Shown here: in pieces, positions 1 through 64,000 of the stretch
Numbering within the stretch: position 1 is the stretch's first letter
How the letters are laid out: each line of letters starts with the position of its first letter
Source: a virus
Taxonomy: Duplodnaviria > Caudoviricetes
DNA length: 64,000 nucleotides
Virus record (IMG/VR): IMGVR_UViG_3300033120_000868
Location: 79,494-143,493 of that record
Strand: one strand, 5' to 3'
Program-made: the position numbers and the translations under genes
Notes under the pieces: generated by a model
What the model was told of the DNA's origin: nothing
Seen by the model: only the letters and a program-made list of their open reading frames with translations
Database searches by the model: none

Positions 1-303
1 AAACCTAAAAGCAGATTAGACTTACAAGATGATTATTTTACTTTAGATTTTAAAACGTATGCTTATTTTAGAGATACAAATGGTGATGTTTATACAAAAG
101 AAGTTGGAGAAATAGCTAGAGCTAAAACAATGTCTAACATGGTAAAAACTCTACCAAAAGCAGAACAAGAAAGAGTAAAACAAGCATGGACAAAGCAACC
201 AGCAGATTACTTTGAAAGTGAAAATTTTGAGAAAGTTGTACCAAACGTAGGAACAAGTTCGCGAACAAAACAAGGTAAGAAAAATAAAGATAAAGAGTGT
301 TAA
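1..303 (+). CDS. C-terminal end of an upstream large protein (partial)
   Basis: Frame 1 open from window start to TAA at 301-303, ending ...KENKDKEC; followed by a terminator. Confidence 0.75.
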   Translation, partial: KPKSRLDLQDDYFTLDFKTYAYFRDTNGDVYTKEVGEIARAKTMSNMVKTLPKAEQERVKQAWTKQPADYFESENFEKVVPNVGTSSRTKQGKKNKDKEC

Positions 304-310
304 AGAGAGA

Positions 311-335
311 GGAGTTCAGAAATGAGCTCCTTTTT
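311..335 (+). terminator. Rho-independent terminator
   Basis: GGAGTTCA-GAAA-TGAGCTCC hairpin plus T run. Confidence 0.8.
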
Positions 336-369
336 AACTTATTTTAATATTTAATTTTTTTGTTGTATA

Positions 370-401
370 TTTGCGTATCAAAAAATAAAATTGTATATTT
401 G
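370..401 (+). promoter_or_regulatory. Bacteroidota-type sigma70 promoter
   Basis: TTTG(370)-N20-TATATTTG(394) just upstream of ORF 418. Confidence 0.75.
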
Positions 402-417
402 CATAAAATTAAGATAA

Positions 418-3400
418 ATGAACTGTAGAATAATTTACAAAGATAGTAAAATAGACCACGTACAAGCTGAAAATGGAGAAAGAAGTATTCTTTTTGATTC
501 TCTTAAAGATATTTTTGGCGCGGAAAAAGCTTTAGAATTGTATGCTTTAACTGAAGAAGACGGCTACAAACAAAAAATACAAGAAAAAGTAAGAAGTTTT
601 GTAGGAGTTACAGAAAAACAAATAGATAAACTATCTGAAGCAATTGATGCACAAGAAACATTAAATAAACTTGTAGAAACAGGTTTAGCTGATAACGTAT
701 ATCAAATGACTTCTGAAGAGATAGAAGCTAAGTTAGTTGAACTTGGAGTGGAAGCTGATGTGGCTAAACAGGTAGCTCAGTCAGGAGGATATTATTCTAA
801 CGCTAATACTGCATTTGCAAATTTAAAAGACAAAAATGTTAAAAATGTACAAGGTTGGATGAAAGCCCTAACTGACGTACAAAAAAATGGCGGAATAAAA
901 AATGTAAATCAAGAACTTGAATGGATAGGTCTTGAAGATTATTTAAATAACTACGTAAAAGAAAACAACCCAAAAGCAGGTAACATCCCTTCTTCTGTGG
1001 TTGAAGATTATATTAAGTCAAATCAGATTGAGATTGTTGATGTTACTAAGGGAAACAATATTGTACAACAAGAGATTGAAGATAACAGTAAAAGATTAGA
1101 TTTCATCATTAACGAGTTAGATAATAAATATCTTTTTGATGAAAGCGGTAATAGAGTTCACTATATTAAAGATGAGAATCTACCAAAAGAAGCTGTAGCT
1201 TTAATAATTGAGAGAGAAGAACTTAAAAAAAGAAACAGAGAACTTTTAAAATTAAATCAGAAAGACACAAAATACTCAGGATACCAACTAAAAGGAGCAG
1301 AAAACTACAGAGAGGTATTGTTAACAGTTCCAAAAATAGGGCAAGAAAAAAACAGACAAAACCAAATAGATTTTGTAGATTCATTAAAGAAAAAATATAA
1401 TGTTAATACTGTTATAGATTTAGATAAAGTTGTAAATGATGAGGAAAGAACTAAATGGGAAGAATTAACGACCAAAGCAAATATATCTCCTGAAAAGGAT
1501 AATAAATATTTTAGTAGTCATTGGGAGGAAGCTAATATTTTAGCTCACGTAAGGTTAAATGAAAAAACTTTACCTGATGGACGTAAAGTGTTGATTGTTA
1601 ATGAAATTCAATCAGATTGGGCACAACAGGGGAGAAAGGAAGGATTTAAAAGAACAAAACAAGCTCAAAATGAACTTATAGCAGAGCATAGAAAAGTATT
1701 ACAAGATTTAGAAGAATTAGACGTACAAATAATCGATGCAGTAGATAATAAAAAACCTAATATTTTAGAACTAGGAGAAAAGAAAGCGGAATTAATTAAA
1801 AAATCAGATGAATTAAGAAGTGATATTTTTAAACCTCGTGCTCCTCAAATGCCTTATAAAAACACAGACCAATGGACTGGAATTGTTGTAAGAAGAGTGA
1901 TGCAAATGGCTTCACAAGAAGGTTATGATGGAATTGCTTTTGCTACAGGTCAACAGTCTGCTGATATGTATAGTTTATCTAATCAAGTTGAAGTTCTGTA
2001 TTACAAAAAGAATGAAGATGGAACTTATGAAGTAGATGCTGATTTAAAAAATGGAGATAATAGAAACATTGGCGAATCTGTAACAGAAGATAAACTTGCA
2101 GACTATGTAGGTAAAGAGGTTGCAAACAAAATTATTGCAGGAGAAGGTACAAACTCCCCATCTCGAATGGATGAAGGTTATAAGTTTTTAAAAGGTTTAG
2201 AACTTGAAGTCGGAGGAGAAGGTATGAAAACTTTCTATGATAAGATTGTACCTAAAGTAGTTCAAAAAGAAGCTCAAAGATTTGATAAAAACGCTAAGTT
2301 AGAGACTGTCGATTTTAGTGATAATTTTACTTTTAGTAAGAAAGAGTTAGATGATTACACGAATTATTTACTAAACAAATATAATTTAGATAAGACAGGG
2401 AGGTATAGAATATTAATAGGGAAAAATGCAACAACAGAAGAAGTAGCTAAATATAAAAACTTATTAGAGAATTTTAGAAAAGATAATGATAGTAAGACAT
2501 CTCAAGGTGATAAACTATCTTTAGGAGTACAACCATACTTACCACTAACACAAGCTATAAAAGATTCAGTTAATCAAGGTATACCTCAATTCCAAAAATC
2601 AGGAATAACTCCAATTACAAACGGGTTTATTTATAAGAATGATGTATATTTAAATAAGAATGCAGATGAATCTACAATGGTACATGAGTTTAACCATTTA
2701 TACAACAATTGGTTAAAACAAAACCGTCCTGAAGTTTATAAGAAAGGTTTAGATTTAATTAAGGAGGAGTTAAAAAAGAAGAACAGTGAAATCCAAGACA
2801 TAATCAATTTTGTAAAAACTAATCAACCAAAATTAGAAGGAGATGCACTTTTAGAAGAGATTATTACCGAAATGGTCGGAAGGAAAGGGCTTGAATTATT
2901 AAATGAGCAAAAAGATAAAGTAAAAAGCTCAGGAATAATTGACTATTTAAAACAAGTTTGGCAAGAAATTAAAAATATGTTAGGATTATCATCTTACACA
3001 GATGAACAAATCCTAAACATGAATTTACAAGATTTTGCCAACGCTTCTGCTGTAGATTTATTGAGTGGAGAAAACATAGGAAGATTCTCAACAGATAGTA
3101 ATGACATTAGGTTTAGTCAAACTATACCAACATTTAAAGGAAATGCTGATATAGAGAGAATAAAAAAACTTAATAAAAAAGGAAACGAAGATGGAGCAAC
3201 ATTTAATTTAGATGGAAGTACTTATGATAAGGGAGGTTTAATTATACCTGTAATTAGTTTAAATACTACTCAAAAGGAGTTATCGAAAGAGCTTATAGAA
3301 AAGTTTATTCAGGAAAATTCAAGTAAGATTGGAGCTGATAATATTAAAGTAGGTATTTTTAAGTTTGAAGATTCTAATGAAGTATCTATAGATTTAAATG

Positions 3401-6144
3401 TAGTAGTAGATGCTAAGTATAGAGACATAGGTTTAACTTTTGGAAAGTATGCAGGACAAGAATCTTTATTTGATTTAAGTACTTTTTTACCTGCAAAAAC
3501 AGGTGCAGATGGTAAGAACCCTAAAAATTTCACAGATGAGGAGTTTAGGGATATTGCTAATAGCTTATCAGAAGGTAAGTTACCTAGCTTTTTAAATTTA
3601 TCTCCGCAAACTTCTACAAATTATGCAAATTTAACAGAAGATGGAGAAGGAAACTTTGTATTTTACCATGTAGGAGGTAAAGGATATGATGTAATAAAAA
3701 GAGGTACAGGACAAAACACAGCAACAAGCAGAGAAGAAGCAACAGCTATAAACAGAGTAGGTGGAGTAGCAATGTATTATCCTGCTGAAAATGTTCAAGA
3801 GTCTATGTTTTCAGGAGAAGCTAAGTATTTAGTAAAAGTTCCTCAAGAGAAAGTTTACGACTTTAATAGAGACACTTTAAATTTATTAGACGAAGCTGAG
3901 CAAATGTTTAGAAAGCAGTTTCCTAATCAAGCTTTTGATAAAAACTCTAAGTTAGCTTTTGTAACTAAAATCGCTAATGAAAAAGGATTTGATGCAGTTG
4001 TAGCTAATTGGGATAATACAACAAGAGTTCAAACAACTAAAGAGTTGAAACCTTTAGATGAGCAAATTACAGAAGGTAATAAAATTGTTAAAGATTTTTC
4101 CGCCGAAAATAAATTTAAATCAAATAAAGATAAAGGTTGGCAAGTTGTCCCAACAGTTATGCAAAGCAAGCTATTAAAAGACGTATATGATAAAATAGAT
4201 ACTTTAGTAGGAAACGACTTTTCAAATCCTTTGTATAGAGTTAGAGAAATGGCAGGGTATACTTTTGAAGACAGATTTGCACCATTTAAATCTCAAGATG
4301 AGATAACGGATGTAGTAGAAAAATCAGACCTTCCTCAAGAAGTGAAAGATGAGTACAATCAAGCAGTTAACTCCAAAGACAAGCTAGGATATTCAAAATT
4401 GACTAAAAAACCTTCTTTAAAGATAGACATAAGAGAAGTTAACGGAAGATTAGTTGTTGAAACTTTAGTAAATGAGACTAAAGCAGGTGCGTTGAGAATG
4501 TTGCCTTATGAAGATGGTTATAAAGTAGAGTCAGTTATAGTGTACGATAAGTATCAAAATAGACGTTTGGGGACACGATTGTATCAAGAAGCTATAAAGT
4601 TTCTATTGAAGAGTCAAACTCCTTTATACTCTCTTAAAGTACGTAGTGAAAATGCTAAAAAGATTTGGGACAAGTTTGTAGAAATAGGTGTGGCTCAAAA
4701 AGTAGGTGAAGATTATATTGCACCAAATAAAGGAGGATTGGATAAGAACAATGAGGCAAATCCTTCTGATGTAATGCAATATGCAAACACAACAGATGAA
4801 AAACTGTCAAAAGAAGAAACAGCAGAAGCTATCGACTTAACAGTTTCTTTAGGAGTTGAATCAAGCCAAGAAGCTGTAGCTATTTTAAAGGATACGTTCT
4901 TAGAAAACAACTCTTTTGTGTTTGATAAAAAGAAAATGAAAAAATCAGGGTTTAATGATTATGAAATTACAAAGATATTAGTTGATGTAAATTTACAGAA
5001 TCAAATTAAGAACAACTTGGCAAAATTAGAGAACATGGATTTTTCTGTACCTCTAATGGACGTTCAAACAACACCTGAAATTGGAATTTTTGGAAAACAA
5101 AAAGTAAAACCGAAAGTTAAAACTGTAAATGTAAAAACAGTAAACGAACAAGGAGAAGTAATAGATAAAGTTTCAGATACAAAAGAGTTATTAAGAAAAA
5201 CTTATCCTGATACTTTACCAACAGAAATTCCACAAATAATAAGTAGTCTTTTAAAAGCTTCTGAAAGTGTAGTTAATAAGTATAATGATTTATTTTATAA
5301 TACTTTAGATGATTTAAAAGATGTTGCTTTAGATTTAGGTGTAGATTTAAAAGATATTGAGAATAGAGTGTTTCCTTTAGAAAACTTTAAATCTTTTGTA
5401 AACTCTTTAATGAATTATTATACAAATCCAAGTGATGCTTTTGCTGAAGTTTATGATGAGTTTTTTGAGAATTATGGCGTGGAAAAAGCTACTAAACCAA
5501 CAATATCAACTCCATATACAGAATATGAGTTATTTGATAAATTCAATTTAGTAAGAAACGGAGACGAATATGTTAAAGTTGAAGATGTAGAAATCGAACC
5601 GTCTGCTGAAAGACAAGCTAAAATTCCACAATTAGAAGTAGAAGATTTTGCTGTTGATTTTGATAAATTAGAGAAATTAGTTTATCATAAAGAGCAGTTA
5701 GGAGTTGAAATGAAAACTTTACAGAAGCCTTTAGTTGAAGAGATTAATCTTAGAGAAGTTAAGAAAAATCCTTACTTAAAAGCAACTTCTGAAGGTGTAA
5801 AATTAGTAAGCGAAGACCCTCTAACAGCTCAAAAAGCAGAGTTATATGGGTACGAGCCAAAAGTGGCGGAAAAACAACCTAAAAAGATAGAAACAGATTA
5901 TTCTTTAATCCAAGATGTATTAGTAACACAACTAACTTCCGAAAATAAAGTAAGAACACCAAAAGGTAACTTTACTAAATTTATGGACGACAATAATAAA
6001 TCAGTGTTTTTATTAGACGGTTCAAAACAAAGTACAGTAGATTTAGAAGGATATTTATCTAAAGCGGACAACACACCAAAAATCGAGGCTAAAAAATTAT
6101 ACTCAAAAGAAGAATATGAAAATAATTTTGGATGTTTAAATTAA
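418..6144 (+). CDS. Giant polyvalent phage protein, probably virion-associated/ejected
   Basis: 1908 aa; block SSHW..NILAHVR..VNEIQSDW..GYDGIAF..FYDKIVP typical of phage large polyvalent proteins; HEFNH zincin motif; GNAT-like segment (VIVYDKYQNRRLGTRLY). Confidence 0.75.
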   Translation: MNCRIIYKDSKIDHVQAENGERSILFDSLKDIFGAEKALELYALTEEDGYKQKIQEKVRSFVGVTEKQIDKLSEAIDAQETLNKLVETGLADNVYQMTSEEIEAKLVELGVEADVAKQVAQSGGYYSNANTAFANLKDKNVKNVQGWMKALTDVQKNGGIKNVNQELEWIGLEDYLNNYVKENNPKAGNIPSSVVEDYIKSNQIEIVDVTKGNNIVQQEIEDNSKRLDFIINELDNKYLFDESGNRVHYIKDENLPKEAVALIIEREELKKRNRELLKLNQKDTKYSGYQLKGAENYREVLLTVPKIGQEKNRQNQIDFVDSLKKKYNVNTVIDLDKVVNDEERTKWEELTTKANISPEKDNKYFSSHWEEANILAHVRLNEKTLPDGRKVLIVNEIQSDWAQQGRKEGFKRTKQAQNELIAEHRKVLQDLEELDVQIIDAVDNKKPNILELGEKKAELIKKSDELRSDIFKPRAPQMPYKNTDQWTGIVVRRVMQMASQEGYDGIAFATGQQSADMYSLSNQVEVLYYKKNEDGTYEVDADLKNGDNRNIGESVTEDKLADYVGKEVANKIIAGEGTNSPSRMDEGYKFLKGLELEVGGEGMKTFYDKIVPKVVQKEAQRFDKNAKLETVDFSDNFTFSKKELDDYTNYLLNKYNLDKTGRYRILIGKNATTEEVAKYKNLLENFRKDNDSKTSQGDKLSLGVQPYLPLTQAIKDSVNQGIPQFQKSGITPITNGFIYKNDVYLNKNADESTMVHEFNHLYNNWLKQNRPEVYKKGLDLIKEELKKKNSEIQDIINFVKTNQPKLEGDALLEEIITEMVGRKGLELLNEQKDKVKSSGIIDYLKQVWQEIKNMLGLSSYTDEQILNMNLQDFANASAVDLLSGENIGRFSTDSNDIRFSQTIPTFKGNADIERIKKLNKKGNEDGATFNLDGSTYDKGGLIIPVISLNTTQKELSKELIEKFIQENSSKIGADNIKVGIFKFEDSNEVSIDLNVVVDAKYRDIGLTFGKYAGQESLFDLSTFLPAKTGADGKNPKNFTDEEFRDIANSLSEGKLPSFLNLSPQTSTNYANLTEDGEGNFVFYHVGGKGYDVIKRGTGQNTATSREEATAINRVGGVAMYYPAENVQESMFSGEAKYLVKVPQEKVYDFNRDTLNLLDEAEQMFRKQFPNQAFDKNSKLAFVTKIANEKGFDAVVANWDNTTRVQTTKELKPLDEQITEGNKIVKDFSAENKFKSNKDKGWQVVPTVMQSKLLKDVYDKIDTLVGNDFSNPLYRVREMAGYTFEDRFAPFKSQDEITDVVEKSDLPQEVKDEYNQAVNSKDKLGYSKLTKKPSLKIDIREVNGRLVVETLVNETKAGALRMLPYEDGYKVESVIVYDKYQNRRLGTRLYQEAIKFLLKSQTPLYSLKVRSENAKKIWDKFVEIGVAQKVGEDYIAPNKGGLDKNNEANPSDVMQYANTTDEKLSKEETAEAIDLTVSLGVESSQEAVAILKDTFLENNSFVFDKKKMKKSGFNDYEITKILVDVNLQNQIKNNLAKLENMDFSVPLMDVQTTPEIGIFGKQKVKPKVKTVNVKTVNEQGEVIDKVSDTKELLRKTYPDTLPTEIPQIISSLLKASESVVNKYNDLFYNTLDDLKDVALDLGVDLKDIENRVFPLENFKSFVNSLMNYYTNPSDAFAEVYDEFFENYGVEKATKPTISTPYTEYELFDKFNLVRNGDEYVKVEDVEIEPSAERQAKIPQLEVEDFAVDFDKLEKLVYHKEQLGVEMKTLQKPLVEEINLREVKKNPYLKATSEGVKLVSEDPLTAQKAELYGYEPKVAEKQPKKIETDYSLIQDVLVTQLTSENKVRTPKGNFTKFMDDNNKSVFLLDGSKQSTVDLEGYLSKADNTPKIEAKKLYSKEEYENNFGCLN

Positions 6145-6158
6145 TTTTCATATCTTTG
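6127..6158 (+). promoter_or_regulatory. Bacteroidota-type promoter
   Basis: TTTG-N20-TATCTTTG upstream of ORF 6186. Confidence 0.7.
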
Positions 6159-6185
6159 CAAAATAAAATAACAAAAATAATATAA

Positions 6186-9100
6186 ATGGCTTGTAAATTA
6201 GTATACAACAATGAAGGACAATTTGTGAAGGCTCTAACTCCTGATGGGAGAGAGTCTTCCTTATTTAAACAAATTTTAAGTATTCCGCACATTAGAAGTG
6301 TAAAGGAAGCTTCTGAACTATATGCAAATATTTTCTCTAAGAAAATGTATTCTATTATGGGAGAAAAAGGAGCTCAAAACTTAGATAAAGCTCAAGAAGT
6401 TACATTCCGTATGGATAATCTTCGTATTGCTAAAGAAATGGAGAAAGAAAATAAATCTCCAAAAGAAATAAAATTAGCAACGGGGTGGGAAAGAAGTGAA
6501 GTAGATAATAAATTCAGGTATGAGATTTTAGACGGAAGTTTTTCTAATTTAAATTATGAAAGAAATCAACCTCATGGTACTTTTACAAACGGAGTAGGTG
6601 TCTTACCTTTATCTGAAATATATCAAAATAAGGAACTATTTGACGCTTATCCAAATATAGAAAATAGTTCTGTAGTCATATACTCAACAGATAACCCTGT
6701 ATTTGACCAAGCTACTATGTTTAATTTTCAAAATACTATATTTATAAATGAAAGAAAATCAATTACCACAAATACCGAAGGACTTCATACCCTCACCAAC
6801 CAGGGGAGAAGAGTATTATTACACGAATTATCCCACTCTGTTCAAAATATTGAAGGATTTGGAAGAGGAGATAATCCTGCAACAATGGCAACAAGAATTA
6901 AAGATGCCCTTAATGAATTTAAAAGCGAGAATAAGACAGTTGATGAAATAAAGCCAAATACTATTTTAAACACTTTAAAAAATATAGGTGTTGACTTTTC
7001 TTTTGGATTAGATGATTTTTCTATAGACTATATAGCACAGAATTATTCTGAAGACTTATACGAAAGAGTTTCAGGAGAAGTTGAAGCAAATAACGTATCA
7101 AAAAGATTTGGAATGAGTTTAGAAGAAAGAAGAAATTCCCTTTTTTCAGAGACACAAGACGTATCTACAGAAGACCAAATATTTTTAGAAAATAATTTAG
7201 GAGTGAGTTCAAAAGTAGAACCACAACTAAACTTCCAATCAGATAAAGGAAATACATTCAAAACTTTCAAAGAAGCTTTAAAAGATTCTACAGGAGGTGA
7301 TATGAACGTGTTATTTGATGACCAAGTAGTTGGAGTAATTAACAGTGAGCAAAATTTAGATACTTTTGGAGGAACAGTAAACCATTTAATTGCAAGTAAT
7401 ATTTTATCAGAAAACACTATTGTAGAAAACGGTAAAGTTTATTTAAAAGCAGAAGGTTTTGACCCTCTAAAACAACTTATTAATGAAGACTACTTAAAAG
7501 AATATTTCCCACTATCAAAAATTACAAGAGACGGTAAAGTGGAAGTATTAGAAAGAGTAGAACCTTCTGTTATTAGAGATGTATTTAGGACTTTCTCGCC
7601 AAGTGAAGGACAACTTTCGGAAGAAACATTAAAAGACAGAATGTTAAATTTCTTAAAAGAGGTTGGCATCACTGTAACTTCTATTGATAATTATGTAAAA
7701 GCTTATAAGATTAGAAATGGTGTTGCACCAGGAGCTGAAGCTATTGCAGACTTTGCTAATCAAGTAATTGCGTTTAAAGATGGAGAAATAGAAATTGACA
7801 AACTTTCAGAAGAAACAGCTCACTTTATTATTGAGAATTGGGATGAAGCTGAGATTAGAAATCTTACACGTAATATTCACAAAACTCAAACTTTTGCTGA
7901 GTTCTATCAACAATATTATGAGATTTATCAAAGAGAGAATCCTGAAATGTCTGCCGAAGAATTAGATTTTTTCACAAGAAAAGAAATTTTAGGAAAAGAG
8001 TTAGCAAAAAGTTTACAAGATAGATTTGATGCTACAAATAAAGAGCCTAACATTCTTAAAAGAATTTATGAACTTTTTGCTAAATTTATCAGTAGTTTAA
8101 CAACTCAAGGTAATTATAAAGCTCAGTTAGAAGATTTAACTGAGAAGGTTGATGATTTATTATTAAGAAAAGATGCAGGAGCTGTTTTTCAATTGAAAAA
8201 TAAAAAGTTTAGAATGTACTCATTGCCTCAAACTAATGTAGTTAAGGCGGTAGCGGAACAAGAAAAACTTTTAGCAAGAACAGGGCAAGGCTCTAATAAA
8301 ACAGCAAAAGAGGTTTTGGATAGCGTTTCAAAAGCCGCGGAAAAAGCTACAACGGATAGTGTAGTTACTTTAGCTAAAAGACAGGTAAAATATGTTAAAG
8401 AAGCCGTAGATGCAGCCGTTAGAAGAGGAAGACCTCTTTCAACAGAAGAGTCATTAGTTTTAAACAACTTAACTCATGCGGTTAGACCTGCTTTAGAAGG
8501 ATTACAAGCTTTTATAAAGAATAAGTCGGAATATAAAAAACAAGCAGACGTAGTTGAAAAAACTTTATCTGAGATTTCTATGATTTCAGGCTCTTATAAT
8601 AACGCGGAAAACAATTTAGTAGACCAATTATTAGACAGAATTATTGAAAGAAATCCTGGATTAGAAAGTAAAAGAGACCAATTAAAAGCAGAAATAGAAA
8701 CAGTACAAAGGGATACTAATTACATGTATTCTTACTTTGGACAGGTTTCTCACGCTTCTGACCCAATTCTACAAATGTTAGCTGTTGTAGGTAGTGATAT
8801 TTACAATGAAGCGAGGATAAACTATAACGAGCGTCAAATGGCGTTTAATAGAAAAATAAAAGAACTAGGATTTGTAGAAAGAGATGTGAACAAGTTAGTT
8901 GGCAGTGATGGTCATATTATCTCTAAGTGGGATTTTGAAGAATTTGCAGAATTTGAAAGATATGCAAGAGGTAAAGCTTATTTAGATAATGTTGATGCTA
9001 TTATAGCAGATTTAGAATCAAGACCTGTAGAAAACCAAGATAATTTAGAAGAGCATAAAGCTTATAAAGCAATGTCTCAAGAAGAGTTTTTAGAAAAATT

Positions 9101-12100
9101 TGAATATTTCCCTGCAATTACAAATAAAGTTTTGGCAGCAAGAACTTCAGCTCAAGCAACAGAGATTATAAATCAAGGAGAAGAAACTACTTTATCAGAC
9201 GAAGAAGTACAAAAGAGAATTACAAACAATGCAAATTTAAGTGATGTAACTAAAGCTACAATAAGAGGCTTTATGGAGACAAGAGCTATGATTCGTAAAA
9301 ACATGAAAACTTCTTCTTCAGGCACTAAAATTTATACGTTACAGAACAGACACGATATGGAGTATTTGAATATGGAGCGTAGAAAAGCTATGTCAATTTA
9401 TAAGACAGAAAACGCTAAGGAAGTTAAGCAAGGACTATCCACTTCAACTGCCAAAATTGGGCAAGAAAATTTATTTTTAGAAATTGAAAATCAGTATTTA
9501 AATTTAGATAGAGCTAACGCGTCGGATGAAGCAATTATAGCTTTTGAAATGCTAAGACAGCAGAAAGAGTTCATGTCTAAAAACACTTCAAGACTTTCAG
9601 GAGTTACAGAAAAATTCATGCAGGATTTAGAAGATATGGAAAAAGACCCTGAAGTGACAAGAGAAGATTTAATAGATTTTATTAAACTTAACACTTCTGT
9701 AGGGTTTTCTGATTCATTTTTTGAAGGGGAATTTACTTCTGTTTTTGATACAATAGAGAATGATGTAAATACACCTGATGAGTTACAAGACACTTTAATT
9801 TTATATAAGGAAGCTTTAAAAGAAAGAAAAGCTATTTTAGCTAGGTATAGAGACCCAAACAATGCAACAAATGTTTTGACCCATAACATGAATGATTTAG
9901 ATTTGTATAACCTTGAACAACTTACAATAGAGTTAGAGGGACAAACTAAAACATTACTGGACTATGCTAAAAAACAAGGATTAACTTCAGAGCAAGCAGA
10001 AAAAAGAACAGTAAAAGCTCCAAATGAGTCTTATTATGAGGAATTGAAAACTCAAAATTTAGAAGATTTTGAAGATATATACAGTTTTACTATAAAACAC
10101 ATGACTCCAAAAGCTAAAATGGCTGTAGGGGCGTATAAATTAGCAATTGAATCAGGGAATATTCCTGAAAGAATGGAGTCTTTAGTTGTAGAATATGGGG
10201 CTAATGAAGAAGGTATTTTAAAATATGCTCAATCTAAAATGCTACCATATTACAGTTCAAATTCTCCTATAGGATTAGTAGAGTTTTATGACAATTTAAG
10301 AAATTCTCAAACAGCAGTTTCTGACCTTGTAAAAGGGTTAGATGCAGACCCTGATGTAAGACTTTCAGTTTCTTATGATTATTCTGATAGTACTTCTGAT
10401 GAAGCTTTAAATAAATTTAAAGACCCTGATTTTAGAGCCAACACAAGAGAGCCGTCTTTAAGAAAACCTGCTCCTACAGTATTTGGAAAAACATTCGATT
10501 TTAATAATAAGGAGTATAGTAAATTAACTCCTCAATTATTAGAATTGCAAAAAGCTTACTTAGACTTTCAAGAAGAAAATTTAAAAGGTTATGGTGTAGA
10601 AGCAAATTATAATATATATAAACTACCTCAAGTAGAAAGAGCAAATTTAGATAAGCTTAAAGGGTTTGGTAAAGACACAAAAGCTACTTTTAAGGAGTAT
10701 GTGGAAAGGATAACAACTCATAGAGTAGATGAGCAGGATTTTGGAGCAGATAGAGAAATGTTTAATGCGGGTATAAAAACAATACCTAAAAAATATTTAA
10801 GTAAATTAAACAAAGAAGAAGTATCGACAGATTTATTATATTCTTCAGCTTTACTTGCACAACAAGTAGAATTATATAAAGCAAGAGTTAAATATTTTGG
10901 AGAAATTTCAGCTTTAGAGAAGAAGTTACAGTCAAGACAGTTTATTGGAGGAAAACCTGTACAATCTTCAAATACTTATGCTATGTTTAAGTCGGCTGTA
11001 GACAATATGATGTTTGGAATACAAGAGACTCAACAGATGAGAGTTAGCGTTCCAATTTTAAATAAGGAGGTAGACTTATCTAAGGTTTTAAGAACCTTGC
11101 AAAGATACGTATCTAATCTGAGTTTAGCATTTAATCCTATTGTACCAGCAACTTCCATGCTAACAGCTATGTCAGCTTATGTAGCTGAACCATTTATAAA
11201 ACAGTATATAGACCCTGAAAGTTACAAGAAAGGGTCTATGACAGCTAAAAAATGGATGGGAGCAAGTATGAAGGATACAGGAAGTATTGATGTAAAATCG
11301 GATGCTGTAGCTGTAGGAAATCATTTTGGTATTTTTGATTTAGCTCAAAGGTATAAGAATGCAAATTATGAAAAGTTTGTGAGAACAGCAGTTGGTAACG
11401 CTTCTTATGGATTACACACAGTAGGTAATTTTATACCGCTAACTCAAGCTGTCGCAGTAACGCTTACAGCGCATAGATTTAGTAATAATAAATTAATTAC
11501 AAGAAAAGAGTTTGCAGGAACAGATGTTGAATGGGGCAGATTAAAAAGTGTAGCTGATTACATAGAAAATAGTAATGGGGAGATGACTTACAACTCAGAA
11601 ATGTTAAGAGAAAACGGCATAACACCTGAACAGTGGAAAAACATTGAGTTAGGGCTTATGTCAAGAGTTGGTAAGATTGTTGAACGAATTGATGGGCAGA
11701 TTAAAACTCAAGATAGAACAGTAGCGCAAAGAAATTTCTTACTGTCTTGGAGTATGCTTCATAAGGGGTGGTTAGCAATCGGTACAGCTAATGCTTTTAA
11801 AGGAAAGCAGATTAATATGTTAACAGGTCAAGTTGAGCAAGGAAAATATACAGGAGCATTAAGTTGGGCGATGAAATCAGCAGGTCAAAAATTTAATATT
11901 AAGAATATTAAAGATAAGTACGGAGAAGTAGATGAGGCTGATAAAGTTTCAGCAAGAAGAGTTTTAGTAGAGTCAGGGGTTTTAATGATATTAACTATTT
12001 TAGGATTTTTTATAGCGGCAGGTGCTGACGACGATGAAGAAAGTACAACAAAACAGCTTGCAAATTATTTAGCTTTAAGAACTAAAAATGAAACAATTTC

Positions 12101-12425
12101 TTCTCAAGCAGGTATTATTGGGGAGATATACAAATCTTTAGCATCCCCTTTAGTAGGACTTTCAAGAGTTAAAAATATTGCTACTTTTTGGCACGTATTT
12201 GATTCAGACGAAGTAAAGACAGGCAGATATGCAGGATTAACAGGTACTGAACAATATATAATTCAAGCTATTCCTGGTTTAAAAGCTGCTTATGATGTAG
12301 CTTCACCTAAGAATATTAAAACACAAGCGAACACTTATGACCATTTTAATAAAGAAAACGAGGTATTTAACATATTCAGTGTTATGTTAAACGAAATTGA
12401 AGAAGAAGACGAGAATGAAGAGTAA
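6186..12425 (+). CDS. Giant virion/ejection-type protein with LPD23-like domain and metallopeptidase motif
   Basis: 2079 aa; N-terminal GEKGA..AKEME..ATGWER..KFRYEI (LPD23-like), LLHELSH..IEGF..GEVEA zincin motif, long helical body, hydrophobic segment near C-terminus. Confidence 0.75.
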   Translation: MACKLVYNNEGQFVKALTPDGRESSLFKQILSIPHIRSVKEASELYANIFSKKMYSIMGEKGAQNLDKAQEVTFRMDNLRIAKEMEKENKSPKEIKLATGWERSEVDNKFRYEILDGSFSNLNYERNQPHGTFTNGVGVLPLSEIYQNKELFDAYPNIENSSVVIYSTDNPVFDQATMFNFQNTIFINERKSITTNTEGLHTLTNQGRRVLLHELSHSVQNIEGFGRGDNPATMATRIKDALNEFKSENKTVDEIKPNTILNTLKNIGVDFSFGLDDFSIDYIAQNYSEDLYERVSGEVEANNVSKRFGMSLEERRNSLFSETQDVSTEDQIFLENNLGVSSKVEPQLNFQSDKGNTFKTFKEALKDSTGGDMNVLFDDQVVGVINSEQNLDTFGGTVNHLIASNILSENTIVENGKVYLKAEGFDPLKQLINEDYLKEYFPLSKITRDGKVEVLERVEPSVIRDVFRTFSPSEGQLSEETLKDRMLNFLKEVGITVTSIDNYVKAYKIRNGVAPGAEAIADFANQVIAFKDGEIEIDKLSEETAHFIIENWDEAEIRNLTRNIHKTQTFAEFYQQYYEIYQRENPEMSAEELDFFTRKEILGKELAKSLQDRFDATNKEPNILKRIYELFAKFISSLTTQGNYKAQLEDLTEKVDDLLLRKDAGAVFQLKNKKFRMYSLPQTNVVKAVAEQEKLLARTGQGSNKTAKEVLDSVSKAAEKATTDSVVTLAKRQVKYVKEAVDAAVRRGRPLSTEESLVLNNLTHAVRPALEGLQAFIKNKSEYKKQADVVEKTLSEISMISGSYNNAENNLVDQLLDRIIERNPGLESKRDQLKAEIETVQRDTNYMYSYFGQVSHASDPILQMLAVVGSDIYNEARINYNERQMAFNRKIKELGFVERDVNKLVGSDGHIISKWDFEEFAEFERYARGKAYLDNVDAIIADLESRPVENQDNLEEHKAYKAMSQEEFLEKFEYFPAITNKVLAARTSAQATEIINQGEETTLSDEEVQKRITNNANLSDVTKATIRGFMETRAMIRKNMKTSSSGTKIYTLQNRHDMEYLNMERRKAMSIYKTENAKEVKQGLSTSTAKIGQENLFLEIENQYLNLDRANASDEAIIAFEMLRQQKEFMSKNTSRLSGVTEKFMQDLEDMEKDPEVTREDLIDFIKLNTSVGFSDSFFEGEFTSVFDTIENDVNTPDELQDTLILYKEALKERKAILARYRDPNNATNVLTHNMNDLDLYNLEQLTIELEGQTKTLLDYAKKQGLTSEQAEKRTVKAPNESYYEELKTQNLEDFEDIYSFTIKHMTPKAKMAVGAYKLAIESGNIPERMESLVVEYGANEEGILKYAQSKMLPYYSSNSPIGLVEFYDNLRNSQTAVSDLVKGLDADPDVRLSVSYDYSDSTSDEALNKFKDPDFRANTREPSLRKPAPTVFGKTFDFNNKEYSKLTPQLLELQKAYLDFQEENLKGYGVEANYNIYKLPQVERANLDKLKGFGKDTKATFKEYVERITTHRVDEQDFGADREMFNAGIKTIPKKYLSKLNKEEVSTDLLYSSALLAQQVELYKARVKYFGEISALEKKLQSRQFIGGKPVQSSNTYAMFKSAVDNMMFGIQETQQMRVSVPILNKEVDLSKVLRTLQRYVSNLSLAFNPIVPATSMLTAMSAYVAEPFIKQYIDPESYKKGSMTAKKWMGASMKDTGSIDVKSDAVAVGNHFGIFDLAQRYKNANYEKFVRTAVGNASYGLHTVGNFIPLTQAVAVTLTAHRFSNNKLITRKEFAGTDVEWGRLKSVADYIENSNGEMTYNSEMLRENGITPEQWKNIELGLMSRVGKIVERIDGQIKTQDRTVAQRNFLLSWSMLHKGWLAIGTANAFKGKQINMLTGQVEQGKYTGALSWAMKSAGQKFNIKNIKDKYGEVDEADKVSARRVLVESGVLMILTILGFFIAAGADDDEESTTKQLANYLALRTKNETISSQAGIIGEIYKSLASPLVGLSRVKNIATFWHVFDSDEVKTGRYAGLTGTEQYIIQAIPGLKAAYDVASPKNIKTQANTYDHFNKENEVFNIFSVMLNEIEEEDENEE

Positions 12426-12430
12426 GATTA

Positions 12431-12458
12431 AGGAGAGGCTAACAACCTCTCTTTTTTT
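12431..12458 (+). terminator. Rho-independent terminator
   Basis: GAGAGG-CTAACAA-CCTCTC plus T7. Confidence 0.75.
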
Positions 12459-12489
12459 ATGAACTAAATGGAAAATTTTTGCTGTTTTA

Positions 12490-12521
12490 TTTGCATATAT
12501 GAAAACTTTTTTGTATCTTTG
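12490..12521 (+). promoter_or_regulatory. Bacteroidota-type promoter
   Basis: TTTG-N20-TATCTTTG. Confidence 0.7.
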
Positions 12522-12540
12522 CGTTTTAAATAATTAAAGT

Positions 12541-12816
12541 ATGACAGTAGAAAAACAAATAGACGAATTAACTAAAGAAACCTTTAGATTTTGGATAAAT
12601 GGTAATATAATTGTATTGGATGCTTATTACCTTTTTTCGCGCGAAAATAAAAGAAAAAGAAATTATAATTTTGTAAAAAGATATGAAAGACTATCAGATA
12701 GAAACTCTTTCACACCTTTACAAGAAGTACCTCTTACAGAAGAAATAAAAACAGAAGTTTTACAAGAGTATTTTAAAACTTTAAAAGTGATGACTTGGGA
12801 AGAATATAAAAAATAA
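12541..12816 (+). CDS. hypothetical phage protein
   Basis: ORF after promoter, operon packing. Confidence 0.7.
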   Translation: MTVEKQIDELTKETFRFWINGNIIVLDAYYLFSRENKRKRNYNFVKRYERLSDRNSFTPLQEVPLTEEIKTEVLQEYFKTLKVMTWEEYKK

Positions 12817-12820
12817 AATT

Positions 12821-13384
12821 ATGGAAATACAAAAAGCATATAAGTTAGTAGTAGACAACTTATTATTAGATGAGCCTTATCACTATGAAGCCCCAATTGT
12901 TTATGCAAAAACAGCAGGGGAAGCTAAATCTAAAGGTATCAAATATTTTTACGATTACAGAGTAGAAGATATGTATGACTACGGAAGATATAATGAAAGA
13001 GAGATAACTTTCACAGATATAAAGGCTAAGAGGGATAAGAACAGTGATAAATTCTTATATAAAGACCAATGGGAAACAAGAGAAAGAATCTCTCAACTTG
13101 AATGGGAAGATAAAAGAGATGAAGAAGCAAAACAAATTTGGTTAGATAATCCTGATGGAATTGCTGTTGTATGGGCAGGATGTTATAACAGTTATTGGGG
13201 TGCAAATCATGCAGGATATTATTCAAATATAATTAATGCTGGAAAATACTCAACAAAAGAAGCTTATGATATTGTTAGAGGTTCAGATTACTCTCGCCAA
13301 GAAAAAGTAGTTTTACTTAATAAAGAAGAGTATAATAATAAAATAATGGAAAAAGCGCATCAACTTTTAAATAGTATGGTATAA
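12821..13384 (+). CDS. hypothetical phage protein
   Basis: 187 aa, operon packing. Confidence 0.75.
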   Translation: MEIQKAYKLVVDNLLLDEPYHYEAPIVYAKTAGEAKSKGIKYFYDYRVEDMYDYGRYNEREITFTDIKAKRDKNSDKFLYKDQWETRERISQLEWEDKRDEEAKQIWLDNPDGIAVVWAGCYNSYWGANHAGYYSNIINAGKYSTKEAYDIVRGSDYSRQEKVVLLNKEEYNNKIMEKAHQLLNSMV

Positions 13385-13608
13385 TGAAAAAAGAAGACAT
13401 CAGAAAAGCTTTTGAAGAAGTGTTTAACAACTCTAAAACACAAACAGAAAGAGAGTTTAAAGGTGTAAGAGGTTGTATAACTTATAGATATAAAGACATT
13501 ATGGATTTTAGTCATTGTGGAAATGAAGAGTGTCCAAGTTGTAGTTTAGTTACGAAAGCTTTTAGAGAAGAAGTAGAACGACAAATATTTAAACCTTATG
13601 AAAAATAA
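13384..13608 (+). CDS. hypothetical protein with Cys cluster
   Basis: HCGNEECPSC; overlapping start/stop. Confidence 0.65.
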   Translation: MKKEDIRKAFEEVFNNSKTQTEREFKGVRGCITYRYKDIMDFSHCGNEECPSCSLVTKAFREEVERQIFKPYEK

Positions 13609-13694
13609 ACCGCAAGATAAAAACAGAACTCCTTACTACAAATGGGATAAGAAAAGAGGATTCACAATAGCAGGTTATATAACAGAAGGCAAAG

Positions 13695-14081
13695 ATGGAA
13701 AAACCAACAGTTAGAGTAGGAATAGTTGGTTCACGCTCAATTACATCTTCAGAATATGTTTTTTCTGTTCTTGATTTTTATTTGTCGCGACTTTTAGAAG
13801 AAAATGAAGTTGTTATAGTGTCAGGAGACCAAAAGAAAGGTGTTGATGGATATGCTAAAACTTACGCAGAAAAACGTGGTTTAAAATATATAGGGTTTCC
13901 CCCAAGATACGATTTATATCACGTAAAAAGAGCACCTCTTGAAAGAAATACAGAAATAGTAAATGAAAGTGATTACCTAATCGCGATACAAGAAAATAAT
14001 TCACGAGGAACTCAAGATTCTATAGATAAAGCTAAAAAGAAAGGAATACCAATTAAAATTATTCAGTATGAGAACAGGTAA
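13695..14081 (+). CDS. SLOG-superfamily (YspA/DUF2493-like) protein
   Basis: IVGSR, IVSG..KGVD, RN.EIV..SD, SRGT..I motifs. Confidence 0.8.
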   Translation: MEKPTVRVGIVGSRSITSSEYVFSVLDFYLSRLLEENEVVIVSGDQKKGVDGYAKTYAEKRGLKYIGFPPRYDLYHVKRAPLERNTEIVNESDYLIAIQENNSRGTQDSIDKAKKKGIPIKIIQYENR

Positions 14082-14328
14082 AACACACGTACAAATATCA
14101 ATGTTAGCTAAATCTTTAAATGAAGATAAATTAGTTTTTGTAGCGGGAATGAAAGACCCAAAAGACTATACAGAAAGATTCTTCAGAGATTTTGGAATAG
14201 CAGTGATAACAGAACCACACTACATAACAAAAGATACGGAATTAGTTTTAGAAGATGTTCCTCCTTATAGAGCGTGGGAAACAAAATATGAACCTCAATT
14301 AACAGGATATGAATTTAAGAAGATATGA
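14068..14328 (+). CDS. hypothetical protein
   Basis: operon packing. Confidence 0.65.
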   Translation: MRTGKTHVQISMLAKSLNEDKLVFVAGMKDPKDYTERFFRDFGIAVITEPHYITKDTELVLEDVPPYRAWETKYEPQLTGYEFKKI

Positions 14329-14792
14329 AAAGTAAAACAGCACAAAGAATATTAGAAGAAACGCCTGAAGAAACCAAAGATAGGGTAAGAACTTTAACGA
14401 ATAGAGAACTTGAACTTTTACAGATAGGGTTCAGATATAATGAACATCAGTTGGAATATACACTTTCAAAGTATGATGTTTTATACAGAGTAGAAATTTG
14501 GAAGCTTTCAGACTATGATGACCATAAATGGAGTATTCTTATGGAAGATATCTGTTATGACCTACAAATGGTTAAAAAGCAGTACTATGATGATTTAAAA
14601 CGCCATTCGGCTTATACTTTCGCGCAAAAAGAAATAAAACAGCAAATTTTAGACTTAAAAAACAAATACAAATCTCACCTACAAGAAGAAACAAACTGTA
14701 AGATAGGAAAGAATACAAACTTTGTAAAAGAAACAGAACTAAAAGTTAAAATAAGTACTTTAATCGAGTTAGAAAATAAATTAGGATTATAA
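14325..14792 (+). CDS. hypothetical protein
   Basis: operon packing. Confidence 0.7.
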   Translation: MKSKTAQRILEETPEETKDRVRTLTNRELELLQIGFRYNEHQLEYTLSKYDVLYRVEIWKLSDYDDHKWSILMEDICYDLQMVKKQYYDDLKRHSAYTFAQKEIKQQILDLKNKYKSHLQEETNCKIGKNTNFVKETELKVKISTLIELENKLGL

Positions 14793-14799
14793 AAACAAG

Positions 14800-14831
14800 A
14801 AAGCCCAAGGATAATTCTCCAAGGGCTTTTT
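14800..14831. terminator. Bidirectional terminator at the convergence of the + and - gene blocks
   Basis: AAAGCCC...GGGCTTTTT between convergent ORFs. Confidence 0.65.
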
Positions 14832-15095
14832 CTATTTCAACTCTTTTACATTAATATTACCTAAACTAAATATATCCTTTAAGTGAGAATACTCTAAGAA
14901 TTGCGGGAAAGAAAATAATAAATCATCTCCACGTTTCATAACTTCATTATCAAAAAATCTTAACCTAACGTTATATCCATCTGTTTCAATATACATTAAC
15001 GTATCGTTATTCTTAATAGTTATTAATTTCTGCAAGAAACTCATTTTGTTAAACCTTTCCGATAGAGTTCTGTATTGTTCAACTGTGTAAGTCAT
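14832..15095 (-). CDS. hypothetical protein, paralog of cassette gene 59031-59429
   Basis: YTVEQYRTLSERFNKMSF vs FTLEQYVEMAKRFNQMSF. Confidence 0.75.
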   Translation of the reverse strand: MTYTVEQYRTLSERFNKMSFLQKLITIKNNDTLMYIETDGYNVRLRFFDNEVMKRGDDLLFSFPQFLEYSHLKDIFSLGNINVKELK

Positions 15096-15279
15096 CTCTT
15101 AAATTTATTAGTAAATCATATCGTTCTAATTTAATCATTTCTCTTTCTAAATCTTCTTTATATTGTATTTTCGAGGAAAAATTACCAAAACAGTCAATAT
15201 ATTTCCAATAGTTAAACTCATCCAAAGACATCTCTTCAAGAACTTTATCTTTTATTTGTAGGTATTGAATTTCAAGCAT
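15079..15279 (-). CDS. hypothetical protein
   Basis: operon packing. Confidence 0.6.
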   Translation of the reverse strand: MLEIQYLQIKDKVLEEMSLDEFNYWKYIDCFGNFSSKIQYKEDLEREMIKLERYDLLINLRDDLHS

Positions 15280-15282
15280 AAT

Positions 15283-15606
15283 TTAATAAGCTGTTGTAGC
15301 CACCATATCTGTATATTTAGCTGTTTTTAAATAATCCGCAAAAGATTCAATAATTAAATAACCACTACAAAAATCATCTTCTGTTAAATTGCCATAGTAC
15401 TCATCCCAATCAGGTTCTGATACATCTAAATCTAAAATATAACTATTTTCTAACTCCTTCTTAGTTAAGGCTTTTACAAGAGTATCTTCAAAAGAATTAA
15501 TACCTGTTTCAGAAGAGTAAAAGTCTCTTGCTTTTTTAATGTTAGGAGCACAAACCCAATCAGTGTCTCCTCCTTTTACATTATGTTCAAATTCATAAAT
15601 TTTCAT
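15283..15606 (-). CDS. hypothetical protein
   Basis: operon packing. Confidence 0.7.
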   Translation of the reverse strand: MKIYEFEHNVKGGDTDWVCAPNIKKARDFYSSETGINSFEDTLVKALTKKELENSYILDLDVSEPDWDEYYGNLTEDDFCSGYLIIESFADYLKTAKYTDMVATTAY

Positions 15607-15946
15607 AATCTTTCATATATTTTTTAATTTTCACTAATTCACTCATCCTATAATCATATTGAGAGCTCAAATCAATCTCCATATTTAAGTCCTCTTCCAT
15701 TTTTTCTTTGCTTAAATTATTTTCGCGCAAAAAAGATAAAACAGAAAGACAAAATTTAGAAGACTCTTTACTCCAATATCTATTACGCTTTCTTTCATTA
15801 GCTTTTTCCAACCATCCTGAGTCCTTTATAGCCACTCTTTTAATCCAATCAACATTAGACTCATCTGACCTTCTTTTATACCATCCAGGAGGCTTTAATT
15901 CAGCTAAGAAATCATTCCAACTTATGTTATCCTTCAGTTCTATCAT
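15593..15946 (-). CDS. hypothetical protein
   Basis: operon packing. Confidence 0.7.
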   Translation of the reverse strand: MIELKDNISWNDFLAELKPPGWYKRRSDESNVDWIKRVAIKDSGWLEKANERKRNRYWSKESSKFCLSVLSFLRENNLSKEKMEEDLNMEIDLSSQYDYRMSELVKIKKYMKDYENL

Positions 15947-16148
15947 CTCTTAACCTTTTACCTTTATTTTTATTATAATCTGTATTAATAAATATTAAAT
16001 CTTTAACATCAGTCCAAAAATCTTTTTTAGAAGCTCTCGTTTTCAATCTTGCTTTATCTCCTTTTACTTCTATCAATACAAACCTCATTGCTGGATGTGA
16101 TTGCCAAGTAGTGTGGTAGTTACAACCAATTATTAGTTCATTTTCCAT
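15927..16148 (-). CDS. hypothetical protein
   Basis: operon packing. Confidence 0.65.
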   Translation of the reverse strand: MENELIIGCNYHTTWQSHPAMRFVLIEVKGDKARLKTRASKKDFWTDVKDLIFINTDYNKNKGKRLRDDRTEG

Positions 16149-16151
16149 ATA

Positions 16152-16343
16152 CTAAATCACTTCCTTTAAATACTCAATTATATCTTTCAAACATTTCTGC
16201 TCACCATATTGCCTACTCTCAGAAAAAGAGTTCATAGCAAAAGGTTCTTTAATACACTTTTCTAATTCCGTTATTAACTCATCTCTAAAATCATAGGCTG
16301 ATGTATCAACACCTCCGCCTAATTCTACTCCTAATACTTTCAT
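16152..16343 (-). CDS. hypothetical protein
   Basis: operon packing. Confidence 0.6.
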   Translation of the reverse strand: MKVLGVELGGGVDTSAYDFRDELITELEKCIKEPFAMNSFSESRQYGEQKCLKDIIEYLKEVI

Positions 16344-16346
16344 AGT

Positions 16347-16532
16347 CTATAATTGTTCATTATGTTTATAAGCTAACTCTCTTAATTCTTCTGCTTTTTT
16401 ATTAAAATCGTCTTCTCTATATGGAATATCTCCACCTATTAATTCAAAGTGTTTGTTTTCAGCTTTTCCACCTTCTATTTCAGCCTGTACAGCAAGTACT
16501 AAAGCTAATCTTTTAACATCGTATTCGTTCAT
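16347..16532 (-). CDS. hypothetical protein
   Basis: operon packing. Confidence 0.65.
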   Translation of the reverse strand: MNEYDVKRLALVLAVQAEIEGGKAENKHFELIGGDIPYREDDFNKKAEELRELAYKHNEQL

Positions 16533-16551
16533 AATTTATTTATTTTTATAA

Positions 16552-16836
16552 TTACCACATTCTTTTAAGTTCTTTTTTAATGTCTCTATATGTATTTTTA
16601 TTAAATCCGCCGATAAAAAAGGCTAAAGGAATAAGAAACAGCAAAACAAAATAACTAAAAGGATTAAACTTAACTAACTTAATATTATAGTTATAATCAT
16701 TATTATTGTTCCAAGCTTTCTTATCAATAATTTCAAATTTTAAAACCTTTATTCTATGTAATATCCTTAACATAAAAGGTTGTTCTTTAAGTATAAACTC
16801 TTTATATTGTTTTTCTGTGAATTTAGTGTTTTTCAT
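16552..16836 (-). CDS. hypothetical membrane protein
   Basis: C-terminal hydrophobic stretch. Confidence 0.6.
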   Translation of the reverse strand: MKNTKFTEKQYKEFILKEQPFMLRILHRIKVLKFEIIDKKAWNNNNDYNYNIKLVKFNPFSYFVLLFLIPLAFFIGGFNKNTYRDIKKELKRMW

Positions 16837-17011
16837 ATTTCTCTTCTAAATAATATTCAACTAATTTATCAACACAATTAACGCCATAAAATTCTATATC
16901 AATGGCTCTTTGATTCATCATCCAAATTGCAAAATCTTTTAATTTTTCTCTTTCCATGTATTCCTATTTTTAAGTTTTGGTAATTTTCTTTATTTACTGC
17001 CGAAGGTTAAT

Positions 17012-17410
17012 TTACACTTTACTTAGTGAGTGAAAACAACCTTGTCCGCAATAAGACTCTATTTGATAACCTTTCCAAGTATACATTCCTGTTGTGAACA
17101 TATTATATCTTTTATTTTTAGATTTTTTACCCAACTTTTTCATAGCTCTAAATAGAGGGTTATACAAAGAAGTTTCTCCATCATAATGTTGCTTCCAAAG
17201 AATATCTCTTCTTTTTTCGGCGTGTTTTTCAAATTTATGAAATAACTCCTCTAAACTTTCATCTGTTTTATCTTTTAGAAAGTTCTTAACTCTGTTCTTC
17301 CATCTCTTATTGAAGTCATCTTCTTTTGCCCACTTTTCAGCCATTTCATCCATAGCTTTTTGACCCTCTTCTGAGTCTAAATAGTTTTTAAATTTTTCAA
17401 AATCAATCAT
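17012..17410 (-). CDS. hypothetical protein
   Basis: 132 aa ORF. Confidence 0.7.
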   Translation of the reverse strand: MIDFEKFKNYLDSEEGQKAMDEMAEKWAKEDDFNKRWKNRVKNFLKDKTDESLEELFHKFEKHAEKRRDILWKQHYDGETSLYNPLFRAMKKLGKKSKNKRYNMFTTGMYTWKGYQIESYCGQGCFHSLSKV

Positions 17411-17472
17411 AATATTTATATTTCATAGTTAAATTGTCAGGTTAAACCTCACAAGAGTGATATAAATGATAA

Positions 17473-17745
17473 TTAATCAGTTCTATCTGTCCAAAATTCA
17501 ATCTTATCATTTAATTTGTTTATAAGCATCACTTTAGCTGTATTATAATCTTCAGTTACTCCTGATTTGAAAATGTCTTCTAAAGTTTTTCTATAAATTC
17601 TGATAGGGTCTTCATTTTTATTTATAAAGATAAAGTAATTTTCGTTTTTTGGATGTACACACAAGTAGCTCATCCATTGAATATTAAGATTTTCAATATA
17701 ATAAATCTTAACTCCTTGTTTTAATAAATTTTCAATTTTTTCCAT
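17473..17745 (-). CDS. hypothetical protein
   Basis: ORF downstream of promoter. Confidence 0.65.
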   Translation of the reverse strand: MEKIENLLKQGVKIYYIENLNIQWMSYLCVHPKNENYFIFINKNEDPIRIYRKTLEDIFKSGVTEDYNTAKVMLINKLNDKIEFWTDRTD

Positions 17746-17798
17746 AATTTTAATTTTCGCGTAAAAAGTTAAAAGAAACAGATTTTCTATTTCTCAAG

Positions 17799-17830
17799 CA
17801 AAGATACAAAAACAAATCCAATAAAACAAA
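17799..17830 (-). promoter_or_regulatory. Bacteroidota-type promoter
   Basis: reverse strand TTTG-N20-TATCTTTG. Confidence 0.7.
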
Positions 17831-17876
17831 CAAAGCTCAAGAAAAATTAATCTCCTGAGCTTTATTTATATTTAGT

Positions 17877-19478
17877 CTAAATTAGTCCTGATAAAGTGTA
17901 ATCATCATCAAAGACTAAAAGTTGATTCTTACCATTATTATGAATTACTGAATGTGCATAAGCCCAACTACTTAAACCCTTTCTATTGTACCACTGATTT
18001 ATGTTACATGTAGTCCCCACACAGGTGACATTATTATGTAACATTGGAGAATGAGTATGTGCGTGAATTAGCTTTAAATTCAACCTACTAAAACTTTTTG
18101 TACCACCCTTCGCCCCATTGCTCGAAAAATCTCCGTGTGCAGAACACTGATAATCAGCTATATACATAGATTCACCCATTTTCATATACTTAACAGAATC
18201 TCCAAAACGTTCCCAAATTAAATACCCTAAAATATTCCCATGTTCACGTAAATCGACTGTCTGTTGTATATAAGCATACTTTAAATACGCAGGAGAATTA
18301 TGTAAATCTTTTTTCCAATTTTCATTGTCAATATGTCTTTGTAAAAATAAATCGTGATTTGACTCTGAAATATAAACTTCACCACAACAACCTTTAATTT
18401 CGTCTATTAAATCTAAGCATTCATTTATTTCATCTTCTAATAAATGTTTACCTTGTGTTATTTTAAGACGTTTTAAGAACATATCTTTAGCTTCGTGAAC
18501 ATTGATAGTACTTCCATCAAAAATATCGTGTAAAACACTTTTCTGAGGATTTAATTTTGCAACCAATTCTTTAGATACGTTTAGAAAATCTCTATTGATT
18601 TCTCGTGCATGAATATCGCCCCAAACAAAACCTAAAGAGGAATTAATAATAGAAACTTCTTTTTTATCCACAGAGTAAATCAAATCACAAAAACTTCCAT
18701 CTGATTTAACCTTTACATTTCTAGGAATATAACAAGTATCTTTATCTTTTAATTCAACTACAACAAAGCCATAAGAGTGTAATAATGCTCCTGTTTCTCC
18801 CGCTTTAGACCTAGAATAATTTTTAGTTGTTATGTAACCTGTTGTACAAATAGTTTTTAAACTATCTCCTCTGAAACGAGGTAAAGTTCTAAAATGATTT
18901 TTACTATGTCCTAAAACAACGTGCCCATTCTCAGCTAATATTTCATATCCTTCTGTAGGATTTTTTGCAGTAGGGGAGATGTGAGAGTCACAACTAATTA
19001 AGGTATTTCCTAAATTAACTTTTCCATAAAATAAATACTCATCTAATTCTGTTTCCCACCAATCAGAAGCTTTGTTTTTTTCATCTTCTATGTTATTTGT
19101 TGGATTTCTGTATTTAGAAGGTATCACTACAATCTCTGTTTCTTTACCTAATTGATTAGTAATATAATCTTTGTAAGCTACTAAGTTGTTTAAGAAATCT
19201 TTATTTACTGCTGTCTTATTTTGAGCTGTTGTAACTAAAAGAACTTTTGTATTTTTATTCAAAGTTCTATCTTGAGCCTTTTGTAATTGAGGTGAAAGGT
19301 TTGTTGCTAATCTGTTTAAATCTAATTTTTGCCACCAACCTCTAATAGTTCTCTCAGCAACATTAAATTTTTTAGATAAGATTTCCATTTTTTCCACATG
19401 TAACATTTCCTGATAGTATACATGTTTTATGTATTCTATATTTTCAGGTGTTAAATCTTTAAATGTTGTTTTCTGCAT
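17877..19478 (-). CDS. T5 A1-like calcineurin-type metallophosphoesterase/nuclease with N-terminal HTH
   Basis: GDIH, HDIFDG, SNHD, HGD, HAHTHSP motifs; TTAQNKT..V..F segment; 533 aa. Confidence 0.75.
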   Translation of the reverse strand: MQKTTFKDLTPENIEYIKHVYYQEMLHVEKMEILSKKFNVAERTIRGWWQKLDLNRLATNLSPQLQKAQDRTLNKNTKVLLVTTAQNKTAVNKDFLNNLVAYKDYITNQLGKETEIVVIPSKYRNPTNNIEDEKNKASDWWETELDEYLFYGKVNLGNTLISCDSHISPTAKNPTEGYEILAENGHVVLGHSKNHFRTLPRFRGDSLKTICTTGYITTKNYSRSKAGETGALLHSYGFVVVELKDKDTCYIPRNVKVKSDGSFCDLIYSVDKKEVSIINSSLGFVWGDIHAREINRDFLNVSKELVAKLNPQKSVLHDIFDGSTINVHEAKDMFLKRLKITQGKHLLEDEINECLDLIDEIKGCCGEVYISESNHDLFLQRHIDNENWKKDLHNSPAYLKYAYIQQTVDLREHGNILGYLIWERFGDSVKYMKMGESMYIADYQCSAHGDFSSNGAKGGTKSFSRLNLKLIHAHTHSPMLHNNVTCVGTTCNINQWYNRKGLSSWAYAHSVIHNNGKNQLLVFDDDYTLSGLI

Positions 19479-19489
19479 TTATTACTTAT

Positions 19490-19972
19490 TTAGTTAATAT
19501 ACTTTTCTTTTATTACTACATCCCAATAATCTGTTGTTGTTTTTTCTCCGTTGTAATGAGATGTCCAAGTGCAAGGATGTTTTTCAATAGCTTCTTTTAA
19601 TCTTTCTTTCCGCGATTTTAACTTATCTGTATCATATTCATACGCGAGCCAACATTCCCAATAGTGTATATCATGTTTAGGTACAAAAATTAAAGCAATT
19701 TGATAGCCAAAAACTACAAAACTCCATACAGGATTATACTCGTGTCTAAAGTCATCATATTTAGTCTTCCAACCCATTCCACAAAAACTAAAACCTAGTT
19801 TCTTTTCACTAAATTCATAATATCTCGTTTCTTTATTAAGCTTCATGTTACGTGGTAGGAAAAAAGGAACACCAATAGCTGTTCTACCAATATAAAATTT
19901 CGGTAAAAAGGATTTAAACGGAGAAAAATACACTTTCATCCATTCAAATTTATATCCTAATTTTAGTTTCAT
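19490..19972 (-). CDS. hypothetical protein
   Basis: operon packing. Confidence 0.7.
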   Translation of the reverse strand: MKLKLGYKFEWMKVYFSPFKSFLPKFYIGRTAIGVPFFLPRNMKLNKETRYYEFSEKKLGFSFCGMGWKTKYDDFRHEYNPVWSFVVFGYQIALIFVPKHDIHYWECWLAYEYDTDKLKSRKERLKEAIEKHPCTWTSHYNGEKTTTDYWDVVIKEKYIN

Positions 19973-19973
19973 A

Positions 19974-20183
19974 TTACTTTATATTTTCTAATGGATAAGC
20001 GGTTAAAATAGATTCTTCATCTATTCCTGCATAACCGTCTCCATATCCGTCTGTTGTTGCTTTTTCACTCGCTTGTTTTAAAGCTTCTTCTACGTGCATT
20101 TTAGCAAACGTGATTAACTTTTCATCTAATGAGTATGTAACATATCTTATGTCATTACAAAATTCTTCTGCTGTTGGTATCAT
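19974..20183 (-). CDS. small phage protein (PTAEEF..FAKMHV..AYPLENIK type)
   Basis: operon packing; motif typical of small Bacteroidota phage proteins. Confidence 0.7.
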   Translation of the reverse strand: MIPTAEEFCNDIRYVTYSLDEKLITFAKMHVEEALKQASEKATTDGYGDGYAGIDEESILTAYPLENIK

Positions 20184-20668
20184 CTTGTTCCTCTAATTTG
20201 GTTAATATATAAATCTCTTTGTTGCATTGTCATATTCTCAAACAATTCCATCCACTGATGAACCATAGCTTGAGAGACAATATCTTTATAACTGTCTTTA
20301 ACTTCTAAAACTTGGTATCCGTGGTCTTCAACAATTTCAATATGTTCTTCCAAAGATAATTTTTCTGAAAAGTCGTAGTTTAAATCATATAGAGCATCTA
20401 CTAAATCTCCTTCATCTGTAGCTGAAACTAAATTAAATTCTTCAGTAGCATAATTTTCAATTTCATAAGAAGATAGTAAACTTAATAGTTTTTCTGTTTC
20501 ATCATTGACTAAATGTTCTATTTTATCTATTTCTTTTTTATCCCCCGCCTGAAAAAAGTCAAGAACAGATTCTAATACATCATACTCTTGTAGAGATAAT
20601 TTCCACTTAGACTTTATAAATTCTAAAATATCCTCTGTATCTTTTGGTTTTCTATTTTCCATTACCAA
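20180..20668 (-). CDS. acidic hypothetical protein
   Basis: operon packing. Confidence 0.7.
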   Translation of the reverse strand: MVMENRKPKDTEDILEFIKSKWKLSLQEYDVLESVLDFFQAGDKKEIDKIEHLVNDETEKLLSLLSSYEIENYATEEFNLVSATDEGDLVDALYDLNYDFSEKLSLEEHIEIVEDHGYQVLEVKDSYKDIVSQAMVHQWMELFENMTMQQRDLYINQIRGTR

Positions 20669-20979
20669 TCATTTAAAAATTTATCTAACTCTTCTTTTGT
20701 TACAATCTTAGCTGTAGGTGTTCTGTAAGCATCAACTGTTGTTACAGAATATAAATCTACATCATCATAGTCTAATCTGTGCCAATAAGCTACAGCATCT
20801 TCATATTTATTAAGTTTTCTACTTTCCATAATTAATAACTTGGTAAAATTATAGTTTCTTCTAAAATGTGTACGCTATTATCATAAGCTTCTTCAATAGT
20901 CTCAAATGTACCTACATGTTCAAAACAAGTTGTTGATAAATTATCATCAATAAACTTTTCTAATTTAAATAAACTAAAT

Positions 20980-21222
20980 TTATGTTCCATACCCTTCTAA
21001 AAATTTATCTAGTAATTCTTCTGTTGTTTTAAATCTAGGTTTTAATGTTTTTTCCCGCCAAATTCCTTCTCTATAATTTAAAGTATTTTCGGCACAAAAA
21101 ACTGAAAAAGAAACAGCAAAATCAACAGCTACACTATAAGCATTATCAATATCTTCTTTTGTTCTCTCGTCACTCAACTGACCTAACATTCTAAGTCTAA
21201 GTTGTTCTTTAAGTTTATTCAT
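20980..21222 (-). CDS. hypothetical protein
   Basis: operon packing. Confidence 0.6.
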   Translation of the reverse strand: MNKLKEQLRLRMLGQLSDERTKEDIDNAYSVAVDFAVSFSVFCAENTLNYREGIWREKTLKPRFKTTEELLDKFLEGYGT

Positions 21223-21430
21223 TTTTTAAAGTATAAATTGTGCAATATTTAGTAGTCTCTTTATTTAAATACCCATCTTTCACAAGCTTATCTAATTCAT
21301 AGTTTATCTTTGCAGTATTATAGCTAAATTTATCTTCTAAATCCAATCTTACATGCCAAGATATAGCTCTATTATACTTATCATTACTTATATAGTTTGT
21401 TATGTATTCTTTCCACTCTTGCTTGCTCAT
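21215..21430 (-). CDS. hypothetical small protein (possible winged helix)
   Basis: start moved to MSKQ downstream of promoter; ELDKLVKDGYL. Confidence 0.6.
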   Translation of the reverse strand: MSKQEWKEYITNYISNDKYNRAISWHVRLDLEDKFSYNTAKINYELDKLVKDGYLNKETTKYCTIYTLKNE

Positions 21431-21457
21431 AGTTCTTCGATTTTTATTATTCGTTTG

Positions 21458-21489
21458 CAAATATACTGATTATCTTTTAATTGTGCAAA
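21458..21489 (-). promoter_or_regulatory. Bacteroidota-type promoter
   Basis: TTTG-N20-TATATTTG. Confidence 0.7.
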
Positions 21490-21506
21490 CTTTTGAACAA
21501 GTTTTT

Positions 21507-22745
21507 CTACTCTGAATTCTTTTTCTCAACATACTCCCACCTATCTTCCCAAAATGTTACCATTAATTCTAAATTTGTACACGGATAAACTTTAGCATTT
21601 TTACTTATGTTTTCTGTATCCAACATCGGTTGTAAGTTGCTGTTATGAGAAATTAAGTACATGTCTTCTTCATTTTTAGCCCATGAATAAGGTATTATAT
21701 GGTCTAAATGCCAAGCTTTATTACAATCTTGTTTTTTACACGAACCTTGGTTTTCCCAAGACATACCTTTTATAAATTGTTTCTCTATATAATACATTGC
21801 GTTTTCAAACGTAGTACCTAATAATTTCTCCGTTTTACCTCCTTTTCTCCAACTACTATATCTATAAGCATCATTTATTCTACTTCTTAAATTTGTTTCA
21901 AGTCTAAATAAGGGGTCATTTAAATACTTCTCTTTTCTTAACATTTTTCTCCTATGTAACCTTTCCTCTCTTGTTAGAGGAGGTATGTTTTTAGGAGGGT
22001 TGCGTCTTTTAGCTTCTTCACAAGCACATGATTTACACCAATATGATAATTTATCCTTACTTCTCTTAACTTTACCAAAAAAACTAGTTTCTTTAACTTT
22101 TTTGCAACGAGTACAATATTTAAAACCATCTTCAACAATAGGTCTTTCTTCTAAATCAGGGACATCTTTATTTTGAGATGTATAATAATCTTCTCGTAAA
22201 CATTTTTTACATCTACTTAAAGGTTTATCCTTGTTCTTTCCATAGTCATTGAAAGGTTTTTCTATCTTACACTTAGAGCATATCTTATGCCCATCTAAAA
22301 CCACAATAATTTCTTCAAAAACTCTATCTTTTACACATTTTTTACACTTAGGATTCTTCCCGTCTTTTTTACAACTCATATTTGTAAAGTCTGAAAAGTC
22401 TTTTTCTATTTTACAAACTTTGCAAACTTTACTGCCTGTCAGTATTTCTTTACCTACAGGTTCTGTTTTATTTTTTATACACTCTTTACACCTTGATTTA
22501 TATCCTGATTTACTTCTTGTAGATATTGAAAAATCTGCTTCTGTTTTCATTAGTCCGCAACATTTACAAAACTTAGGAGTGTTGTATCTGATACTTTCTA
22601 TATGCCTTGAGCTAATCCTTTCTTTACAACAAACTTTACATTTGGTCTCCCTGCCGTTTTTTGCTGTACTCTTTTTTGTGAATTCATTTAATTCTTTTTC
22701 AATACCGCAGGCACTACATATCCTTGTAATTTCTTCATTTTCCAT
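21507..22745 (-). CDS. HNH homing-endonuclease-like protein with five CxxC...CxxC Zn-finger repeats
   Basis: repeated KxCxxC..F......CKxC units; C-terminal GMSWEN..WHLDHIIP..HNSNLQP..N..K. Confidence 0.85.
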   Translation of the reverse strand: MENEEITRICSACGIEKELNEFTKKSTAKNGRETKCKVCCKERISSRHIESIRYNTPKFCKCCGLMKTEADFSISTRSKSGYKSRCKECIKNKTEPVGKEILTGSKVCKVCKIEKDFSDFTNMSCKKDGKNPKCKKCVKDRVFEEIIVVLDGHKICSKCKIEKPFNDYGKNKDKPLSRCKKCLREDYYTSQNKDVPDLEERPIVEDGFKYCTRCKKVKETSFFGKVKRSKDKLSYWCKSCACEEAKRRNPPKNIPPLTREERLHRRKMLRKEKYLNDPLFRLETNLRSRINDAYRYSSWRKGGKTEKLLGTTFENAMYYIEKQFIKGMSWENQGSCKKQDCNKAWHLDHIIPYSWAKNEEDMYLISHNSNLQPMLDTENISKNAKVYPCTNLELMVTFWEDRWEYVEKKNSE

Positions 22746-22862
22746 ATATCTATAAAATAATAATGCCTCGCAAATTTCACTGTATCAGGTTCGGACGAAT
22801 ACAGTTACTCTTTTTGAGGCTAATATTTTGTACAACTTGCGTCCGAATTCAAGTTTAAGCCA

Positions 22863-22894
22863 CAAATATAAAGTATTATTTTGATATATGCAAA
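22863..22894 (-). promoter_or_regulatory. Bacteroidota-type promoter upstream of the HNH leader
   Basis: TTTG-N20-TATATTTG. Confidence 0.7.
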
Positions 22895-22910
22895 TTAGTT
22901 AAATTGGTTG

Positions 22911-23897
22911 TTATTCTTCTCCATACCCTTCAGTTATTAATTTTCTAAAAGCTAAAGATAAGTCACCCTCGCATTCTAGCTCCACAAAAACATCAGTCGG
23001 AGAATATCCCCTACCTACATCAAAACTTGTGCTTGTTGAAAAACAATTAAAAACCCTTGTGTCTGTATCAAATAAAGCACTACTACCTGATTTAGGATTA
23101 CCTGCTCTTTTTAAACGAATAGATTTTCCTCTACTACCTTTACATTCTTCCCAACCACTATCTAAAAGTAAAGAGATGACATCCCCTCTCTCGTTATAAT
23201 CTTCAAAAGGGCTTAATTTCCACTCTTTATACTTCTCTAGTCTTACATCCTTTCTTTCCTCTATTACATCATTAAATGAACGAGCTGTTTCTAAGATTAA
23301 GTTATACTCCTCAATAGAAATATGGTTTATTTTTCCATAAACAAATTCATATCCTGGGCTAGGTGACATAACAACATACCCTCCTGAAACAGTAGTAGAG
23401 CCACCACGAGTCTCAAGTAATACTCTAACCTTATCATTAGATGCTATTTTTAAAGCTTTTGAGCGAGTTTTAGCATCGTTGAATGCTTCCATATAGGTTG
23501 AATGTTTTTCGTACTCTGTAGTATATCTTGAAGCTAACTTTTGATTAGGTTCTACAACATCAGAAGAAAATATGAAATGGTAGCCTTTATTCTTAGTAGT
23601 TTGTACAAACATTTTTCTGAGAAGTTCTTCAGGTAATGCTTTTTTATACCTATCAAATAAATCTCCACTTAAATCATATTTCAAATCGAAGTCAATTGCT
23701 GTTGTCTTTTTATTTCCACCCATTAGTAAAGCAATACCCCAACAATTAATAAAATACTGCTCACATTCTTTTTCTGTCATAGGACGAGTTTGAAATTGAC
23801 TCCAATCTCTAATTGCAGGAATCTTTTCGCTTGTAACAGGAATAACGGAGTAACCTGCTTTGCTATATTGTTTTGCTAATTCTACATAATTACTCAT
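22911..23897 (-). CDS. Bifunctional DNA primase/polymerase (Prim-Pol, AEP)
   Basis: GYSVIPV..KIP..W..FQ, AIDFD, TKNKGYH, ETRG..GYVVMSPS. Confidence 0.85.
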   Translation of the reverse strand: MSNYVELAKQYSKAGYSVIPVTSEKIPAIRDWSQFQTRPMTEKECEQYFINCWGIALLMGGNKKTTAIDFDLKYDLSGDLFDRYKKALPEELLRKMFVQTTKNKGYHFIFSSDVVEPNQKLASRYTTEYEKHSTYMEAFNDAKTRSKALKIASNDKVRVLLETRGGSTTVSGGYVVMSPSPGYEFVYGKINHISIEEYNLILETARSFNDVIEERKDVRLEKYKEWKLSPFEDYNERGDVISLLLDSGWEECKGSRGKSIRLKRAGNPKSGSSALFDTDTRVFNCFSTSTSFDVGRGYSPTDVFVELECEGDLSLAFRKLITEGYGEE

Positions 23898-23998
23898 CTT
23901 TATCTAAAATATAAATATTATCAAAAGCTATATATTTATTATCTACTTTCTCACAAAATTTTTTAGCCAAAAATTCAACAATAAAAAACGGCAATATT

Positions 23999-24220
23999 TT
24001 ATAAAAATTCCTCATACTTTGCGTATAAACCTAATTCAAAACTTTTTAAATCGACATTATCAGGAGGGTATGTTATATAAACTTGTCTATAATCACCCAT
24101 TAAACCTGCGTCTTCATACTCCCAATAAGCATAACAAGGGTACTTTTTAGGATACTCTTTAATATATTTCTTATCGTAAGGATAGAACTTTTCAAATTCC
24201 TCGTTGTTATTAATTTTCAT
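23999..24220 (-). CDS. hypothetical protein
   Basis: ORF in operon. Confidence 0.6.
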   Translation of the reverse strand: MKINNNEEFEKFYPYDKKYIKEYPKKYPCYAYWEYEDAGLMGDYRQVYITYPPDNVDLKSFELGLYAKYEEFL

Positions 24221-24234
24221 TTTTGATTGTTATT

Positions 24235-24504
24235 TTACACATTTTTACTAACACTTGAAGGTAAACTACCCAAATAAAGACTAACACGGATAGCATTTTT
24301 CTTTAACTTAGTTAGCCTTTTACCTTTTAACATTTCTTCAATTATTTCATCTTGTCTTTCTTGTGGCATATAATAATTATAAAACCACCCATCACGTTTT
24401 GTGACACCTTTTTCAATAAGCTCATCTAAATCGACACCTATTTCGGAATAAATTCTTCTGTAGATGTCCATCATAAGTTGCTCTTCTTTTTTAGTAGCTC
24501 TCAT
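24235..24504 (-). CDS. hypothetical protein
   Basis: ORF in operon. Confidence 0.65.
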   Translation of the reverse strand: MRATKKEEQLMMDIYRRIYSEIGVDLDELIEKGVTKRDGWFYNYYMPQERQDEIIEEMLKGKRLTKLKKNAIRVSLYLGSLPSSVSKNV

Positions 24505-24871
24505 AATAATCAGGTTTCATTTTCTTCCAAAAAGTTTCAAAGAAATCTTCAATATCTTTTAATGTTGTTACAGGTCTCCACTCATTAGGAAGTACATCTC
24601 CCCAATATTCAATATTGCACGTATTATCTTTACCTTCATTATCAAACCTAAACTGAGTGTCAGCAGTGTAAGAATCACCTTTCGGTAGATTTTCTAAACC
24701 TAACTGCTCAGAATGATTATAGTGCCAAATAGTAATAAAATACTTTACACCCTTTTTATCTGTAAACTTTTTTTGAAATCCTCTCAAAGAGTTGTTAAAT
24801 GAAGACTTGAATATTTTATACCCCTTGTCAATCATTTCTTGTTCAAAATTGTTTCTTATTGTCGTATCCAT
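24491..24871 (-). CDS. hypothetical protein
   Basis: ORF in operon. Confidence 0.7.
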   Translation of the reverse strand: MDTTIRNNFEQEMIDKGYKIFKSSFNNSLRGFQKKFTDKKGVKYFITIWHYNHSEQLGLENLPKGDSYTADTQFRFDNEGKDNTCNIEYWGDVLPNEWRPVTTLKDIEDFFETFWKKMKPDYYESY

Positions 24872-25011
24872 AAATATTCACAAGTTTCTTTTTCTTTATT
24901 ATAAGGGGTTTCAGTAAAATAAGATTGTCTAAATTCATTAGCTTTTGCTGTAAATCTATAACAAGTTTCTTTTAGTGGACAACCTCTTCCTTCACATTTT
25001 GCTCCGTCCAT
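24856..25011 (-). CDS. small Cys-rich protein, 51 aa (not in ORF track)
   Basis: MDGAKCEGRGCPLKETCYRFTA...CEYLWIRQ fills the gap with overlapping start/stop. Confidence 0.65.
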   Translation of the reverse strand: MDGAKCEGRGCPLKETCYRFTAKANEFRQSYFTETPYNKEKETCEYLWIRQ

Positions 25012-25418
25012 TACTTAATAATTAAATATCCACTTAATAATAAACTACCATATAATAACAACTTATTTCCAAAGTTTTTACGTTTCTGTTTCTTAACTTC
25101 TTCGGCGTAAATCTCTATCTGTTGTTCTTTTGATTGAACTAAATCTTTGTACAGTAAGAGTTGATTTTCTTGAGTAGAAATAATAGTATCTTGAACTACA
25201 GATTTTTGTTCTAAATGAAATACAATTTTTCTCTGTATTTCCAATTCATTTTTAAAATAATCACAATCAACTTTAAAATAATTTAATTTCTTAATTAAAG
25301 ATAAGTCAATTACAAATTCATTGTCACTTATTTGTTTTGGATAAGGCGTTAGACCATTCTGAGAAAAACTTTGCGTGCTCATCAGCAGTAAAGTTATTAA
25401 GGCTATCAATTTTTTCAT
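25011..25418 (-). CDS. secreted coiled-coil protein with C-terminal TM (spanin-like candidate)
   Basis: signal peptide MKKLIALITLLL..SFS, coiled coil, terminal hydrophobic helix; overlaps upstream gene by 95 nt. Confidence 0.6.
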   Translation of the reverse strand: MKKLIALITLLLMSTQSFSQNGLTPYPKQISDNEFVIDLSLIKKLNYFKVDCDYFKNELEIQRKIVFHLEQKSVVQDTIISTQENQLLLYKDLVQSKEQQIEIYAEEVKKQKRKNFGNKLLLYGSLLLSGYLIIK

Positions 25419-25683
25419 CTCTTTTTACTTTATTATTATTTGATTCTACTTTTAAACCATCTATTTTTGTTTGTAAACTATCTCTTTGTTTTAAGAGAAC
25501 TGTTTTAAATTTTTCCAGGTTTTTAATTTCTTCTTCTGTTTTTTTATCTTTTTCGCGAAAAGTTTCAAGCTCATTTTTTATTTGACTTTTCTCACAACTC
25601 TGAATAAAAATGATTGTAATTAGTACAGCTACTAAAATAAACAACCATCTATTTTTTAAAAATTCTAATATTTTATTTTGCAT
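25324..25683 (-). CDS. membrane-anchored coiled-coil protein (spanin-like candidate)
   Basis: N-terminal TM ending IQSC (possible lipobox), then coiled coil. Confidence 0.6.
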   Translation of the reverse strand: MQNKILEFLKNRWLFILVAVLITIIFIQSCEKSQIKNELETFREKDKKTEEEIKNLEKFKTVLLKQRDSLQTKIDGLKVESNNNKVKRDEKIDSLNNFTADEHAKFFSEWSNALSKTNK

Positions 25684-26026
25684 CTCTAAAGTAAATTTCT
25701 TCTGTGTGTTTTTTATCTCTTTTTAAATCTTCAATTTTAGCATCTATATAATCAATAGTTAGTTTTCCAATATCTTCTGATGTTAAATCACCTGAGTAAA
25801 AATCTCCTCTAAAAACACCTTGTACATTGAAAGTTTTATCTGTGTGGATATACAAATGTTCTAAATGCTCGCCTTCACAAAAAATTAAATAAGCTTCATT
25901 TCCTGGCATTTTACCAACAAATCTTAGTTTTCTATAATGCACACCTTGAAACTTATAAACTGTATCTCCATAAGATAAGTTTTGTAATTGTTCTGCTGTT
26001 AGTTTTTTATTTTGTAAGTTCATCAT
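25673..26026 (-). CDS. hypothetical protein
   Basis: operon packing. Confidence 0.65.
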   Translation of the reverse strand: MMNLQNKKLTAEQLQNLSYGDTVYKFQGVHYRKLRFVGKMPGNEAYLIFCEGEHLEHLYIHTDKTFNVQGVFRGDFYSGDLTSEDIGKLTIDYIDAKIEDLKRDKKHTEEIYFRDAK

Positions 26027-26249
26027 CTAAAATTTTAATTAATAATTTTAAAGCTTCAATATCTGCTGTTCTTGTTTTGTCGATTACTTCTAAAATAGTT
26101 TCTATTTCATATTTTTTCGCGCCAAAAAAAGATAAATCAGAATTAAAACTAATTAAATCTTCTACTTCTTCTACTAAGTCAATAACTAACTGACTATAAT
26201 TCTCCATCTCATAAAATGTGGAGTAACTTAATTCTTCTAATGTTTTCAT
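26007..26249 (-). CDS. hypothetical protein
   Basis: operon packing. Confidence 0.6.
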   Translation of the reverse strand: MKTLEELSYSTFYEMENYSQLVIDLVEEVEDLISFNSDLSFFGAKKYEIETILEVIDKTRTADIEALKLLIKILDDELTK

Positions 26250-26259
26250 AATTTATTTT

Positions 26260-26859
26260 TTAACAGGAATAGCTGATTTTTAAGTATTTTCCATCTTTTA
26301 AAGGATATAATGAGTATCCTGAATAATCATCTCCCATCATACCAACTGTTTGCCAATTAAAAACTCCCTTACCTCTATAATCTGTGTAAGTGTTACCTTC
26401 TCCTTTTATTTTTGCGCAAATAGATTTAGGATAACCCTCTTTACTCTTACCTGTCAGTTCTATTTCAACAATATCTTCAATCCCCCAAGAATCATAATCT
26501 TCTTCCATTTCTCTCCAAAACTTTTTGACTTTAATCAAGCCTTTTAGTTTTTCTTTCCAAGAGTCTCTTTCTTTGAGCCGTCTATTCTCTTCTTCGGCAA
26601 CTTCTGCCCACATTTTTTTATAGAACTCTTGCTCTTCTCTTTCTTTATTTATTAACTCGTCTTCAACAGCTAATTTAGCTTCTTCTAAAGTTGGCGGAAA
26701 AAGAATAAAAGAAACAGAATTACCATCTTCCCAATCACCCATCATCCTATATTGTTCAATAACAGACTTACCTTCAAAATCTAATTTATACCTAACTGTC
26801 CAATTAGCATCATAATAATACCAAAAACCTTTTTCTAATTCCCAATAATTTTCTTCCAT
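26260..26859 (-). CDS. hypothetical protein
   Basis: 199 aa. Confidence 0.7.
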   Translation of the reverse strand: MEENYWELEKGFWYYYDANWTVRYKLDFEGKSVIEQYRMMGDWEDGNSVSFILFPPTLEEAKLAVEDELINKEREEQEFYKKMWAEVAEEENRRLKERDSWKEKLKGLIKVKKFWREMEEDYDSWGIEDIVEIELTGKSKEGYPKSICAKIKGEGNTYTDYRGKGVFNWQTVGMMGDDYSGYSLYPLKDGKYLKISYSC

Positions 26860-27071
26860 ATTATAATAAATCTAATATTTGTTCTTTTGTTATCATATTT
26901 TTAGTTCTTATAATCATTGTCTAATTTAATTGCCCATGCAAACATCATTATTATAAGTGGTATAAAGCCAGTAAACCAAGCTTCTCCATAATTCACTTGT
27001 AAAAATGTAACTCCGATAGTAAAGCCTACTAATATTAGTATGACTAAGATATTTATAAAATGTTTCATAAT

Positions 27072-27305
27072 TTAATCTTCTATTTGTTCAATAACTTTTT
27101 CTAATATAACCTCTAAATCGTCGGGAGAAAAAAATTCAAAAATATCAATCTCTGAATCTTCTACATAAACCTCATCTACATTAAACGATGAAGGGCTTCC
27201 TGGATACCCTGACATATCATTATAATACATAACAGCTTCTTCACCTGCTTCATATTCTCCTACTACTCTAATAGGAATACCTTTAAATACAACACTAATT
27301 TCCAT
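27072..27305 (-). CDS. small acidic phage protein (resembles 43219-43422)
   Basis: GEYEAGE..YPG..; acidic C-terminal helix. Confidence 0.7.
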   Translation of the reverse strand: MEISVVFKGIPIRVVGEYEAGEEAVMYYNDMSGYPGSPSSFNVDEVYVEDSEIDIFEFFSPDDLEVILEKVIEQIED

Positions 27306-27555
27306 TTTTTAATAAGTTTTTAAGTTCGTTAATTCTTGCTATTAATCCCGTTGCACTATAAATTGAATCTGTATTATCAAATTCTTTTTCTAATTCTTCA
27401 ATTCGCCGTAAAATAAAAACTGAAGAAATAAATTCTAAATCACTATCAAAAACTCTATCCTTACTCCAAGTAACCTCAGACAAAGTATTAAAGTCTAAAT
27501 CTTCTTCATCTGTTCCTATATTTAGGAAGATTTTATTTGGTGTGTTATAAGCCAT
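27295..27555 (-). CDS. hypothetical protein
   Basis: operon packing. Confidence 0.65.
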   Translation of the reverse strand: MAYNTPNKIFLNIGTDEEDLDFNTLSEVTWSKDRVFDSDLEFISSVFILRRIEELEKEFDNTDSIYSATGLIARINELKNLLKNGN

Positions 27556-27673
27556 AAATTAGTTTTGTAATAAACATTCCTATCAAAGCTCCAAAACAAA
27601 TACAAATTATAGTCCATAAAATGTATTTAATCCAATCAATATCTTTTTTCATAATTATTTTAATTTTATTCGA

Positions 27674-27705
27674 CAAAGATATAACAAAAAATTTGTTCTA
27701 CCAAA
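27674..27705 (-). promoter_or_regulatory. Bacteroidota-type promoter
   Basis: TTTG-N20-TATCTTTG. Confidence 0.7.
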
Positions 27706-27734
27706 TATTTATCGTTATTTATATTGATTCTAAA

Positions 27735-28145
27735 TTACAAACTATTTAAAAATTCTTTCAACTCTTCACTTTGGTCGGCAAGAAAAACAGAAGATAAATT
27801 CCAATTGTAAGTTTTTATACCGTTGTCCGAATATCTATCAATTTGAATAAAAACACCACCACAATTAAAACTAATATCTTGATACTTATTATTTAAATTG
27901 ATATACTCTAAAACATCATTAAGTTTAATTGGATGACCAATACTCCAATCACTATCTAACTTAAAATATCTTTGTTCCACATTATCTTGGAAAAATTTTC
28001 CAAATCTATACTCAGTTTCATCAAATTCATCTTTTTCATATTTCTGTGAAAATACATTAAAATGAGGTTTGTAAATAATAGCACCGTCAGTTAACTCTTT
28101 TAACCTTGGTAAAGCTTCTCTAATTTTATTTTCTAATTCTTTCAT
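27735..28145 (-). CDS. hypothetical protein
   Basis: 136 aa. Confidence 0.7.
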   Translation of the reverse strand: MKELENKIREALPRLKELTDGAIIYKPHFNVFSQKYEKDEFDETEYRFGKFFQDNVEQRYFKLDSDWSIGHPIKLNDVLEYINLNNKYQDISFNCGGVFIQIDRYSDNGIKTYNWNLSSVFLADQSEELKEFLNSL

Positions 28146-28366
28146 AATTGTATAAGTATTTCAAATTCACTAAGTAAAACATAAAAACCTTTTGATAACT
28201 CTTCTAAACTTTCTAAAGTCAAATCCACCCAAGTTTCTTGAAAATAGTATTCAAAAAATTCTTTTCTTTGCGTGAAAGAGTTTTTAAGTTGTGGTAGAAT
28301 TTCTGTTAGTAATAGCATATCAGAACCTTCTATAACACTATCATTTATTCTTACTAATCTTCTCAT
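28142..28366 (-). CDS. hypothetical protein
   Basis: ATGA overlap. Confidence 0.6.
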   Translation of the reverse strand: MRRLVRINDSVIEGSDMLLLTEILPQLKNSFTQRKEFFEYYFQETWVDLTLESLEELSKGFYVLLSEFEILIQL

Positions 28367-28626
28367 AATTTGTCTTTTATTTTATAATATTTATCTGAAT
28401 TTAATTGTGACATATTTAATTTCAGTTCTTTTATCTTTTTTACTCCGCCGTTAAAAGAAATAGGACAAGAGAATAAAAACCGCAAAAAAGATAAAAACAG
28501 AAGAAAATATTTCTCTAAAAAAGAACACTCTCCATGTCTAATCCTAAAATTATCATCCCAACTAATATATCCTAATTTAATCTTTTGATTAGGAGTTAGT
28601 TTAAAGTAGTTAAGGAGTGACAACAT
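28363..28626 (-). CDS. hypothetical protein
   Basis: ATGA overlap. Confidence 0.55.
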   Translation of the reverse strand: MLSLLNYFKLTPNQKIKLGYISWDDNFRIRHGECSFLEKYFLLFLSFLRFLFSCPISFNGGVKKIKELKLNMSQLNSDKYYKIKDKL

Positions 28627-28802
28627 CTATATAATGTGTTATATCATTATTATTACTAGCCCAACTCGTGCCATTCCACACTTCTTGATGCCATTTATTA
28701 CACTTTTGTCTGTAAACCAAATACCTTCCTGCTCTTGGAGGATGTGTTTTACCAAATTCGTATTTTATCCAAAGATTTTTCATATTATTTAATTTTACGC
28801 AA

Positions 28803-28834
28803 CAAAGATAAAAAGAGAAAAGAGAATAAACAAA
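28803..28834 (-). promoter_or_regulatory. Bacteroidota-type promoter
   Basis: TTTG-N20-TATCTTTG. Confidence 0.7.
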
Positions 28835-28858
28835 TATCCCCTCTAATTTAAAATCAAT

Positions 28859-29473
28859 CTAAATAAGATAAAGATTAGTTGGATTATCTTTATGAATTTC
28901 TAAATCAATATAACTCATACCATAGACTCTCAACTCATCAGCAAAATTATCTTTAAATTGTTGAATATTAAAAGGAGATGTAATCAAATGGATTCCTGAT
29001 TTACTTGGAATTTGAGTTAATATTTTATCACCTGAAGGTTCACAAGGTTGAATAGAATTTATAATCTGCTCTAACCAAATAACTTCATCCTTGTCTATAT
29101 CTACAATCCATCTTTTTACTTTTTCATTATTTAAAAGTCCGCAAGCTCTGTCATAAGATTTCATTAGGTGTTTATATTCCCTATTCTGCATTGTGTTTGC
29201 CACATTTTCAAGAGATTTAAAACCAACTTTCTCAAAAGAACGTTTATTTAATCTAATAGAAGCACGAGCATTAAATACGTTACAAAGAGTTTTTATTTCC
29301 TCATATCTATCTAATAAATGTTGTTGTGAACGAATATAGTAGTTCTTAATTACTCTTGAATTACTACCAAGTTCAGGATTCTCCTTCTTTCTTTGAAGGA
29401 TTTGAAGATAATAGAAATCATCTTCTGAATCAAATTGTAAAAATGGTAATACTTTTTCTAAATTGTCTATCAT
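28859..29473 (-). CDS. phage protein with AEP-like motifs
   Basis: WIVDID and PSKSGIHLIT resemble AEP motifs I and II; function uncertain. Confidence 0.6.
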   Translation of the reverse strand: MIDNLEKVLPFLQFDSEDDFYYLQILQRKKENPELGSNSRVIKNYYIRSQQHLLDRYEEIKTLCNVFNARASIRLNKRSFEKVGFKSLENVANTMQNREYKHLMKSYDRACGLLNNEKVKRWIVDIDKDEVIWLEQIINSIQPCEPSGDKILTQIPSKSGIHLITSPFNIQQFKDNFADELRVYGMSYIDLEIHKDNPTNLYLI

Positions 29474-29501
29474 AAATTTCGCCGTTTAAAAAATTAGAAA
29501 G

Positions 29502-29533
29502 CAAAGATACGGAATAAAAAACAAAAAGACAAG
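29502..29533 (-). promoter_or_regulatory. Bacteroidota-type promoter
   Basis: CTTG-N20-TATCTTTG. Confidence 0.6.
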
Positions 29534-29635
29534 AAAAACTTAATCTTCTTGTCTAATTTATAATGATTATAAATAATATAGTTATAAATACAACATTAAT
29601 TTTAAATATCCAAATTAGTTAAATTATTTGTTATT

Positions 29636-32047
29636 TTAGTGGCAATCATACCATGTTCTACCTAACATATATTCAAAACCCATCGGTACATTAATTTTTA
29701 AGTTGCTCTCTAATAATCTCATGCTTTCAGTTGTCGCTTTTGATATTACATTTGGCAGACATATATAGTAACCTTTACTGCTATGCCCTATCGCACTTAG
29801 TTGTTCTCCTTGCCAATTATTTACAAAATCTTCCGCTTTTTCTTTAGTCTCGAATACCTCAAATTTAAAAAGTTTTGGGTCTGCATATAAGTCCTCCTCG
29901 TCGTGGTATTCTATCATGCTACATACATCAGGTTTAGCTATGAAAGGGTCTATGTTTAGTTTATGTTCTTTTTCTAATCTTTCCATCAACATCACAGCTA
30001 TATATTTTGCATAGATTACGGCAGCAGATTGGAACAAGGCATTCAAAATACTGTGAGGAGAACGAACATTCACTTTTCTTCCATCTATTGCAGGTACAAA
30101 CTTCTTATCTGTGGATTCCCAATATTTCAAGGCTTTATCTTTAAATTCTCTTAAAGCTACAGCAGTGTTCCAAAACCCATCTACAATTCTTTTAGACTCT
30201 TCGTCACTTTTTCCTGTCATTTTTTGAATTTTCTTCCAAGACGCACCGTAAATAATCCCATAGTTGATACTTTTTGCTTCCGAGCGAGGTACACCCATAA
30301 CCTCTGCCATTTTAGTGTGTAAATCGTTTGGTTTTTCTGCTACAAAAGTTTTACCTAACTCTTCTCCGTCCGTATAGTTAAATACATAGTGTGCCATAAT
30401 TCTTGCCTCAATACTAGCATAATCGAATCCATAAAAAACAGCATTTTCTCCACACCCAAAAAGGCTTCTAAGTTCTTTACCATACACAGATGTTGGTCTT
30501 GCTATGTTGCAGACTCCAATATGTCTATATCTCGACGTGTTTGCCCCAATTTCAATAGCAGGAGTAGGTACTCTTCCATCTTCTTCTCTATACATTGAAA
30601 GAAATCCTGAATTTGGAATTTCTTCATCAAAATCCATGTCTTCGATTTCACCACCCGCAATAGAGGATTTTCTATGTTTATAAGTTAAATACAATGCAAA
30701 GTCATTAGCAAAAGAAACCTGCTCCCCTAACTTTACTAGGTTTGGACAAAGTTCTTTCTCAACACCAACACGTACTTTTGGACTTGTAGGAAGTCTTACA
30801 GGAAAATCTTCGTGTAATCTTTTTAGTACTTTTTCTTTAAAAGCTTCTACAGATTTAACTTTAAAATTTTCAAACCCTATCTGTAATCTCAGTTTTTTAT
30901 ATTTGCCTTCTTCGGTTTCTTTTAACCACCTTTCAAAAGCTATGACTCTTTTTTTGTATGAGAGACTTTGTTTTTTACTATCTTTTGTGAAATCTCTTTC
31001 CGCCCATTCTTGTGGAATCCAACCATATACATCTGTTAATGTCATCTTAACATGGTCAAGATTTGCAATATCAGCTTCTACGTGAGTTTTTAATGGTAAG
31101 TTGAACGGAAGTTCATAATGATTACCTTCAAATTCTATAAAGTATTTTTCTTCTTCATTTTCTACTATTTTTCCGCCGATTCTTTCAGCAAACTTAATAA
31201 TATGCGTAGAAGGTTTCCCACTTTTTAAAAATTGTGTGGTTGGCGGTGTGAAATTACTTAACTCCGTTTTAGTCATCGGCTTAGGAGGTAGAATAGGATT
31301 TACTTTATTTCTAAGTTCGTCCATTTTCTGAGTTAAATCCTCAACACATTTAATAGCTAAATCTTTATCAAACCAAAACCCTAATGATTCTCTTCTAATT
31401 GCAAGGTCAGCTAATTTATGCTCCATTTTTATAGCCTTATCCCAACCATTATATTCTGATTTTTCTCTCATTAAAGCAAAGAACGTTCTCTTACCAACTT
31501 CTGTGTCCAAAATACAGTATTCTGTCATTAGTGGTGTGTAGTTTTTAAACTCAAAACCTTTAGGGGAATCTTTTGGAATAATACCTCTCTTAATAAGTTC
31601 ACCTCTGAAATCCATTTTTGCGCATCCCGTTCTTTGACCCCACTCAGATAAAGAATGCCCCCCGAAACGGTCAGGATTAAATAAACGAGATAAAATAAGA
31701 GTATCAATTATTTTAACTTCTTCACCAAATAAAGTATCAGGTTCATCTAAATAACCTACAGAGTAATCTAAAACACCAAATAATTTAAGCGTTATTAAAT
31801 CGAACTTCACTCCGTTATGCTGTACAAGGTATTTACAGCCATTTAGAGACTCTTTCATCCACTCTTTAGTAATCTTATCTCCCTCAGCTACAAATAACTC
31901 GTCTGTGTAAGCGTCACGTATTACTATGACATGTAACTTAGCTTCAGGTTTTAACTTATATGGGAAAGACGAGTGGTCTAACATTTCTTCAAGTAATGAT
32001 GAAGTTTCAATGTCAATAACTTTTACTAAACCTTTATTATCTTCCAT
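29636..32047 (-). CDS. polA: DNA polymerase, family A, with 3'-5' exonuclease
   Basis: ExoI DIET, ExoII HNGVKFD, ExoIII YCILD; motif A DYASIEAR, motif B RSEAKSINYGIIYG, motif C YHDE; probable start MEDNK (track start 32152). Confidence 0.93.
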   Translation of the reverse strand: MEDNKGLVKVIDIETSSLLEEMLDHSSFPYKLKPEAKLHVIVIRDAYTDELFVAEGDKITKEWMKESLNGCKYLVQHNGVKFDLITLKLFGVLDYSVGYLDEPDTLFGEEVKIIDTLILSRLFNPDRFGGHSLSEWGQRTGCAKMDFRGELIKRGIIPKDSPKGFEFKNYTPLMTEYCILDTEVGKRTFFALMREKSEYNGWDKAIKMEHKLADLAIRRESLGFWFDKDLAIKCVEDLTQKMDELRNKVNPILPPKPMTKTELSNFTPPTTQFLKSGKPSTHIIKFAERIGGKIVENEEEKYFIEFEGNHYELPFNLPLKTHVEADIANLDHVKMTLTDVYGWIPQEWAERDFTKDSKKQSLSYKKRVIAFERWLKETEEGKYKKLRLQIGFENFKVKSVEAFKEKVLKRLHEDFPVRLPTSPKVRVGVEKELCPNLVKLGEQVSFANDFALYLTYKHRKSSIAGGEIEDMDFDEEIPNSGFLSMYREEDGRVPTPAIEIGANTSRYRHIGVCNIARPTSVYGKELRSLFGCGENAVFYGFDYASIEARIMAHYVFNYTDGEELGKTFVAEKPNDLHTKMAEVMGVPRSEAKSINYGIIYGASWKKIQKMTGKSDEESKRIVDGFWNTAVALREFKDKALKYWESTDKKFVPAIDGRKVNVRSPHSILNALFQSAAVIYAKYIAVMLMERLEKEHKLNIDPFIAKPDVCSMIEYHDEEDLYADPKLFKFEVFETKEKAEDFVNNWQGEQLSAIGHSSKGYYICLPNVISKATTESMRLLESNLKINVPMGFEYMLGRTWYDCH

Positions 32048-32281
32048 ACTCTCTTTATTTTTTTTTTTTACAAATATATGGCTTTTATCATATAAATCCA
32101 AATATATGCTGTTTTTTATTTCTTTTCCGCAAAATTTTAAATTAACCCCCACTTTTTTAATAAACTGAAGTGGAGGTAATCAATTATTATGTCTTCATCT
32201 TCTTCTCCATAAAGAACATATAATTTAGCCTCTATAACATCTCTAAAAGATATTCCTTGTGGTCTTTTGTAAAATATACCT

Positions 32282-32503
32282 TTATTCATTAATATATTCA
32301 ACATAATTAGGGTTAAAAATTTTAACGTAGTTGCCATTTTCAAAATGCACAGTGTAGTTAGGTAGAGCTTCAAAGAATAACTCTTCTATTTCTATTACTC
32401 CTCCAACACCTATTTCGTATTTATCATAGTTTTCTCCTGCTCCGTCTCTATCTTGTACAGAACCTACTTGTCTCCAATTAAAATGTATTTGTTTTATTTT
32501 CAT
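32282..32503 (-). CDS. hypothetical protein
   Basis: operon packing. Confidence 0.65.
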   Translation of the reverse strand: MKIKQIHFNWRQVGSVQDRDGAGENYDKYEIGVGGVIEIEELFFEALPNYTVHFENGNYVKIFNPNYVEYINE

Positions 32504-32509
32504 CTGTTT

Positions 32510-32692
32510 TTATTTCTTTTCCGCCGAAAATTTATCCTCAAATTCAGACTCAAAACGGCAAAATTTTAAATTACTATTCAACTCTTTGTAAATCACTGCG
32601 TTCTGCCACTCTCCAAAATGGTCTTGTAACAAACACATATCTACTATTACGTAATCACCTTCTTTTTTCTTATAATGTTTATATATTGTCAT
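32510..32692 (-). CDS. DUF1653-like small protein
   Basis: YKHYK..Y.I....AVIYK....FCR...F..KF. Confidence 0.65.
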   Translation of the reverse strand: MTIYKHYKKKEGDYVIVDMCLLQDHFGEWQNAVIYKELNSNLKFCRFESEFEDKFSAEKK

Positions 32693-32916
32693 TATCTTGC
32701 GTATTTTAAATCATATAAAAACTCAGCGTATTCTTCACTCACTATATGATACTCATTTGCTACCGTGTGTAATTCATCAAAAGTATTTCCATACCTTAGT
32801 ATGAATCCATACTTACTGTCTTCTACGTAACCTACGTAAATTTCACTACCACTTGCCATATAATCCCCTACTTTTATAGGAATTAATTCACTATCTACAT
32901 ATCCTGTATAAATCAT
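32692..32916 (-). CDS. hypothetical (YopX-like C-terminal fragment)
   Basis: YTGYVD....I..GD. Confidence 0.5.
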   Translation of the reverse strand: MIYTGYVDSELIPIKVGDYMASGSEIYVGYVEDSKYGFILRYGNTFDELHTVANEYHIVSEEYAEFLYDLKYAR

Positions 32917-33085
32917 TTTTATTCTTTTTTCGGCGAAATTGGAGGAGCTATGATTGTATGAGCTTTACTTTTATCTAAGTAGTTTAAAGTTTCCACCCAC
33001 TCATCTAATTCTTCTGATTGTAGTTTTGATACACAGAATAGTTCTCTTAGTCTTTCTACATCTCCTTCTGTTATAATGTATGTTT

Positions 33086-33298
33086 TCATTTTTCTTCTGT
33101 TTTGTTTTTTACGCCCGCCAAAAAATCTATGAATACAAGTAAAGGTACTAATAACAGAAGTATATTAGGTATTATAAGAGCACTAAGCATTAAACAATTT
33201 AAAGCATTTGCATCCTGACTTGTCGTAAGTCTTCTCCACAAAACAGCCCCAACTATCGTTTGTACAACCCACAAACTAATCCATATCCATGTTTCCAT
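33086..33298 (-). CDS. small membrane protein
   Basis: two hydrophobic segments. Confidence 0.65.
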   Translation of the reverse strand: METWIWISLWVVQTIVGAVLWRRLTTSQDANALNCLMLSALIIPNILLLLVPLLVFIDFLAGVKNKTEEK

Positions 33299-33300
33299 AA

Positions 33301-33726
33301 TTAAACTGATTTATTATTATCAATTAAACAAACTTTTAAAAACTCTGCAACTTTAGAAAAGCTTTCAAAACTTGATTCTCCAATACCTTTCCATTCCCCA
33401 GGATTTATAAAGTCTTCATGTTTAAAACTAACTAATGTTTTAATAGACAGTTCTTTACCATATTCTTTTAAAGTTAGATTATAATCACCACTAAAAAACT
33501 GAAAAACTAAACCTACTACTTCATACTTAGAAACTTCAACTACATAAATAAATCCTGCTCCTTTCATATTATGAAAAGTTTTATGTAATAGTCTTTCTCT
33601 TTGATTTTTTAAATAAGTATCTTCATTATATTTTTTAAGCGGTTTTTCTAATTCCTCCATTTTTCTTTTAAGGTCTAAAATATCCCACCTAACTTGGTCT
33701 GCTTCTTGCTGTGTTTTAATTTCCAT
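33301..33726 (-). CDS. hypothetical protein
   Basis: operon packing. Confidence 0.7.
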   Translation of the reverse strand: MEIKTQQEADQVRWDILDLKRKMEELEKPLKKYNEDTYLKNQRERLLHKTFHNMKGAGFIYVVEVSKYEVVGLVFQFFSGDYNLTLKEYGKELSIKTLVSFKHEDFINPGEWKGIGESSFESFSKVAEFLKVCLIDNNKSV

Positions 33727-33729
33727 AAT

Positions 33730-34155
33730 CTATTCAGGTTTTGTATTATAAATTGAATCAATATAGTCTTTTTTACTTTCTCTTTCGGCGACAAAATTAA
33801 TGAAAAATTCTTTATCTTGCAACCATTTACCTGATAAATTTGGAAAAAATTCCCAAAACATACCTGATTCTATAAGTTTGTAATGTTCATCCAAAGCTAA
33901 TTCTTGAAAATATTTCTTAATTAAGTTCTTTTTAACTGTTTTACTAAATGCGTATAAAGCGTTTTCAAAACCAAAAATAAAATCATCAGAATCGCTGTAC
34001 ATATATCTCATTTGGTCGTTAGCCATTTGCCTTCCATACATAGAAACATAATCTTTTTCAATAAACATGTATTTTAGTTTAGTAGGAACTAACTCGTACT
34101 TTTTAAACATAGGTTGTACGTAATCTTCTTGCCAAATTTCTTTATCTGTTCTCAT
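33730..34155 (-). CDS. hypothetical protein
   Basis: operon packing. Confidence 0.7.
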   Translation of the reverse strand: MRTDKEIWQEDYVQPMFKKYELVPTKLKYMFIEKDYVSMYGRQMANDQMRYMYSDSDDFIFGFENALYAFSKTVKKNLIKKYFQELALDEHYKLIESGMFWEFFPNLSGKWLQDKEFFINFVAERESKKDYIDSIYNTKPE

Positions 34156-34759
34156 TCTCTAAATATTCAATTAATGTTGTACCAAAACAGCCTAACTTCT
34201 TTACTATTTCTTTTATATCGTTTACACTGTATTTCTTTTTATTTTCTTTTAAATATTTTTCCGCCAATTCCTCAGTAGAAAAGAAGACAGCATCTGATGA
34301 CCAAGCAGTGTCTTCATCTAAAGGTCTAACAATCGCTTTATAAATCTTATTCACTTCTTGTCCATGTGCAGGCTTATTCAACCAAATAAAATAGTAAACA
34401 TCTTGGTCAAATAATTCTACTTTATCATAAGTAACTAAAACAGGTTCTTTATTAAAATCCTCAATAAAATCTAATGCTTTTTGTTTTGATGCAAACCTTT
34501 TAGTTTCACTATTATATACAATAGCAGATACTGCTATAATAGAAATGAATCCATCATATTTTTTATCTTTTCTTTGAGGAACATAATAAACGCCTCCTTC
34601 AAACATTTCTACACCATCTTCTGTTATAAATAAAACTTCATTCCAAAACTCACTTGAAGGTTCTACTCCAATTTCTACTGCAAAATTATTTTGTTTAAAG
34701 ACTCCATCTTTGTAATAAGCTATTTGCCCTGTCTTTTTATGTTTATATACTTTTTCCAT
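34142..34759 (-). CDS. hypothetical protein with internal duplicated domain
   Basis: LFITEDGVEMFEGGVYY vs LVTYDKVELFDQDVYY; FASKQKALDFI vs FSTEELAEKYL. Confidence 0.75.
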   Translation of the reverse strand: MEKVYKHKKTGQIAYYKDGVFKQNNFAVEIGVEPSSEFWNEVLFITEDGVEMFEGGVYYVPQRKDKKYDGFISIIAVSAIVYNSETKRFASKQKALDFIEDFNKEPVLVTYDKVELFDQDVYYFIWLNKPAHGQEVNKIYKAIVRPLDEDTAWSSDAVFFSTEELAEKYLKENKKKYSVNDIKEIVKKLGCFGTTLIEYLENENR

Positions 34760-35145
34760 TATAAATTTTCTATTTGATACTTTAAGTTTTCAATTTCTTC
34801 TTTTAAATCTTCTATCTGTTTATCTTTCTCTCTCGCCTCGTCTTCCCAAAATTCAGAAAGTCTTTTATATTCGTCACGCTCTTCCACAATTTCTTCGACA
34901 ACTTTTTCAACTTCATCTCTCATAGTGGAGTTACAATCTCTGACATTTTCAAAATAAGTTTCCGCCGAAGAGTAAATAGAGTCTTCCAAATCTTTCAAGA
35001 AGTGTGTAGAATCAACTGAAGAATAAAATAAAGGATTTAATTCTTTTACAGCACCATCTAATATATTTGACAACTCTGATTGAAAATATCTAATATTCTT
35101 ATCTATCTCAGGACAGGTAAAAGAATAACTGAAATGTTTTCCCAT
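34759..35145 (-). CDS. coiled-coil hypothetical protein
   Basis: TCPEID motif, C-terminal coiled coil. Confidence 0.7.
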   Translation of the reverse strand: MGKHFSYSFTCPEIDKNIRYFQSELSNILDGAVKELNPLFYSSVDSTHFLKDLEDSIYSSAETYFENVRDCNSTMRDEVEKVVEEIVEERDEYKRLSEFWEDEAREKDKQIEDLKEEIENLKYQIENL

Positions 35146-35188
35146 ATTAAAATATAAATTTTATTTGTTTTTTATATTATAGTGTATA

Positions 35189-35392
35189 TTATCTTGTTTT
35201 TTCAATTGAACCTACGCCCATTAAAACTACCCCCACTATTGCAATATAAAAATTTTTAATAGCTTCTTCTTGTTCTACTTCTGTTAACTGCTTACCTAAA
35301 CTCGGCAATAAAATAAAAACAGAATATATTAAAACACTAATACCTATTAAAAATATTAATGTTGTTATAAAGTTAAAATTATTTTTCTTCAT
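35189..35392 (-). CDS. small two-TM membrane protein
   Basis: two hydrophobic helices. Confidence 0.6.
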   Translation of the reverse strand: MKKNNFNFITTLIFLIGISVLIYSVFILLPSLGKQLTEVEQEEAIKNFYIAIVGVVLMGVGSIEKTR

Positions 35393-35612
35393 TTACAATA
35401 CTCCATTTAATTAATTCTTGACCCAACCCATCAAGGTCAGTATAACTTACAGTCTTAACTTCAAAACTAACTTCTCTACCTTCCACTAATTCTACATTAG
35501 ATTCTGTTAGAGATAGTGGGTAGTATTCTAATTCTATTTCGTCTAATTCTTTTCCCGCCGAAATCGCTCTTACATAAAAAACATTATTCTTTTTTACAAT
35601 CTTACCTTTCAT
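35379..35612 (-). CDS. hypothetical protein
   Basis: operon packing. Confidence 0.6.
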   Translation of the reverse strand: MKGKIVKKNNVFYVRAISAGKELDEIELEYYPLSLTESNVELVEGREVSFEVKTVSYTDLDGLGQELIKWSIVNEEK

Positions 35613-35616
35613 AATT

Positions 35617-36054
35617 CTAATAAATTTTACTTAAATAAACATAACTTCTATGATATTTTTCCATTCTATCAAAGTCTTTTTTACTCAGTCCTTTTAAACG
35701 ACTTATATCAGAATTATCTTTTAAATCTGCCAATTTTACTTTTGTAGCATCTGCATTAAAAGAGATTGCTTTAATATAATCATCATAAGGAGTTTCTTTT
35801 CTATGAGTTAATAAATCAAGTGCTTTTATAACTCTCTCAGAAAAACCTAAAAGACGCAATTCTCTCAAAACAACTTCAGCTCCTCTTGGGTCATCTTCAG
35901 GTACGTCATGTAAAATTGCTATACATTTTAACTCTTCATCATTTGTATGAAGATTATTCATAACTCTTAAACAATGAAGAATATAAGGTTGACCTCCTCT
36001 ATCTGTTATAGGTTCAAACACTGTACTTGCTATTTTTATTGCTTTTCCTAACAT
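35617..36054 (-). CDS. HD-domain (RelA/SpoT-type) small alarmone hydrolase-like protein
   Basis: G.PYILH..RV, AILHDVPED, LLTH, VKLADLKDN. Confidence 0.85.
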   Translation of the reverse strand: MLGKAIKIASTVFEPITDRGGQPYILHCLRVMNNLHTNDEELKCIAILHDVPEDDPRGAEVVLRELRLLGFSERVIKALDLLTHRKETPYDDYIKAISFNADATKVKLADLKDNSDISRLKGLSKKDFDRMEKYHRSYVYLSKIY

Positions 36055-36057
36055 AAT

Positions 36058-36540
36058 TTATAATTCTAATAAATTTTTAAACATTTTAATTAATTCTTGC
36101 TTACATTCTAAATTCCACTCAAAAACAAGATTTGTTATTTTAGAAGTTGAGTTAGAAGTTATTTCTCTTTCAATAAGTTGTTCTGTTAATCTTTCAACTT
36201 GATATGTAATATAGTCAAAACAAAGTCTATCAAAAACCTCTTTTGTAAACTCAATACTTTTAGTTGTATCAAATAAACTTTTATTATGAAAATCTAATTG
36301 TTCAAAAGGTTCTACCAAAGCATAATTCCAACCCTCTTTACTGAAATAAACATCTTTCCCAATGTTATGCATCCATTTATGTAAATAATCAGCTCTTGCT
36401 TTTAAATCTTTTGCTAAACTATTATTCTTATAAACTTCTTCAAGATTTCTATACTCATTCCATTTAATTGAATCTTCTCCACTTCTTTCGTGAAAGTGTA
36501 TATAACTTTCTAATGTTTCTTGAATTTTATTGTATTCCAT
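36058..36540 (-). CDS. hypothetical protein
   Basis: probable start MEYNK. Confidence 0.65.
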   Translation of the reverse strand: MEYNKIQETLESYIHFHERSGEDSIKWNEYRNLEEVYKNNSLAKDLKARADYLHKWMHNIGKDVYFSKEGWNYALVEPFEQLDFHNKSLFDTTKSIEFTKEVFDRLCFDYITYQVERLTEQLIEREITSNSTSKITNLVFEWNLECKQELIKMFKNLLEL

Positions 36541-36541
36541 A

Positions 36542-36913
36542 TTATTTAATTTTAAAAATTCTACTTTCTTTTTGTTCATACATTTTAGTTATTTCATCTT
36601 GTCGTCCGTCATCAAAAAACGCCTTATAAACTAAATTTTCAACCTTCTTACGAAACTTTTCTTTTATAGATATAGGAGCTGTTTCAACGGGAATAAAAAC
36701 TAACTGTTCAATTTCATACTTATCAAATGACAGTTTTAGTTTAACAGACCTTGTATATTTTTCTAAAACTTCTATCTGTACTTCCTGATAAACAACAAAC
36801 CCTAATTTAACCCACATTACACCTTCTTTATAAGGTTTTGGTAATTGTACTTTTATATTATTACCTATGAAATTATCTAAGATAAAATCAATATACTTTT
36901 CTGTTATACTCAT
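36542..36913 (-). CDS. hypothetical protein
   Basis: ORF after TATATTTG box at 36933-36940. Confidence 0.65.
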   Translation of the reverse strand: MSITEKYIDFILDNFIGNNIKVQLPKPYKEGVMWVKLGFVVYQEVQIEVLEKYTRSVKLKLSFDKYEIEQLVFIPVETAPISIKEKFRKKVENLVYKAFFDDGRQDEITKMYEQKESRIFKIK

Positions 36914-37014
36914 ATCTATTAGTTTTACTTTGCAAATATATAACTTTTTTCGCGGATAAAAAAATAAAAAAGCCCCAAATTTTACTCCGAGGCTTTATTT
37001 ATATTCATTCTAAA

Positions 37015-38145
37015 TTAAAATGGAGAATCTTCTCCTTGTAAATCTTTAAAACTTGGTTCAAAAGCATTTAAATTTATTGGAGCTTCTTTCTCAAACACAG
37101 GTGTAGAGTTGAATATAGGTGTTGAGAATGTAGGAATATCTGTTTTTACTTCTACACTTTGCTTCATCTTTTCAAATTGCTCCGCTGTAAGTTCCATTTT
37201 CTTTATAAAAAGATTTTTATACGGGTGGTCAGATTCACGAGTTTTAAGTACAAATTTAAACATATTGCTTAAAGTGTTGAACGAAACTTTACCGTTCTTA
37301 TCCTCATCTTGCATTTCATCTTTTAACCACTCATATCGGTCGGGGTTAACCTTTAAATAGCTATTTACTCCAAGTCTAAAAGGGTCAACTAAAACAACAA
37401 TATAAGAACATAAAAATTCAAAATGTGAACTTCCATAAATCATAGCTGTTGTAGGTATCATAGAATTATCTCTGTCTTTAATGTTTACTAAGCTACCACG
37501 ATTCATCTGTGAAAGAAGTAAAAAATAAACATTCTTAAATTCTTTTCTTAATTGATTAATATAACTTGTTAAAGCTTCTAAAGGGTCTTGAAAAGCATCA
37601 TCTTTTTTAAGTAATAAGCAATGGTCAATACAAATAACTAAAGCAGAAGAGTCTTTATTTAATTCACAAAAAGTTTTAGTCATTTCATAAAACTCTTTAA
37701 CTGTTACAGACTCTTCACAAATATATCGCCTATCATCTTGTAAACTTTCATAGTATTTTTTTACTACTTCTTTTTCTTCTTCTGTAAACTCATTAGTTAA
37801 AATTTCACTCTTTTTCTTAGAAGTAAGTTTATTTGTGTCACGTAAAATCCTATTCAGGAACTTCATCTCCAACTGAAATTCTAATGTTTTTATATTTTTT
37901 GCATCAGGATTTACTTTTTCATCTAGTATTTGGTCAAGAGTGTCGTAAAGCATCTTGGTTTTACCTACACCTGAATTAGCAGCATACAAAACACAATCAG
38001 AAGGTAGTAAACCTGTGATATGACAGTCTATTGCCTCATCACCTGTGCGGAGTAATTGCTTATCTCCCTGCTGTAGCTTATTTAAGTATGTGAAAGCTTC
38101 TGTAGCTAATTGTCCTGCCCTTTTTATTCTACTGTCTAATTGCAT
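37015..38145 (-). CDS. Replicative helicase, DnaB/SF4-like
   Basis: Walker A AANSGVGKT, FQLEM, ICIDH, LLSQMNR, KTRE. Confidence 0.85.
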   Translation of the reverse strand: MQLDSRIKRAGQLATEAFTYLNKLQQGDKQLLRTGDEAIDCHITGLLPSDCVLYAANSGVGKTKMLYDTLDQILDEKVNPDAKNIKTLEFQLEMKFLNRILRDTNKLTSKKKSEILTNEFTEEEKEVVKKYYESLQDDRRYICEESVTVKEFYEMTKTFCELNKDSSALVICIDHCLLLKKDDAFQDPLEALTSYINQLRKEFKNVYFLLLSQMNRGSLVNIKDRDNSMIPTTAMIYGSSHFEFLCSYIVVLVDPFRLGVNSYLKVNPDRYEWLKDEMQDEDKNGKVSFNTLSNMFKFVLKTRESDHPYKNLFIKKMELTAEQFEKMKQSVEVKTDIPTFSTPIFNSTPVFEKEAPINLNAFEPSFKDLQGEDSPF

Positions 38146-38727
38146 TTATTGAAATTCTTGAAATTTGTTGTCGAAATAGTTTTGATTCTTTAAATAATAT
38201 TGGTACAAACGACTACTATGTAAGTCAAACTTTATATTGAATACAGATTCACCCTTAAAGAAAAGGTATTGTAAAACTTTAGACCACTCAAACTGAGATT
38301 CATCATTGATAAAGCTTTGTATTAAAAATGCTAATGCGTTACGTTGGATACCACTCTCTGCTGAAAATTGGGCAATAAACATCTTTGTCTTTTTTTGATT
38401 TCCTAAATCCTTTCCTGCGGAAATATAGATTTGCTTAATCCACTCAAAAATACGTAACGAATCTTCTGTTACTTCAGGAGTTTCTATGGCATCAAGCACT
38501 TCACGTCCTTTCTTACTTAATCTTAGACGTTTGTAGACACTTTCTTGTTTATTCTTAGCTTTGACTTCAGATAAAAAACCTTTATGGTGTAAAACATCTA
38601 AATCTCCATTATAACTTTCTAGTAATTCTGAAACATCTTCGTTTTTAGCTTGATGTAAAATTTGTAGAAGTGCCACTTGTTGTAAGTTTAAGTTGTGATG
38701 TTTTAGTATGTTTATATTTACGTACAT
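38146..38727 (-). CDS. putative replication/helicase-loader protein
   Basis: abuts helicase; wHTH-like N-terminus (RLSKKG); function inferred from position. Confidence 0.55.
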   Translation of the reverse strand: MYVNINILKHHNLNLQQVALLQILHQAKNEDVSELLESYNGDLDVLHHKGFLSEVKAKNKQESVYKRLRLSKKGREVLDAIETPEVTEDSLRIFEWIKQIYISAGKDLGNQKKTKMFIAQFSAESGIQRNALAFLIQSFINDESQFEWSKVLQYLFFKGESVFNIKFDLHSSRLYQYYLKNQNYFDNKFQEFQ

Positions 38728-38814
38728 AATTCAAATATTTTTATCATTAACCAAATTTCCACAAAAAGAATTAAAAGAAACAGGAGAAAATACCAATATA
38801 CTATTAGATTATTC

Positions 38815-39111
38815 TTAATGTGTTTCAAACTTATCTTTTAATTTATTGTAAATACTTTTAGCTTCTTCAAACCTTACTTTCTCTACCAATTCTCTTGTTT
38901 CTGTTTCTCTTTTTAGGCGATTTTCATATTCTTCATCTGTTTCTTCTTTTTCGGCATAAAATGAAACTGTATTGTATTCAATTTCGCAATATGTCGCTTC
39001 TGATTCTTCAAAAATTTTAAGAATACTTTCAATATTCTCTTTTTTAAATTGTCCTGTTGGTGAAGCTGTATATTCTTTGTATGATAACCAACGTGTTTTT
39101 ACTTGTTTCAT
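38815..39111 (-). CDS. hypothetical protein
   Basis: probable start MKQVK; EETDEEYENRL. Confidence 0.65.
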   Translation of the reverse strand: MKQVKTRWLSYKEYTASPTGQFKKENIESILKIFEESEATYCEIEYNTVSFYAEKEETDEEYENRLKRETETRELVEKVRFEEAKSIYNKLKDKFETH

Positions 39112-39112
39112 A

Positions 39113-39610
39113 TTATTTACCTGAACTTCCATAACCACCTTCACCTCTTTCTGTTTCTGATAATTCATTTACTTCTAAAAACTTAATTTCAGGATAAGGT
39201 AAAATTAAAATTTGTCCAATTCTATCTCCTATTTTATATTCTTCACCAATACAATTTTTAACTGTTAAAGTATTAATCAATCCTAAATCGCTTAATATTA
39301 ATTTTAATGTGCCAAAATAAGGAACTCTTACACTCTTTTTATATTTAAACATAACCTCTCCTCTGTAACCACTATCTAAAACACCAACAGAATTACTTAA
39401 TAATAAATCTTTTTTTGCATTACTTGAGCGTGGAAATAATAAGCCTACATAACCTTTAGGAATTTCAAAAGCTAATCCTGTACCATAAACTGTATTACCA
39501 TCTCCATCGTATTCTTTACTTATAGCTACTAAATCCATTCCCGCATCACCTTCTTTTGCATATTTAGGTATTACAGCGTCTTTTGATAATTTTTTAATTT
39601 TAATTTCCAT
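39113..39610 (-). CDS. dut: dUTP diphosphatase (trimeric dUTPase)
   Basis: AGMDL, PRSS, GVLDSGYRGE, RIGQ, RGEGGYGSSG. Confidence 0.95.
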   Translation of the reverse strand: MEIKIKKLSKDAVIPKYAKEGDAGMDLVAISKEYDGDGNTVYGTGLAFEIPKGYVGLLFPRSSNAKKDLLLSNSVGVLDSGYRGEVMFKYKKSVRVPYFGTLKLILSDLGLINTLTVKNCIGEEYKIGDRIGQILILPYPEIKFLEVNELSETERGEGGYGSSGK

Positions 39611-39990
39611 TACAAATATTCTTGTTTAGTTTCTAATACACCTTTTACAATATTAAGTTGAGAATAATGACCTTGATTACCTGCTTTCTCTCTTAAATTA
39701 TTATATTCTTTTATAGCTTTTGTTAGTTCTGTTTTTGTTTTCACTTTTTTAGCGGAATAATATAGTTCGTCAATTTCTTTGAAAATTCTGCTTGACCTCT
39801 CGCCTTGATAAAACATCATCCATGAAACAAAAAACATGATTGTAGATAGGAAACCTACAAGTTTTAAATAGGCTACTAAATCAAATTGAAGGTCTGAATA
39901 ATAAGAAAATAACATTCCAATAACAAAGCAATTGATTCCTGTGATAAAACCTAAAGTTAAAGGTTTTTGTTTATTTATCCATTTTATCAT
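39610..39990 (-). CDS. membrane protein
   Basis: two N-terminal TM segments. Confidence 0.65.
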   Translation of the reverse strand: MIKWINKQKPLTLGFITGINCFVIGMLFSYYSDLQFDLVAYLKLVGFLSTIMFFVSWMMFYQGERSSRIFKEIDELYYSAKKVKTKTELTKAIKEYNNLREKAGNQGHYSQLNIVKGVLETKQEYL

Positions 39991-40141
39991 AATATCTTTC
40001 TAAGTTTTTCACCCAACTCTAAGTCATTTGGTGTTTCTTTAATAACTTGTTTAATGTATTTTAACTTTTTTAATAAATATATATTTTCTGTTAAACTGAC
40101 TAAGTGAATACACTCTTCTAAAATACTATTTTTCATCTTTT

Positions 40142-40372
40142 TTATCCATTATTCTTACACTTAATCATCTCAGCTAATTCTATAATAAGCTTTTCTGCAT
40201 CTTTACTCAATTTATCAGAAACATAAGCTAATTGTGTTCCAAACTCGTGGTTAGTATAAGTCTTAAATCCTTTACCTAAACCATTGAATAAATTTGCTTG
40301 AGTGTGGTCATCTGAATGAGCAATGTCAAAACCTATGTTTTCTGCTATTAATTCAATACTTGATTTAATCAT
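40142..40372 (-). CDS. hypothetical protein
   Basis: ATGA overlap. Confidence 0.65.
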   Translation of the reverse strand: MIKSSIELIAENIGFDIAHSDDHTQANLFNGLGKGFKTYTNHEFGTQLAYVSDKLSKDAEKLIIELAEMIKCKNNG

Positions 40373-40839
40373 ACCTGCTGTTTTTTAGTTCGCATTAAGT
40401 CAACAAAATCATAAATATTGGAAGTAAAATCAGCAGCTAAACTTTCAAATTTTACAAGAGCTTGTTCAGAATAGTCTGTTTCTTGGATACTCTTAACTAC
40501 TTTATCTTTTATCAACTGTTGATTCTCTTTTACCGTTTGTTCTATCAGTTTTGCGCCAAAAGATGTAGGAGCATTTGTAGAATAATGATAATTGAAAACA
40601 TGAAAACTCAAATCTTTACTTTTAATAAGTTCTGCAACTTTATTAATTAACTCCTCTTCATAATTAGGTACAATTTTGTCTACTTCATCTCTTACAATCG
40701 CATAAGCTAAATTACTTAATAACCTTTGAGTATTTTCTTCACTACCTGAAAAGAATTTTCTAATTTGATTTCTTAATTCATCTTGAACAATTTCTTTTAT
40801 TTCTTGTTGGTCTAAGTAATCTTCTATTTTAATTTCCAT
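40369..40839 (-). CDS. hypothetical protein
   Basis: ORF after promoter. Confidence 0.7.
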   Translation of the reverse strand: MEIKIEDYLDQQEIKEIVQDELRNQIRKFFSGSEENTQRLLSNLAYAIVRDEVDKIVPNYEEELINKVAELIKSKDLSFHVFNYHYSTNAPTSFGAKLIEQTVKENQQLIKDKVVKSIQETDYSEQALVKFESLAADFTSNIYDFVDLMRTKKQQV

Positions 40840-40858
40840 AATTATTTATTTTGTTTTG

Positions 40859-40890
40859 CAAATATAGTGAATGTTTTTGAATTGTGCAAG
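40859..40890 (-). promoter_or_regulatory. Bacteroidota-type promoter
   Basis: CTTG-N20-TATATTTG. Confidence 0.65.
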
Positions 40891-41245
40891 TTTATTCTTC
40901 TAAACTTTCATTTATACCTTCAATTTTGTCTCTTAACTCTTGACCATAGCTATAATCAATATTTGAAATCTGATATTTAGAAGTTGTTGAGTATTTGCCT
41001 ATTTCTCTATGTAAAAACTCAATATAAGCTTCCTGAATTTCCACTAAATTTTGTAATTTCTTTTTCATCTTAAAATATACTTTCTTCTTGTATTAAACGC
41101 TTAACTAAAGCTTTATCATTGTAAGATAATAAACGAAACAGTTCTCTTATGTTTATTACATCTTGACTATATTTTTCTTCTGTTTTTCTCTCTTTTTCGC
41201 CGAAACTGTCATCTAAATAAAATTTTTGTACACTATCGCTCATGA

Positions 41246-42175
41246 TTAAACTGCTATTTCTAATTTACTATTAATTTTTTCAATTCCCTCCAACCCACTA
41301 AAATTAAAGTCTTCTATTGTATGACTATAAAAATCTTTAGATTCACAAATTAACTCTATTTTAGGTTGTTTACCTGTCGGTTTTTTATCTAATAACTCAT
41401 TCACAGCATCCATGTGACGCAAATAAACGTGGCAGTTTTGGACAATATGTAAAAGTTTACCAACTTCATGTTTAATTCCTGTCTTAAATGTTAAATGATT
41501 ACAAACCATCATAGCTAACATTGTATATTGACTTGAATTTATGGAGCTTGTAACTGCAAAGTCCTGACTACGTTGCACTAATGTAATATCAATAAAGCGT
41601 TTATGAACTTCAAATTTATCATATTCTCTAACGCTCCAAAGTGTCTCATAAGCACAAGGAGTAAGAGCTTTAGGGTCATCAATCATCTGCTGTTCTTGCC
41701 ACATAGAAATAATATGTCTTCTGCCAAACGGGTTTTCTTCTAAACCTTTTAAAAGTTTGTTCACTAAATTGTAACGCTTAACAGTATGTCCATAAGTTTT
41801 CCCTAAAATACGTATAGTTTTATACGTAAGATTACTTGAGTTATCTATAAAAGAAATACCCCCATTTAATAACATATCATATCTACAAAAATCTTTCCAC
41901 CAACTATGAATACTCTTATGCATCTCTTCTAAAACATTTGTTTGTTTTAGATAAATAGCTTCAATATCATAAAAAGCACCTTTTAAAGCTGTAGGTCTCA
42001 AAGTTGTGATAGGAAATTCTCCTTTAGAAATATCATATTGGAAAACTTTTTGTGTTATAAACTTAGAATGTGCAGGACTACCATCTTCCCACTTAGGTCT
42101 TGGTTTTTTATCTACTTGACCACCTTCTAAAATTTCAAGTAATGTTTCGCGTAAATAAATATCCGCTTTATTCAT
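41246..42175 (-). CDS. thyA: Thymidylate synthase
   Basis: FPITTLR, NPFGRRHIISMW, LTPC, QRSQD, NCHVY..H. Confidence 0.93.
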   Translation of the reverse strand: MNKADIYLRETLLEILEGGQVDKKPRPKWEDGSPAHSKFITQKVFQYDISKGEFPITTLRPTALKGAFYDIEAIYLKQTNVLEEMHKSIHSWWKDFCRYDMLLNGGISFIDNSSNLTYKTIRILGKTYGHTVKRYNLVNKLLKGLEENPFGRRHIISMWQEQQMIDDPKALTPCAYETLWSVREYDKFEVHKRFIDITLVQRSQDFAVTSSINSSQYTMLAMMVCNHLTFKTGIKHEVGKLLHIVQNCHVYLRHMDAVNELLDKKPTGKQPKIELICESKDFYSHTIEDFNFSGLEGIEKINSKLEIAV

Positions 42176-42176
42176 A

Positions 42177-42560
42177 TTAAAACTCCTTAGTTAAATCCAC
42201 AACTGACTTTAAAATACCTTCTTTTGCTATAACATAAATTACATTATTCGGAACGTCAAAAATTAAATTAACATTTTCTAAAAAATCTTGCATATCTTTC
42301 ATCTTAAAAGCATAAGTGTCTCCATCTTTAAACTTCTCTGTGATTTCATAATATTTATTAAATCCATTAACATTAATAATTACAACAGAATTATGTTTAT
42401 CCCAAGTGATAATTACATTAGCCATTTCTGTAGGAGTGCAAGTATCTTCTAATTTTTGAATGGAGCATTGCTTCGTAGATACGAAGGCTACATAGTTTGT
42501 TTCTTGAGCTTGAATTGTAAAACTTAAAAGTAGTACAATTATTAATAATAGTTTTTTCAT
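42177..42560 (-). CDS. secreted hypothetical protein
   Basis: Sec signal MKKLLLIIVLLLSFTIQA. Confidence 0.7.
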   Translation of the reverse strand: MKKLLLIIVLLLSFTIQAQETNYVAFVSTKQCSIQKLEDTCTPTEMANVIITWDKHNSVVIINVNGFNKYYEITEKFKDGDTYAFKMKDMQDFLENVNLIFDVPNNVIYVIAKEGILKSVVDLTKEF

Positions 42561-42564
42561 AATT

Positions 42565-43182
42565 TTATTTTAGTAAAAAATTTACAGGGTAGTGATACTT
42601 AAATCCTGCATAAGCTTCCATAGTTTTATTCCAATTTCCATGCCTTTCGTACAAGTAATTAAGATAATCTAAAACCACGGTTACTTGTTTTTGTTCATTA
42701 AACCTACCGTCAATACTATAACCTTTCATTTTACACATCTCATTCCAAGTTCCATCTAACATTTGTCCAAGACCTTTTGCTGTGGAATATTTATTTTCAG
42801 CTTTTACATTAAATCTACTTTCTTTGTAGAAAACCCAAAATACTAATGTTGCAGGAACTTTAGCTTCCTCTATTTGATTTCTATATTTTAAAGCTAAAAA
42901 TGAGAACCTTTCAAACTCATCTTCTGTTAGTTTAAATCCTATAGCTTTATAAAGGTCTTCTACGTAATATTCTTCTCTTAAAGGAGAGTTTATTTGTTTG
43001 ATTCTGTTTTCTTTTTCTCTTATTATTTTTTCTTTTTCGCCGATTTCAGACTTAAACTGAACTGCTGAAACTAAAGTCGCGCCAAAAGAAATAAAGAGAA
43101 CAGCAACAATAACTCTGTATTTCAATATTTTATTAGTCTTCCTATAGACTAAGTTCTCGCTGTCATATTTAAATAATGTCAT
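42565..43182 (-). CDS. membrane-anchored lytic transglycosylase (SLT domain)
   Basis: KESRFN..A, AKGLGQML..TW, YL..L...AY motifs after an N-terminal TM. Confidence 0.8.
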   Translation of the reverse strand: MTLFKYDSENLVYRKTNKILKYRVIVAVLFISFGATLVSAVQFKSEIGEKEKIIREKENRIKQINSPLREEYYVEDLYKAIGFKLTEDEFERFSFLALKYRNQIEEAKVPATLVFWVFYKESRFNVKAENKYSTAKGLGQMLDGTWNEMCKMKGYSIDGRFNEQKQVTVVLDYLNYLYERHGNWNKTMEAYAGFKYHYPVNFLLK

Positions 43183-43198
43183 AATTTCTAATTTTTTA

Positions 43199-43230
43199 CA
43201 AAGATACTAAATTACTTTTCAATATCCAAA
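43199..43230 (-). promoter_or_regulatory. Bacteroidota-type promoter
   Basis: TTTG-N20-TATCTTTG. Confidence 0.65.
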
Positions 43231-43422
43231 TTTTTCGTAAACTAATTCATAAATACGTTCTAAATCAAACTCCAACAATTCTAAAACATCAACGTCTTTA
43301 TAATAAATTGCTGTTATTTCTACTTCAGGGTATTCAGCAGGAGTTTCTAAAGTTGCAGGATAATAATCTCCACTAACTTCATACTCAATTTCTATCTCAG
43401 TGCCGTTGTAATTAATATACAT
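43219..43422 (-). CDS. small acidic phage protein
   Basis: YYPAT...PAEYPE.EI. Confidence 0.7.
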   Translation of the reverse strand: MYINYNGTEIEIEYEVSGDYYPATLETPAEYPEVEITAIYYKDVDVLELLEFDLERIYELVYEKFGY

Positions 43423-43664
43423 AATATTCCTATTAAAGTTAATACTATAGTTAAATCTCTCTTTACTTGTTTTCTTTTTTCTTCTTGTTTTAAACCGTCT
43501 TTTGCTTTTATGGCTAAAAACACACTTTTAAAAGGTTTATTATCATTATAATGAAACATATAGGAAAAATTAAATCCTAAAATGTAAAACATCTCTAAGA
43601 CTACGTATTCCTCTCTGTTCTCTGTCAATTGCATGACGCTAAATTTCTTTTGTGTTATTTTCAT
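43392..43664 (-). CDS. hypothetical membrane protein
   Basis: C-terminal TM. Confidence 0.55.
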   Translation of the reverse strand: MKITQKKFSVMQLTENREEYVVLEMFYILGFNFSYMFHYNDNKPFKSVFLAIKAKDGLKQEEKRKQVKRDLTIVLTLIGILCILITTALR

Positions 43665-43666
43665 AG

Positions 43667-44437
43667 TTATTGTTTTTTATTTTTGTCAAACCACTTCATA
43701 GTAATGTAATCGTTTTCATCTGTAAAAGTATCCACTAAAGAATTTTTCATAGAATATAATAAATTTAGTTGTTCTAAAACTTCTTCCTCACTATACATTC
43801 TCTCAGCTTGCCACTTAGCACCAAATTTAACAGCTTCTATTACAGCTTTATTAATTTGTTCATTATATTCTGAATAATTTTTAGCAACTTCTTCAAGTTC
43901 TAATTCTTCTTTAAATATCTCTCCTAAAGCTTCTTCCACTTGTTTAGCTATTTCAGGATTACCATTCTTTTCTAACCATTGGTCTATGATATTTTCTTCT
44001 GTTTTTGAACTCTGTTCTCTATTTTCTTTTGGCGAAAAATTTAAAGAATATGAATATGTATAGTCAACGCATATATTATAATCTGTTTCGTTAAGTTCCT
44101 TTATAACCTCCACATAATCAGGAGTATTTTCGGCGTAAAAAGATAAGAAAGAACTGTTAACTTGTTGAACACCATCTTCTATAAGAGTGGGGTCATTAGT
44201 GAGAACTACTTTTTTACGTCCTAGTAAACTACAATCATCTTTCCATTTCCAAACTTTATAACCATCTGTTATGTAATCGTCAAATTTAATCTCCTCATTA
44301 TTAGTAATATAGATAAATTTATTTACAACCCAACCTCCCATAGATAAAACATTCTTACTATGACCATAAACATTAGCGTGTGTATTATAGTATAATTCAC
44401 TTTCTTGGTCTGTTTCTTTTAAAAATATGTTCTTCAT
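43667..44437 (-). CDS. mosaic phage protein
   Basis: IYIT..EEIK..D; KKVVLTNDP.LI.DGVQ; GAKWQAERMYSEEEV. Confidence 0.75.
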   Translation of the reverse strand: MKNIFLKETDQESELYYNTHANVYGHSKNVLSMGGWVVNKFIYITNNEEIKFDDYITDGYKVWKWKDDCSLLGRKKVVLTNDPTLIEDGVQQVNSSFLSFYAENTPDYVEVIKELNETDYNICVDYTYSYSLNFSPKENREQSSKTEENIIDQWLEKNGNPEIAKQVEEALGEIFKEELELEEVAKNYSEYNEQINKAVIEAVKFGAKWQAERMYSEEEVLEQLNLLYSMKNSLVDTFTDENDYITMKWFDKNKKQ

Positions 44438-44464
44438 AAACTACTCTTTTAATGATTTCTTTTG

Positions 44465-44496
44465 CAAATGTACGGAAAAATATTTTACTGTGCAAG
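44465..44496 (-). promoter_or_regulatory. Bacteroidota-type promoter
   Basis: CTTG-N20-TACATTTG. Confidence 0.65.
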
Positions 44497-44582
44497 AAAA
44501 AACTATTTTATTTTTTATTTCGCGCGAAAAAAGTTAGAAACGGAAATAAAAAAGCCGACTAAAAAGTCAGCTCTTCTGTTTA

Positions 44583-44753
44583 TCAATCTTCTTTATAAGG
44601 ACAATGCCTACAATTGTTATTACAACAACTTCCTCTTCTTTTATGATAAGATTCTGTAAAAATCATATTACCTTGCTCCCAATAGAAATCTGTAGGTAAC
44701 AGTTTATTTTTACTTTGTTCTTTTACATATTGACTAAAAATCCAATCTTTCAT
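44583..44753 (-). CDS. DUF5522-like Cys-rich protein
   Basis: FTESYHKRRGSCCNNNCRHCPY; probable start MKDWIF. Confidence 0.75.
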   Translation of the reverse strand: MKDWIFSQYVKEQSKNKLLPTDFYWEQGNMIFTESYHKRRGSCCNNNCRHCPYKED

Positions 44754-44757
44754 ACCT

Positions 44758-46941
44758 TTAAATAAATGTAATTTCACAACCTCCCGAGCTACATGCAACA
44801 GCACCTAAAGTGTCTACAGCTACAAAAGTAGGTTTAAAATCAATCTCTGTAAAATCAATCTTCTTATAATCTCTTGTAATTATAGACCATTTGTGAAACA
44901 AATGCACATCTTTTAAACAACTGACCGCTGTATTTAAGTCATTTTTAAAATAACTTTTTGCAAACTTTTTAATTCGTCTAACAACATCTTTCTTTAATAG
45001 TAATTTATATCTATCCCCTGATAACTCAAAATTTCTATCAACTACAGCTTGACATGTATCCCACAAATCATTATCAAATGCGTGTAAAGAATCTACAATT
45101 AATCCTGAAGCAAATAAACTTCCTGTACCATAATTAGAAACAATTTCTTCAAATGATAAGACTTTTGTAAAAGGACTTTGTTTATAGACTTTATCTCCTA
45201 AACTTGGCATAAAAGATAATCCACAGAAAAATTCTTTATTATCAAAAATATGGTCAAATAGTCCTTCCCAATCTTGTACAGTGATTGTATTAGATACATT
45301 ATGTGTAACTCTATTTGAATAACCTCTGTCTTTATGATTACCTACTAATACCCAATTCTGATATACCGTTTCTACTGCTTTTACAAAATCAATATCTGAT
45401 AAATCATCTTTAAACAAAGACCCCTCATTTTCTTCAATTGGTAAATAAACTGCATAATCATTTCCTGAAGCACTCCAAACAGAGTTTTCTAACAAAACAG
45501 AGTTTGTATCAGCCAATACTTTTGCAACTTCTGTTTGTTTGTTCATCTGCATAATTCTAAAATATCTTCTTGAGTGTGCAGGGTGTATTCCTGATGATGT
45601 TCCTAAAATTACAGAGGCGTTTCCGCTTGGCTTAACTGTTGTTGTACGTGCAGCAGGATTAATACCTATAATTTTAGCAACTTCTTCGTTGACTTGATTA
45701 ACAATTTCAGCCCCTTTTCTTAAAACTTCAGGGGATAGTAATACTTTAGGATTATCCATAATCCCTGTAATTGAAACTCCAATTAAAGCTTCCTCGTTAA
45801 TAAGCTCTTCTGTATCAATACCTAAAAACGGCATATTTGTATAAGATGCTTGTAATGTACCTAAAATTGACGCGTTTCTACAAGCCTCGTAAAATTTAGC
45901 AGGTGTATTACATAACCCACCATTAATTTCATTTAAGTTACAGAAAGAAATACATGAATTACCTGTTTTTGGGTTTACAGGGATAAAACCAATTTCTGCA
46001 CAAGGGTTTGTACAAAAATCAATGTCATCAACTAACACAATACCTGGCTCACCAAACTGTTTAATACTCTCTTTATAATTATCAAACTCCTCTTTTGTTA
46101 AATCAGTTTTTAATAGTTTAATAGAGTTGTTTGCTCTACCTCTTTGTGCATTATCATAAAACCAATTCCCTGTTTTACATTTTAGCATTAAATCGTCGTC
46201 TTTGTCAAACAAACAAATTAAAGCTGAGCGTCTAATTCCTCCACTTAAAACTGCATCTGCAATATGGCAAACAATATCGTGTGCATCTAAAGTAGAAAGT
46301 TTTTCTTGACCACTGTTAACTCTACTATTTACTAAACTCTCAATTAATTCTAAAGACCTTCTTAGAGGTTGGAAGCCAGGAGCTTTGAAACCGCCTGAAA
46401 TATAAGCTCCCTCAGGTCTAATTAAAGAGCCATCAAATCTAATTTGTTCACTCCCATTAAAAAATGACATCATTAAAGCATCAACTGCTAAAGCCCATCC
46501 TTCTACACTGTCCTCAATAGTATAAGTAACTGTTTCTTCTTTTCTTTTTTTTATAGTTGGTAATTTCTCAACAAATCTTTTTTCTACAGAGTACCCCGCA
46601 CCACATCCGTTCAATAAAATGTACATAATTTGCTTGAACACTTCAGGTCTGTCAATATAAGTTGAGCTACAATTAAACAGCTTTACATTATGCTTATTAA
46701 TACTATCTCCTCTAAATTGTAAGTTTCTTTGGGACGCTAAAATTTGCTTGTTTTTATAAGCTTGAGTAGCAGAATCTAAATATGAAGTAAGCTCAGGTAA
46801 ATGTTTAAACTTACCATAATGCATCTCCATAACGCTATCTACAGATTCTTCCCACGTTTCTTTTCTCCCTAAATCTTCTCTGTATTTTGAGTAAGATTCA
46901 TAAAATTTTAAATTACTTAATAGTTCTTTTCCTTTATTCAT
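44758..46941 (-). CDS. nrdJ: Class II (B12-dependent, monomeric-type) ribonucleotide reductase
   Basis: R.ETW, FNCS, DS.EGW, GGIRRSA, TNPCAEI, CNL.E, TTVKPSG, C-terminal CSSGGCE; no beta-subunit gene nearby. Confidence 0.88.
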   Translation of the reverse strand: MNKGKELLSNLKFYESYSKYREDLGRKETWEESVDSVMEMHYGKFKHLPELTSYLDSATQAYKNKQILASQRNLQFRGDSINKHNVKLFNCSSTYIDRPEVFKQIMYILLNGCGAGYSVEKRFVEKLPTIKKRKEETVTYTIEDSVEGWALAVDALMMSFFNGSEQIRFDGSLIRPEGAYISGGFKAPGFQPLRRSLELIESLVNSRVNSGQEKLSTLDAHDIVCHIADAVLSGGIRRSALICLFDKDDDLMLKCKTGNWFYDNAQRGRANNSIKLLKTDLTKEEFDNYKESIKQFGEPGIVLVDDIDFCTNPCAEIGFIPVNPKTGNSCISFCNLNEINGGLCNTPAKFYEACRNASILGTLQASYTNMPFLGIDTEELINEEALIGVSITGIMDNPKVLLSPEVLRKGAEIVNQVNEEVAKIIGINPAARTTTVKPSGNASVILGTSSGIHPAHSRRYFRIMQMNKQTEVAKVLADTNSVLLENSVWSASGNDYAVYLPIEENEGSLFKDDLSDIDFVKAVETVYQNWVLVGNHKDRGYSNRVTHNVSNTITVQDWEGLFDHIFDNKEFFCGLSFMPSLGDKVYKQSPFTKVLSFEEIVSNYGTGSLFASGLIVDSLHAFDNDLWDTCQAVVDRNFELSGDRYKLLLKKDVVRRIKKFAKSYFKNDLNTAVSCLKDVHLFHKWSIITRDYKKIDFTEIDFKPTFVAVDTLGAVACSSGGCEITFI

Positions 46942-46991
46942 CGTTTTTAAATTCCTGTTTTTGTTTTCATGTTACTGTTGTTTATTAAGGA

Positions 46992-47025
46992 CAAAAAACC
47001 CTGCCACTTTAAATTTCGACAGGGT
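46992..47025 (-). terminator. Terminator/attenuator hairpin in the RNR leader
   Basis: reverse strand ACCCTGTC..N..GGCAGGGT followed by T run, between promoter and start codon. Confidence 0.65.
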
Positions 47026-47126
47026 ATAGTTTTATATGTAAAGCACTCGTGCCTCGTATGAGCCAAGCCTTCTTAAACAAAGCTACTTTCTCATTAGCTA
47101 TCTCGGACAGCTCTAAATTTCTTTTG

Positions 47127-47158
47127 CAAATATAGTAATAGTTTTTCTAATTACCAAA
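47127..47158 (-). promoter_or_regulatory. Bacteroidota-type promoter upstream of the RNR leader
   Basis: TTTG-N20-TATATTTG. Confidence 0.7.
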
Positions 47159-47207
47159 TTTGTTAACTGAAATGTTTTTCTTTTAGCTAATTTTTTTGCG
47201 CGAAAAA

Positions 47208-47516
47208 TTAATCCCAATTTTTATATAATTCCTTAAATTCTTTTAAAATACTCAAAGTCTCTTGTTGAATTTTTAACATCTCACTTACTTCAGGTAAGAT
47301 AATCTGTTTTAAAGATGTAAACTTCTCTAATGCTTGAGAAACTGTTGGATAATAAAACCTTTCTTCTGCTGTGTAGTCTACTGTTTCTCCGTTTTTATTA
47401 GTTCTTTTGGCGGGAAAATGCTCTACTAAAACTACACCTTTAAATTGGTCTGACTCTAGGTAATAGTGTTCACTTAAATCTATTCTGTCTTTGTGTTTGA
47501 AAATGTTATTGTTCAT
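47208..47516 (-). CDS. hypothetical protein
   Basis: 102 aa. Confidence 0.7.
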   Translation of the reverse strand: MNNNIFKHKDRIDLSEHYYLESDQFKGVVLVEHFPAKRTNKNGETVDYTAEERFYYPTVSQALEKFTSLKQIILPEVSEMLKIQQETLSILKEFKELYKNWD

Positions 47517-47519
47517 ATC

Positions 47520-47735
47520 TTATTTATTTAATATTTTAATTCTTTTCTTAGCCAACTTTTTATCAAAAAATGGCATATCTCCAAGCTCTCCATAAGTATT
47601 ATCAATTTTATAATCACCAATAATTTTAGAGGATTTAATAAAACCAAATCTTACAGTTTCTTTTCTAATCCAAAACGTTTTTGGAGCTTCTTTGTCGTAT
47701 AGAGGGGTTTCTATTATTGTGTATTTTACTTTCAT
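47520..47735 (-). CDS. hypothetical protein
   Basis: operon packing. Confidence 0.6.
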   Translation of the reverse strand: MKVKYTIIETPLYDKEAPKTFWIRKETVRFGFIKSSKIIGDYKIDNTYGELGDMPFFDKKLAKKRIKILNK

Positions 47736-48113
47736 CTTGTTTAGTATAAATCTGAACCTATTTCTGCTAATTCTTTTGTCAATTCTTCATCGTCAAAAGC
47801 ACACCATGTTTCTTCTTTCATTTTTATTATTTTTTTTTAGTTTTTCGCCGTTAAAAATAAAGAAACAGAAGTAATTTACTTTCACTTGCTATTTTAATAC
47901 CCACAAGATTACGAGTAACTTCTGAATCTTTAAATACCCTTGTTATTGCATTGGTCAGGATTGTACCGCACTTATCTTACTATATGTAGCGGACAAGTTC
48001 TAATTACTACACAAGGAGAGTTCTATGTATTTTACTCACAATTAACATACTCACCAATACGAGGCATGAGTGCTTTTAAGGGCTTTTCTCAGTATGTAGA
48101 ACCTATCGCTCTG

Positions 48114-48183
48114 TGGTCTCGGTAACAATCGAGGTTACAACTTCTGTAGACTAACAGTGTTTTGCCACTTAAACTACAAGACC
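48114..48183 (-). tRNA. tRNA-like gene with aberrant anticodon arm (pseudo/undetermined)
   Basis: acceptor GGTCTTG/CGAGACC, D arm GTTT-AAGTGGCA-AAAC, anticodon arm CTGT-TAGTCT-ACAG (6-nt loop), T arm GTAAC-CTCGATT-GTTAC. Confidence 0.65.
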
Positions 48184-48322
48184 GCTTGATAGCTTACCTA
48201 TCAGCACCCGTTAGATTATGCTTGCTAGACTATGTGGGTTAGCCTTTTTAACCTGTAGCATGTAGGCTCATCTGCAACTTAACATAAACCTGTGATGAGT
48301 TTTCCTTAATGTTTATGCCTTG

Positions 48323-48715
48323 CTAACTCTTTATTTCTGTAAAACTTCTATACCAATCACTTAAAAATCTACTCCAAATTTTACCATTCTTACCTTTATA
48401 TACTACTGTAATTGGATATTTTTCCGTATTTGTTTCATTTGCTATTGCAATAATTTTATACTTGATTCCATTAGTATGCCTCCATTTAGATTTTATTGTT
48501 GGAATTTTCATAATTTCTTTTTTTATTTCCGACCCATCTGCATTTAAACCTTTATGTAAATTTTCATACTCTTTATCCCATAGAGTATCTCTGTTTGGGT
48601 CTACATATTTATTAATAGTATCTTTTTCATAGTCTTCTAATCTTTCAGGATACCATAATTTATCTTCTTCGTAGGATACTCTTGATAAGTGTTCCATCAT
48701 CGTTTCTTTTGCCAT
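48323..48715 (-). CDS. hypothetical protein with C-terminal DUF1653-like domain
   Basis: WRHTNG..Y.II.IANE....VVY....GKIWSR. Confidence 0.65.
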   Translation of the reverse strand: MAKETMMEHLSRVSYEEDKLWYPERLEDYEKDTINKYVDPNRDTLWDKEYENLHKGLNADGSEIKKEIMKIPTIKSKWRHTNGIKYKIIAIANETNTEKYPITVVYKGKNGKIWSRFLSDWYRSFTEIKS

Positions 48716-48736
48716 AATATTATAATTTTAAAATAG

Positions 48737-48813
48737 TTGCCTTTGAGGGAATCGAACCCACCTGTAACCAACTACGCTTTCTACGCATTATGAGTGCGAG
48801 GCGATAAAAGGCA
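48737..48813 (-). tRNA. tRNA(CAT)-like RNA lacking a normally placed D arm
   Basis: acceptor TGCCTTT/AAAGGCA, CGCA-CTCATAA-TGCG anticodon arm, GTGGG-TTCGATT-CCCTC T arm. Confidence 0.65.
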
Positions 48814-48890
48814 GTAAAAATAAGACTTTACAATCAGGAAAGTCTCAAACCTACATCCCTATTCGATGTGTCAATGTTTATAGTTCACCT

Positions 48891-49040
48891 CTATTTTTCA
48901 CTTTCAGAATCATTTACAGCCCTATCAATTGCAATAGCAACTGTTGCTGATAACCAACCTGATACAAAACTTCCTGAAATCCAAGTTCCTATTGAGTAGC
49001 ATACTAAGAAGATACCCAAACTAATAAAAAATCTTTTCAT
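48891..49040 (-). CDS. small membrane protein
   Basis: probable start MKRFF; hydrophobic. Confidence 0.55.
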   Translation of the reverse strand: MKRFFISLGIFLVCYSIGTWISGSFVSGWLSATVAIAIDRAVNDSESEK

Positions 49041-49045
49041 TGTTG

Positions 49046-49351
49046 TTAAGTTAAAATATAATACATTAAAAAAGAAAGCCCCCAAAAAGTTAAGAATAAG
49101 AAAGCTTTTAAAAATACTCTGTAAAACGCTTTATTTACTCTTTCGTCTTCACTTAAATCATCATCTGAATCCTTATCTTTATAGTTAACAATTTGGAAAA
49201 TAGAAATCAAACCATAAAGTTTTACAAAGCCTAATTCCGCCAAAAAAGTTAAACCAAATAAAGAAGAAACAGATAAAACAATTGTTGTTCCTAATAACCC
49301 TAACAATACACTTAACAAAAGTGCTAATACTGATAATCCTAAGTTTTTCAT
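49046..49351 (-). CDS. membrane protein
   Basis: three hydrophobic segments. Confidence 0.65.
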   Translation of the reverse strand: MKNLGLSVLALLLSVLLGLLGTTIVLSVSSLFGLTFLAELGFVKLYGLISIFQIVNYKDKDSDDDLSEDERVNKAFYRVFLKAFLFLTFWGLSFLMYYILT

Positions 49352-49691
49352 AATTTTGTTTTTAATTTATTTTCCGCGAAAAAATATAAAACAGAAATCC
49401 ACCAAGATTGGAATAAATGTACTTTCATGCATAAGTAATTAGCTTACAACAATCCATCCTCTAACAAGGCATAGGGATACTTTATCATACTCAAACAAAC
49501 TTAACACTATCTTGGAAGCGTTGTAATAAAAAATAATTGTACAGAGGTCATCCTGTATTGTAGTGTGCCCCTTATTAATATTCCTTGTTGCAAAGCTTAC
49601 GGTTATATGCAACTACGGGTTTGCGTTTTACTTATACAATTCTGTTCTTACTACTTGTCTGTCTTTCTATTTCTGTTTTTTATTTCTTTTG

Positions 49692-49723
49692 CAAATATAC
49701 AACTTTATTTTTAATTATGCAAA
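49692..49723 (-). promoter_or_regulatory. Bacteroidota-type promoter upstream of a non-coding structured region
   Basis: TTTG-N20-TATATTTG. Confidence 0.7.
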
Positions 49724-49739
49724 TATTATTTAAAGTATT

Positions 49740-50465
49740 TTAATTAAATACTTTTAAATACAGCTTGTAGTACTCTTCAATCTCTTTAGCTGTTTTATCA
49801 AAGCTGTTTAGAAACTTTTCAGCTCTTTCTTTAGAATAAGGTGTTGGTATATCTAAAACCTCTCCTGTTAATCTTAGCCATAAAGGGTCTCCATTTTTAC
49901 TAAAAGCCTCTGTATTTAAAGTGTTACCTTTTCTGTTTGCTAATTTTACTCCTGAATACTTTATAGTATAACCTAACTTCTCTAACCCATAAGAATAAAG
50001 TGTTGTCTGTTGGTACTCTTCACTTTCATAATCAGCTCGTTTTTTAGAAATATCCCCTGTTTTAAAATCTATGACTTCTAAACCATCTGAATATTCAACA
50101 ATTCTGTCAACAAAACATTGAATAACATAACTGCCCCTATCAATCACTAACTCTTTTTCATATATAGCTCCTTCAGGTCTGCCTATCTTTGTATCTAAAA
50201 TATCTTTATCAGATTTTGATAAATACTCTTGGGGTTCTCCTGTCTCCTGGTATGCGCCAACAGCACTTCCGTATTCTGTAAAAATAGTTCCTGTTCTTGG
50301 CTCGCCTAAAAAATAAACTCCAAAAAATTCCCCTTTATAAGCAGGTTCTTTAAAACTGTTGTAAGCAGAATAACTTAATTTAGGTCTTCCAACAAATTGT
50401 TCAAGTTCGGGGTTACCACTTCTATTTTCGTATACACTTGGTAATAATAATTGTTTAATACTCAT
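49740..50465 (-). CDS. PD-(D/E)XK (RecB/Cas4-like) nuclease
   Basis: LSYS, FVDR..VIDFKTG, Q..LY. Confidence 0.85.
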   Translation of the reverse strand: MSIKQLLLPSVYENRSGNPELEQFVGRPKLSYSAYNSFKEPAYKGEFFGVYFLGEPRTGTIFTEYGSAVGAYQETGEPQEYLSKSDKDILDTKIGRPEGAIYEKELVIDRGSYVIQCFVDRIVEYSDGLEVIDFKTGDISKKRADYESEEYQQTTLYSYGLEKLGYTIKYSGVKLANRKGNTLNTEAFSKNGDPLWLRLTGEVLDIPTPYSKERAEKFLNSFDKTAKEIEEYYKLYLKVFN

Positions 50466-51423
50466 TCAGTAGTTCTTTTATTTCTTTTCTTTTACTTTCT
50501 TTTACAGGCTCAGAATCACTTTTGAACATAGTGTTATCAATATATAGACTAACTAAAATATCCTCAATGATTGCTTTTTCTTTTTTTGTTATTTTCTTTT
50601 TTGACAATTTTTTATGTAAATCTTCTTTAGTTTTATTATCAATATTAGAAGCTTTATAAATCTTCTGTAATAGTGGTAATTCCTCTACCTCTACAGCTCC
50701 ACCAATAATTTCAAAACCCCCTTCTAAATCAGGTAAGAAAGCTAATTTTCTATACACTCTTATAGTTGTCTCTACATCTTTTAAACAGTAAGTAACAATC
50801 TCAGGAAGCCTCTTTTCATAAAAAGCATTAGAGACCTGTGAACCGTCCAAAGCATCTTTAGGAGAAGGTAAACCTAAAGCAGTAGCAACTGCAATTAAAC
50901 TATCAGGATAAAATGCCGAACCTTGCCATATTTTAGCTAAATCTAAAGCCTTCATTTCCCATGGTTTGCTTGTTCCTTCATCTAAAGGTGAAGCAGGAGT
51001 TACCCCATTTATAATTGACCTTTTTAATAAAAACGGACTGTCAAAACCATTAGAATTAAATCCAACTAACTTAGTATTAGGATTATTTTGATACACTAAT
51101 TCAAGGTCTTTATTAAACCACTCTAACAGTTCTTTTTCATCATAAGAGGCATAAGATTTTAAATAGATTTTATTATCTTTTATTCGCCCCACAACAATTG
51201 TCACCACTCTTCCAAATGGAGCATATAAAGGGGCTTTTTCATAATAATACTCTTCGATTGTAAAAGTTTCCCCTGTTTTTTTATTTAGCTCATTTTGATA
51301 GCGTGCTTTATATTTCCACGCATCGTAATATTGAGTGTCTTCTTGTAACTCTTCTACTCCTCTTGAAGTTTCAATATCGTAGAAAACTAAGTCGTTTTCA
51401 TTTAAATTTTTTAATTGTTTCAT
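50455..51423 (-). CDS. DnaQ-like 3'-5' exonuclease (PolB-exo related)
   Basis: YDIET, GFNSNGFD.PFL, YCLKDV. Confidence 0.85.
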   Translation of the reverse strand: MKQLKNLNENDLVFYDIETSRGVEELQEDTQYYDAWKYKARYQNELNKKTGETFTIEEYYYEKAPLYAPFGRVVTIVVGRIKDNKIYLKSYASYDEKELLEWFNKDLELVYQNNPNTKLVGFNSNGFDSPFLLKRSIINGVTPASPLDEGTSKPWEMKALDLAKIWQGSAFYPDSLIAVATALGLPSPKDALDGSQVSNAFYEKRLPEIVTYCLKDVETTIRVYRKLAFLPDLEGGFEIIGGAVEVEELPLLQKIYKASNIDNKTKEDLHKKLSKKKITKKEKAIIEDILVSLYIDNTMFKSDSEPVKESKRKEIKELLNEY

Positions 51424-51441
51424 TTCTAACTATTATAATTA

Positions 51442-51738
51442 TTACTCTTCCTCCTGTGAATTAAACCAACCTATATATTCATACTTTTTATAGTAATGAT
51501 TTAATATCCACAGTTTATCTTCAAAGAAGTAGATATTTCTTTTCTTTTTCAGTTTTTTTGTGCGGAAAATTAGTTTTTGGTCTACTAGGAATTTATATTG
51601 GTCGAAAGGCATGTGTTCAGCGTTTTCTCTAAACTGCTTTACATTTGCTAACTGTTCTTCTGTGTACCCGTAATGTTCTAATCTTTTTAGGTATTTTTCT
51701 ATTGGTTCTTGCATAATTCTATTAATTTCTTTAAACAT
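51442..51738 (-). CDS. hypothetical protein
   Basis: operon packing; start uncertain. Confidence 0.6.
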   Translation of the reverse strand: MFKEINRIMQEPIEKYLKRLEHYGYTEEQLANVKQFRENAEHMPFDQYKFLVDQKLIFRTKKLKKKRNIYFFEDKLWILNHYYKKYEYIGWFNSQEEE

Positions 51739-52076
51739 TCAAGTTCTGCTTCTTTGTCTGTATCATAAAAATCAATAAAACCATAATGTTTAAAATTATT
51801 TTTACGAGTTCCTTTTATTGAACCTGAAATTTTGTTTTTATCCTCTATTTCAAATACACTATGTCTTAAATTATATTTTTCTCTAAACCATCTAAAAGCT
51901 TGTGAGAATGTTGGAGCTAATGTAAAGTAACCCCCCTGGTCATCGCTAATTATATTTTTTACTAAAAACGGGCTTGGCACTTCTACATCAATATAATAAC
52001 CAAAACATTCTTGCTTAAACCCTAATTGTTTTATCTGTTTTGCTAAATTATAAGGTACAAATTCTTCTTCTAACAT
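51699..52076 (-). CDS. phage protein (FVPY..A...K.LGF...APT.SQ.FRWFRE type)
   Basis: motif content; after promoter. Confidence 0.75.
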   Translation of the reverse strand: MLEEEFVPYNLAKQIKQLGFKQECFGYYIDVEVPSPFLVKNIISDDQGGYFTLAPTFSQAFRWFREKYNLRHSVFEIEDKNKISGSIKGTRKNNFKHYGFIDFYDTDKEAELECLKKLIELCKNQ

Positions 52077-52095
52077 ATCTCATTATTTTATTTTA

Positions 52096-52127
52096 CAAAT
52101 GTACAAATTTATTTTATATTATCCAAA
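52096..52127 (-). promoter_or_regulatory. Bacteroidota-type promoter
   Basis: TTTG-N20-TACATTTG. Confidence 0.7.
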
Positions 52128-52154
52128 TCTTTTTTAACTTTTTTCGCGAAATTT

Positions 52155-52645
52155 TCATTTTACTGCATAGCTTCGCTTTTACTCCTGCATTACCCTCCTA
52201 CGAGAATACAACCTGAGTTATAGTAGCTAAGGTAATCTACTCAACCTCTTAACCTAAACCATTTCTGCTCCTGCACCTAATTTTATAGGCGAGAGTTTAT
52301 CAATCCTCTCTTTTTCAGTCATTTGATTCGGTGTACTCTTTCGAGAATGCAGTCACTCGTTGTCAATACGTCAGACATTGCGAGGTTTGTGAATCAAACG
52401 TGTTTAGCGGTTCATCTTTCTATTTTTACTCCTTTCTATTATTCTCCCTTATTTTATCCACGCTGTTGTGAAGTTGTTTTGGTGCGGAGTTGAAAACCAA
52501 TTACCGAATGTTGTAAAAATAAAAAACCCTTTGATTAAAAACAGAAAAAGATGCAGAGCTCTCACACATCTACATCTTAAACATTTAAATCAAAGGGTCA
52601 ACCTTTTTATTTTAATGATTTTAGTGGTGAGAGATAAAATCTAAT
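52155..52645 (-). ncRNA. candidate structured non-coding RNA region
   Basis: about 490 bp without ORF, GC-richer, several hairpins, downstream of promoter 52700-52731. Confidence 0.4.
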
Positions 52646-52699
52646 TTTCCGCAATAAAAATAAAAACAGAGAAAAACATATTTCCCCATAATTATACCG

Positions 52700-52731
52700 C
52701 AAATATACAACATCTATTTAACATATCCAAA
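52700..52731 (-). promoter_or_regulatory. Bacteroidota-type promoter
   Basis: TTTG-N20-TATATTTG. Confidence 0.7.
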
Positions 52732-52743
52732 TTAGTTAAATAT

Positions 52744-53059
52744 TTAAGGCGTTTCGCAAAAGAAACCGCTGAAAACAATTACATTTGCATCATCTACTTG
52801 GATATATCTACAAGTACTCCCTCTATACATTTCTAAATCTTCTGTAGGAGTAAGCTGAAAAGAGATTCTTTCACCCATATTACCTAAAGCAATAGCTGAT
52901 ATTAGAAGGGTTGTCGGTTCTATACCAAACTCCTATAAAATCTTCATCCATATTCAACTGTTCATACCCATATTCTGAGTTGTAACAGTTTAAATTCCTT
53001 TCTTCTGTTGAGCAACTTAATGTTAGTAAAGTTAAGCTCAAAAATAGTAGTTTTTTCAT
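52744..53059 (-). pseudogene. lipoprotein gene, apparently frameshifted
   Basis: MKKLLFLSLTLLTLSC lipobox ORF stops after 59 aa; an overlapping frame (EFGIEPTT..MGERISF..FFCETP) continues to 52744. Confidence 0.45.
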
Positions 53060-53244
53060 TTTTCTATTTTTAAAAGTTTACTATAAAGATTATCTATCTC
53101 TTTTATATGATTACTTTTTGAGGTTTTATATACTCTTTTAAATTCTTCATTTGGACAATCATATTGAACTACGGCTTCACTTAAATTACAAGCTCTAAGT
53201 AAAAAATCTAATTGTACTTTTGTTAATGTTATATTTTTATCCAT
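53056..53244 (-). CDS. hypothetical protein
   Basis: ATGA overlap. Confidence 0.6.
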   Translation of the reverse strand: MDKNITLTKVQLDFLLRACNLSEAVVQYDCPNEEFKRVYKTSKSNHIKEIDNLYSKLLKIEK

Positions 53245-53268
53245 TTTACCTATTTTTGCGCGAAAAGA

Positions 53269-53535
53269 TTAAGAAACGGAAGACGAAGTACCTTCAAGAA
53301 ATTCTTCCAAATCAAATTTCTCTTTAGTAACTTTTGCTAATCTTTTAAGCATTAAGTGTTTATATTCTTCACTAATCTTATTAAATACCTCAATACTTTC
53401 TTCTGTTTCTAACTGTTGTAGCCCAAGTAGTACTGACTCTTTAAAGTTTTGTATTTCACTTTGCCTTTCTTTTACCCGCCTTTTTTCAAGCCAAATAATA
53501 AGCCTTAATCTCCAATCTTTAATTTTGTCTGTCAT
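53269..53535 (-). CDS. hypothetical protein
   Basis: operon packing. Confidence 0.65.
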   Translation of the reverse strand: MTDKIKDWRLRLIIWLEKRRVKERQSEIQNFKESVLLGLQQLETEESIEVFNKISEEYKHLMLKRLAKVTKEKFDLEEFLEGTSSSVS

Positions 53536-53537
53536 AT

Positions 53538-53720
53538 TTATTCTCTTTTTAAACCTAAATAAGCCGAAGGTAATGGTAAAGACTTCATTAATAAAATAAT
53601 ATCTTTTTCATCTAATTTCATTTTCTGTCCATCTTTTTCTAAATAGACTGTTAAACCCTTACTCCACTTTTGATACCTTTTTTGTGGTTTTGTTATTGAC
53701 CATGCTTTTAACTCACTCAT
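53538..53720 (-). CDS. hypothetical protein
   Basis: operon packing. Confidence 0.6.
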   Translation of the reverse strand: MSELKAWSITKPQKRYQKWSKGLTVYLEKDGQKMKLDEKDIILLMKSLPLPSAYLGLKRE

Positions 53721-53727
53721 ATATTTC

Positions 53728-53922
53728 TTAATCTTCTAAAATTAATACTATCCCTTGCTCTGTTACTTTATAACCTTTTATTTTTCTATCCATTCTATTA
53801 TACTCCTCTGTTTCTCTTATCGCTCGCTCAAAAGAGATAAAAGAAGTAGAAAAACAACCTTCAAATTCTAATTCTTCATCTGTTAGTAAAGGACTTAATG
53901 ATTTTGTTAAAAATGTTTTCAT
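53728..53922 (-). CDS. hypothetical protein
   Basis: operon packing. Confidence 0.6.
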   Translation of the reverse strand: MKTFLTKSLSPLLTDEELEFEGCFSTSFISFERAIRETEEYNRMDRKIKGYKVTEQGIVLILED

Positions 53923-53923
53923 C

Positions 53924-54241
53924 TTAAAAATAAATTATAGTTTTATATTTTGGTTCACATTCATCTAAACAATAAGTTTCAAAGTTAATTTTGAAATACT
54001 TATCATTTATTTTTACAACAAAAATTTCTTCTTCATTTTCAACTCTGTATTCTTCAATATAATCTTTATCAGCTCCCCAAGACATTACTTCCGTTAAAAC
54101 CCAACATGCTGTGTAATAATCTTCTTTTATTTCTTTAACAAGTTGGTTTTTTGAAACACCTTCATAACCTATAGATTTTAAATTAATCTTGTCCCAATTT
54201 TCTGAAACAAATTTAATTGCTAATTTTGTAACTTCACTCAT
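53924..54241 (-). CDS. hypothetical protein
   Basis: ORF after promoter. Confidence 0.7.
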   Translation of the reverse strand: MSEVTKLAIKFVSENWDKINLKSIGYEGVSKNQLVKEIKEDYYTACWVLTEVMSWGADKDYIEEYRVENEEEIFVVKINDKYFKINFETYCLDECEPKYKTIIYF

Positions 54242-54257
54242 ATTTTCTAATTTTTTA

Positions 54258-54289
54258 CAAAGATATAAATAATATTTGAATTGTGCAAA
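54258..54289 (-). promoter_or_regulatory. Bacteroidota-type promoter
   Basis: TTTG-N20-TATCTTTG. Confidence 0.7.
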
Positions 54290-54328
54290 TAAAAATTCAT
54301 TTTTTTGGCAAAAAAGAATAAAAACAGA

Positions 54329-54589
54329 TTAAAAAACCTCATCTAACTTTATCTGCTCATACCACTGTAAGTTAGAAACATCAACAACTCTCTTCTGCAT
54401 TACAATTAAATCTTTTAATCTTGACAAAGAATACCATTTTCTATTTATCCAATATCCTAAACAATTATTATTATCTTTTAATTCAACTGACTTAGGTATG
54501 TTCGTTATATCAAACAATTGTTTTTTGCGAAAAGAAAAAGTTTTTCTTTCAATAATAAAATAGTTTGAATAAGTTATAATATATTTCAT
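54329..54589 (-). CDS. small hypothetical protein flanking the cassette array (intI position, but not an integrase)
   Basis: 86 aa, GYWINRKWYSL; no tyrosine-recombinase motifs. Confidence 0.65.
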   Translation of the reverse strand: MKYIITYSNYFIIERKTFSFRKKQLFDITNIPKSVELKDNNNCLGYWINRKWYSLSRLKDLIVMQKRVVDVSNLQWYEQIKLDEVF

Positions 54590-54619
54590 TTGTCAAGGTT
54601 TCTTATTAGTGTTTATAAA

Positions 54620-54658
54620 GGTTAGTATAGGTGAGTTTCGCTTAGCCAATAGTTGTAA
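54620..54658 (+). other. putative attI-like primary recombination site
   Basis: GTTGTAA at 54652 matches the TTACAAC end of cassette 1 but has no upstream hairpin arm. Confidence 0.55.
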
Positions 54659-54678
54659 AACAGTTTAGAAAATACTTT

Positions 54679-55209
54679 ATGAAAATAAAAGAATCAGATA
54701 TAGAAGTTATAGATTTCATATTAAACTTAAGCCTATCTAAAGAAGTTTCTTTACAAGATTTACTTGAAAATAATATAATTGATTCACAACAAGGCGAGTT
54801 TCCTGAAATAAACTTATGGTACAATCCGAAAGATGAATTTGCTAGATATTTAAAAATACTTGAAAAATACAATTTATGTAACATAGTACGCTATATTGGT
54901 GCAGAAACTGCTATTAAAAATACAAACACTTCAATAACTCTCAACAGAGGTGGTTTTAAGCCAATATTTGAAAAAATACAACTTGATGAAGAAAAAGAAC
55001 AAATTGAATTTGAAAAATCTAAAATAGATTTAAAACTTAATAAATGGCTCTTAAAGACTAAATGGCTTCCACACTTTATTACTTTCATTTCTTTACTATT
55101 CGCTGTTTACGTTTATTTCGATTCTAAAAACGATTCAAAAAAATTAGAAGAACGAATAGAAAAGTTAGAATCGAAAATACCAATCCCGAAAAATGAGTCC
55201 AAAAAATAA
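54679..55209 (+). CDS. cassette 1 gene: membrane protein, canonical cassette orientation
   Basis: 176 aa, one TM near C-terminus flanked by coiled coils; only credible + strand gene after 14.8 kb. Confidence 0.8.
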   Translation: MKIKESDIEVIDFILNLSLSKEVSLQDLLENNIIDSQQGEFPEINLWYNPKDEFARYLKILEKYNLCNIVRYIGAETAIKNTNTSITLNRGGFKPIFEKIQLDEEKEQIEFEKSKIDLKLNKWLLKTKWLPHFITFISLLFAVYVYFDSKNDSKKLEERIEKLESKIPIPKNESKK

Positions 55210-55264
55210 CCTTTGTTTCTTTGGGACAATCTTTAGACAATGCATACTTAATAATCTTAATCAT
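55124..55264 (-). CDS. small antisense membrane peptide in cassette 1 (46 aa, not in track)
   Basis: MIKIIKYALSKDCPKETKVIFWTHFSGLVFSILTFLFVLLIFLNRF. Confidence 0.4.
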   Translation of the reverse strand: MIKIIKYALSKDCPKETKVIFWTHFSGLVFSILTFLFVLLIFLNRF

Positions 55265-55330
55265 AATAAAATAATTTTAATACTTGACACTTAACAAAGG
55301 CGGACAAGTTAAACCTTAATAAAACCGATT

Positions 55331-55466
55331 TTACAACAGCGGTTTGTTTCAAGTGGCGGTTTAGTGATAATCCGAAAACGCCGTTGTAAAATTTAATAAT
55401 TAGTTTATATTTGTAATGGCTTGGTGCTGAAATCGCCACCTGAAAACAAGCCACAGAACGTTATAT
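55331..55466 (+). repeat. attC-like site 1
   Basis: TTACAAC..GGTTTGTTTCAAGTGGCG / CGCCACCTGAAAACAAGCC..GTTATAT. Confidence 0.85.
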
Positions 55467-55472
55467 GATAGC

Positions 55473-55718
55473 TTACTCAACTTTGTGGCTAAAAAGTTCA
55501 TTGTAATATTTTTCAGCTCTTTCTTCTTGTGTTATGTTATATCCGTAAAGTTCCCAATCAGCACCATCGTTGAAAGAAGTTTTTATTTGCTCTTTTTCTT
55601 TATTAATTTTATCTTCTACCATATCAATAATTAAATTAACAGTGGTTTTAATAAAAGGATTTTCGACTATTTTAGAAACTTCTTCTAATTCATTAAGTAA
55701 TTCTTGCATTGCTGTCAT
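55473..55718 (-). CDS. cassette 2 gene, phage-type small protein
   Basis: MTAMQEL..KEKEQI...F.DG..AEKYYNE. Confidence 0.75.
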   Translation of the reverse strand: MTAMQELLNELEEVSKIVENPFIKTTVNLIIDMVEDKINKEKEQIKTSFNDGADWELYGYNITQEERAEKYYNELFSHKVE

Positions 55719-55741
55719 AATAATTATGTTTAAAAGCCATC

Positions 55742-55874
55742 ATATAACAATGCATTGTAGCAATTGTGGTTTAAGGCTTAATTAATAATTTGTTTTTACT
55801 TGGTTAGTTTTAGTCTTAATTTGAAGCATTGTGCAAGTCTAACCACAACTGACTACAATGCTTTAACGTTATGT
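55742..55874 (+). repeat. attC-like site 2
   Basis: ATATAAC..GCATTGTAGCAATTGTGGTT / AACCACAACTGACTACAATGC..GTTATGT. Confidence 0.88.
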
Positions 55875-56180
55875 GATATTTTCCAAAACGACTAAATCAG
55901 AAATATCATCTAAATAATAAACAGTTTGTTCTCCGTCATACCATTGCGGTTCTATAGGTACATTTAGACTAATTGATAATTTGTATTCTTCTGTATTATT
56001 ATATTTTGTTTGTGGTGGGTATATAAAACTTATAATTCCAGTAAACCATTCGTTTCTTTCTTTTTCTTTGAATGCCACAACAGTATTTTCTTTACAGTTA
56101 ATCAAAACATCACATAACAGTGGTTTTGACTTATTGCCGTTTTCGGCTTCATTTAATGTTGGTTTTGTACTTTCTGACAT
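55869..56180 (-). CDS. cassette 3 gene (starts inside attC3)
   Basis: probable start MSESTK in attC loop; stop = TTA of R box. Confidence 0.7.
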   Translation of the reverse strand: MSESTKPTLNEAENGNKSKPLLCDVLINCKENTVVAFKEKERNEWFTGIISFIYPPQTKYNNTEEYKLSISLNVPIEPQWYDGEQTVYYLDDISDLVVLENIT

Positions 56181-56246
56181 TGTTTTTAATTTAAAGTTGG
56201 TCTTGTATTTAATCGGCAACAAGACAAAGCCACAGGAGCGTTATGC
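56112..56246 (+). repeat. attC-like site 3
   Basis: ACATAAC..TGGTTTTGACTTATTGCCG / CGGCAACAAGACAAAGCCA..GTTATGC. Confidence 0.88.
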
Positions 56247-56252
56247 ACAATA

Positions 56253-56717
56253 TTATAGAATACCATACAAATCATAATGATTTTCCAAAAACCAATTATA
56301 GTGTTCTGCAATCATATTTTTATTATATCCTAAAAAAGTAGTGATTTGTGCATGACCTCCTGTATCTCTGTTTGGTATATTTATGGTCAATGAACCATTT
56401 TTACCCTTTTTCCAAGTTATTTTATGAAAATATAAATCTTCTCTTTTTCCTAAAATATATCTTGAAAACTTACTTAATTGTTGTTGAACTAGAAAATCAT
56501 TAATATTTTTTAACTCAGGTATATACCCTAAATCTATAATATTTTTAGCTGAATCTCCGTTTTCAAAGATAAATCTTCCATTATATCCAATAAGTTTCAA
56601 TCTACCATATTGACAATTAAAATAAATCCCGTAAGGAAGATATTTAAGTAAAATACTGTGCATAACAGCGGTTTTGTCGCATTGTGGTACTTGGGTATTT
56701 TTTGAAAGTTCAGTCAT
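56253..56717 (-). CDS. cassette 4 gene (starts inside attC4)
   Basis: 154 aa; YLPYG..., WFLENHYDLYG. Confidence 0.75.
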   Translation of the reverse strand: MTELSKNTQVPQCDKTAVMHSILLKYLPYGIYFNCQYGRLKLIGYNGRFIFENGDSAKNIIDLGYIPELKNINDFLVQQQLSKFSRYILGKREDLYFHKITWKKGKNGSLTINIPNRDTGGHAQITTFLGYNKNMIAEHYNWFLENHYDLYGIL

Positions 56718-56795
56718 AATTTTAAAATTTAGTTATTATTTGTTAAGTTTGGTCTTAAATCGCCACAACGACGACAAAGCCACAGGGCGTTATCA
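56660..56795 (+). repeat. attC-like site 4
   Basis: GCATAAC..GGTTTTGTCGCATTGTGG / CCACAACGACGACAAAGCC..GTTATCA. Confidence 0.88.
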
Positions 56796-56981
56796 CTCAG
56801 CTTGTAGAACACCTAAATCATCGATGTTTAGTATTGTAAATCTATCTTGCTTTTCAAATAATTGTTCTCCAACTTCTTGTGCAATTTCTTTTTCTGAAAA
56901 GCGTAAAGTTTTTCTATTAGCACCATATAACGCTTTTTTAGTGTCTAAATCAATAATAATCCATTTTCTTTCTTTTTTCAT
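56793..56981 (-). CDS. cassette 5 gene
   Basis: 62 aa filling the cassette. Confidence 0.7.
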   Translation of the reverse strand: MKKERKWIIIDLDTKKALYGANRKTLRFSEKEIAQEVGEQLFEKQDRFTILNIDDLGVLQAE

Positions 56982-57006
56982 CTTGTTTGTATTTAAAAAG
57001 CCGAAG

Positions 57007-57138
57007 TGATAACATACGCTAACCGCTATTCAGGCTTTAGGTTAAATTTAAAGTGTGTTTTGTGTCTGTAAGATTTGTAATAATCCGAAATTTCAGTCCT
57101 TACTTTTCCTGAACATCGGTTAGCGTCCGCCGTTATGT
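57007..57138 (+). repeat. attC-like site 5
   Basis: TGATAAC..ACGCTAACCGCTATTCAGG / CCTGAACATCGGTTAGCGT..GTTATGT. Confidence 0.88.
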
Positions 57139-57139
57139 A

Positions 57140-57355
57140 TCATTTTTTAAATTGACATTTTTCGTATATTTTTGCAAGTGGTGTTATAAAATCTTTACCA
57201 GTAAATAAATATGGTATAGTTATTACAGCAGTATACGGTATATTTACAAGCAAAAATATTAACCACAGCATCATTTCATAAAAACGATACATAACAACAG
57301 ATATACTCAATTTTGAGTTCTGTGTTTCATTCAAGTTTTCTTCTTTTTCAATCAT
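57140..57355 (-). CDS. cassette 6 gene, small membrane protein (starts inside attC6)
   Basis: hydrophobic core. Confidence 0.65.
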   Translation of the reverse strand: MIEKEENLNETQNSKLSISVVMYRFYEMMLWLIFLLVNIPYTAVITIPYLFTGKDFITPLAKIYEKCQFKK

Positions 57356-57418
57356 TTTATTTATTATTTAAATTATTACTATTTAATTCAAAACTAAGTA
57401 TATCTGCAATCGTTAACC
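57289..57418 (+). repeat. attC-like site 6
   Basis: ACATAAC..CAGATATACTCAATTTTGAGTT / AATTCAAAACTAAGTATATCTG..GTTAACC. Confidence 0.85.
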
Positions 57419-57658
57419 ACAATTGCATATCAGAAGTTTAATAGACGCTATTGTATTTGATTCTGGCTTTTCAAATTCAGTTACAAATTCCAATCCTTTT
57501 TTATCTAATTCATCAAACAAAAAGTTGTCAATATCTTGGTAAGAATTAAACCATTTCATCCCGTTTCTATTGCTTTTTTCAAGTTCGGATAAAGCAACTG
57601 TGGTTAACACAGGTTTTGTGCTATTGCTTGGCTTGTTGTTTTCTGAATGTTTATTCAT
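57413..57658 (-). CDS. cassette 7 gene (starts inside attC7)
   Basis: stop = TTA of R box. Confidence 0.7.
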   Translation of the reverse strand: MNKHSENNKPSNSTKPVLTTVALSELEKSNRNGMKWFNSYQDIDNFLFDELDKKGLEFVTEFEKPESNTIASIKLLICNCG

Positions 57659-57736
57659 AATCTGTAATTTTTAGTGTTTAATTTAATGTTTTAGTTTTCT
57701 TTTACGCAACAGACACAAAGCCTGAGGACGTTATAA
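57602..57736 (+). repeat. attC-like site 7
   Basis: GGTTAAC..CAGGTTTTGTGCTATTGC / GCAACAGACACAAAGCCTG..GTTATAA. Confidence 0.88.
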
Positions 57737-57746
57737 GAAATAGCTA

Positions 57747-57974
57747 CTAATCGTTTTCAAAATCAAATTCTTCTTCAATAATATCTAATAGACTTGTGGC
57801 TATATCTCCGTTATGTATTCTAAAAGCTATCTTTTTAGCTTCAGAAACTATATATTCAGCGTCATCTTCGCTTATAAGTTCAAAAACCGCTGGGTCTGTA
57901 ATGTCATTTGCAATTAAAATAGCTTGACACCATCTTTTCGCTATTCTTTTTAAAACTAATTTATCTTTTACCAT
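57747..57974 (-). CDS. cassette 8 gene
   Basis: probable start MVKDK (frame open back to 58058 inside attC8). Confidence 0.7.
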   Translation of the reverse strand: MVKDKLVLKRIAKRWCQAILIANDITDPAVFELISEDDAEYIVSEAKKIAFRIHNGDIATSLLDIIEEEFDFEND

Positions 57975-58003
57975 AACTTTTAATTTAAATTTACCGCTAC
58001 TTC

Positions 58004-58081
58004 TTATAACAGGTGTTTGTAAATACCAGCCGAATATACTATGCGTGTAGGCTGGCATCTACAAGCACCAAAACGTTAGCA
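58004..58081 (+). repeat. attC-like site 8 (short, 78 bp)
   Basis: TTATAAC..GGTGTTTGTAAATACCAGCC / GGCTGGCATCTACAAGCACC..GTTAGCA. Confidence 0.88.
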
Positions 58082-58091
58082 AACATTGTTA

Positions 58092-58421
58092 CTATTTCGT
58101 TAAAAAGAAATCATATCCAACAAACGGCAAAGAAGCTCTAAATTTAGTATCTTTTGGAACATTCCATTTTTTTATCAATCTAACAACTGATTTTAATGAA
58201 TAAGCATCGTTAAAACCATCGTGTGACATAGAATAATACACAGATGTATTTCCTGTTTTTTCCCATTCTCCTGTTTGGGTATTAAACCATAAATTATTTT
58301 CAACTGGTTCTATCCAAAATGGTCTTTTCATTCTTCTTTTAGAACCATCTTCATATTTAGAATGAATTGTAACGCTTTTAAAAATCCTTTGCCCTTTAGG
58401 TTTACTTGAAATAATTTTCAT
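58092..58421 (-). CDS. cassette 9 gene
   Basis: probable start MKIISS. Confidence 0.7.
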   Translation of the reverse strand: MKIISSKPKGQRIFKSVTIHSKYEDGSKRRMKRPFWIEPVENNLWFNTQTGEWEKTGNTSVYYSMSHDGFNDAYSLKSVVRLIKKWNVPKDTKFRASLPFVGYDFFLTK

Positions 58422-58453
58422 AATATTTTTTATTTTAAATACCCACAACGATT

Positions 58454-58588
58454 TGCTAACAGCATATTTATTCAATTGTGGCTTTTGGGTTAATTAAATG
58501 TTTATTGTGTGTTTGTAATGTTAATTTTTAAATTGATAGTTCGTTTTGTGCTTATCCACAACTGAAATAAATACCCAAAACGTTAGTG
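58454..58588 (+). repeat. attC-like site 9
   Basis: TGCTAAC..TATTTATTCAATTGTGG / CCACAACTGAAATAAATA..GTTAGTG. Confidence 0.85.
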
Positions 58589-58927
58589 ACAATTGCAGAC
58601 AAGACGTTCAATAAGATAATCACTATCTTTTTTAACAATAGGAATTATCAAATTTTTAATCTGTTTTTTTTGTTTTTTATTCATTTTAGGATTTACTGGT
58701 TGTATTATTTCCCCCGTATTAATCATAATTAATATTCCTTTGTCCTTATGTTGTACAGAAGAATCTAATGATTTCCCATTGAACCATTTTGCAGAAAAAC
58801 ATTCAGGATTTGATTTTAAAATTTCAATTACCTTTTCTATAAATACTTGTTCGTGAGCATCCAAAGGAGAACAACTGTCACTAACAGCGTGTATAAAAAA
58901 TGGCTTTTTTAGGCTTAATTTAAACAT
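58583..58927 (-). CDS. cassette 10 gene (starts inside attC10)
   Basis: stop = TTA of R box. Confidence 0.7.
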   Translation of the reverse strand: MFKLSLKKPFFIHAVSDSCSPLDAHEQVFIEKVIEILKSNPECFSAKWFNGKSLDSSVQHKDKGILIMINTGEIIQPVNPKMNKKQKKQIKNLIIPIVKKDSDYLIERLVCNCH

Positions 58928-59010
58928 AATTTTGTGTTTTTATAATTAGTAATAATTCAATAATTTAGGCGTACTTGCACGCCACTTCTTATACACGCAA
59001 AACGTTATAG
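58879..59010 (+). repeat. attC-like site 10
   Basis: CACTAAC..GCGTGTATAAAAAATGGC / GCCACTTCTTATACACGC..GTTATAG. Confidence 0.88.
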
Positions 59011-59030
59011 TTAATGGCTACAAATTGTTT

Positions 59031-59429
59031 TTACATACCTATATTTTCAATTCCAAGTAACTCAATAAGTATATGTATCTCTTTACTACCCCATTCGTTT
59101 TCTATATTAAATATAATTTCTTTGTCAGATAAAATTTCTTGCATATAATTATCCTTTACTTTTACACCCCACCAATTACCGTCTGATGCAAGAGTTAAAA
59201 TATCTGAATTATCACGAATTGTTTTAATCTTATCATAAAAAGACATTTGGTTAAATCTTTTAGCCATTTCTACGTATTGCTCTAAAGTGAATTTTCTTTT
59301 ATAATTATTGTTCGTGCTTTTAGCTCTCATATAATCATCATATTCTCTAGTACTCATACCTCTTGGGTCTTGTGTATCATAAAAATCACTTGCTTTAACA
59401 TCTCTGTAATCAATTCTTTTGTTTTTCAT
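59031..59429 (-). CDS. cassette 11 gene, paralog of backbone gene 14832-15095
   Basis: shared T.EQY....RFN.MSF..K..TI..N..I.....DG. Confidence 0.75.
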   Translation of the reverse strand: MKNKRIDYRDVKASDFYDTQDPRGMSTREYDDYMRAKSTNNNYKRKFTLEQYVEMAKRFNQMSFYDKIKTIRDNSDILTLASDGNWWGVKVKDNYMQEILSDKEIIFNIENEWGSKEIHILIELLGIENIGM

Positions 59430-59457
59430 AATTTCAGTTTTTAAAAACCGCCACTAA

Positions 59458-59590
59458 CTATAACAGTAGTTTGTAGCAATGGCTGGCTTGTTGTTTAATT
59501 TAATGTTTTTGGCTTATCGGTATTGTAGTTTTTAAACCAAAACTACTCGCTTACTTGCACGCCACTGCAACAAGCTACAAAACGTTAGGC
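59458..59590 (+). repeat. attC-like site 11
   Basis: CTATAAC..GTAGTTTGTAGCAATGGC / GCCACTGCAACAAGCTAC..GTTAGGC. Confidence 0.88.
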
Positions 59591-59821
59591 GATATGCCCT
59601 ACACCCTTACTGTCAGCAAATTGGTATCCGTGTCTTTGATTACTATATTTCTTTTCTCGTCCTTGCATACCATCTGTCCATACTTTACCACAACACTTGC
59701 AACGATAGGCACGTCTCCCATCAAATGCTCTACCTTTTTCAGGGTTAGTTGTTTGACAAGAAGCACATCGCCTAACATCGGCTTTGTTCAATACCTTATC
59801 TTCTGTATTATCGTTTTTCAT
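59585..59821 (-). CDS. cassette 12 gene, Zn-ribbon protein (starts inside attC12)
   Basis: CASC...YRCKCCG; stop = TTA of R box. Confidence 0.7.
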   Translation of the reverse strand: MKNDNTEDKVLNKADVRRCASCQTTNPEKGRAFDGRRAYRCKCCGKVWTDGMQGREKKYSNQRHGYQFADSKGVGHIA

Positions 59822-59892
59822 GTTATTTAAATTTTAAAAATTACGTTTAGTTTTCATAAGTCGGCACTAAACAAAGCCGAGAACCGTTAGCA
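59770..59892 (+). repeat. attC-like site 12
   Basis: GCCTAAC..TCGGCTTTGTTCAATACC / GGCACTAAACAAAGCCGA..GTTAGCA. Confidence 0.88.
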
Positions 59893-59896
59893 GTAA

Positions 59897-60139
59897 TTAA
59901 TCCTCGAACTTAACAAATTTGAATTTATACCCACCTTTCTTAATTCCAAACTTCTCACACCATCTTTCAAACCAATTTGATTTAATGATTATTATTTGCC
60001 ATTTTTCTGCATAATCTAACGCATTTTGTTCTGTAATTAATCCATCTTTTTCAAGGCGTTCTAAAACTAAGTCTTTTACTTGATTTGCGTTTAGTGTATA
60101 TTCTTCTAAAGAAATTAACATTCCATCCATTTGTGCCAT
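59897..60139 (-). CDS. cassette 13 gene
   Basis: 80 aa filling the cassette. Confidence 0.7.
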   Translation of the reverse strand: MAQMDGMLISLEEYTLNANQVKDLVLERLEKDGLITEQNALDYAEKWQIIIIKSNWFERWCEKFGIKKGGYKFKFVKFED

Positions 60140-60161
60140 AATATTTGTATTTTATAACTAC

Positions 60162-60293
60162 TGCTAACAACGGTTATACAATAGTTGGGTTAATTGTTTA
60201 ATTTAAAGTCTGTTTTGTGCTTTTAAAATCTGTGATAAATCAAAAGTTAAGGAGTACCAACCCCAACCATCGTATAGCCGTCGAACGTTATGT
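60162..60293 (+). repeat. attC-like site 13
   Basis: TGCTAAC..ACGGTTATACAATAGTTGGG / CCCAACCATCGTATAGCCGT..GTTATGT. Confidence 0.88.
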
Positions 60294-60299
60294 GCCATT

Positions 60300-60509
60300 T
60301 TAAGACACACTATCCTTCAACTTTTGCAGTTCGACAATTAAGTCATCTACTTGTTGAATTAAGTTCATTTTGGCTGACCAATCATTTGCTCCATATCCTG
60401 AAAATTCAGCGCGGAAATGACCCCAAGCGTGATTTTTAGAACTTAATTCGATTTCGGCTTCACAACTTTGAGCCTTTTGTTTACCATCGTTTCTTAATTT
60501 TATTTCCAT
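60300..60509 (-). CDS. cassette 14 gene
   Basis: 69 aa filling the cassette. Confidence 0.7.
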   Translation of the reverse strand: MEIKLRNDGKQKAQSCEAEIELSSKNHAWGHFRAEFSGYGANDWSAKMNLIQQVDDLIVELQKLKDSVS

Positions 60510-60538
60510 TTTATTGTTGATTTATTAATAAAAACGGC

Positions 60539-60634
60539 ACATAACAAGGGTTTTGCGTAATAGCCCTATCAAGTGTCGTGGTTAATTTTAAGTTTTTACT
60601 AAGGGCTACTACGCAAAGCCCCGATACGTTATCA
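60539..60634 (+). repeat. attC-like site 14
   Basis: ACATAAC..GGGTTTTGCGTAATAGCCCT / AGGGCTACTACGCAAAGCCC..GTTATCA. Confidence 0.88.
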
Positions 60635-60859
60635 CTCAGCTTTTGACGAACTAAATAAATAAGCTAATTTCTCTGGAATAAGCATTTTTACTTTCACACT
60701 TGTTCCATTCCAAAAACTTTCTTCTACGTCATACGACTGAATTATTCCGTTGTGGTTTTCTATTTTTTTTTCTAAATCACGTGCTTGAGATTTTGTTTTA
60801 CATACTGCTGAAAAAAGTAAATATTTAATTCCGTTTACTTCATAAATTAATTGTTCCAT
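60632..60859 (-). CDS. cassette 15 gene
   Basis: 75 aa filling the cassette. Confidence 0.7.
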   Translation of the reverse strand: MEQLIYEVNGIKYLLFSAVCKTKSQARDLEKKIENHNGIIQSYDVEESFWNGTSVKVKMLIPEKLAYLFSSSKAE

Positions 60860-60880
60860 TTTGTGTGAATTAAGCCGAAG

Positions 60881-61012
60881 TGATAACAGTGGTTACACAA
60901 TATTGCCACTTCTGGAGTTATTTAATGTTGTTTTTGTACTTGTTTTGTTGGTTGTTTAATCGAATATTTTCGCTTACTTTTGGCAACATCGTGTAGCCAC
61001 AAAACGTTATAA
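60881..61012 (+). repeat. attC-like site 15
   Basis: TGATAAC..GTGGTTACACAATATTGCCA / TGGCAACATCGTGTAGCCAC..GTTATAA. Confidence 0.88.
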
Positions 61013-61249
61013 CTCATTTTTAGAAAGAGCTATGTTTACAATTGATATTGCTTTTTTAATCTGAGATATACTTTTAAATTCAGGCGTTATGTCAATTAAT
61101 TCTTCATCAGTGAGTATTTCACATAAATAATCATATTCTTCATCATTTATTCTCCAAAGTTGTTTATACATATCATCAAACGCATCTGTAATACCGCCAC
61201 ATCCTTTGTAAACTATATCTGTTCTATTTTTCCTTTCAAATCGTGTCAT
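61007..61249 (-). CDS. cassette 16 gene
   Basis: stop = TTA of R box. Confidence 0.7.
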   Translation of the reverse strand: MTRFERKNRTDIVYKGCGGITDAFDDMYKQLWRINDEEYDYLCEILTDEELIDITPEFKSISQIKKAISIVNIALSKNEL

Positions 61250-61261
61250 AATTAAAACGAG

Positions 61262-61394
61262 TTATAACAGTGGTTTTGCTCAATGGCTGTTTTTGGCAAA
61301 ACTTATACACTGTTTTGTGTTTGTAAAATTTGTTTTTAATTCAATAATTTAGGCTTGCTTTTCAGCCACTAAGCAAAGCCACAGGACGTTAACA
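61262..61394 (+). repeat. attC-like site 16
   Basis: TTATAAC..GTGGTTTTGCTCAATGGCTG / CAGCCACTAAGCAAAGCCAC..GTTAACA. Confidence 0.88.
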
Positions 61395-61441
61395 GATATG
61401 GTATGAAGTAGATACCGCATACCATTCTGAAAACTACCTTT

Positions 61442-61810
61442 TTATTTTTTAAACAACCAATTTGATTTTTCTGTACTTTTAAATTCAGATAAATAATTTT
61501 GAAATTGTTCATAGCTACAATCTAATATTTCTTTAGCATCAATTGAATGAGAATAATCAATATTATCTAATGATTCCAAAGTGAACAACATATTGTCTTG
61601 CCATTTAACACCATCAATAGACAATAAAACTTCTGACCTAATTTGTCTTTGATAGACAATTTTATAACCTTCCCACCACTTTGAAAATCTATTTTCAAGT
61701 TCTTCTTGTTCTGAACATTCTAAATTTGAAGCATCGCTCGATGATTGCAAAAATAAATCTAACGGATTTAATTTTGCTTGAATTTCTGTTGTATTAATTG
61801 TTGTTTTCAT
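61442..61810 (-). CDS. cassette 17 gene C
   Basis: 122 aa. Confidence 0.65.
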   Translation of the reverse strand: MKTTINTTEIQAKLNPLDLFLQSSSDASNLECSEQEELENRFSKWWEGYKIVYQRQIRSEVLLSIDGVKWQDNMLFTLESLDNIDYSHSIDAKEILDCSYEQFQNYLSEFKSTEKSNWLFKK

Positions 61811-61841
61811 ATTTTTTTAGCACTTATCCTTGCAATTGGTT

Positions 61842-62156
61842 TTAATTATTTAAAAATTCAGATGCTTGTATTATTTCATATTCTTTTTCATATTCAGGGC
61901 TTGTTATTCTACCACAATTTACATAAGTAATATTGCCGTCTATACTTAATGAAAAAATACTTTGTTGTGTTGTAGAAAAAAAGGGGTCATAAAAAATAGG
62001 TCTAATATTTCCTATTTGTTCACGATACCAATCTCTATGCCAAGACATTCTTTTACACTTATCATTTGGGTTAATATCTTTTCTTCTTTCCCATTCTTCA
62101 AAAGAATTAAACTGAATTAATATTTTTTTATCTTCAAAATTTTCGAGTTTTTTCAT
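61842..62156 (-). CDS. cassette 17 gene B
   Basis: 104 aa. Confidence 0.65.
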   Translation of the reverse strand: MKKLENFEDKKILIQFNSFEEWERRKDINPNDKCKRMSWHRDWYREQIGNIRPIFYDPFFSTTQQSIFSLSIDGNITYVNCGRITSPEYEKEYEIIQASEFLNN

Positions 62157-62160
62157 AATA

Positions 62161-62436
62161 CTAATAAGTTAAGTTAGAAAAAGTTTTACCTTCGTTGTTT
62201 ACGATATAGTTTTGTTCATCTTTCCATAAAGGATAAGTTTCTTTTGCATCTTCTGAAATAACAAAAGCATAACAACCACCTACTTCAATTTTTTCTTGAC
62301 CTTCTAATTGAAAAAAGTCAACATACATTTTAAAAAAAGCTTCTTCGTTTTTTTCTTTTCTAATAACTGAATAGCTTTCTCCTAAGTTCTGATTGAACTC
62401 CATTTTTACACTTGTAATTTTTCTTAATGTGTACAT
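62161..62436 (-). CDS. cassette 17 gene A
   Basis: 91 aa; MYTLR.I...N..LG..Y...YIVN..GKTF. Confidence 0.7.
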   Translation of the reverse strand: MYTLRKITSVKMEFNQNLGESYSVIRKEKNEEAFFKMYVDFFQLEGQEKIEVGGCYAFVISEDAKETYPLWKDEQNYIVNNEGKTFSNLTY

Positions 62437-62508
62437 AAATTCATATATTTATTTATTGCCTACTCTATTAGCTTTTCGGCTTCCGCTATATTTTAAAATA
62501 ACCACATC

Positions 62509-62641
62509 TGTTAACACTGCATTGTAGCAATTGTGGGTTAAGGCTTAATTAATAATTTGTTTTTTACTTGTTTTGGTTAGTTTTAAATCGAAACATTGTG
62601 CTAGTATAACCACAACTGACTACAATGCTTTAACGTTAGGT
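62509..62641 (+). repeat. attC-like site 17 (body nearly identical to attC2)
   Basis: TGTTAAC..GCATTGTAGCAATTGTGG / CCACAACTGACTACAATGC..GTTAGGT. Confidence 0.88.
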
Positions 62642-62647
62642 GCAATG

Positions 62648-63136
62648 CTACGACCACACCGCATTTTGATACTTCTTTTCATATTTGACAAATTTGTGAA
62701 TGAATCCGTAATCGTGGCAGACAAATTTATTACCTATCCAACCAAAATTATCTGCCTTGACATCTGTAAAGAAATAAGGCACTTTTTTTGGGCGTTCTTT
62801 ATCTAACTGTTTAGTCCGTTCCATTATTAATACTTTACCGTTAGGACTGCACCAGTGAATCGGAGCAAACCATTCTTTTACCCAAGCAAGATTTCCTTTT
62901 AATCCTTGAATTTCATCCCAAAGTAAAAATTCAGCGATGTTGCAATCTGTACTGTTTGGTTCAACTTTTACAACCATTTTATTTGGGTTCATATTGAACT
63001 CGTAAACACTTCTGTAAGAACCACTACCCAATTTTTCACCACAAAGAGTAAGTATTAAATCTGTATTTACATCTTGTAATTTACTTAAAGTAGAAACTTC
63101 ATCTACATTATTTAATCTATTTGTTAATCTAATCAT
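62648..63136 (-). CDS. cassette 18 gene, minimal protein-kinase-like protein
   Basis: LGSGSYRSVY, VVK, E, LIME, DVKADNFG, HDYG. Confidence 0.75.
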   Translation of the reverse strand: MIRLTNRLNNVDEVSTLSKLQDVNTDLILTLCGEKLGSGSYRSVYEFNMNPNKMVVKVEPNSTDCNIAEFLLWDEIQGLKGNLAWVKEWFAPIHWCSPNGKVLIMERTKQLDKERPKKVPYFFTDVKADNFGWIGNKFVCHDYGFIHKFVKYEKKYQNAVWS

Positions 63137-63174
63137 TTTTTAAGGTTTAAAACCGTTTAACAAAAAAGCACTGC

Positions 63175-63307
63175 ACCTAACAAGGTATTGCCAAAAGTGG
63201 GGCTTTCGTGCTTTCTATTATCTTCTGTACTCATATTTAACATTTGTTCTTTTAATTAACTTTGGTGGTTTAATGCCCCACCTTCGGCAATACCCAAAAC
63301 GTTATAA
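63175..63307 (+). repeat. attC-like site 18
   Basis: ACCTAAC..GGTATTGCCAAAAGTGGGGC / GCCCCACCTTCGGCAATACC..GTTATAA. Confidence 0.88.
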
Positions 63308-63313
63308 GCCATT

Positions 63314-63514
63314 TTAACGACCACGTAACTCATTACGTTCTTTAACTTCTATTTCGTCTGTATAATCTTCAAACAATAGCTTGCCAATTTTATCCCAAGA
63401 AACAAAAGTTTCCTTTGATGGCATTCTATTTGGTTTCAATCTTGCAGGAATATTTGTTTTTAAAATTACTCCTTCTTCTTTAGCTGTATAGCCTGTAATA
63501 ATTACTTTTTGCAT
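63314..63514 (-). CDS. cassette 19 gene
   Basis: 66 aa filling the cassette. Confidence 0.7.
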   Translation of the reverse strand: MQKVIITGYTAKEEGVILKTNIPARLKPNRMPSKETFVSWDKIGKLLFEDYTDEIEVKERNELRGR

Positions 63515-63559
63515 TGTTTTTAAATTAAATTGTTAAGCCAAACACGAATAAAAAACGGC

Positions 63560-63655
63560 TTATAACAGTGGTTTGGCAAAATACCGCCACAAGCCTTTGT
63601 ACTAAATTTGAACATTGTGCAAGGCGGCACTTCGCCAAGCCACCAAACGTTAGCG
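63560..63655 (+). repeat. attC-like site 19
   Basis: TTATAAC..GTGGTTTGGCAAAATACCGCC / GGCGGCACTTCGCCAAGCCAC..GTTAGCG. Confidence 0.88.
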
Positions 63656-63856
63656 GTAATGCTTTGATAAATACTTTTCGACAATATCTATCATTTGTAA
63701 TTCGTCATTGTATATATCGTAAAATCCATCAACATCTTCTAAATGTGGTCTGCTGGTTAATTTTTTAACTATTTCTTTAGCGTGGTAATTAGCACTAACC
63801 ATAACACCAGTTTTGCAAGATTGCTTGTTTTGTGATTTTTTGGAAACTTTAGTCAT
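63650..63856 (-). CDS. cassette 20 gene (starts inside attC20)
   Basis: stop = TTA of R box. Confidence 0.65.
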   Translation of the reverse strand: MTKVSKKSQNKQSCKTGVMVSANYHAKEIVKKLTSRPHLEDVDGFYDIYNDELQMIDIVEKYLSKHYR

Positions 63857-63931
63857 AATTTTAAGTGTATTTTGTATTTGTTAATTTTAGGTTTTTAGTT
63901 CGCAACCTCGCAAAGCCAAAAATCGTTATAG
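63799..63931 (+). repeat. attC-like site 20
   Basis: CCATAAC..TTTTGCAAGATTGC / GCAACCTCGCAAAG..GTTATAG. Confidence 0.8.
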
Positions 63932-63937
63932 CAAATG

Positions 63938-64000
63938 CTAGAAATCAATATCCGTTACAATAAATGTTTCATTACAATCTTCGCAAGTAATTTCTATATC
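63938..64000 (-). CDS. cassette 21 gene, C-terminal fragment (Zn-ribbon-like)
   Basis: ...DIEITCEDCNETFIVTDIDF* runs off the window end. Confidence 0.55.
   Translation of the reverse strand, partial: DIEITCEDCNETFIVTDIDF

Follow-up and report, generated by a model that had tools for sequence, protein, structure and literature searches.

How did a single gene, read in the manner of a bacterial integron cassette, come to stand at the head of a phage array whose other genes are read the opposite way? The stretch of DNA analysed here, hereafter the window, is the final 64 kb of the 143,493-bp IMG/VR record IMGVR_UViG_3300033120_000868, which is 100% complete according to CheckV and whose DNA matches in GenBank are to Flavobacterium phages only. 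From 55334 to the window end runs an array of small genes on the minus strand with about 20 repeats between them (units 55334-63928). The original prediction interpreted the head of this array as an attI-like entry site followed by one normally oriented cassette, recently captured from an integron of the host. Integrons are treated as bacterial gene-capture devices; on phages, to our knowledge, reports of attC clusters concern no more than short and isolated cases.

The repeats that separate the array genes are mostly about 127 nt in length, three being shorter, and have the form TAAC-A-stem ... stem-NNNAC-GTTA. An HMM was built with 17 array repeats as input and the whole record was searched with it. 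This unit HMM recovers every array copy and places extra units near the record start (4-129, 423-546 and 696-822), a left-arm half site at record positions 1048-1087 and two opposite-strand units near 23-24 kb. The RNAalifold consensus is a single long hairpin, with compensatory changes at 14 of its 15 pairs. The flanks of each array gene are mutual inverted repeats with a regular mismatch near position 11, and the base preceding GTT is C in all 17 aligned attC units as well as in five bacterial attC contexts. An attC is an imperfect palindrome with R''(..AAC)/R'(GTT..) and L''/L' boxes, whose structure is better conserved than its sequence. In a textbook attC the central unpaired spacer is roughly symmetric and there are extrahelical bases; in these units the spacer is asymmetric, with 1 nt on the AAC side and 4-6 nt on the GTT side. 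A profile search for a tyrosine recombinase returned no match to PF00589 or TIGR02249 anywhere in the 143-kb record. The array is a CALIN, a cluster of at least two attC sites spaced within a few kb, and the record encodes no integron integrase. The last 300 nt of the record (window 63701-64000) recur exactly at record positions 595-894, and the array probably runs across the record ends, with the contig break falling inside a repeated cassette.

Cassette 1 extends over 808 nt of the plus strand, from 54653 to 55460, with a G|TT crossover at either end. The GTT of the left crossover (54652-54654, plus strand) opens the 9-mer GTTGTAAAA at 54652-54660, whose complement TTTTACAAC is found at 55329-55337. 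The original prediction had pointed to this match and to the lack of a hairpin in front of the first crossover; both are borne out, as the sequences are present at these coordinates and the stretch in front shows neither a fold nor an HMM match. Seven copies of GTTGTAAAA occur in the window where 2.5 are expected, and none of 100 shuffles reaches seven. The cassette ends are complementary over about 15 nt with one indel: the left terminal inverted repeat GTTGTAAAACAGTTT (54652-54666, plus strand) pairs with the right terminal inverted repeat, or extended R'' box, AAACCGATTTTACAAC (55322-55337, plus strand), and a T/C mismatch near position 11 is found here as in other cassettes of the array. 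Downstream lies the attC-like unit 1 (55334-55463, plus strand; 130 nt, CAAC-A-stem ... stem-AGAAC-GTTA), which fits the family hairpin and scores 62.5 bits (E 4e-18) against the unit HMM, as befits a full member of the family. The GTTA at 55460-55463 (plus strand) is the crossover at which cassette 1 ends and cassette 2 starts.

Unit 1 contains a second, internal copy of GTTGTAAAA (55383-55391, plus strand), which pairs perfectly with the TTTTACAAC at 55329-55337 and makes an alternative local hairpin of 63 nt; the minimum-energy fold of the unit is a pair of local hairpins, not the long hairpin of the family. Bacterial versions of cassette 1 have this internal copy too. A 63-nt attC at 55329-55391 was considered as the real site of the cassette and rejected, since the full 130 nt match the family model and BLAST identity reaches 55463. 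The cassette holds one ORF that reads toward its own attC, as in bacterial loci. Judged by this layout and by its boundaries, cassette 1 is an integron-type gene cassette, composed of one ORF and its own recombination site and exchanged at G|TT.

Where else is this cassette found? The first 20 nt from 54652, GTTGTAAAACAGTTTAGAAA, are identical in six metagenomic contigs (L008-L013), in which they open the same gene, and in all six the homology to the phage cassette starts exactly at G|TT. What stands to the left of GTTGTAAAACAGTTTAGAAA changes with each setting. In five contigs it is an attC right arm (...C|GTT), a different one each time; in the sixth it is a site next to a recombinase gene (...ATATAGTA|GTT), and in the phage it is the leader (...CCAATA|GTT). 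In the sixth contig, L010, 51 nt separate the cassette from a divergent gene for a 267-aa tyrosine recombinase. Toward the other end, window positions 54991-55463 are approximately 91% identical over 450-475 nt to L008, L009, L011, L012 and L013, and 85% identical to L010. The match halts at the GTT(A) of the unit, position 55463 of the window, wherever the contig extends so far, and past the GTT of the hairpin the sequence is different in the phage and in each of five metagenomic contigs. The first 340 nt or so of cassette 1 are not those of the common bacterial version, the nearest DNA being 72% identical and belonging to a Flavobacterium MAG. Cassette 1 is thus, by these alignments, a mosaic, whose ends and 3' 475 nt are the common bacterial version and whose N-terminal coding part is another variant.

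Relatives of cassette 1 are located in chromosomes of Flavobacteriales. The closest protein, 93% identical (a match at the protein level) and encoded on a 2.4-kb contig of run SRR22387989, adjoins a gene with a type IX secretion C-terminal sorting domain (Pfam Por_Secre_tail). Other homologues are located on a 130-kb contig of a Kaistella MAG and on a 35-kb contig with EPSP synthase and RecQ, and more distant relatives reside in chromosomes of Kaistella, Flavobacterium, Polaribacter, Lutibacter and Arcticimaribacter. For one variant, the contig collection lists 202 blocks. Cassette 1 is a member of a family that is widespread in Flavobacteriales arrays. Among 2.9 million viral contigs, no relative of the cassette 1 protein was detected. 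A homologue search had been proposed along with the original prediction, and it places the relatives of cassette 1 in bacterial arrays, once directly beside a recombinase gene, with none found in viral contigs. Viral relatives do exist for the proteins encoded by cassettes 2 and 4. With relatives of cassette 1 present in bacterial chromosomes and none found among the 2.9 million viral contigs, transfer from host to phage is the simplest reading, and we infer that direction. The occurrence of one cassette with exact boundaries both in host arrays and at the head of the phage array is direct sequence evidence of a single cassette pool on which both phage and host draw. The proposed capture from a host integron, and with it the idea of cassette exchange between phage and host, gains support from the shared cassette ends and from the 91% identical 3' half in bacterial arrays.

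The orientation of the cassette fits the same picture. In bacterial loci, units and genes are co-directional and the recombinase-proximal site is on the AAC-first side, whereas in phage loci the units are oriented against the genes. The ORF at 54679-55209 is the sole plus-strand ORF of at least 90 aa between approximately 14.8 and 64 kb that starts with ATG and is clear of longer minus-strand ORFs and repeat units, which agrees with the earlier description of cassette 1 as the only credible plus-strand gene in about 49 kb. Measured against the bacterial arrays, cassette 1 is the sole host-style cassette of the array, the other 19 being coded backwards relative to their own hairpins. The original prediction had the AAC end first, the GTT end last and cassette 1 as the 'normal' one, and bacterial arrays display the same polarity. 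Symmetric R boxes had raised the suspicion of a reversed polarity, with the minus-strand genes canonical and entry at the far end; this possibility was dropped given that the bacterial arrays are co-directional and have their attI on the AAC-first side.

The cassette 1 ORF (plus strand) specifies a protein of 176 aa with a variable N-terminal domain, a coiled coil, one transmembrane helix and a short C-terminal helix. A single-TM coiled-coil protein had been anticipated, and the analysis returns just that: one hydrophobic helix (residues 129-147, mean Kyte-Doolittle 1.68) between long helices predicted at 93-126 and 130-165 in an AlphaFold model. This low-confidence model, based on 39 sequences, has a mean pLDDT of 64 that falls to about 40 in parts of the N-terminal domain, and comprises three helices and two strands followed by the two long helices. 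Its neighbours in the ESM Atlas are hypothetical proteins of Bacteroidota, and proteins with a winged helix resemble it weakly (TM 0.33-0.41); PHROGs yielded no match and Pfam sub-threshold matches only. The databases hold 73 relatives, mostly of about 155 aa. Within the family, the C-terminal half with the coiled coil and transmembrane helix is nearly invariant, and the N-terminal domain, about 100 aa long, is exchanged from one variant to another. Upstream of the ORF, one weak match to a Bacteroidetes-type promoter is the only expression signal found. To judge by its domain architecture, the protein is probably anchored in the membrane and has an N-terminal domain, for sensing or binding, that can be exchanged. 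It may act in phage exclusion or defence, a guess that we draw from the architecture.

Which enzyme might have moved the cassette? As the record is without a recombinase, the catalyst would probably be an enzyme of the host, and a candidate platform is present in Flavobacterium. In Flavobacterium limicola, a gene for a 347-aa recombinase (L022:6610-7653) is followed by an attI-type site that has two direct repeats and ends in ...TATATACAAG|TTA; after this site comes the first cassette, with eight units of the same family in the 12 kb that follow. Of 101 sampled genomes of the F. limicola genus, 59 have a homologue of this recombinase (E <= 1e-50). The attI-type core recurs downstream of the homologues, and at most of the 12 sites that were compared its sequence is TATATAC[AT]AG|TT. 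In the Flavobacterium genomes inspected, the recombinase gene and the array have the same direction. The F. limicola enzyme aligns end to end with XerA and has 12 residues where VchIntIA (2a3v) has 54, the IntI-specific domain. Its score against TIGR02249 is 209.8 for a cut-off of 265, and against NF040815 (XerA / integron integrase) it is 221.5 for a cut-off of 220. As the host enzyme is without the IntI insertion, classical integron chemistry cannot simply be assumed. Standard integron finders probably miss this recombinase platform. In Bacteroidetes, IntegronFinder 2.0 turned up hardly any complete integrons (bioRxiv 10.1101/2022.02.28.482270).

The phage side of the junction is anchored by a conserved gene of 86 aa (54329-54589, minus strand), which has relatives of 54-74% identity in 12 IMG/VR viral contigs. 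Its product has no Pfam or PHROG match and no counterpart in GenBank phages, hemulen6-1 and P12002L included; a 105-aa gene further left recurs at one distant viral locus. Between the 86-aa gene and cassette 1 lies the attI-like leader (54590-54651, plus strand), which by fold, HMM and alignment tests is unfolded and not an attC, and which has an A before the crossover. The 12 viral contigs align with the window over 45-62 nt upstream of the 86-aa gene and diverge at an invariant AAC|T, that is AG|TT on the plus strand, so that 13 phage contigs show a conserved gene side and a variable cassette side at this junction. Variability at position 1 had been put forward as a check of the entry site, and it is what we observe: the first cassettes differ in all 12 relatives, the break falling at the same AG|TT. 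These first cassettes have inverted-repeat ends of their own, and nearly all their ORFs are on the phage's strand, opposite to cassette 1. Removal of cassette 1 at both crossovers would join the leader to TTATATGATAGC and cassette 2, which is the layout of the relatives.

How closely does the phage junction resemble the host attI? A matrix was derived from 12 host attI cores and scored on the 16 nt before each GTT site. In seven of the 12 relatives the junction ranks first among 178-916 GTT sites, and in ten it is within the top four. A phage core, GCGAGTATAAAGGAGTTA, matches a host core, GCGAGTATATACAAGTTA, at 15 of 18 positions, and the base before GTT is A in 12/12 host attI sites and 13/13 phage junctions. 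The core of the window phage itself, TTTCGCTTAGCCAATA, scores -4.3 bits against the host-attI matrix and ranks 215 of 5908 GTT sites, which is background level. With its own core drifted, the attI likeness of the window phage rests on the alignment with its relatives. The window site is, on present alignments, attI-like by its position, by its homology with the relatives and by the bacterial cassette joined to it at G|TT. The conserved leader doubles as the upstream region of the conserved 86-aa gene, and this could explain its conservation without a role in recombination. Conservation in 13 contigs together with use by many cassettes speaks for a dedicated site and not for a target hit now and then, and the window site may still be active today.

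Based on these observations, we consider it probable that cassette 1 is the first unit of an integron-type array without an integrase, and that it is a host-type cassette docked by a XerA-like recombinase of the host at a phage site that corresponds to attI. During infection, this host enzyme, which is related to integron integrases, would cut the cassette out of a host array as a circle in which ...CACAGAACG is joined to TTGTAAAACAG... The folded hairpin would then recombine with the phage site at G|TT, and the cassette would be placed ahead of the older phage cassettes. Those cassettes that are adapted to the phage would be the ones coded on its transcribed strand. The bacterial orientation of the gene at position 1 fits a capture that selection has yet to sort. 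New cassettes are preferentially taken by attI, and it is on this rule that the designation of cassette 1 as the newest acquisition rests; the capture would on that basis be recent.

An alternative that we regard as unlikely is that the junction is a fixed border of the array, either a fossil attI or a secondary GTT of the attG kind that an ancestor used once, and that first cassettes arrive by homologous recombination among phages or with host arrays, the crossovers falling in the conserved gene and in a hairpin unit. The drift of the window site away from the host attI core and the absence of a recombinase from the record are compatible with such a passive role, and hairpin bodies of about 90% identity in unrelated contexts make homologous exchange in the units plausible. 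A new joint that links the leader to a bacterial cassette exactly at G|TT is, however, beyond what homologous exchange can produce. Cassette 1 calls for one site-specific event or more, and the 12 different first cassettes for several others; a good attI-like core is, moreover, kept in the relatives. An attG is a secondary genomic site, where cassette insertion occurs at a bare GTT outside the integron. The name attG is in use for a class of sites (PMC12901181). The phage site differs from an attG in being conserved in 13 contigs and in having been used by many different cassettes.

It is very improbable that the leader is the worn right arm of an old unit, with cassette 1 internal to the array and its upstream neighbour lost. 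An AGCCA motif 7-11 nt before the GTT does recall the AAAGCCAC of many right arms, but the 139 nt from 54520 to 54658 fold no better than shuffles (z = -0.03 on the plus strand and -0.48 on the minus strand) and the whole-unit HMM, run at E up to 10, does not pick them up. The leader is equally without a match to the right-arm HMM, with which 2621 GTT[AG] sites were scored and which recovered known units among its top hits. It is A, not the invariant C, that precedes the GTT, and the stretch aligns with the conserved non-hairpin leader in the 12 other phage contigs; the search for a decayed attC upstream, by which the original prediction could have failed, was negative by both HMMs and by folding. 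That the repeats are regulatory intergenic elements (terminator plus promoter, PeSL-like, as in T4-type phages), and that the ends of cassette 1 match by chance, is the least credible account of all: although the units are intergenic and overlap start and stop codons, and although an AT-rich 9-mer with seven copies in the window is not very rare, the same unit family occurs in host arrays beside a tyrosine recombinase, the cassette boundaries are exact in seven contexts, covariation backs a hairpin over a sequence signal, and a site of the same form in Polaribacter phage P12002L recombined with attI1 under IntI1 (PMC9892861).

If cassette 1 was docked by a host recombinase, how general might the arrangement be? 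We would give equal weight to belief and doubt in the broader idea that Flavobacteriales phages keep orphan host docking sites and borrow a XerA-like host recombinase, devoid of the domain regarded as the hallmark of integron integrases, to sample the host cassette pool while they infect, phages and hosts having in common an undescribed class of integrons. Were this so, cassette 1 would represent a capture caught before its selective removal or its turning to the reading direction of the phage. A full-text search of the literature, whose limited scope makes it no proof of absence, found no description of an integron-like platform in Flavobacterium or of attI-like sites in phages.

The phage site has points in common with the attI of integrons. 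The canonical attI1 possesses L and R boxes and the direct repeats DR1 and DR2. Like an attI, the phage site is non-palindromic, lies at the head of the array, ends in GTT and is conserved while the first cassette varies, and in related phages its core resembles the attI beside the host recombinase gene. Unlike an attI, it does not lie beside an integrase gene, as there is none in the 143-kb record; the copy in the window has drifted; and the presumed enzyme is XerA-like, belongs to the host and is without the IntI insertion. Sedentary chromosomal integrons offer another comparison. The Flavobacterium loci resemble them in having a recombinase, an attI with repeats, many cassettes, family hairpins of about 127 nt and the G|TT crossover, and some sedentary integrons have their integrase co-directional with the cassettes, as the Flavobacterium platforms do. 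They differ in the 12 rather than 54 residues of the host recombinase, in its score below the TIGR02249 cut-off and in the asymmetric hairpin spacer.

Integrase-less attC clusters (CALINs) have been described in phages, including Polaribacter phage P12002L, by Qi et al. 2023 (PMC9892861). The array in the window is the same in kind, a row of attC-type sites on a phage without an integrase, and the sites of P12002L have the TAAC-A-stem...stem-NNNC-GTTA form seen here, with the genes on the opposite strand. Some of the published arrays have only 2-3 predicted sites (the minimum was 2), against about 20 units here. No attI-like head and no cassette in common with a host were described for the CALINs of virulent phages (PMC9892861), whereas both are found in this array.

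The significance of these findings is that a phage family appears to conserve a docking site while the docked gene changes. Cassette exchange between phage and host now becomes testable with defined substrates, namely the phage leader, unit 1 and the Flavobacterium recombinase. If the cassettes carry genes for defence or counter-defence, such a route would bear on the arms races between phages and hosts among Bacteroidota of freshwater and wastewater.

Several minor observations accompany the analysis. The 15-nt GAGTATAAAGGAGTT (window 4617-4635, minus strand) is located inside a 1908-aa ORF, is identical to the junction core of the relatives and is the fifth-best host-attI-like GTT site in the genome; the occurrence is probably due to chance, unexpected as it is at that length. 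The hairpin units have histories of their own. The body of unit 4 (56654-56799) is about 90% identical to a unit (L002:4587-4732) of vB_FspS_hemulen6-1, a Flavobacterium phage in culture. In that phage the unit has a DNA methyltransferase gene on one side and another gene on the other, both unrelated to the genes beside unit 4 in the window; the common stretch includes an identical ATG and 18-residue leader. Cassette 4 together with the unit to its right (56211-56784) recurs with 90% identity in IMGVR_UViG_3300027798_000005 (L056:2934-3507), in different surroundings. To judge from cassette 4, phage hairpins travel with the gene whose start codon they hold. In two bacterial contigs (L010:3622-3760 and L012:711-850), one cassette gene is combined with two hairpin bodies. 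These part ways beyond CAACAGCGGTTT, and changes in the opposite arm compensate for the difference. Since hairpin bodies can be swapped independently of genes, in L010 and L012 as in hemulen6-1, recombination beyond the exchange at G|TT also acts here. L012, a wastewater contig with the common form of cassette 1, bears a further cassette at 2352-3134 that encodes a LinB-like nucleotidyltransferase of the lincosamide-resistance type, and arrays such as this one may hold resistance-type genes.

Follow-up and report, generated by a model that had tools for sequence, protein, structure and literature searches.

How a phage genome comes to hold a regular array of small genes separated by hairpins, and which enzyme could move them, are the questions raised by one end of a 143,493-bp virus contig. 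We analysed the final 64 kb of this flavobacterial phage genome (64,000 nucleotides, hereafter the window). Our results indicated that its array is probably an orphan, lacking a recombinase of its own, within an integron-like cassette system of Bacteroidota and their phages. This system is widespread and almost undescribed, and has a Xer-type enzyme instead of an integron integrase. Apart from CALINs of 2-3 sites, we found no paper describing it.

A cassette array in phage DNA

The final 9.4 kb of the contig consist of small gene cassettes joined by hairpin recombination sites (Table 1). The array crosses the contig end and resumes at the contig start, up to approximately base 1050, giving about 22 cassettes. 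Exonuclease and PD-(D/E)XK nuclease genes lie to its left and a denV-like glycosylase gene to its right; a second array, made of two cassettes, is found elsewhere in the same genome.

The location of the array at the contig end, and the repetition of an internal stretch by that end, are what a misjoin of host DNA to a phage contig could produce. Such an assembly chimera is barely credible: phage genes flank the array on both sides, its genes have the phage and not the bacterial orientation (see below), and similar arrays are embedded in the genomes of plaque-purified phages. An independent 5,076-bp Logan contig also agrees with 52000-55761 at every base and joins the phage backbone to the array. 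An earlier note, made from the sequence alone, had placed the array in contiguous phage DNA, and the flanking genes and the bridging contig bear this out.

Table 1 Features of the cassette array (window positions; hairpin sites run from AAC to GTT)
Feature	Position	Strand	Remarks
attI-like insertion end	54575..54654	+	box TTATTAGTGTTTATA; junction CCAATA|GTTG
86-aa ORF in the position of the recombinase gene of related phages	54329..54589	-	no Pfam family
Main cassette array	54652..64000	+	20 complete units and start of 21st
Unit starts 1-11	54652, 55460, 55868, 56240, 56789, 57132, 57412, 57730, 58075, 58582, 59004
Unit starts 12-21	59584, 59886, 60287, 60628, 61006, 61388, 62635, 63301, 63649, 63925
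First-cassette gene	54679..55209	+	176 aa, C-terminal membrane helix; sole gene sense to sites
Three-gene cassette	61388..62637	-	ORFs 61442-61810, 61842-62156, 62161-62436
Repeated stretch	63645..64000	+	identical to contig bases 539-894
Hairpin site 1	55335..55462	+	R1 match
Hairpin site 2	55746..55870	+	R1 match
Hairpin site 3	56116..56242	+	R1 match
Hairpin site 4	56664..56791	+	R1 match
Hairpin site 5	57011..57134	+	R1 match
Hairpin site 6	57293..57414	+	R1 match
Hairpin site 7	57606..57732	+	R1 match
Hairpin site 8	58008..58077	+	short form, 70 nt; R1 match
Hairpin site 9	58458..58584	+	R1 match
Hairpin site 10	58883..59006	+	R1 match
Hairpin site 11	59462..59586	+	R1 match
Hairpin site 12	59774..59888	+	R1 match
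Hairpin site 13	60166..60289	+	R1 match
Hairpin site 14	60543..60630	+	short form, 88 nt; R1 match
Hairpin site 15	60885..61008	+	R1 match
Hairpin site 16	61266..61390	+	R1 match
Hairpin site 17	62513..62637	+	R1 match
Hairpin site 18	63179..63303	+	R1 match
Hairpin site 19	63564..63651	+	short form, 88 nt; R1 match
Hairpin site 20	63803..63927	+	degenerate R'' flank (4/7); R1 match

Hairpin sites conserved in structure

The 20 regularly spaced, imperfect hairpins described in the earlier note were all found where it had placed them within 54652-64000. Measured from AAC to GTT, the sites are 70-131 nt long; 16 of the 20 fall between 122 and 131 nt, and the rest measure 70, 88, 88 and 115 nt. 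On the + strand, each reads TAAC, 1 nt, stem, AT-rich loop, stem, 5 nt and GTTA, the first stem being approximately 10 bp long with a T.G at pair 5 and followed by a second stem before the loop. TAAC and GTTA were invariant among sites. Compensatory changes occurred in 13 of the 14 stem arm pairs, and paired cells amounted to 88.7%, against 30-40% in a control with the partner slid. Features of attC-type sites were therefore present, namely an imperfect inverted repeat, AAC/GTT cores and a structure kept more than the sequence, whereas the unpaired spacers (1 nt and 5 nt on the two arms) set these sites apart from classical attC. Searches of Rfam gave no match to them at gathering thresholds.

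A covariance model made from the window sites (R1) scored every one of them, at 54-131 bits. Run on the contig, related phages and bacterial genomes, as had been proposed, it detected three sites in the second array of the same genome, which had been left out of model building, and hundreds more in other Bacteroidota phages and chromosomes, with 13 in a distant phage (G001) and 322 in 80 IMG/VR loci. Far from being confined to this phage, the array belongs to a very large family.

Cassettes that match their own ends

Units extend from one G|TT to the next and measure 276-1247 bp. In 15 of the 20 window cassettes, the seven variable bases by GTT are complementary at 7/7 positions to the far end of their own cassette; four cassettes reach 6/7 and one 4/7. 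Compared as a control with the opposite flank of their hairpin, these bases mostly gave 2-3/7. The earlier note had stated that a cassette starts with the reverse complement of its own end and not of its neighbour's. This holds at six or more of the seven bases in 19 of 20 cassettes, and the three pairs of ends quoted as examples are exact. Pairing between the ends covers exactly 10 bp, next to which come a fixed C.A mismatch and an A-T pair. The same rule was obeyed by 91 of 104 cassettes from 40 loci, with the same-hairpin control again at 2-3/7.

Each unit was also said to hold one small gene closed by a hairpin, with a single three-gene exception. The gene counts were correct, including that exception (61388-62635), and the order was not, since the hairpin precedes its own gene. 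Array genes all lie on the minus strand, except that of the first cassette, which is sense to the sites as in bacterial arrays. Across the site family, genes were antisense to their sites by 275 to 4 in phages and sense by 159 to 16 in bacteria. Phage cassettes are inverted compared with classical ones, the hairpin belonging to the gene downstream of it. Classical integrons have mostly promoterless ORFs, each ahead of its own attC, under one shared promoter at attI; this gene order was found in bacterial arrays of the family and not in phage arrays.

None of the window cassette genes has a known family. The first-cassette gene matched no Pfam or PHROG family and has more than 70 homologues; at locus L273, a cassette homologous to the first one, whose R box is identical (GTTGTAAAACAG / TTTTACAAC), comes first after attI, beside a 267-aa recombinase. 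The commonest cargo in relatives is DNA methyltransferases. The phage may benefit from a turnover of early accessory and anti-defence genes, as judged from these relatives because no window gene has a known family.

Cassette exchange at G|TTA

The cultured Flavobacterium phages lillamy9-1, 9-6 and 9-7 are approximately 100% identical and differ in cassettes. Comparison of these sister phages, an approach suggested by the earlier note, revealed differences in both cassette order and content: a 439-bp unit had relocated to the first position, one was replaced and one deleted. In lillamy9-7, the insertion lies at the position equivalent to the first array position of the window. All junctions fall at CG|TTA, and the insertion target lacks a hairpin on one of its sides and shares only about 5-7 nt.

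Metagenomes contained further exchanged units. At least 10 isolated segments common to unrelated loci extend from GTT to the next GTT. Approximately five others stop at the R'' side and not at the next GTT, which could reflect a second crossover point or hairpin turnover. Near-identical copies of window cassettes 11, 17 and 20 were present in contigs of three other studies, in other contexts and with edges at GTT; one of them, the three-gene unit (cassette 17), has different surroundings in a contig from a groundwater metagenome, where its edges are at 61387 and 62645. In one sequencing run cassette 16 followed hairpin 19; Logan contig joints with a short side are unreliable. Excised circles, which Logan contigs are unable to reveal, were not seen. 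Within the assembly itself, the identity between the repeated stretch and contig bases 539-894 starts at the R' GTT, which means that one cassette has two different left neighbours.

Another route to such variation is known from T4-type phages, in which modules flanked by promoter/terminator stem-loops (PeSL) are shuffled by general homologous recombination. PeSL cassettes share with our array small ORFan genes, a hyperplastic early region in a large phage genome, conserved stem-loop flanks, and insertions, deletions and replacements between sister phages (PMC2839356, PMC4122927). Their exchange also yields circular by-products (PMC2839356, PMC4122927), described as mini-circles (PMC2839356). 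We nevertheless consider it very unlikely that the window sites are repeats of this type. PeSL combine a promoter and a terminator, and their exchange is ascribed to homologous recombination without a dedicated recombinase (PMC2839356, PMC4122927), whereas the present system has site-specific junctions, covarying ends and a linked recombinase. We found neither a gene-sense promoter with a terminator nor exchange anywhere in the repeat: the Bacteroidota -7 motif TAnnTTTG occurs in gene sense at only 9 of 408 phage sites (2%), and every junction falls at an identical G|TTA, even in the lillamy insertion. Variable own-end complementarity plays no part in homologous recombination, a dedicated tyrosine recombinase lies at the array end in relatives, and bacteria carry the same sites with the opposite gene orientation.

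A XerA-like recombinase in relatives

The earlier note had seen no integrase with the array and recommended searching the whole contig for a tyrosine recombinase. A six-frame search with PF00589 across all 143 kb found none at E<=1, in agreement with its claim, and phage G001 has no recombinase either. The gene is present in relatives. All three bacterial genomes examined (G002, G003 and G005) encode a recombinase 0.5-3 kb from the insertion end of the array, and homologues occupy this end in 11 of 120 phage loci, plus L273.

These array-linked proteins are 266-370 aa long, and their closest relatives are XerA, XerC and XerD; the best family was NF040815 (XerA / integron integrase) and the best solved structure XerA (5hxy). 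Against the IntI model TIGR02249 they scored 146-203 bits (cut-off 265), with matches in two stretches that skip model positions ~180-250, the IntI-specific insertion. This additional domain, which characterises integron integrases, was found neither in this genome nor in the enzymes of relatives. As the relatives' enzyme is XerA-like and lacks the insertion, this is not a classical IntI system. The proposal that IntI integrates the cassettes at G/TT therefore stands for the crossover point, seen in sister-phage rearrangements and metagenome edges, and not for the enzyme.

The attI-like box recurs (TTTTATTAGTGTT), together with ATATAATA|GTTA, in nine phage loci that encode a recombinase, where both occupy the interval from the recombinase start to the first cassette. 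The box of the window is identical to that of locus L021 at 15 of 15 bases, and its junction is present. The distance between the two is about 17 nt longer than in L021, a departure from the spacing in recombinase-bearing phages, and the recombinase gene is absent. The attI-like end includes the start codon (CAT on the + strand) of the 86-aa ORF, which showed no similarity to phage recombinases (best E 0.007-0.3, scattered fragments).

The missing recombinase, the altered box spacing with an unrelated ORF in the enzyme's place, and one degenerate R'' flank would all suit a frozen relic, built when an ancestor had the recombinase and now made of fixed early genes between decaying sites. This is unlikely, though it deserves some weight. 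Decay is at odds with the 19 of 20 cassettes that keep 6-7 of their 7 variable bases complementary and with the R1 scores. Fixation is at odds with the cassette that has two left neighbours, with the near-identical single cassettes in three other studies, and with the lillamy phages, which rearrange without an annotated integrase. Activity of the orphan array in this particular lineage is less certain all the same, as no recombinase was found in a genome that looks complete.

A model for cassette exchange

We propose that the unit of exchange is one small gene (once three) with a hairpin site of ~125 nt, and that site-specific crossover at G|TTA, on the hairpin's 3' side, both excises and inserts it. 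Excision would presumably proceed via a circle, in which the two ends of the cassette could pair into an R box of 10-12 bp. The substrate is probably the folded, single-stranded site, and insertion would favour the attI-like end. The most likely enzyme to act on this phage, as we infer from related arrays, is the XerA-like tyrosine recombinase located at this end in them. If turnover of the array continues, the activity would have to come in trans, from a host chromosomal platform or a co-infecting phage, since the phage lost its recombinase. The earlier note had suggested a host IntI-like enzyme acting in trans. Chromosomes of Flavobacterium and other Bacteroidota do carry the site family beside a tyrosine recombinase that could act in this way; its identity as IntI did not hold, the enzyme being XerA-like.

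On a broader reading our judgement is evenly balanced: a single exchange system run by XerA-like enzymes may serve two mirror-image pools, a bacterial one with the gene before the hairpin and a phage one with the gene behind it and inverted. Its arrays would range from two cassettes to a chromosomal tract of ~500 kb, and recombinase-less phages would borrow the host enzyme during infection. If so, such phages swap early and anti-defence genes, e.g. orphan methyltransferases, with a host enzyme, and one machinery feeds both sides of the phage-host arms race.

Relation to Xer systems, integrons and phage CALINs

The CTX phage, an IMEX, offers the Xer enzymes of its host a hairpin of folded single-stranded DNA, and the linked recombinases have XerA, XerC and XerD as closest sequence relatives. 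Unlike Xer/dif systems, the array has no dif-like site, and Xer enzymes are not known to run multi-cassette arrays that include an attI-like site. The window has the ~125-nt hairpins and the own-end rule; the XerA-like recombinase at the attI-like end occurs only in relatives (G002, G003, G005, 11 phage loci and L273).

Sedentary chromosomal integrons and CALINs resemble the array in several respects: small cassettes, imperfect palindromes with an AAC/GTT core, structure conserved over sequence, own-end complementarity, crossover at G|TT and site sequences homogeneous within a lineage. In related arrays, a likely further feature in common with integrons is insertion at a non-hairpin attI-like site adjoining a tyrosine recombinase gene. 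If the sites are taken as attC-type, 20 of them within 9.4 kb and no integrase correspond to a CALIN (at least two attC, no integrase). Here, however, the R box has 10-12 bp rather than 7, the relatives' recombinase is XerA-like and the phage has none, genes are inverted with the hairpin upstream of their own gene, and recombinase and cassettes are co-directional, not divergent.

The strict version of this comparison, true attC sites on which a canonical IntI from the host acts, in the manner of proteobacterial integrons and CALINs, draws on the TAAC/GTTA core, own-end complementarity and G|TT crossover, and on recombination of a site of Polaribacter phage P12002L by IntI1 in E. coli (PMC9892861). 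We give it little credence: the linked recombinases fall short of the TIGR02249 cut-off, skip the IntI insertion and match XerA best, the 1-nt and 5-nt spacers and inverted genes differ from classical cassettes, and IntegronFinder surveys recorded almost no integrons in Bacteroidetes (PMC9024848).

The closest precedent is that of Qi et al. 2023, who reported that, in a virulent flavobacterial phage, predicted attC flank orphan DNA methyltransferase genes, and that IntI1 mediated attC x attI1 recombination for the P12002L region (PMC9892861). Their phage CALINs have 2-3 sites per phage and were interpreted as classical attC; the site family, the Xer-like recombinase, large arrays and gene inversion were not described (PMC9892861). 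R1 matched just one other site in P12002L. The methyltransferase region of this phage, the same as in their assay, contains short hairpins of the same build, which obey the own-end rule.

Structure of the hairpin sites and pairing of cassette ends

All 20 hairpins of the array were found at the positions where the earlier note had placed them. On the + strand, each hairpin opens with nnnnnnnTAAC and a single base (A). A stem of about 10 bp follows, then a small internal loop, a second stem of 4-7 bp and an AT-rich loop; both stems then return, and five unpaired bases lead to GTTAnnnnnnn. The distance from AAC to GTT was 122-131 nt in 16 of the 20 hairpins and 70, 88, 88 and 115 nt in the others. 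Arm sequences varied among sites with the pairing kept: two-sided changes occurred in 13 of 14 predicted arm pairs, and 88.7% of cells were paired in the window hairpins versus 30-40% when the partner column was slid.

The claim that each cassette begins with the reverse complement of its own end rather than that of its neighbour was also borne out. At the left end of a cassette, GTT and the next seven bases are exactly the reverse complement of the 10 bases that close its own right end with AAC; a fixed C.A mismatch and then an A-T pair come next. The seven variable bases matched 7/7 in 15 cassettes, 6/7 in four and 4/7 in one; as a control, the two flanks of one hairpin mostly gave 2-3/7 matches. 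The cassettes at window positions 56789 and 60628 have an identical 14-nt start, GTTATCACTCAGCT, and a common far end, CGAAGTGATAAC; their proteins (62 and 75 aa) showed no similarity. The types of paired cassette ends (R boxes) seem to be re-used among unrelated cassettes.

The array is part of a phage genome

The window is the final 64 kb of a single IMG/VR virus contig of 143,493 bp (30% G+C), classed as linear by IMG/VR and rated 100% complete by CheckV. In agreement with the proposal that the array is embedded in contiguous phage DNA, the DNA to its left carries phage genes, and the array continues rightward past the contig end and stops near contig base 1050, directly before a denV-like glycosylase gene. 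An assembly chimera of array and phage backbone was argued against by a 5,076-bp Logan contig from run X22, which spans 52000-55761 with zero differences and bridges the two. A Megablast search of GenBank phages with 24 kb of the backbone gave no close relative, and no viral loci related via the denV-like neighbour were found. The final 356 bases of the contig are repeated near its start; either a cassette is duplicated, or the assembly has taken in a population variant.

Features of the phage contig and of related loci
Feature	Location	Strand	Remarks
ORF, 1,908 aa	window 418-6144	+	no PHROG family; adjoins the 2,079-aa virion structural protein
Virion protein, 2,079 aa	left of array
DNA transfer protein, endonuclease VII, primase, DNA polymerase, DnaB-type helicase	left of array
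Thymidylate synthase, ribonucleotide reductase-like protein, PolB-type exonuclease, PD-(D/E)XK nuclease	left of array
Main array	window 54652-64000
ORF of three-gene cassette	window 62161-62436		no Pfam family
Rfam DUF805b RNA motif	window 62457-62489	-	48.7 bits, gathering score 35.6; just upstream of the preceding ORF, same cassette
Terminal repeat	window 63645-64000		identical to contig 539-894
Partial hairpin and one extra cassette	contig (L001) 1-538		ORF 142-423
Second array	contig 23,387-25,075 (L002 3387-5075)	other strand	outside the window; 3 hairpins, 2 cassettes
Flavobacterium sedimenticola array			at least 20 sites; recombinase beyond array end
F. wongokense array			at least 41 sites; recombinase beyond array end
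Bacteroidota bacterium SSA2 (G005, a MAG chromosome) array	~500 kb	one strand	at least 140 scored sites; recombinase beyond array end
The same SSA2 (G005) tract, by coordinates	CP058707.1, 3,478,164-3,986,346		2,451 first-look candidates; ends beside a 371-aa XerA-like recombinase
Four successive cassettes (L270)	JAYSFV010000004.1 (bacterial contig), 3922-6483		proteins of 160-163 aa

Cassettes are exchanged as gene-plus-hairpin units

The comparison of cassette order between sister phages that the earlier note had suggested was possible in cultured Flavobacterium phages. The plaque-purified isolates lillamy9-1, 9-6 and 9-7 belong to one species, are ~100% identical outside the array and show three array differences, each involving single units. 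In lillamy9-7, a 439-bp unit, made of one gene and its right-hand hairpin as read on the model strand (the window + strand of the hairpin), was gone from its usual place, and a 100% identical copy headed the array. This insertion had TGTA/GTTATAAGC as its target, with no hairpin to the left. The other events were the swap of one unit for another and the precise deletion of one unit. All junctions lay at CG/TTA, 3' of a hairpin. The unit that moves therefore extends from G/TT through the gene and the next hairpin up to the next G.

The same boundaries were found in unrelated viral loci, where at least 10 isolated common segments (85-98% identity, 200-1,000 bp) extended from GTT to the next GTT; about five stopped just after AAC instead. 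Within the window contig, one cassette had two different left neighbours, with identity beginning at GTT. For the cassette beginning GTTAGCGGTAATGC, the cassette at the contig start is the alternative neighbour on the left. Logan contigs from other studies, of freshwater, aquatic and groundwater samples, also carried single window cassettes in foreign contexts, bounded at 59003/59587, 61387/62645 and 63649, and in one Logan run hairpin 19 was directly followed by cassette 16; joints with short sides (20-28 nt) were left out of the evidence. Collectively, these comparisons demonstrated site-specific exchange of gene-plus-hairpin units at G/TTA, with insertion at an attI-like end. The main alternative, that the array is a frozen relic, is less probable, as it fits poorly with its intact sites and with the variant contexts in which window cassettes occur.

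In freshwater metagenome run X1, an identical copy of window hairpin 16 led, in a loose end behind window 61393, into the beginning of a cassette also present in lillamy9-1 (L141, ~7014). Through this joint, the cassette pools of the window and of cultured Flavobacterium phages are linked.

Related sites are widespread in phages and Bacteroidota

A covariance model built from window-type sites, also proposed in the earlier note, recovered all of its 21 input sites. It further found three sites absent from the model elsewhere on the contig, as a second array in which the own-end rule is kept, the orientation is opposite to that of the main array and both cassettes contain two convergent genes. 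The R box of one of these cassettes, GTTAGCAGTA, recurs at window 59886 and on G001, the contig of a distant phage. The exonuclease of G001 is only 44% identical to that of the window phage, and its 13-site array keeps the own-end rule. Likeness between the arrays of the two phages was confined to the hairpins (up to 83% identity), and no genes were common to both.

A degenerate arm pattern matched at least 120 IMG/VR contigs and at least 120 Bacteroidota genome contigs. Simple Python scans for AAC...GTT arm matches gave mostly false positives; the covariance model took their place, together with an nhmmer profile that found 142 of the 150 covariance-model hits. The covariance model identified 322 sites in 80 viral loci (the first 80 of at least 120), and in 40 of these 80 loci the own ends matched at 6-7 of 7 bases in 91 of 104 cassettes. 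Bacterial arrays showed a 6-7/7 own-end peak, absent from the control, in a quick re-count with loose anchoring and a bimodal result. BLAST detected the hairpins in 64 GenBank phage records, including Baltic Flavobacterium phages (Nilsson et al. 2020), phage 11b, F. psychrophilum phage 2A and Cellulophaga phages; repeats or hairpins are not mentioned in Nilsson et al. 2020.

Sites are built alike in phages and bacteria, with 1- and 5-nt spacers dominant in both. On the model strand, stem pair 5 was a T.G wobble in 161/326 phage sites and 165/215 bacterial sites, and the G.T to A.C ratio was 237:66 in phages and 194:36 in bacteria. Gene polarity, however, was opposite. The longest cassette ORF was antisense to the oriented site in 275 cases versus 4 on viral contigs (95 loci versus 0), whereas it was sense in 159 versus 16 on bacterial contigs (60 loci versus 2). 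In bacterial arrays the gene therefore precedes its hairpin, as is classical, and the recombinase lies upstream and points the same way; phage arrays have the hairpin upstream of its own gene and the recombinase downstream. In the window, only the gene of the first cassette is sense to its site. By analogy with classical attC, cleavage would affect the strand complementary to the model strand (5'-..TAA/C, five unpaired bases, stem..), which is the coding strand in phages. A gene-sense promoter in phage hairpins was unsupported: the Bacteroidota -7 motif was found almost only on the other strand, which is itself T-rich.

The array-linked recombinase is XerA-like

As the earlier note had reported for the window, no integrase was found: the whole contig, translated in six frames, had no PF00589 match at E<=1, and tblastn found no match to array-linked recombinases in this phage genome. 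A tyrosine recombinase was located 0.5-3 kb past the same array end in all three bacterial genomes examined. Homologues (37-44% identity, ~266 aa) occupied the corresponding position in 11 of the 120 viral loci covered (among at least 120) and on ENA contig L273. If continuous, the SSA2 (G005) tract would rank with the largest known cassette arrays.

The suggestion that an IntI-type enzyme acts on these sites held for the presence of a tyrosine recombinase at related arrays and failed for its type. Judged by sequence, the array-linked recombinases are XerA-like and not IntI. Their best NCBIfam model was NF040815 (187-228 bits), and they scored 146-203 bits with the integron-integrase model TIGR02249, below its cut-off of 265. 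The TIGR02249 alignment fell into two stretches, skipping model positions ~180-250, the place of the IntI-specific domain. The nearest solved structures were XerA (5hxy, 4a8e), before VchIntIA (2a3v), which also aligned in two stretches. Lillamy gp001 (381 aa), which adjoins the array end, was rejected as a recombinase candidate, having no Pfam family and lacking conservation at other arrays.

Nine phage loci with a recombinase have 55-60 nt between its start codon and the first G/TT, a stretch that contains a conserved box, TTTTATTAGTGTT, and a junction, ATATAATA/GTTA. The left end of the window array retains a start codon, TTATTAGTGTTTATA (15/15 to locus L021) and AATA/GTTG, the box-to-junction distance being ~17 nt greater than in the loci with a recombinase. 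An unrelated 86-aa reading frame occupies the place of the recombinase; it had no significant recombinase similarity and hence is no recognisable remnant. The first cassettes of the window and of L273, the latter adjacent to a recombinase, have a common R box (GTTGTAAAACAG / TTTTACAAC) and a homologous gene. We take these features to mean that the window array descends from a platform with a recombinase, the gene for which was later lost.

Proposed working and relation to known systems

We propose that the folded single-stranded hairpin would be the recombination substrate, with a XerA-like recombinase as the likely catalyst. The intermediate would be circular, both cassette ends forming a 10-12-bp R box, which would explain the covariation of cassette ends. 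For the window phage, the enzyme would have to be supplied by the chromosomal platform of the host or by a co-infecting phage. Integrons would share this working; compared with them, the present system has another spacer geometry, another R-box length and, in phages, another gene polarity, and the integrase test that defines integrons gave a negative result.

Integrons are viewed as bacterial devices. IntegronFinder surveys of Bacteroidetes reported only In0 elements and one complete integron (PMC9024848), and the one phage survey, which covered 10,705 genomes, reported 17 CALINs with 2-3 sites each (PMC9892861). One of these CALINs surrounds methyltransferase genes of Polaribacter phage P12002L (PMC9892861), a region in which we found short hairpins of the present build that keep the own-end rule. 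The IntI1-dependent recombination described in PMC9892861 probably involved a member of the present site family, the match being at the level of the region. The nearest phage analogue, the PeSL cassettes of T4-like phages, uses homologous recombination between promoter-terminator repeats (PMC2839356). An array of ~22 cassettes in a large virulent-type phage stands against the reported near-absence of integrons from Bacteroidetes and the rare 2-3-site remnants reported in phages. The enzyme linked to such arrays is no IntI. The integron principle either has two origins or far exceeds the IntI clade in age and breadth. The single-cassette moves between near-identical cultured Flavobacterium phages make the system directly testable.

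Cassette cargo

No Pfam family was assigned to the window cassette genes (62-176 aa), and no homologues of their proteins were found in ~260 fetched loci. ORF starts within hairpins are doubtful: for cassette ORFs 3, 4 and 8, tblastn matches at the N-terminus covered only hairpin-encoded stretches, and these N-terminal extensions are probably spurious. Among at least 120 viral loci, the commonest cassette gene was an orphan N6/N4 DNA methyltransferase (51/120 loci, up to five per array), which points to rapid turnover of anti-restriction genes.

The equal sizes of the four L270 proteins, one of which is a homologue of the window first-cassette protein, suggest that these cassettes are tandem paralogues. 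Cassettes close by code for a putative AbiC and for nucleoside 2-deoxyribosyltransferase/QueC-like proteins.

What the first reader, a model, noticed from the sequence alone, without database searches (positions are those of the whole stretch)
54652..63805. Near-invariant A/C mismatch 11 nt from the crossover in the extended terminal inverted repeats
Seen: complementarity between cassette ends extends about 13-16 nt, beyond the 7-bp R box. It breaks at position 11, where the cassette start has A and the reverse complement of the end has G. Examples: GTTATATGAT-A-GC vs -G-GC (c2); GTTATGCACA-A-TATT vs -G- (c4); GTTAACCACA-A-TTGC vs -G- (c7). The same holds in c3, 6, 8, 10-14, 16-19 and the otherwise mismatched c20. 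In c1, 5, 9 and 15 the same A/G pair appears with a one-base bulge. Positions 5-10 vary freely but covary. On the bottom strand this is a G-T (G-U) wobble. Inference: an additional recognition determinant outside the classical attC core, or a footprint of the cassette-creation mechanism (ssDNA or RNA intermediate).
Basis: seen in the sequence. Interest (0 to 1): 0.8.

Follow-up and report, generated by a model that had tools for sequence, protein, structure and literature searches.

The report
Fixed G·T wobble in phage cassette arms
Every gene cassette in this phage's integron-like array has ends that pair for about 15 bases, with one mispair at position 11 (G·T on the exchanged strand) that is never a normal pair; the same holds in about 60 other phage contigs but not in bacterial integrons, so it is probably a recognition or strand-choice mark for a Xer-like recombinase.

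Summary
All 20 cassettes (54652-63925) start with G-TTRRRY-NNN-A, and the reverse complement of each end reads G at that place. Sixteen pair without a gap and four carry a one-base bulge. Three to four more pairs follow.

It holds in a larger sample. In 169 cassettes from other IMG/VR contigs, a 181-kb ENA contig and cultured Flavobacterium phage stinky9-1, position 11 is never Watson-Crick. Positions 5-10 and 12-15 use all four pair types.

It is absent from 186 Vibrio VCR cassettes and 37 cassettes beside IntI genes in other Gammaproteobacteria. There pairing fades after 9-12 bases, as Bouvier 2009 states.

The same cassettes in different contexts place the crossover at G|TT. That makes window + the top strand, so the mispair is T·G on the bottom strand, which also carries the genes. 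That strand's hairpin is about 4 kcal/mol more stable than its complement; VCR sites show no such bias.

Related phages encode a Xer-like recombinase beside an attI-like site, and it lacks the IntI-specific insertion. This contig has no tyrosine recombinase.

Function is inferred, not shown. Earlier notes of this scan report the same system in at least eight other genomes.

The parts
54652..64000 (+). Integron-like cassette array: 20 complete cassettes plus the start of a 21st, running off the contig end. Window + is the top strand by integron convention; 19 of 20 genes lie on the - strand.
   Evidence: Site coordinates. Orientation.
54600..54651 (+). Array-proximal flank. It ends ...GCCAATA before the first G|TT and has no hairpin partner arm. 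It resembles the attI-like TA(C/T)ATATA(R)TA|GTTA found about 50 nt from the recombinase start in related phages.
   Evidence: The likeness is weak and no recombinase gene follows here.
54652..55459 (+). c1 (gene 54679-55209 on +, the only sense-oriented one) with its site body 55338-55459
   Evidence: A11 at 54662, partner C at 55326, 1-nt bulge type
55460..55867 (+). c2 with site body 55749-55867
   Evidence: A11 at 55470, partner C at 55738, ungapped
55868..56239 (+). c3 with site body 56119-56239
   Evidence: A11 at 55878, partner C at 56108, ungapped
56240..56788 (+). c4 with site body 56667-56788
   Evidence: A11 at 56250, partner C at 56656, ungapped
56789..57131 (+). c5 with site body 57014-57131
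   Evidence: A11 at 56799, partner C at 57002, bulge type
57132..57411 (+). c6 with site body 57296-57411
   Evidence: A11 at 57142, partner C at 57285, ungapped
57412..57729 (+). c7 with site body 57609-57729
   Evidence: A11 at 57422, partner C at 57598, ungapped
57730..58074 (+). c8 with short site body 58011-58074 (64 nt)
   Evidence: A11 at 57740, partner C at 58000, ungapped
58075..58581 (+). c9 with site body 58461-58581
   Evidence: A11 at 58085, partner C at 58449, bulge type
58582..59003 (+). c10 with site body 58886-59003
   Evidence: A11 at 58592, partner C at 58875, ungapped
59004..59583 (+). c11 with site body 59465-59583
   Evidence: A11 at 59014, partner C at 59454, ungapped. 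A groundwater-metagenome contig aligns to exactly 59003-59587.
59584..59885 (+). c12 with site body 59777-59885
   Evidence: A11 at 59594, partner C at 59766, ungapped
59886..60286 (+). c13 with site body 60169-60286
   Evidence: A11 at 59896, partner C at 60158, ungapped
60287..60627 (+). c14 with site body 60546-60627 (82 nt)
   Evidence: A11 at 60297, partner C at 60535, ungapped
60628..61005 (+). c15 with site body 60888-61005
   Evidence: A11 at 60638, partner C at 60876, bulge type. Same arms as c5 but a different gene.
61006..61387 (+). c16 with site body 61269-61387
   Evidence: A11 at 61016, partner C at 61258, ungapped
61388..62634 (+). c17, a three-ORF cassette, with site body 62516-62634
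   Evidence: A11 at 61398, partner C at 62505, ungapped. A contig from another study aligns to 61387-62645.
62635..63300 (+). c18 with site body 63182-63300
   Evidence: A11 at 62645, partner C at 63171, ungapped
63301..63648 (+). c19 with site body 63567-63648 (82 nt)
   Evidence: A11 at 63311, partner C at 63556, ungapped
63649..63924 (+). c20 with site body 63806-63924. Its R-box arms do not match each other, but A11 and its partner are kept.
   Evidence: A11 at 63659, partner C at 63795. The same cassette follows a different site at contig position 543.

Best explanation
Shown: the region is an array of mobile gene cassettes separated by attC-like hairpin sites, with the crossover at G|TT. 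When a cassette is excised and circularised, its two ends join the site's R box into a stem of about 15 bp. On the exchanged (bottom) strand, which here is the window - strand and also the gene-sense strand, that stem has a T on the 5' (cleaved) arm, the 10th nucleotide 5' of the AA^C cleavage point and so about one helical turn away. This T always faces a G, rarely a C or T, and never an A. Inferred: this fixed non-Watson-Crick T is a structural mark inside the roughly 11-bp binding arm of a Xer-like tyrosine recombinase. Related phages encode that enzyme next to such arrays; this contig does not. Together with two other fixed G·T pairs in the site body, the mark makes only the folded bottom strand a good substrate. 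The top strand has A/C mismatches at these places and folds about 4 kcal/mol less well, and duplex DNA has ordinary pairs there. In this reading the wobble does the job that extrahelical bases, read by the IntI-specific domain, do in classical integrons. The phage recombinases lack that domain. The arm can only form with both of a cassette's own ends, so the mark should matter for insertion of the excised circle rather than for folding within the array.
For: All 20 cassettes in the window show the feature. It recurs in 169 cassettes of other IMG/VR contigs: 129 are G/A without a gap, about 25 are bulge forms, and the exceptions are bulge variants or non-cognate pairs. It also recurs in cultured Flavobacterium phage stinky9-1 and in a 181-kb ENA contig that carries the recombinase. 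In 110 clean cassettes the 5'-arm T is present in 110 of 110, facing G in 104, C in 5 and T in 1. Positions 5-10 and 12-15 use all four Watson-Crick types, with 70 distinct hexamers. Wobbles are at most about 5% at other arm positions. The crossover and strand are set by identical cassettes with different neighbours, whose homology breaks at C|GTTA on both sides, and by contigs from other metagenomes that break at the same points. The bottom strand is more stable in 119 of 124 cognate sites, by a mean of 4.2 kcal/mol, of which the R arm alone gives about 1.0-1.4. VCR sites differ by 0.4 the other way. The feature is absent from 186 VCR cassettes and from 37 cassettes beside IntI genes in 13 other genomes. 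A Xer-like recombinase lies about 50 nt from an attI-like site at the top-strand start of arrays in five contigs. It lacks about 50 residues of VchIntIA's extra domain. The partial sequence preference G8, A10, A11, T12 in the outer arm fits a protein-contacted arm.
Against: There is no binding or recombination experiment for this family, so the recombinase-site pairing rests on gene neighbourhood only. This contig has no tyrosine recombinase, so activity here would need an enzyme supplied in trans. The wobble adds only about 1 kcal/mol of strand bias. C or T can replace the G, so a G·T geometry as such is not strictly required. Position 11 is one of several fixed non-Watson-Crick positions and may not act on its own. 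In the array the extended arm is non-cognate and cannot form, so any role is limited to the circular form, whose existence I did not observe (only assembled contigs were available).
Confidence: 0.55

Rival explanations
1. The wobble is a passive thermodynamic device. It and the other G·T pairs only make the bottom-strand hairpin more stable than the top-strand one, which has A/C mismatches. No protein reads position 11 specifically.
For: The bottom strand is more stable in 96% of sites, by about 4 kcal/mol, and the R arm contributes about 1. VCR sites, which rely on extrahelical bases, show no such bias.
Against: A purely energetic bias could sit at any arm position, yet wobbles are at most about 5% at positions 5-10 and 12-15 and about 95% at 11. 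T/C and T/T, which destabilise both strands, are tolerated there while A-T never is. The T is invariant, and a bulged or mismatched T often lies next to it.
Confidence: 0.2
2. The A/G difference serves in duplex DNA. It makes the two R arms unequal (outer triplet AAT at R', AGT at R''), so that a duplex-binding Xer-type enzyme acts only at L'-R'. The mispair in the hairpin is a by-product.
For: The outer R' arm consensus TTA-K-NN-G-Y-A-A-T resembles the XerD arm of E. coli dif (TTATGTTAAAT, from my own knowledge). Crossovers are only seen at R'.
Against: Strong compensatory covariation of both arms and of the site stems shows selection on intra-strand pairing, which duplex recognition does not need. 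The four pairs beyond position 11 would have no purpose.
Confidence: 0.12
3. The mispair is a footprint of cassette genesis or of common descent, inherited from the way cassettes are made (for example an RNA intermediate with G·U) and not selected now.
For: Unrelated genes can share identical arm pairs (c5 and c15; the same arms occur in L086 and L066). This hints that arms are copied as modules.
Against: Ninety-one distinct 5-15 arm sequences keep the mispair while all flanking pairs vary with compensation. One transition would give a normal, more stable pair, and none is seen. The arms of one site in the array come from two cassettes, so no array transcript can contain this pair.
Confidence: 0.06
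4. The mispair reflects a constraint from overlapping gene signals (stop codon, start region, promoter) at the cassette ends.
For: Stop codons often lie in or near the R box, and the arms overlap gene ends.
Against: In the window the stop codon lies 1, 4, 8, 11, 13, 17, 27 or 54 nt from the crossover (ORF ends against starts). Position 11 is therefore coding in some cassettes and non-coding in others. The feature is fixed relative to the crossover, not to the gene.
Confidence: 0.02

Closest known systems
Classical integron attC sites recombined by IntI (class 1 attC such as attCaadA7; Vibrio VCR with VchIntIA; Bouvier 2009 PMC2727003, Nivina 2016 PMC5027507, Nivina 2020 PMC7439510)
   Same: RYYYAAC / GTTRRRY boxes and an imperfect palindrome that folds as a hairpin. 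G after AAC and T before GTT on the bottom strand. Crossover at G|TT. A cassette is a gene plus the site downstream on the top strand. R-box pairing of a cassette's own ends extends beyond 7 nt. In related phages the array starts at a simple attI-like site beside a divergently placed recombinase gene.
   Different: Pairing runs to about 15 bp with an obligate T·G at position 11. In VCR and other IntI arrays it fades after 9-12 with no fixed mispair. There are no single extrahelical bases. Instead there is a 4-nt bulge on the 5' arm, fixed G·T pairs and one C/A mismatch. The bottom strand is about 4 kcal/mol more stable, against no bias in VCR. Genes lie on the bottom strand. The linked recombinase is Xer-like and lacks the IntI insertion.
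Clusters of attC sites without integrase (CALINs) reported in phage genomes, including Polaribacter phage P12002L (Qi et al. 2023, PMC9892861)
   Same: Arrays of attC-type sites in lytic phages of Flavobacteriia without an integrase. P12002L carries short sites of this family, and one cassette between them keeps the G·T next to a bulge and a T/T mismatch. The paper's P12002L_attC1 oligo has the AAC-G-NNNN-stem...T-GTT form, in the same bottom-strand orientation as I derive.
   Different: That paper detected two sites per phage with integron tools. It did not describe extended arms, fixed wobbles, reversed genes or a Xer-like partner. Its family member (attC1, cloned with 7-nt boxes only) was the one site that gave no verified IntI1 junction.
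XerCD acting on the folded single-stranded attP(+) of CTX phage (Val et al. 2005; from my own knowledge, not read here)
   Same: A Xer-type tyrosine recombinase uses a hairpin folded from one specific DNA strand. Mismatches and bulges in that hairpin define the substrate, and only one strand pair is exchanged.
   Different: That system uses host enzymes and a single integration site. It has no cassette arrays and no reported fixed wobble in the outer arm. Membership was not tested.

Membership tests
Integron attC site | Terminal boxes RYYYAAC (R'') and GTTRRRY (R') flanking an imperfect inverted repeat that folds as a hairpin | tested here: met
   20 sites. Folds. Consensus structure with compensatory changes in 17 of 24 pairs.
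Integron attC site | Crossover at G|TT of R', so that a cassette is TTRRRY...gene...site...G | tested here: met
   The same cassette occurs in L062, L072 and L080 with different neighbours, and homology ends at C|GTTA on both sides. c20 occurs in two contexts. Contig pieces and loose ends in other metagenomes break at these points.
Integron attC site | Two or three extrahelical bases (typically G and T) on the R''-L'' arm of the bottom strand | tested here: not met
   Folds and the alignment show no single-base bulges. The only asymmetry is a 4-nt bulge on the 5' (R'-L') arm, plus a C/A mismatch and G·T pairs.
Integron attC site | Self-pairing of a cassette's own ends limited to 9-11 consecutive nt (Bouvier 2009) | tested here: not met
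   Here there are 10 pairs, a T·G, then 3-4 more pairs. The controls behave as published.
Integron (complete) | IntI integrase carrying the integron-specific additional domain, adjacent to attI | tested here: not met
   No tyrosine recombinase is found in the 143-kb contig. In related phages the adjacent enzyme scores 145-158 bits against the TIGR02249 cut-off of 265 and lacks about 50 residues of VchIntIA.
Integron (complete) | Cassette ORFs on the top strand, read from a promoter at the integrase end | tested here: not met
   19 of 20 ORFs lie on the bottom strand (with the orientation). The arrangement is the same in stinky9-1 and L300.
CALIN (cluster of attC sites lacking integrase) | Two or more attC-type sites close together with no integrase nearby | tested here: inconclusive
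   It is met descriptively: 20 sites and no recombinase in the contig. IntegronFinder's own attC model could not be run here, so formal detection is untested.
Xer/dif-type site | Two roughly 11-bp arms around a 6-8 bp central region, bound by Xer recombinases | not testable with these tools
   The geometry is compatible: arm at positions 2-12, six nt between the cleavage point and the GTGG stem on the cleaved strand. Binding cannot be tested here.

The most novel reading that the evidence does not exclude
The invariant non-Watson-Crick T at arm position 11, with the other fixed G·T pairs, is the obligatory code by which a Xer-like phage recombinase recognises the folded bottom strand of an excised cassette. 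This enzyme has no IntI extra domain and its sites have no extrahelical bases. That would be a second, independent solution to strand-specific recognition of single-stranded recombination sites, working in a widespread phage gene-cassette system.
Probability: 0.4. Interest if true: 0.75.

Novelty: new variant of a known kind. Interest (0 to 1): 0.6.

Why it matters
Integron attC sites are the textbook case of recombination sites recognised by shape rather than sequence. Their strand choice is attributed to extrahelical bases read by an IntI-specific domain. Here a large family of attC-like sites in Flavobacteriia phages keeps the boxes and the crossover. It replaces the bulged bases with fixed wobble pairs, one of them in an extended R arm that only exists in the excised circle. 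If that wobble is read by the linked Xer-like enzyme, it gives a simple, mutable handle for testing how a minimal tyrosine recombinase selects a folded strand. It would also give a diagnostic signature for finding these phage cassette arrays, which current integron tools mostly miss, and design rules for a second structure-specific recombination tool. If it has no effect in assays, it remains a reliable annotation marker for the family.

Tried and rejected
1. I first took the - strand as the top strand, because the genes are on it and the extra bases then lie on the R''-L'' arm. Cassettes seen in different contexts overturned this, as did the conserved AAC-G...T-GTT shared with classical bottom strands.
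2. Searches for an integron integrase or any tyrosine recombinase in the contig found nothing.
4. A strict RYYYAAC/GTTRRRY detector found too few sites in IntI-adjacent regions. A relaxed detector with a 7/7 R-box filter was used instead. Some of its sites may be false, but the filter does not touch positions 8-20.
5. Pfam on ten cassette ORFs gave nothing usable.
6. Literature searches for attC together with wobble, or for phage attC arrays with Xer, returned no description of this feature.
7. I looked for a dyad-equivalent wobble in the L arm. Stem position 11 is G·T in only 30% of sites, and the fixed G·T at stem position 14 is not at the equivalent distance, so I dropped this.
8. Read laying had only assembled contigs. 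It cannot show circular cassettes, and joints with sides under 30 letters were ignored.
9. Stop-codon and promoter constraints were rejected because their offsets from the crossover vary.
Full report
**What is there.** The window is the last 64 kb of a 143,493-bp IMG/VR virus contig. From 54652 to the contig end lie 20 hairpin sites of 64-122 nt, each bounded by ...TAAC on the left and GTTA... on the right on the + strand. Between them are small ORFs, 19 of 20 on the - strand. Ten of these ORFs have no Pfam family. The contig encodes no tyrosine recombinase.

**The observation.** For each cassette I compared the first 24 nt after G|TT with the reverse complement of the 24 nt ending in the next ...AAC. 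In 16 cassettes the two read identically for 10 positions (c20 has R-box mismatches). They differ at position 11, A at the start and G in the reverse-complemented end, and agree again for 3-4 positions. In c1, c5, c9 and c15 the same A/G follows one extra T on the end-side arm. All 20 have A at start+10 and C as its partner on the + strand.

**Orientation.** Both strands read RYYYAAC...GTTRRRY, so polarity had to be settled by evidence.
- Cassette c20 occurs twice in the contig, after different site bodies (window 63649 and contig position 543).
- Among 189 cassette units from all contigs, five pairs of homologous gene regions share the site body on their right (0.89-1.0 identity) but not the one on their left (0.49-0.63).
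- One cassette is present in L062, L072 and L080 with different cassettes on both sides. Homology ends at C|GTTA on each side.
- Contigs from groundwater and freshwater metagenomes of other studies align to single cassettes of this array, with ends at the same points: 59003-59587, 61387-62645, 63649-63916 and 58075 onward. Loose ends fall 0-4 nt after the G of GTTA.

The mobile unit is therefore TTRRRY...gene...site...G on the + strand, as in integrons, and the + strand is the top strand. A tyrosine recombinase cleaves with its binding arm 5' of the cut. The exchanged strand is therefore the one reading RYYYAA^C at that junction, which is the - strand. This step rests on established enzymology, not on a test here. 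On that strand position 11 is T (5' arm) facing G (3' arm).

**Is it general?** A degenerate 17-mer from the site returned 120 IMG/VR loci. Chance alone would give tens of hits, but my structural scanner found arrays of the same sites in about 60 of them.
- In 169 cassettes from other contigs, the match between the arms is 62-100% at positions 1-10, 3% at 11, 63-78% at 12-15 and about 15-20% beyond.
- Nearly all exceptions are bulge variants that keep the G·T one step further out, or site pairs that are not cognate.
- In 110 cleanly paired cassettes from 39 contigs, the 5'-arm T is invariant. It faces G in 104, C in 5 and T in 1.
- Every other arm position from 5 to 15 uses all four Watson-Crick pair types, with 70 distinct hexamers at positions 5-10. 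Wobbles elsewhere are at most about 5%.
- The same holds in cultured Flavobacterium phage vB_FspS_stinky9-1, where 8 of the 9 units between its sites show it, 7 ungapped and one in the bulge form.
- It also holds in an independent 181-kb ENA contig.
- Polaribacter phage P12002L has short sites of the family; one cassette between them keeps the G·T next to a bulge and a T/T mismatch.

**Is it already in the classical model?** Bouvier et al. 2009 state that self-pairing usually extends beyond the 7-nt boxes to 9-11 consecutive nt. I found no paper linking attC sites with a wobble pair.
- In 186 distinct cassettes of Vibrio VCR arrays, the match falls from 84% at position 8 to 48-58% at 10-11 and to chance by 13. 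There is no fixed mispair and no resumption of pairing.
- In 37 cassettes beside IntI genes in 13 other gammaproteobacterial genomes, the match is 81, 67, 43, 43, 43 and 24% at positions 8-13.

The feature is specific to the phage family.

**Context of the wobble.** The site bodies carry further fixed non-Watson-Crick positions on the bottom strand:
- G after AAC facing T before GTT (20 of 20 here). My recollection of VCR and attCaadA7 sequences shows the same G and T there; Bouvier 2009 confirms only the G after AAC.
- A G·T or C/T with an invariant T at stem position 14 (145 of 159 sites elsewhere).
- A C/A mismatch after the GTGG/CCAC stem (99 of 159).
- A 4-nt pyrimidine-rich bulge on the 5' arm.

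There are no single extrahelical bases. With cognate arms, the bottom-strand hairpin is more stable than the top-strand one in 119 of 124 sites from other contigs and in 15 of 15 here, by a mean of 4.2 kcal/mol. The R arm alone gives 1.0-1.4 of that. VCR sites show no such bias (0.4 kcal/mol the other way).

**The likely enzyme.** In five contigs (L049/G001, G002, L091, L095, L300) a 266-287-aa tyrosine recombinase gene lies at the top-strand start of the array. Its start codon is about 50 nt from a conserved TA(C/T)ATATA(R)TA|GTTA, after which the first cassette begins, again with A at position 11.
- The protein scores best to archaeal XerA models and structures, but below the curated cut-off.
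- It reaches only 145-158 bits against the integron-integrase model, whose cut-off is 265.
- It lacks about 50 residues of VchIntIA where the integron-specific domain lies.
- Close relatives are common in metagenomes and are labelled only 'XerD'.

In Qi et al. 2023, the P12002L site that belongs to this family was the one phage site that gave no verified junction with IntI1. That construct carried only the 7-nt boxes, so this is a hint and not a test.

**Reading.** The two arms are permanent parts of one cassette and meet only in the excised circle. Each is replicated as an ordinary duplex (T:A at the start, G:C at the end), so the mispair is never repaired. One transition in either arm would make it a normal pair and a more stable stem. 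Such pairs are absent while all neighbouring positions have been replaced with compensation. This means selection against Watson-Crick pairing of this T. The T is the 10th nucleotide 5' of the scissile phosphate, on the cleaved strand. It lies inside an arm of Xer-like length (positions 2-12), whose outer part also shows a sequence preference (G8, A10, A11, T12). I therefore read it as a recognition or strand-choice mark for the Xer-like enzyme, doing the job of classical extrahelical bases. Confidence is about 0.55. The rivals are a purely energetic strand bias, duplex-level asymmetry of the two R arms, a relic of cassette genesis, and overlap with gene signals. They are weighed in their own sections; the last two fit the data poorly.

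**Limits.** Nothing here shows binding, cleavage or circles. The recombinase-site link is by neighbourhood. The window's own array has no recombinase and may depend on one supplied in trans. Scanner thresholds and the seed pattern bias the sample towards sites like those in the window.

**Prior notes.** Earlier notes of this scan describe the same system in at least eight other genomes. I reached the same reading from my own tests, and those notes are not independent evidence.

Noticed in passing
window 62457-62489 (-): The only Rfam hit in the window is a DUF805b RNA motif (48.7 bits against a cut-off of 35.6). It lies inside cassette c17, just upstream of ORF 62161-62436 (-), so a cis-regulatory RNA travels inside a phage cassette.
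   Followed up: no
window 61388-62634: Cassette c17 holds three consecutive ORFs (61442-61810, 61842-62156, 62161-62436, all on -), whereas the other cassettes hold one. A contig from another study carries this whole unit (61387-62645).
   Followed up: partly
window 63649-64000 and contig positions 543-893: Cassettes c20 and c21 at the contig end are repeated at the contig start behind a different cassette and site. This is either population heterogeneity in cassette order or an assembly break in a circular genome. The array probably continues from the contig end into the contig start.
   Followed up: partly
window 54679-55209 (+): c1 is the only cassette whose ORF (176 aa) lies on the top strand. 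It sits next to the attI-like end of the array.
   Followed up: no
window 55749-55867 and 62516-62634: The site bodies of c2 and c17 are nearly identical although the genes on both sides are unrelated. Conversely, c5 and c15 share identical arm pairs but have different genes and site bodies. Arms, bodies and genes seem to reassort.
   Followed up: no
window 63649-63805: The two arms of c20 do not match each other. Its end-side arm (GTTATGGTTAGTGC when reverse-complemented) is the arm of a different cassette seen in L015, and nearly the same arm occurs in L300. c20 may be a chimera or two fused cassettes.
   Followed up: no
contig positions 23397-25064 (outside the window; G000:C1): A second array in the opposite orientation has three full sites and two cassettes. 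Each cassette holds a convergent gene pair, and both keep the position-11 wobble.
   Followed up: partly
contig positions about 1037-1211 (outside the window): At the far end of the array the last site is only a half site. A - strand phage ORF reads through it and across the crossover, ending a few codons inside cassette c21.
   Followed up: no
window 54500-64000: Single cassettes of this array occur in runs labelled wastewater, freshwater, groundwater and aquatic metagenomes from about 15 studies (word shares 0.07-0.21). Only two of those runs were laid.
   Followed up: partly
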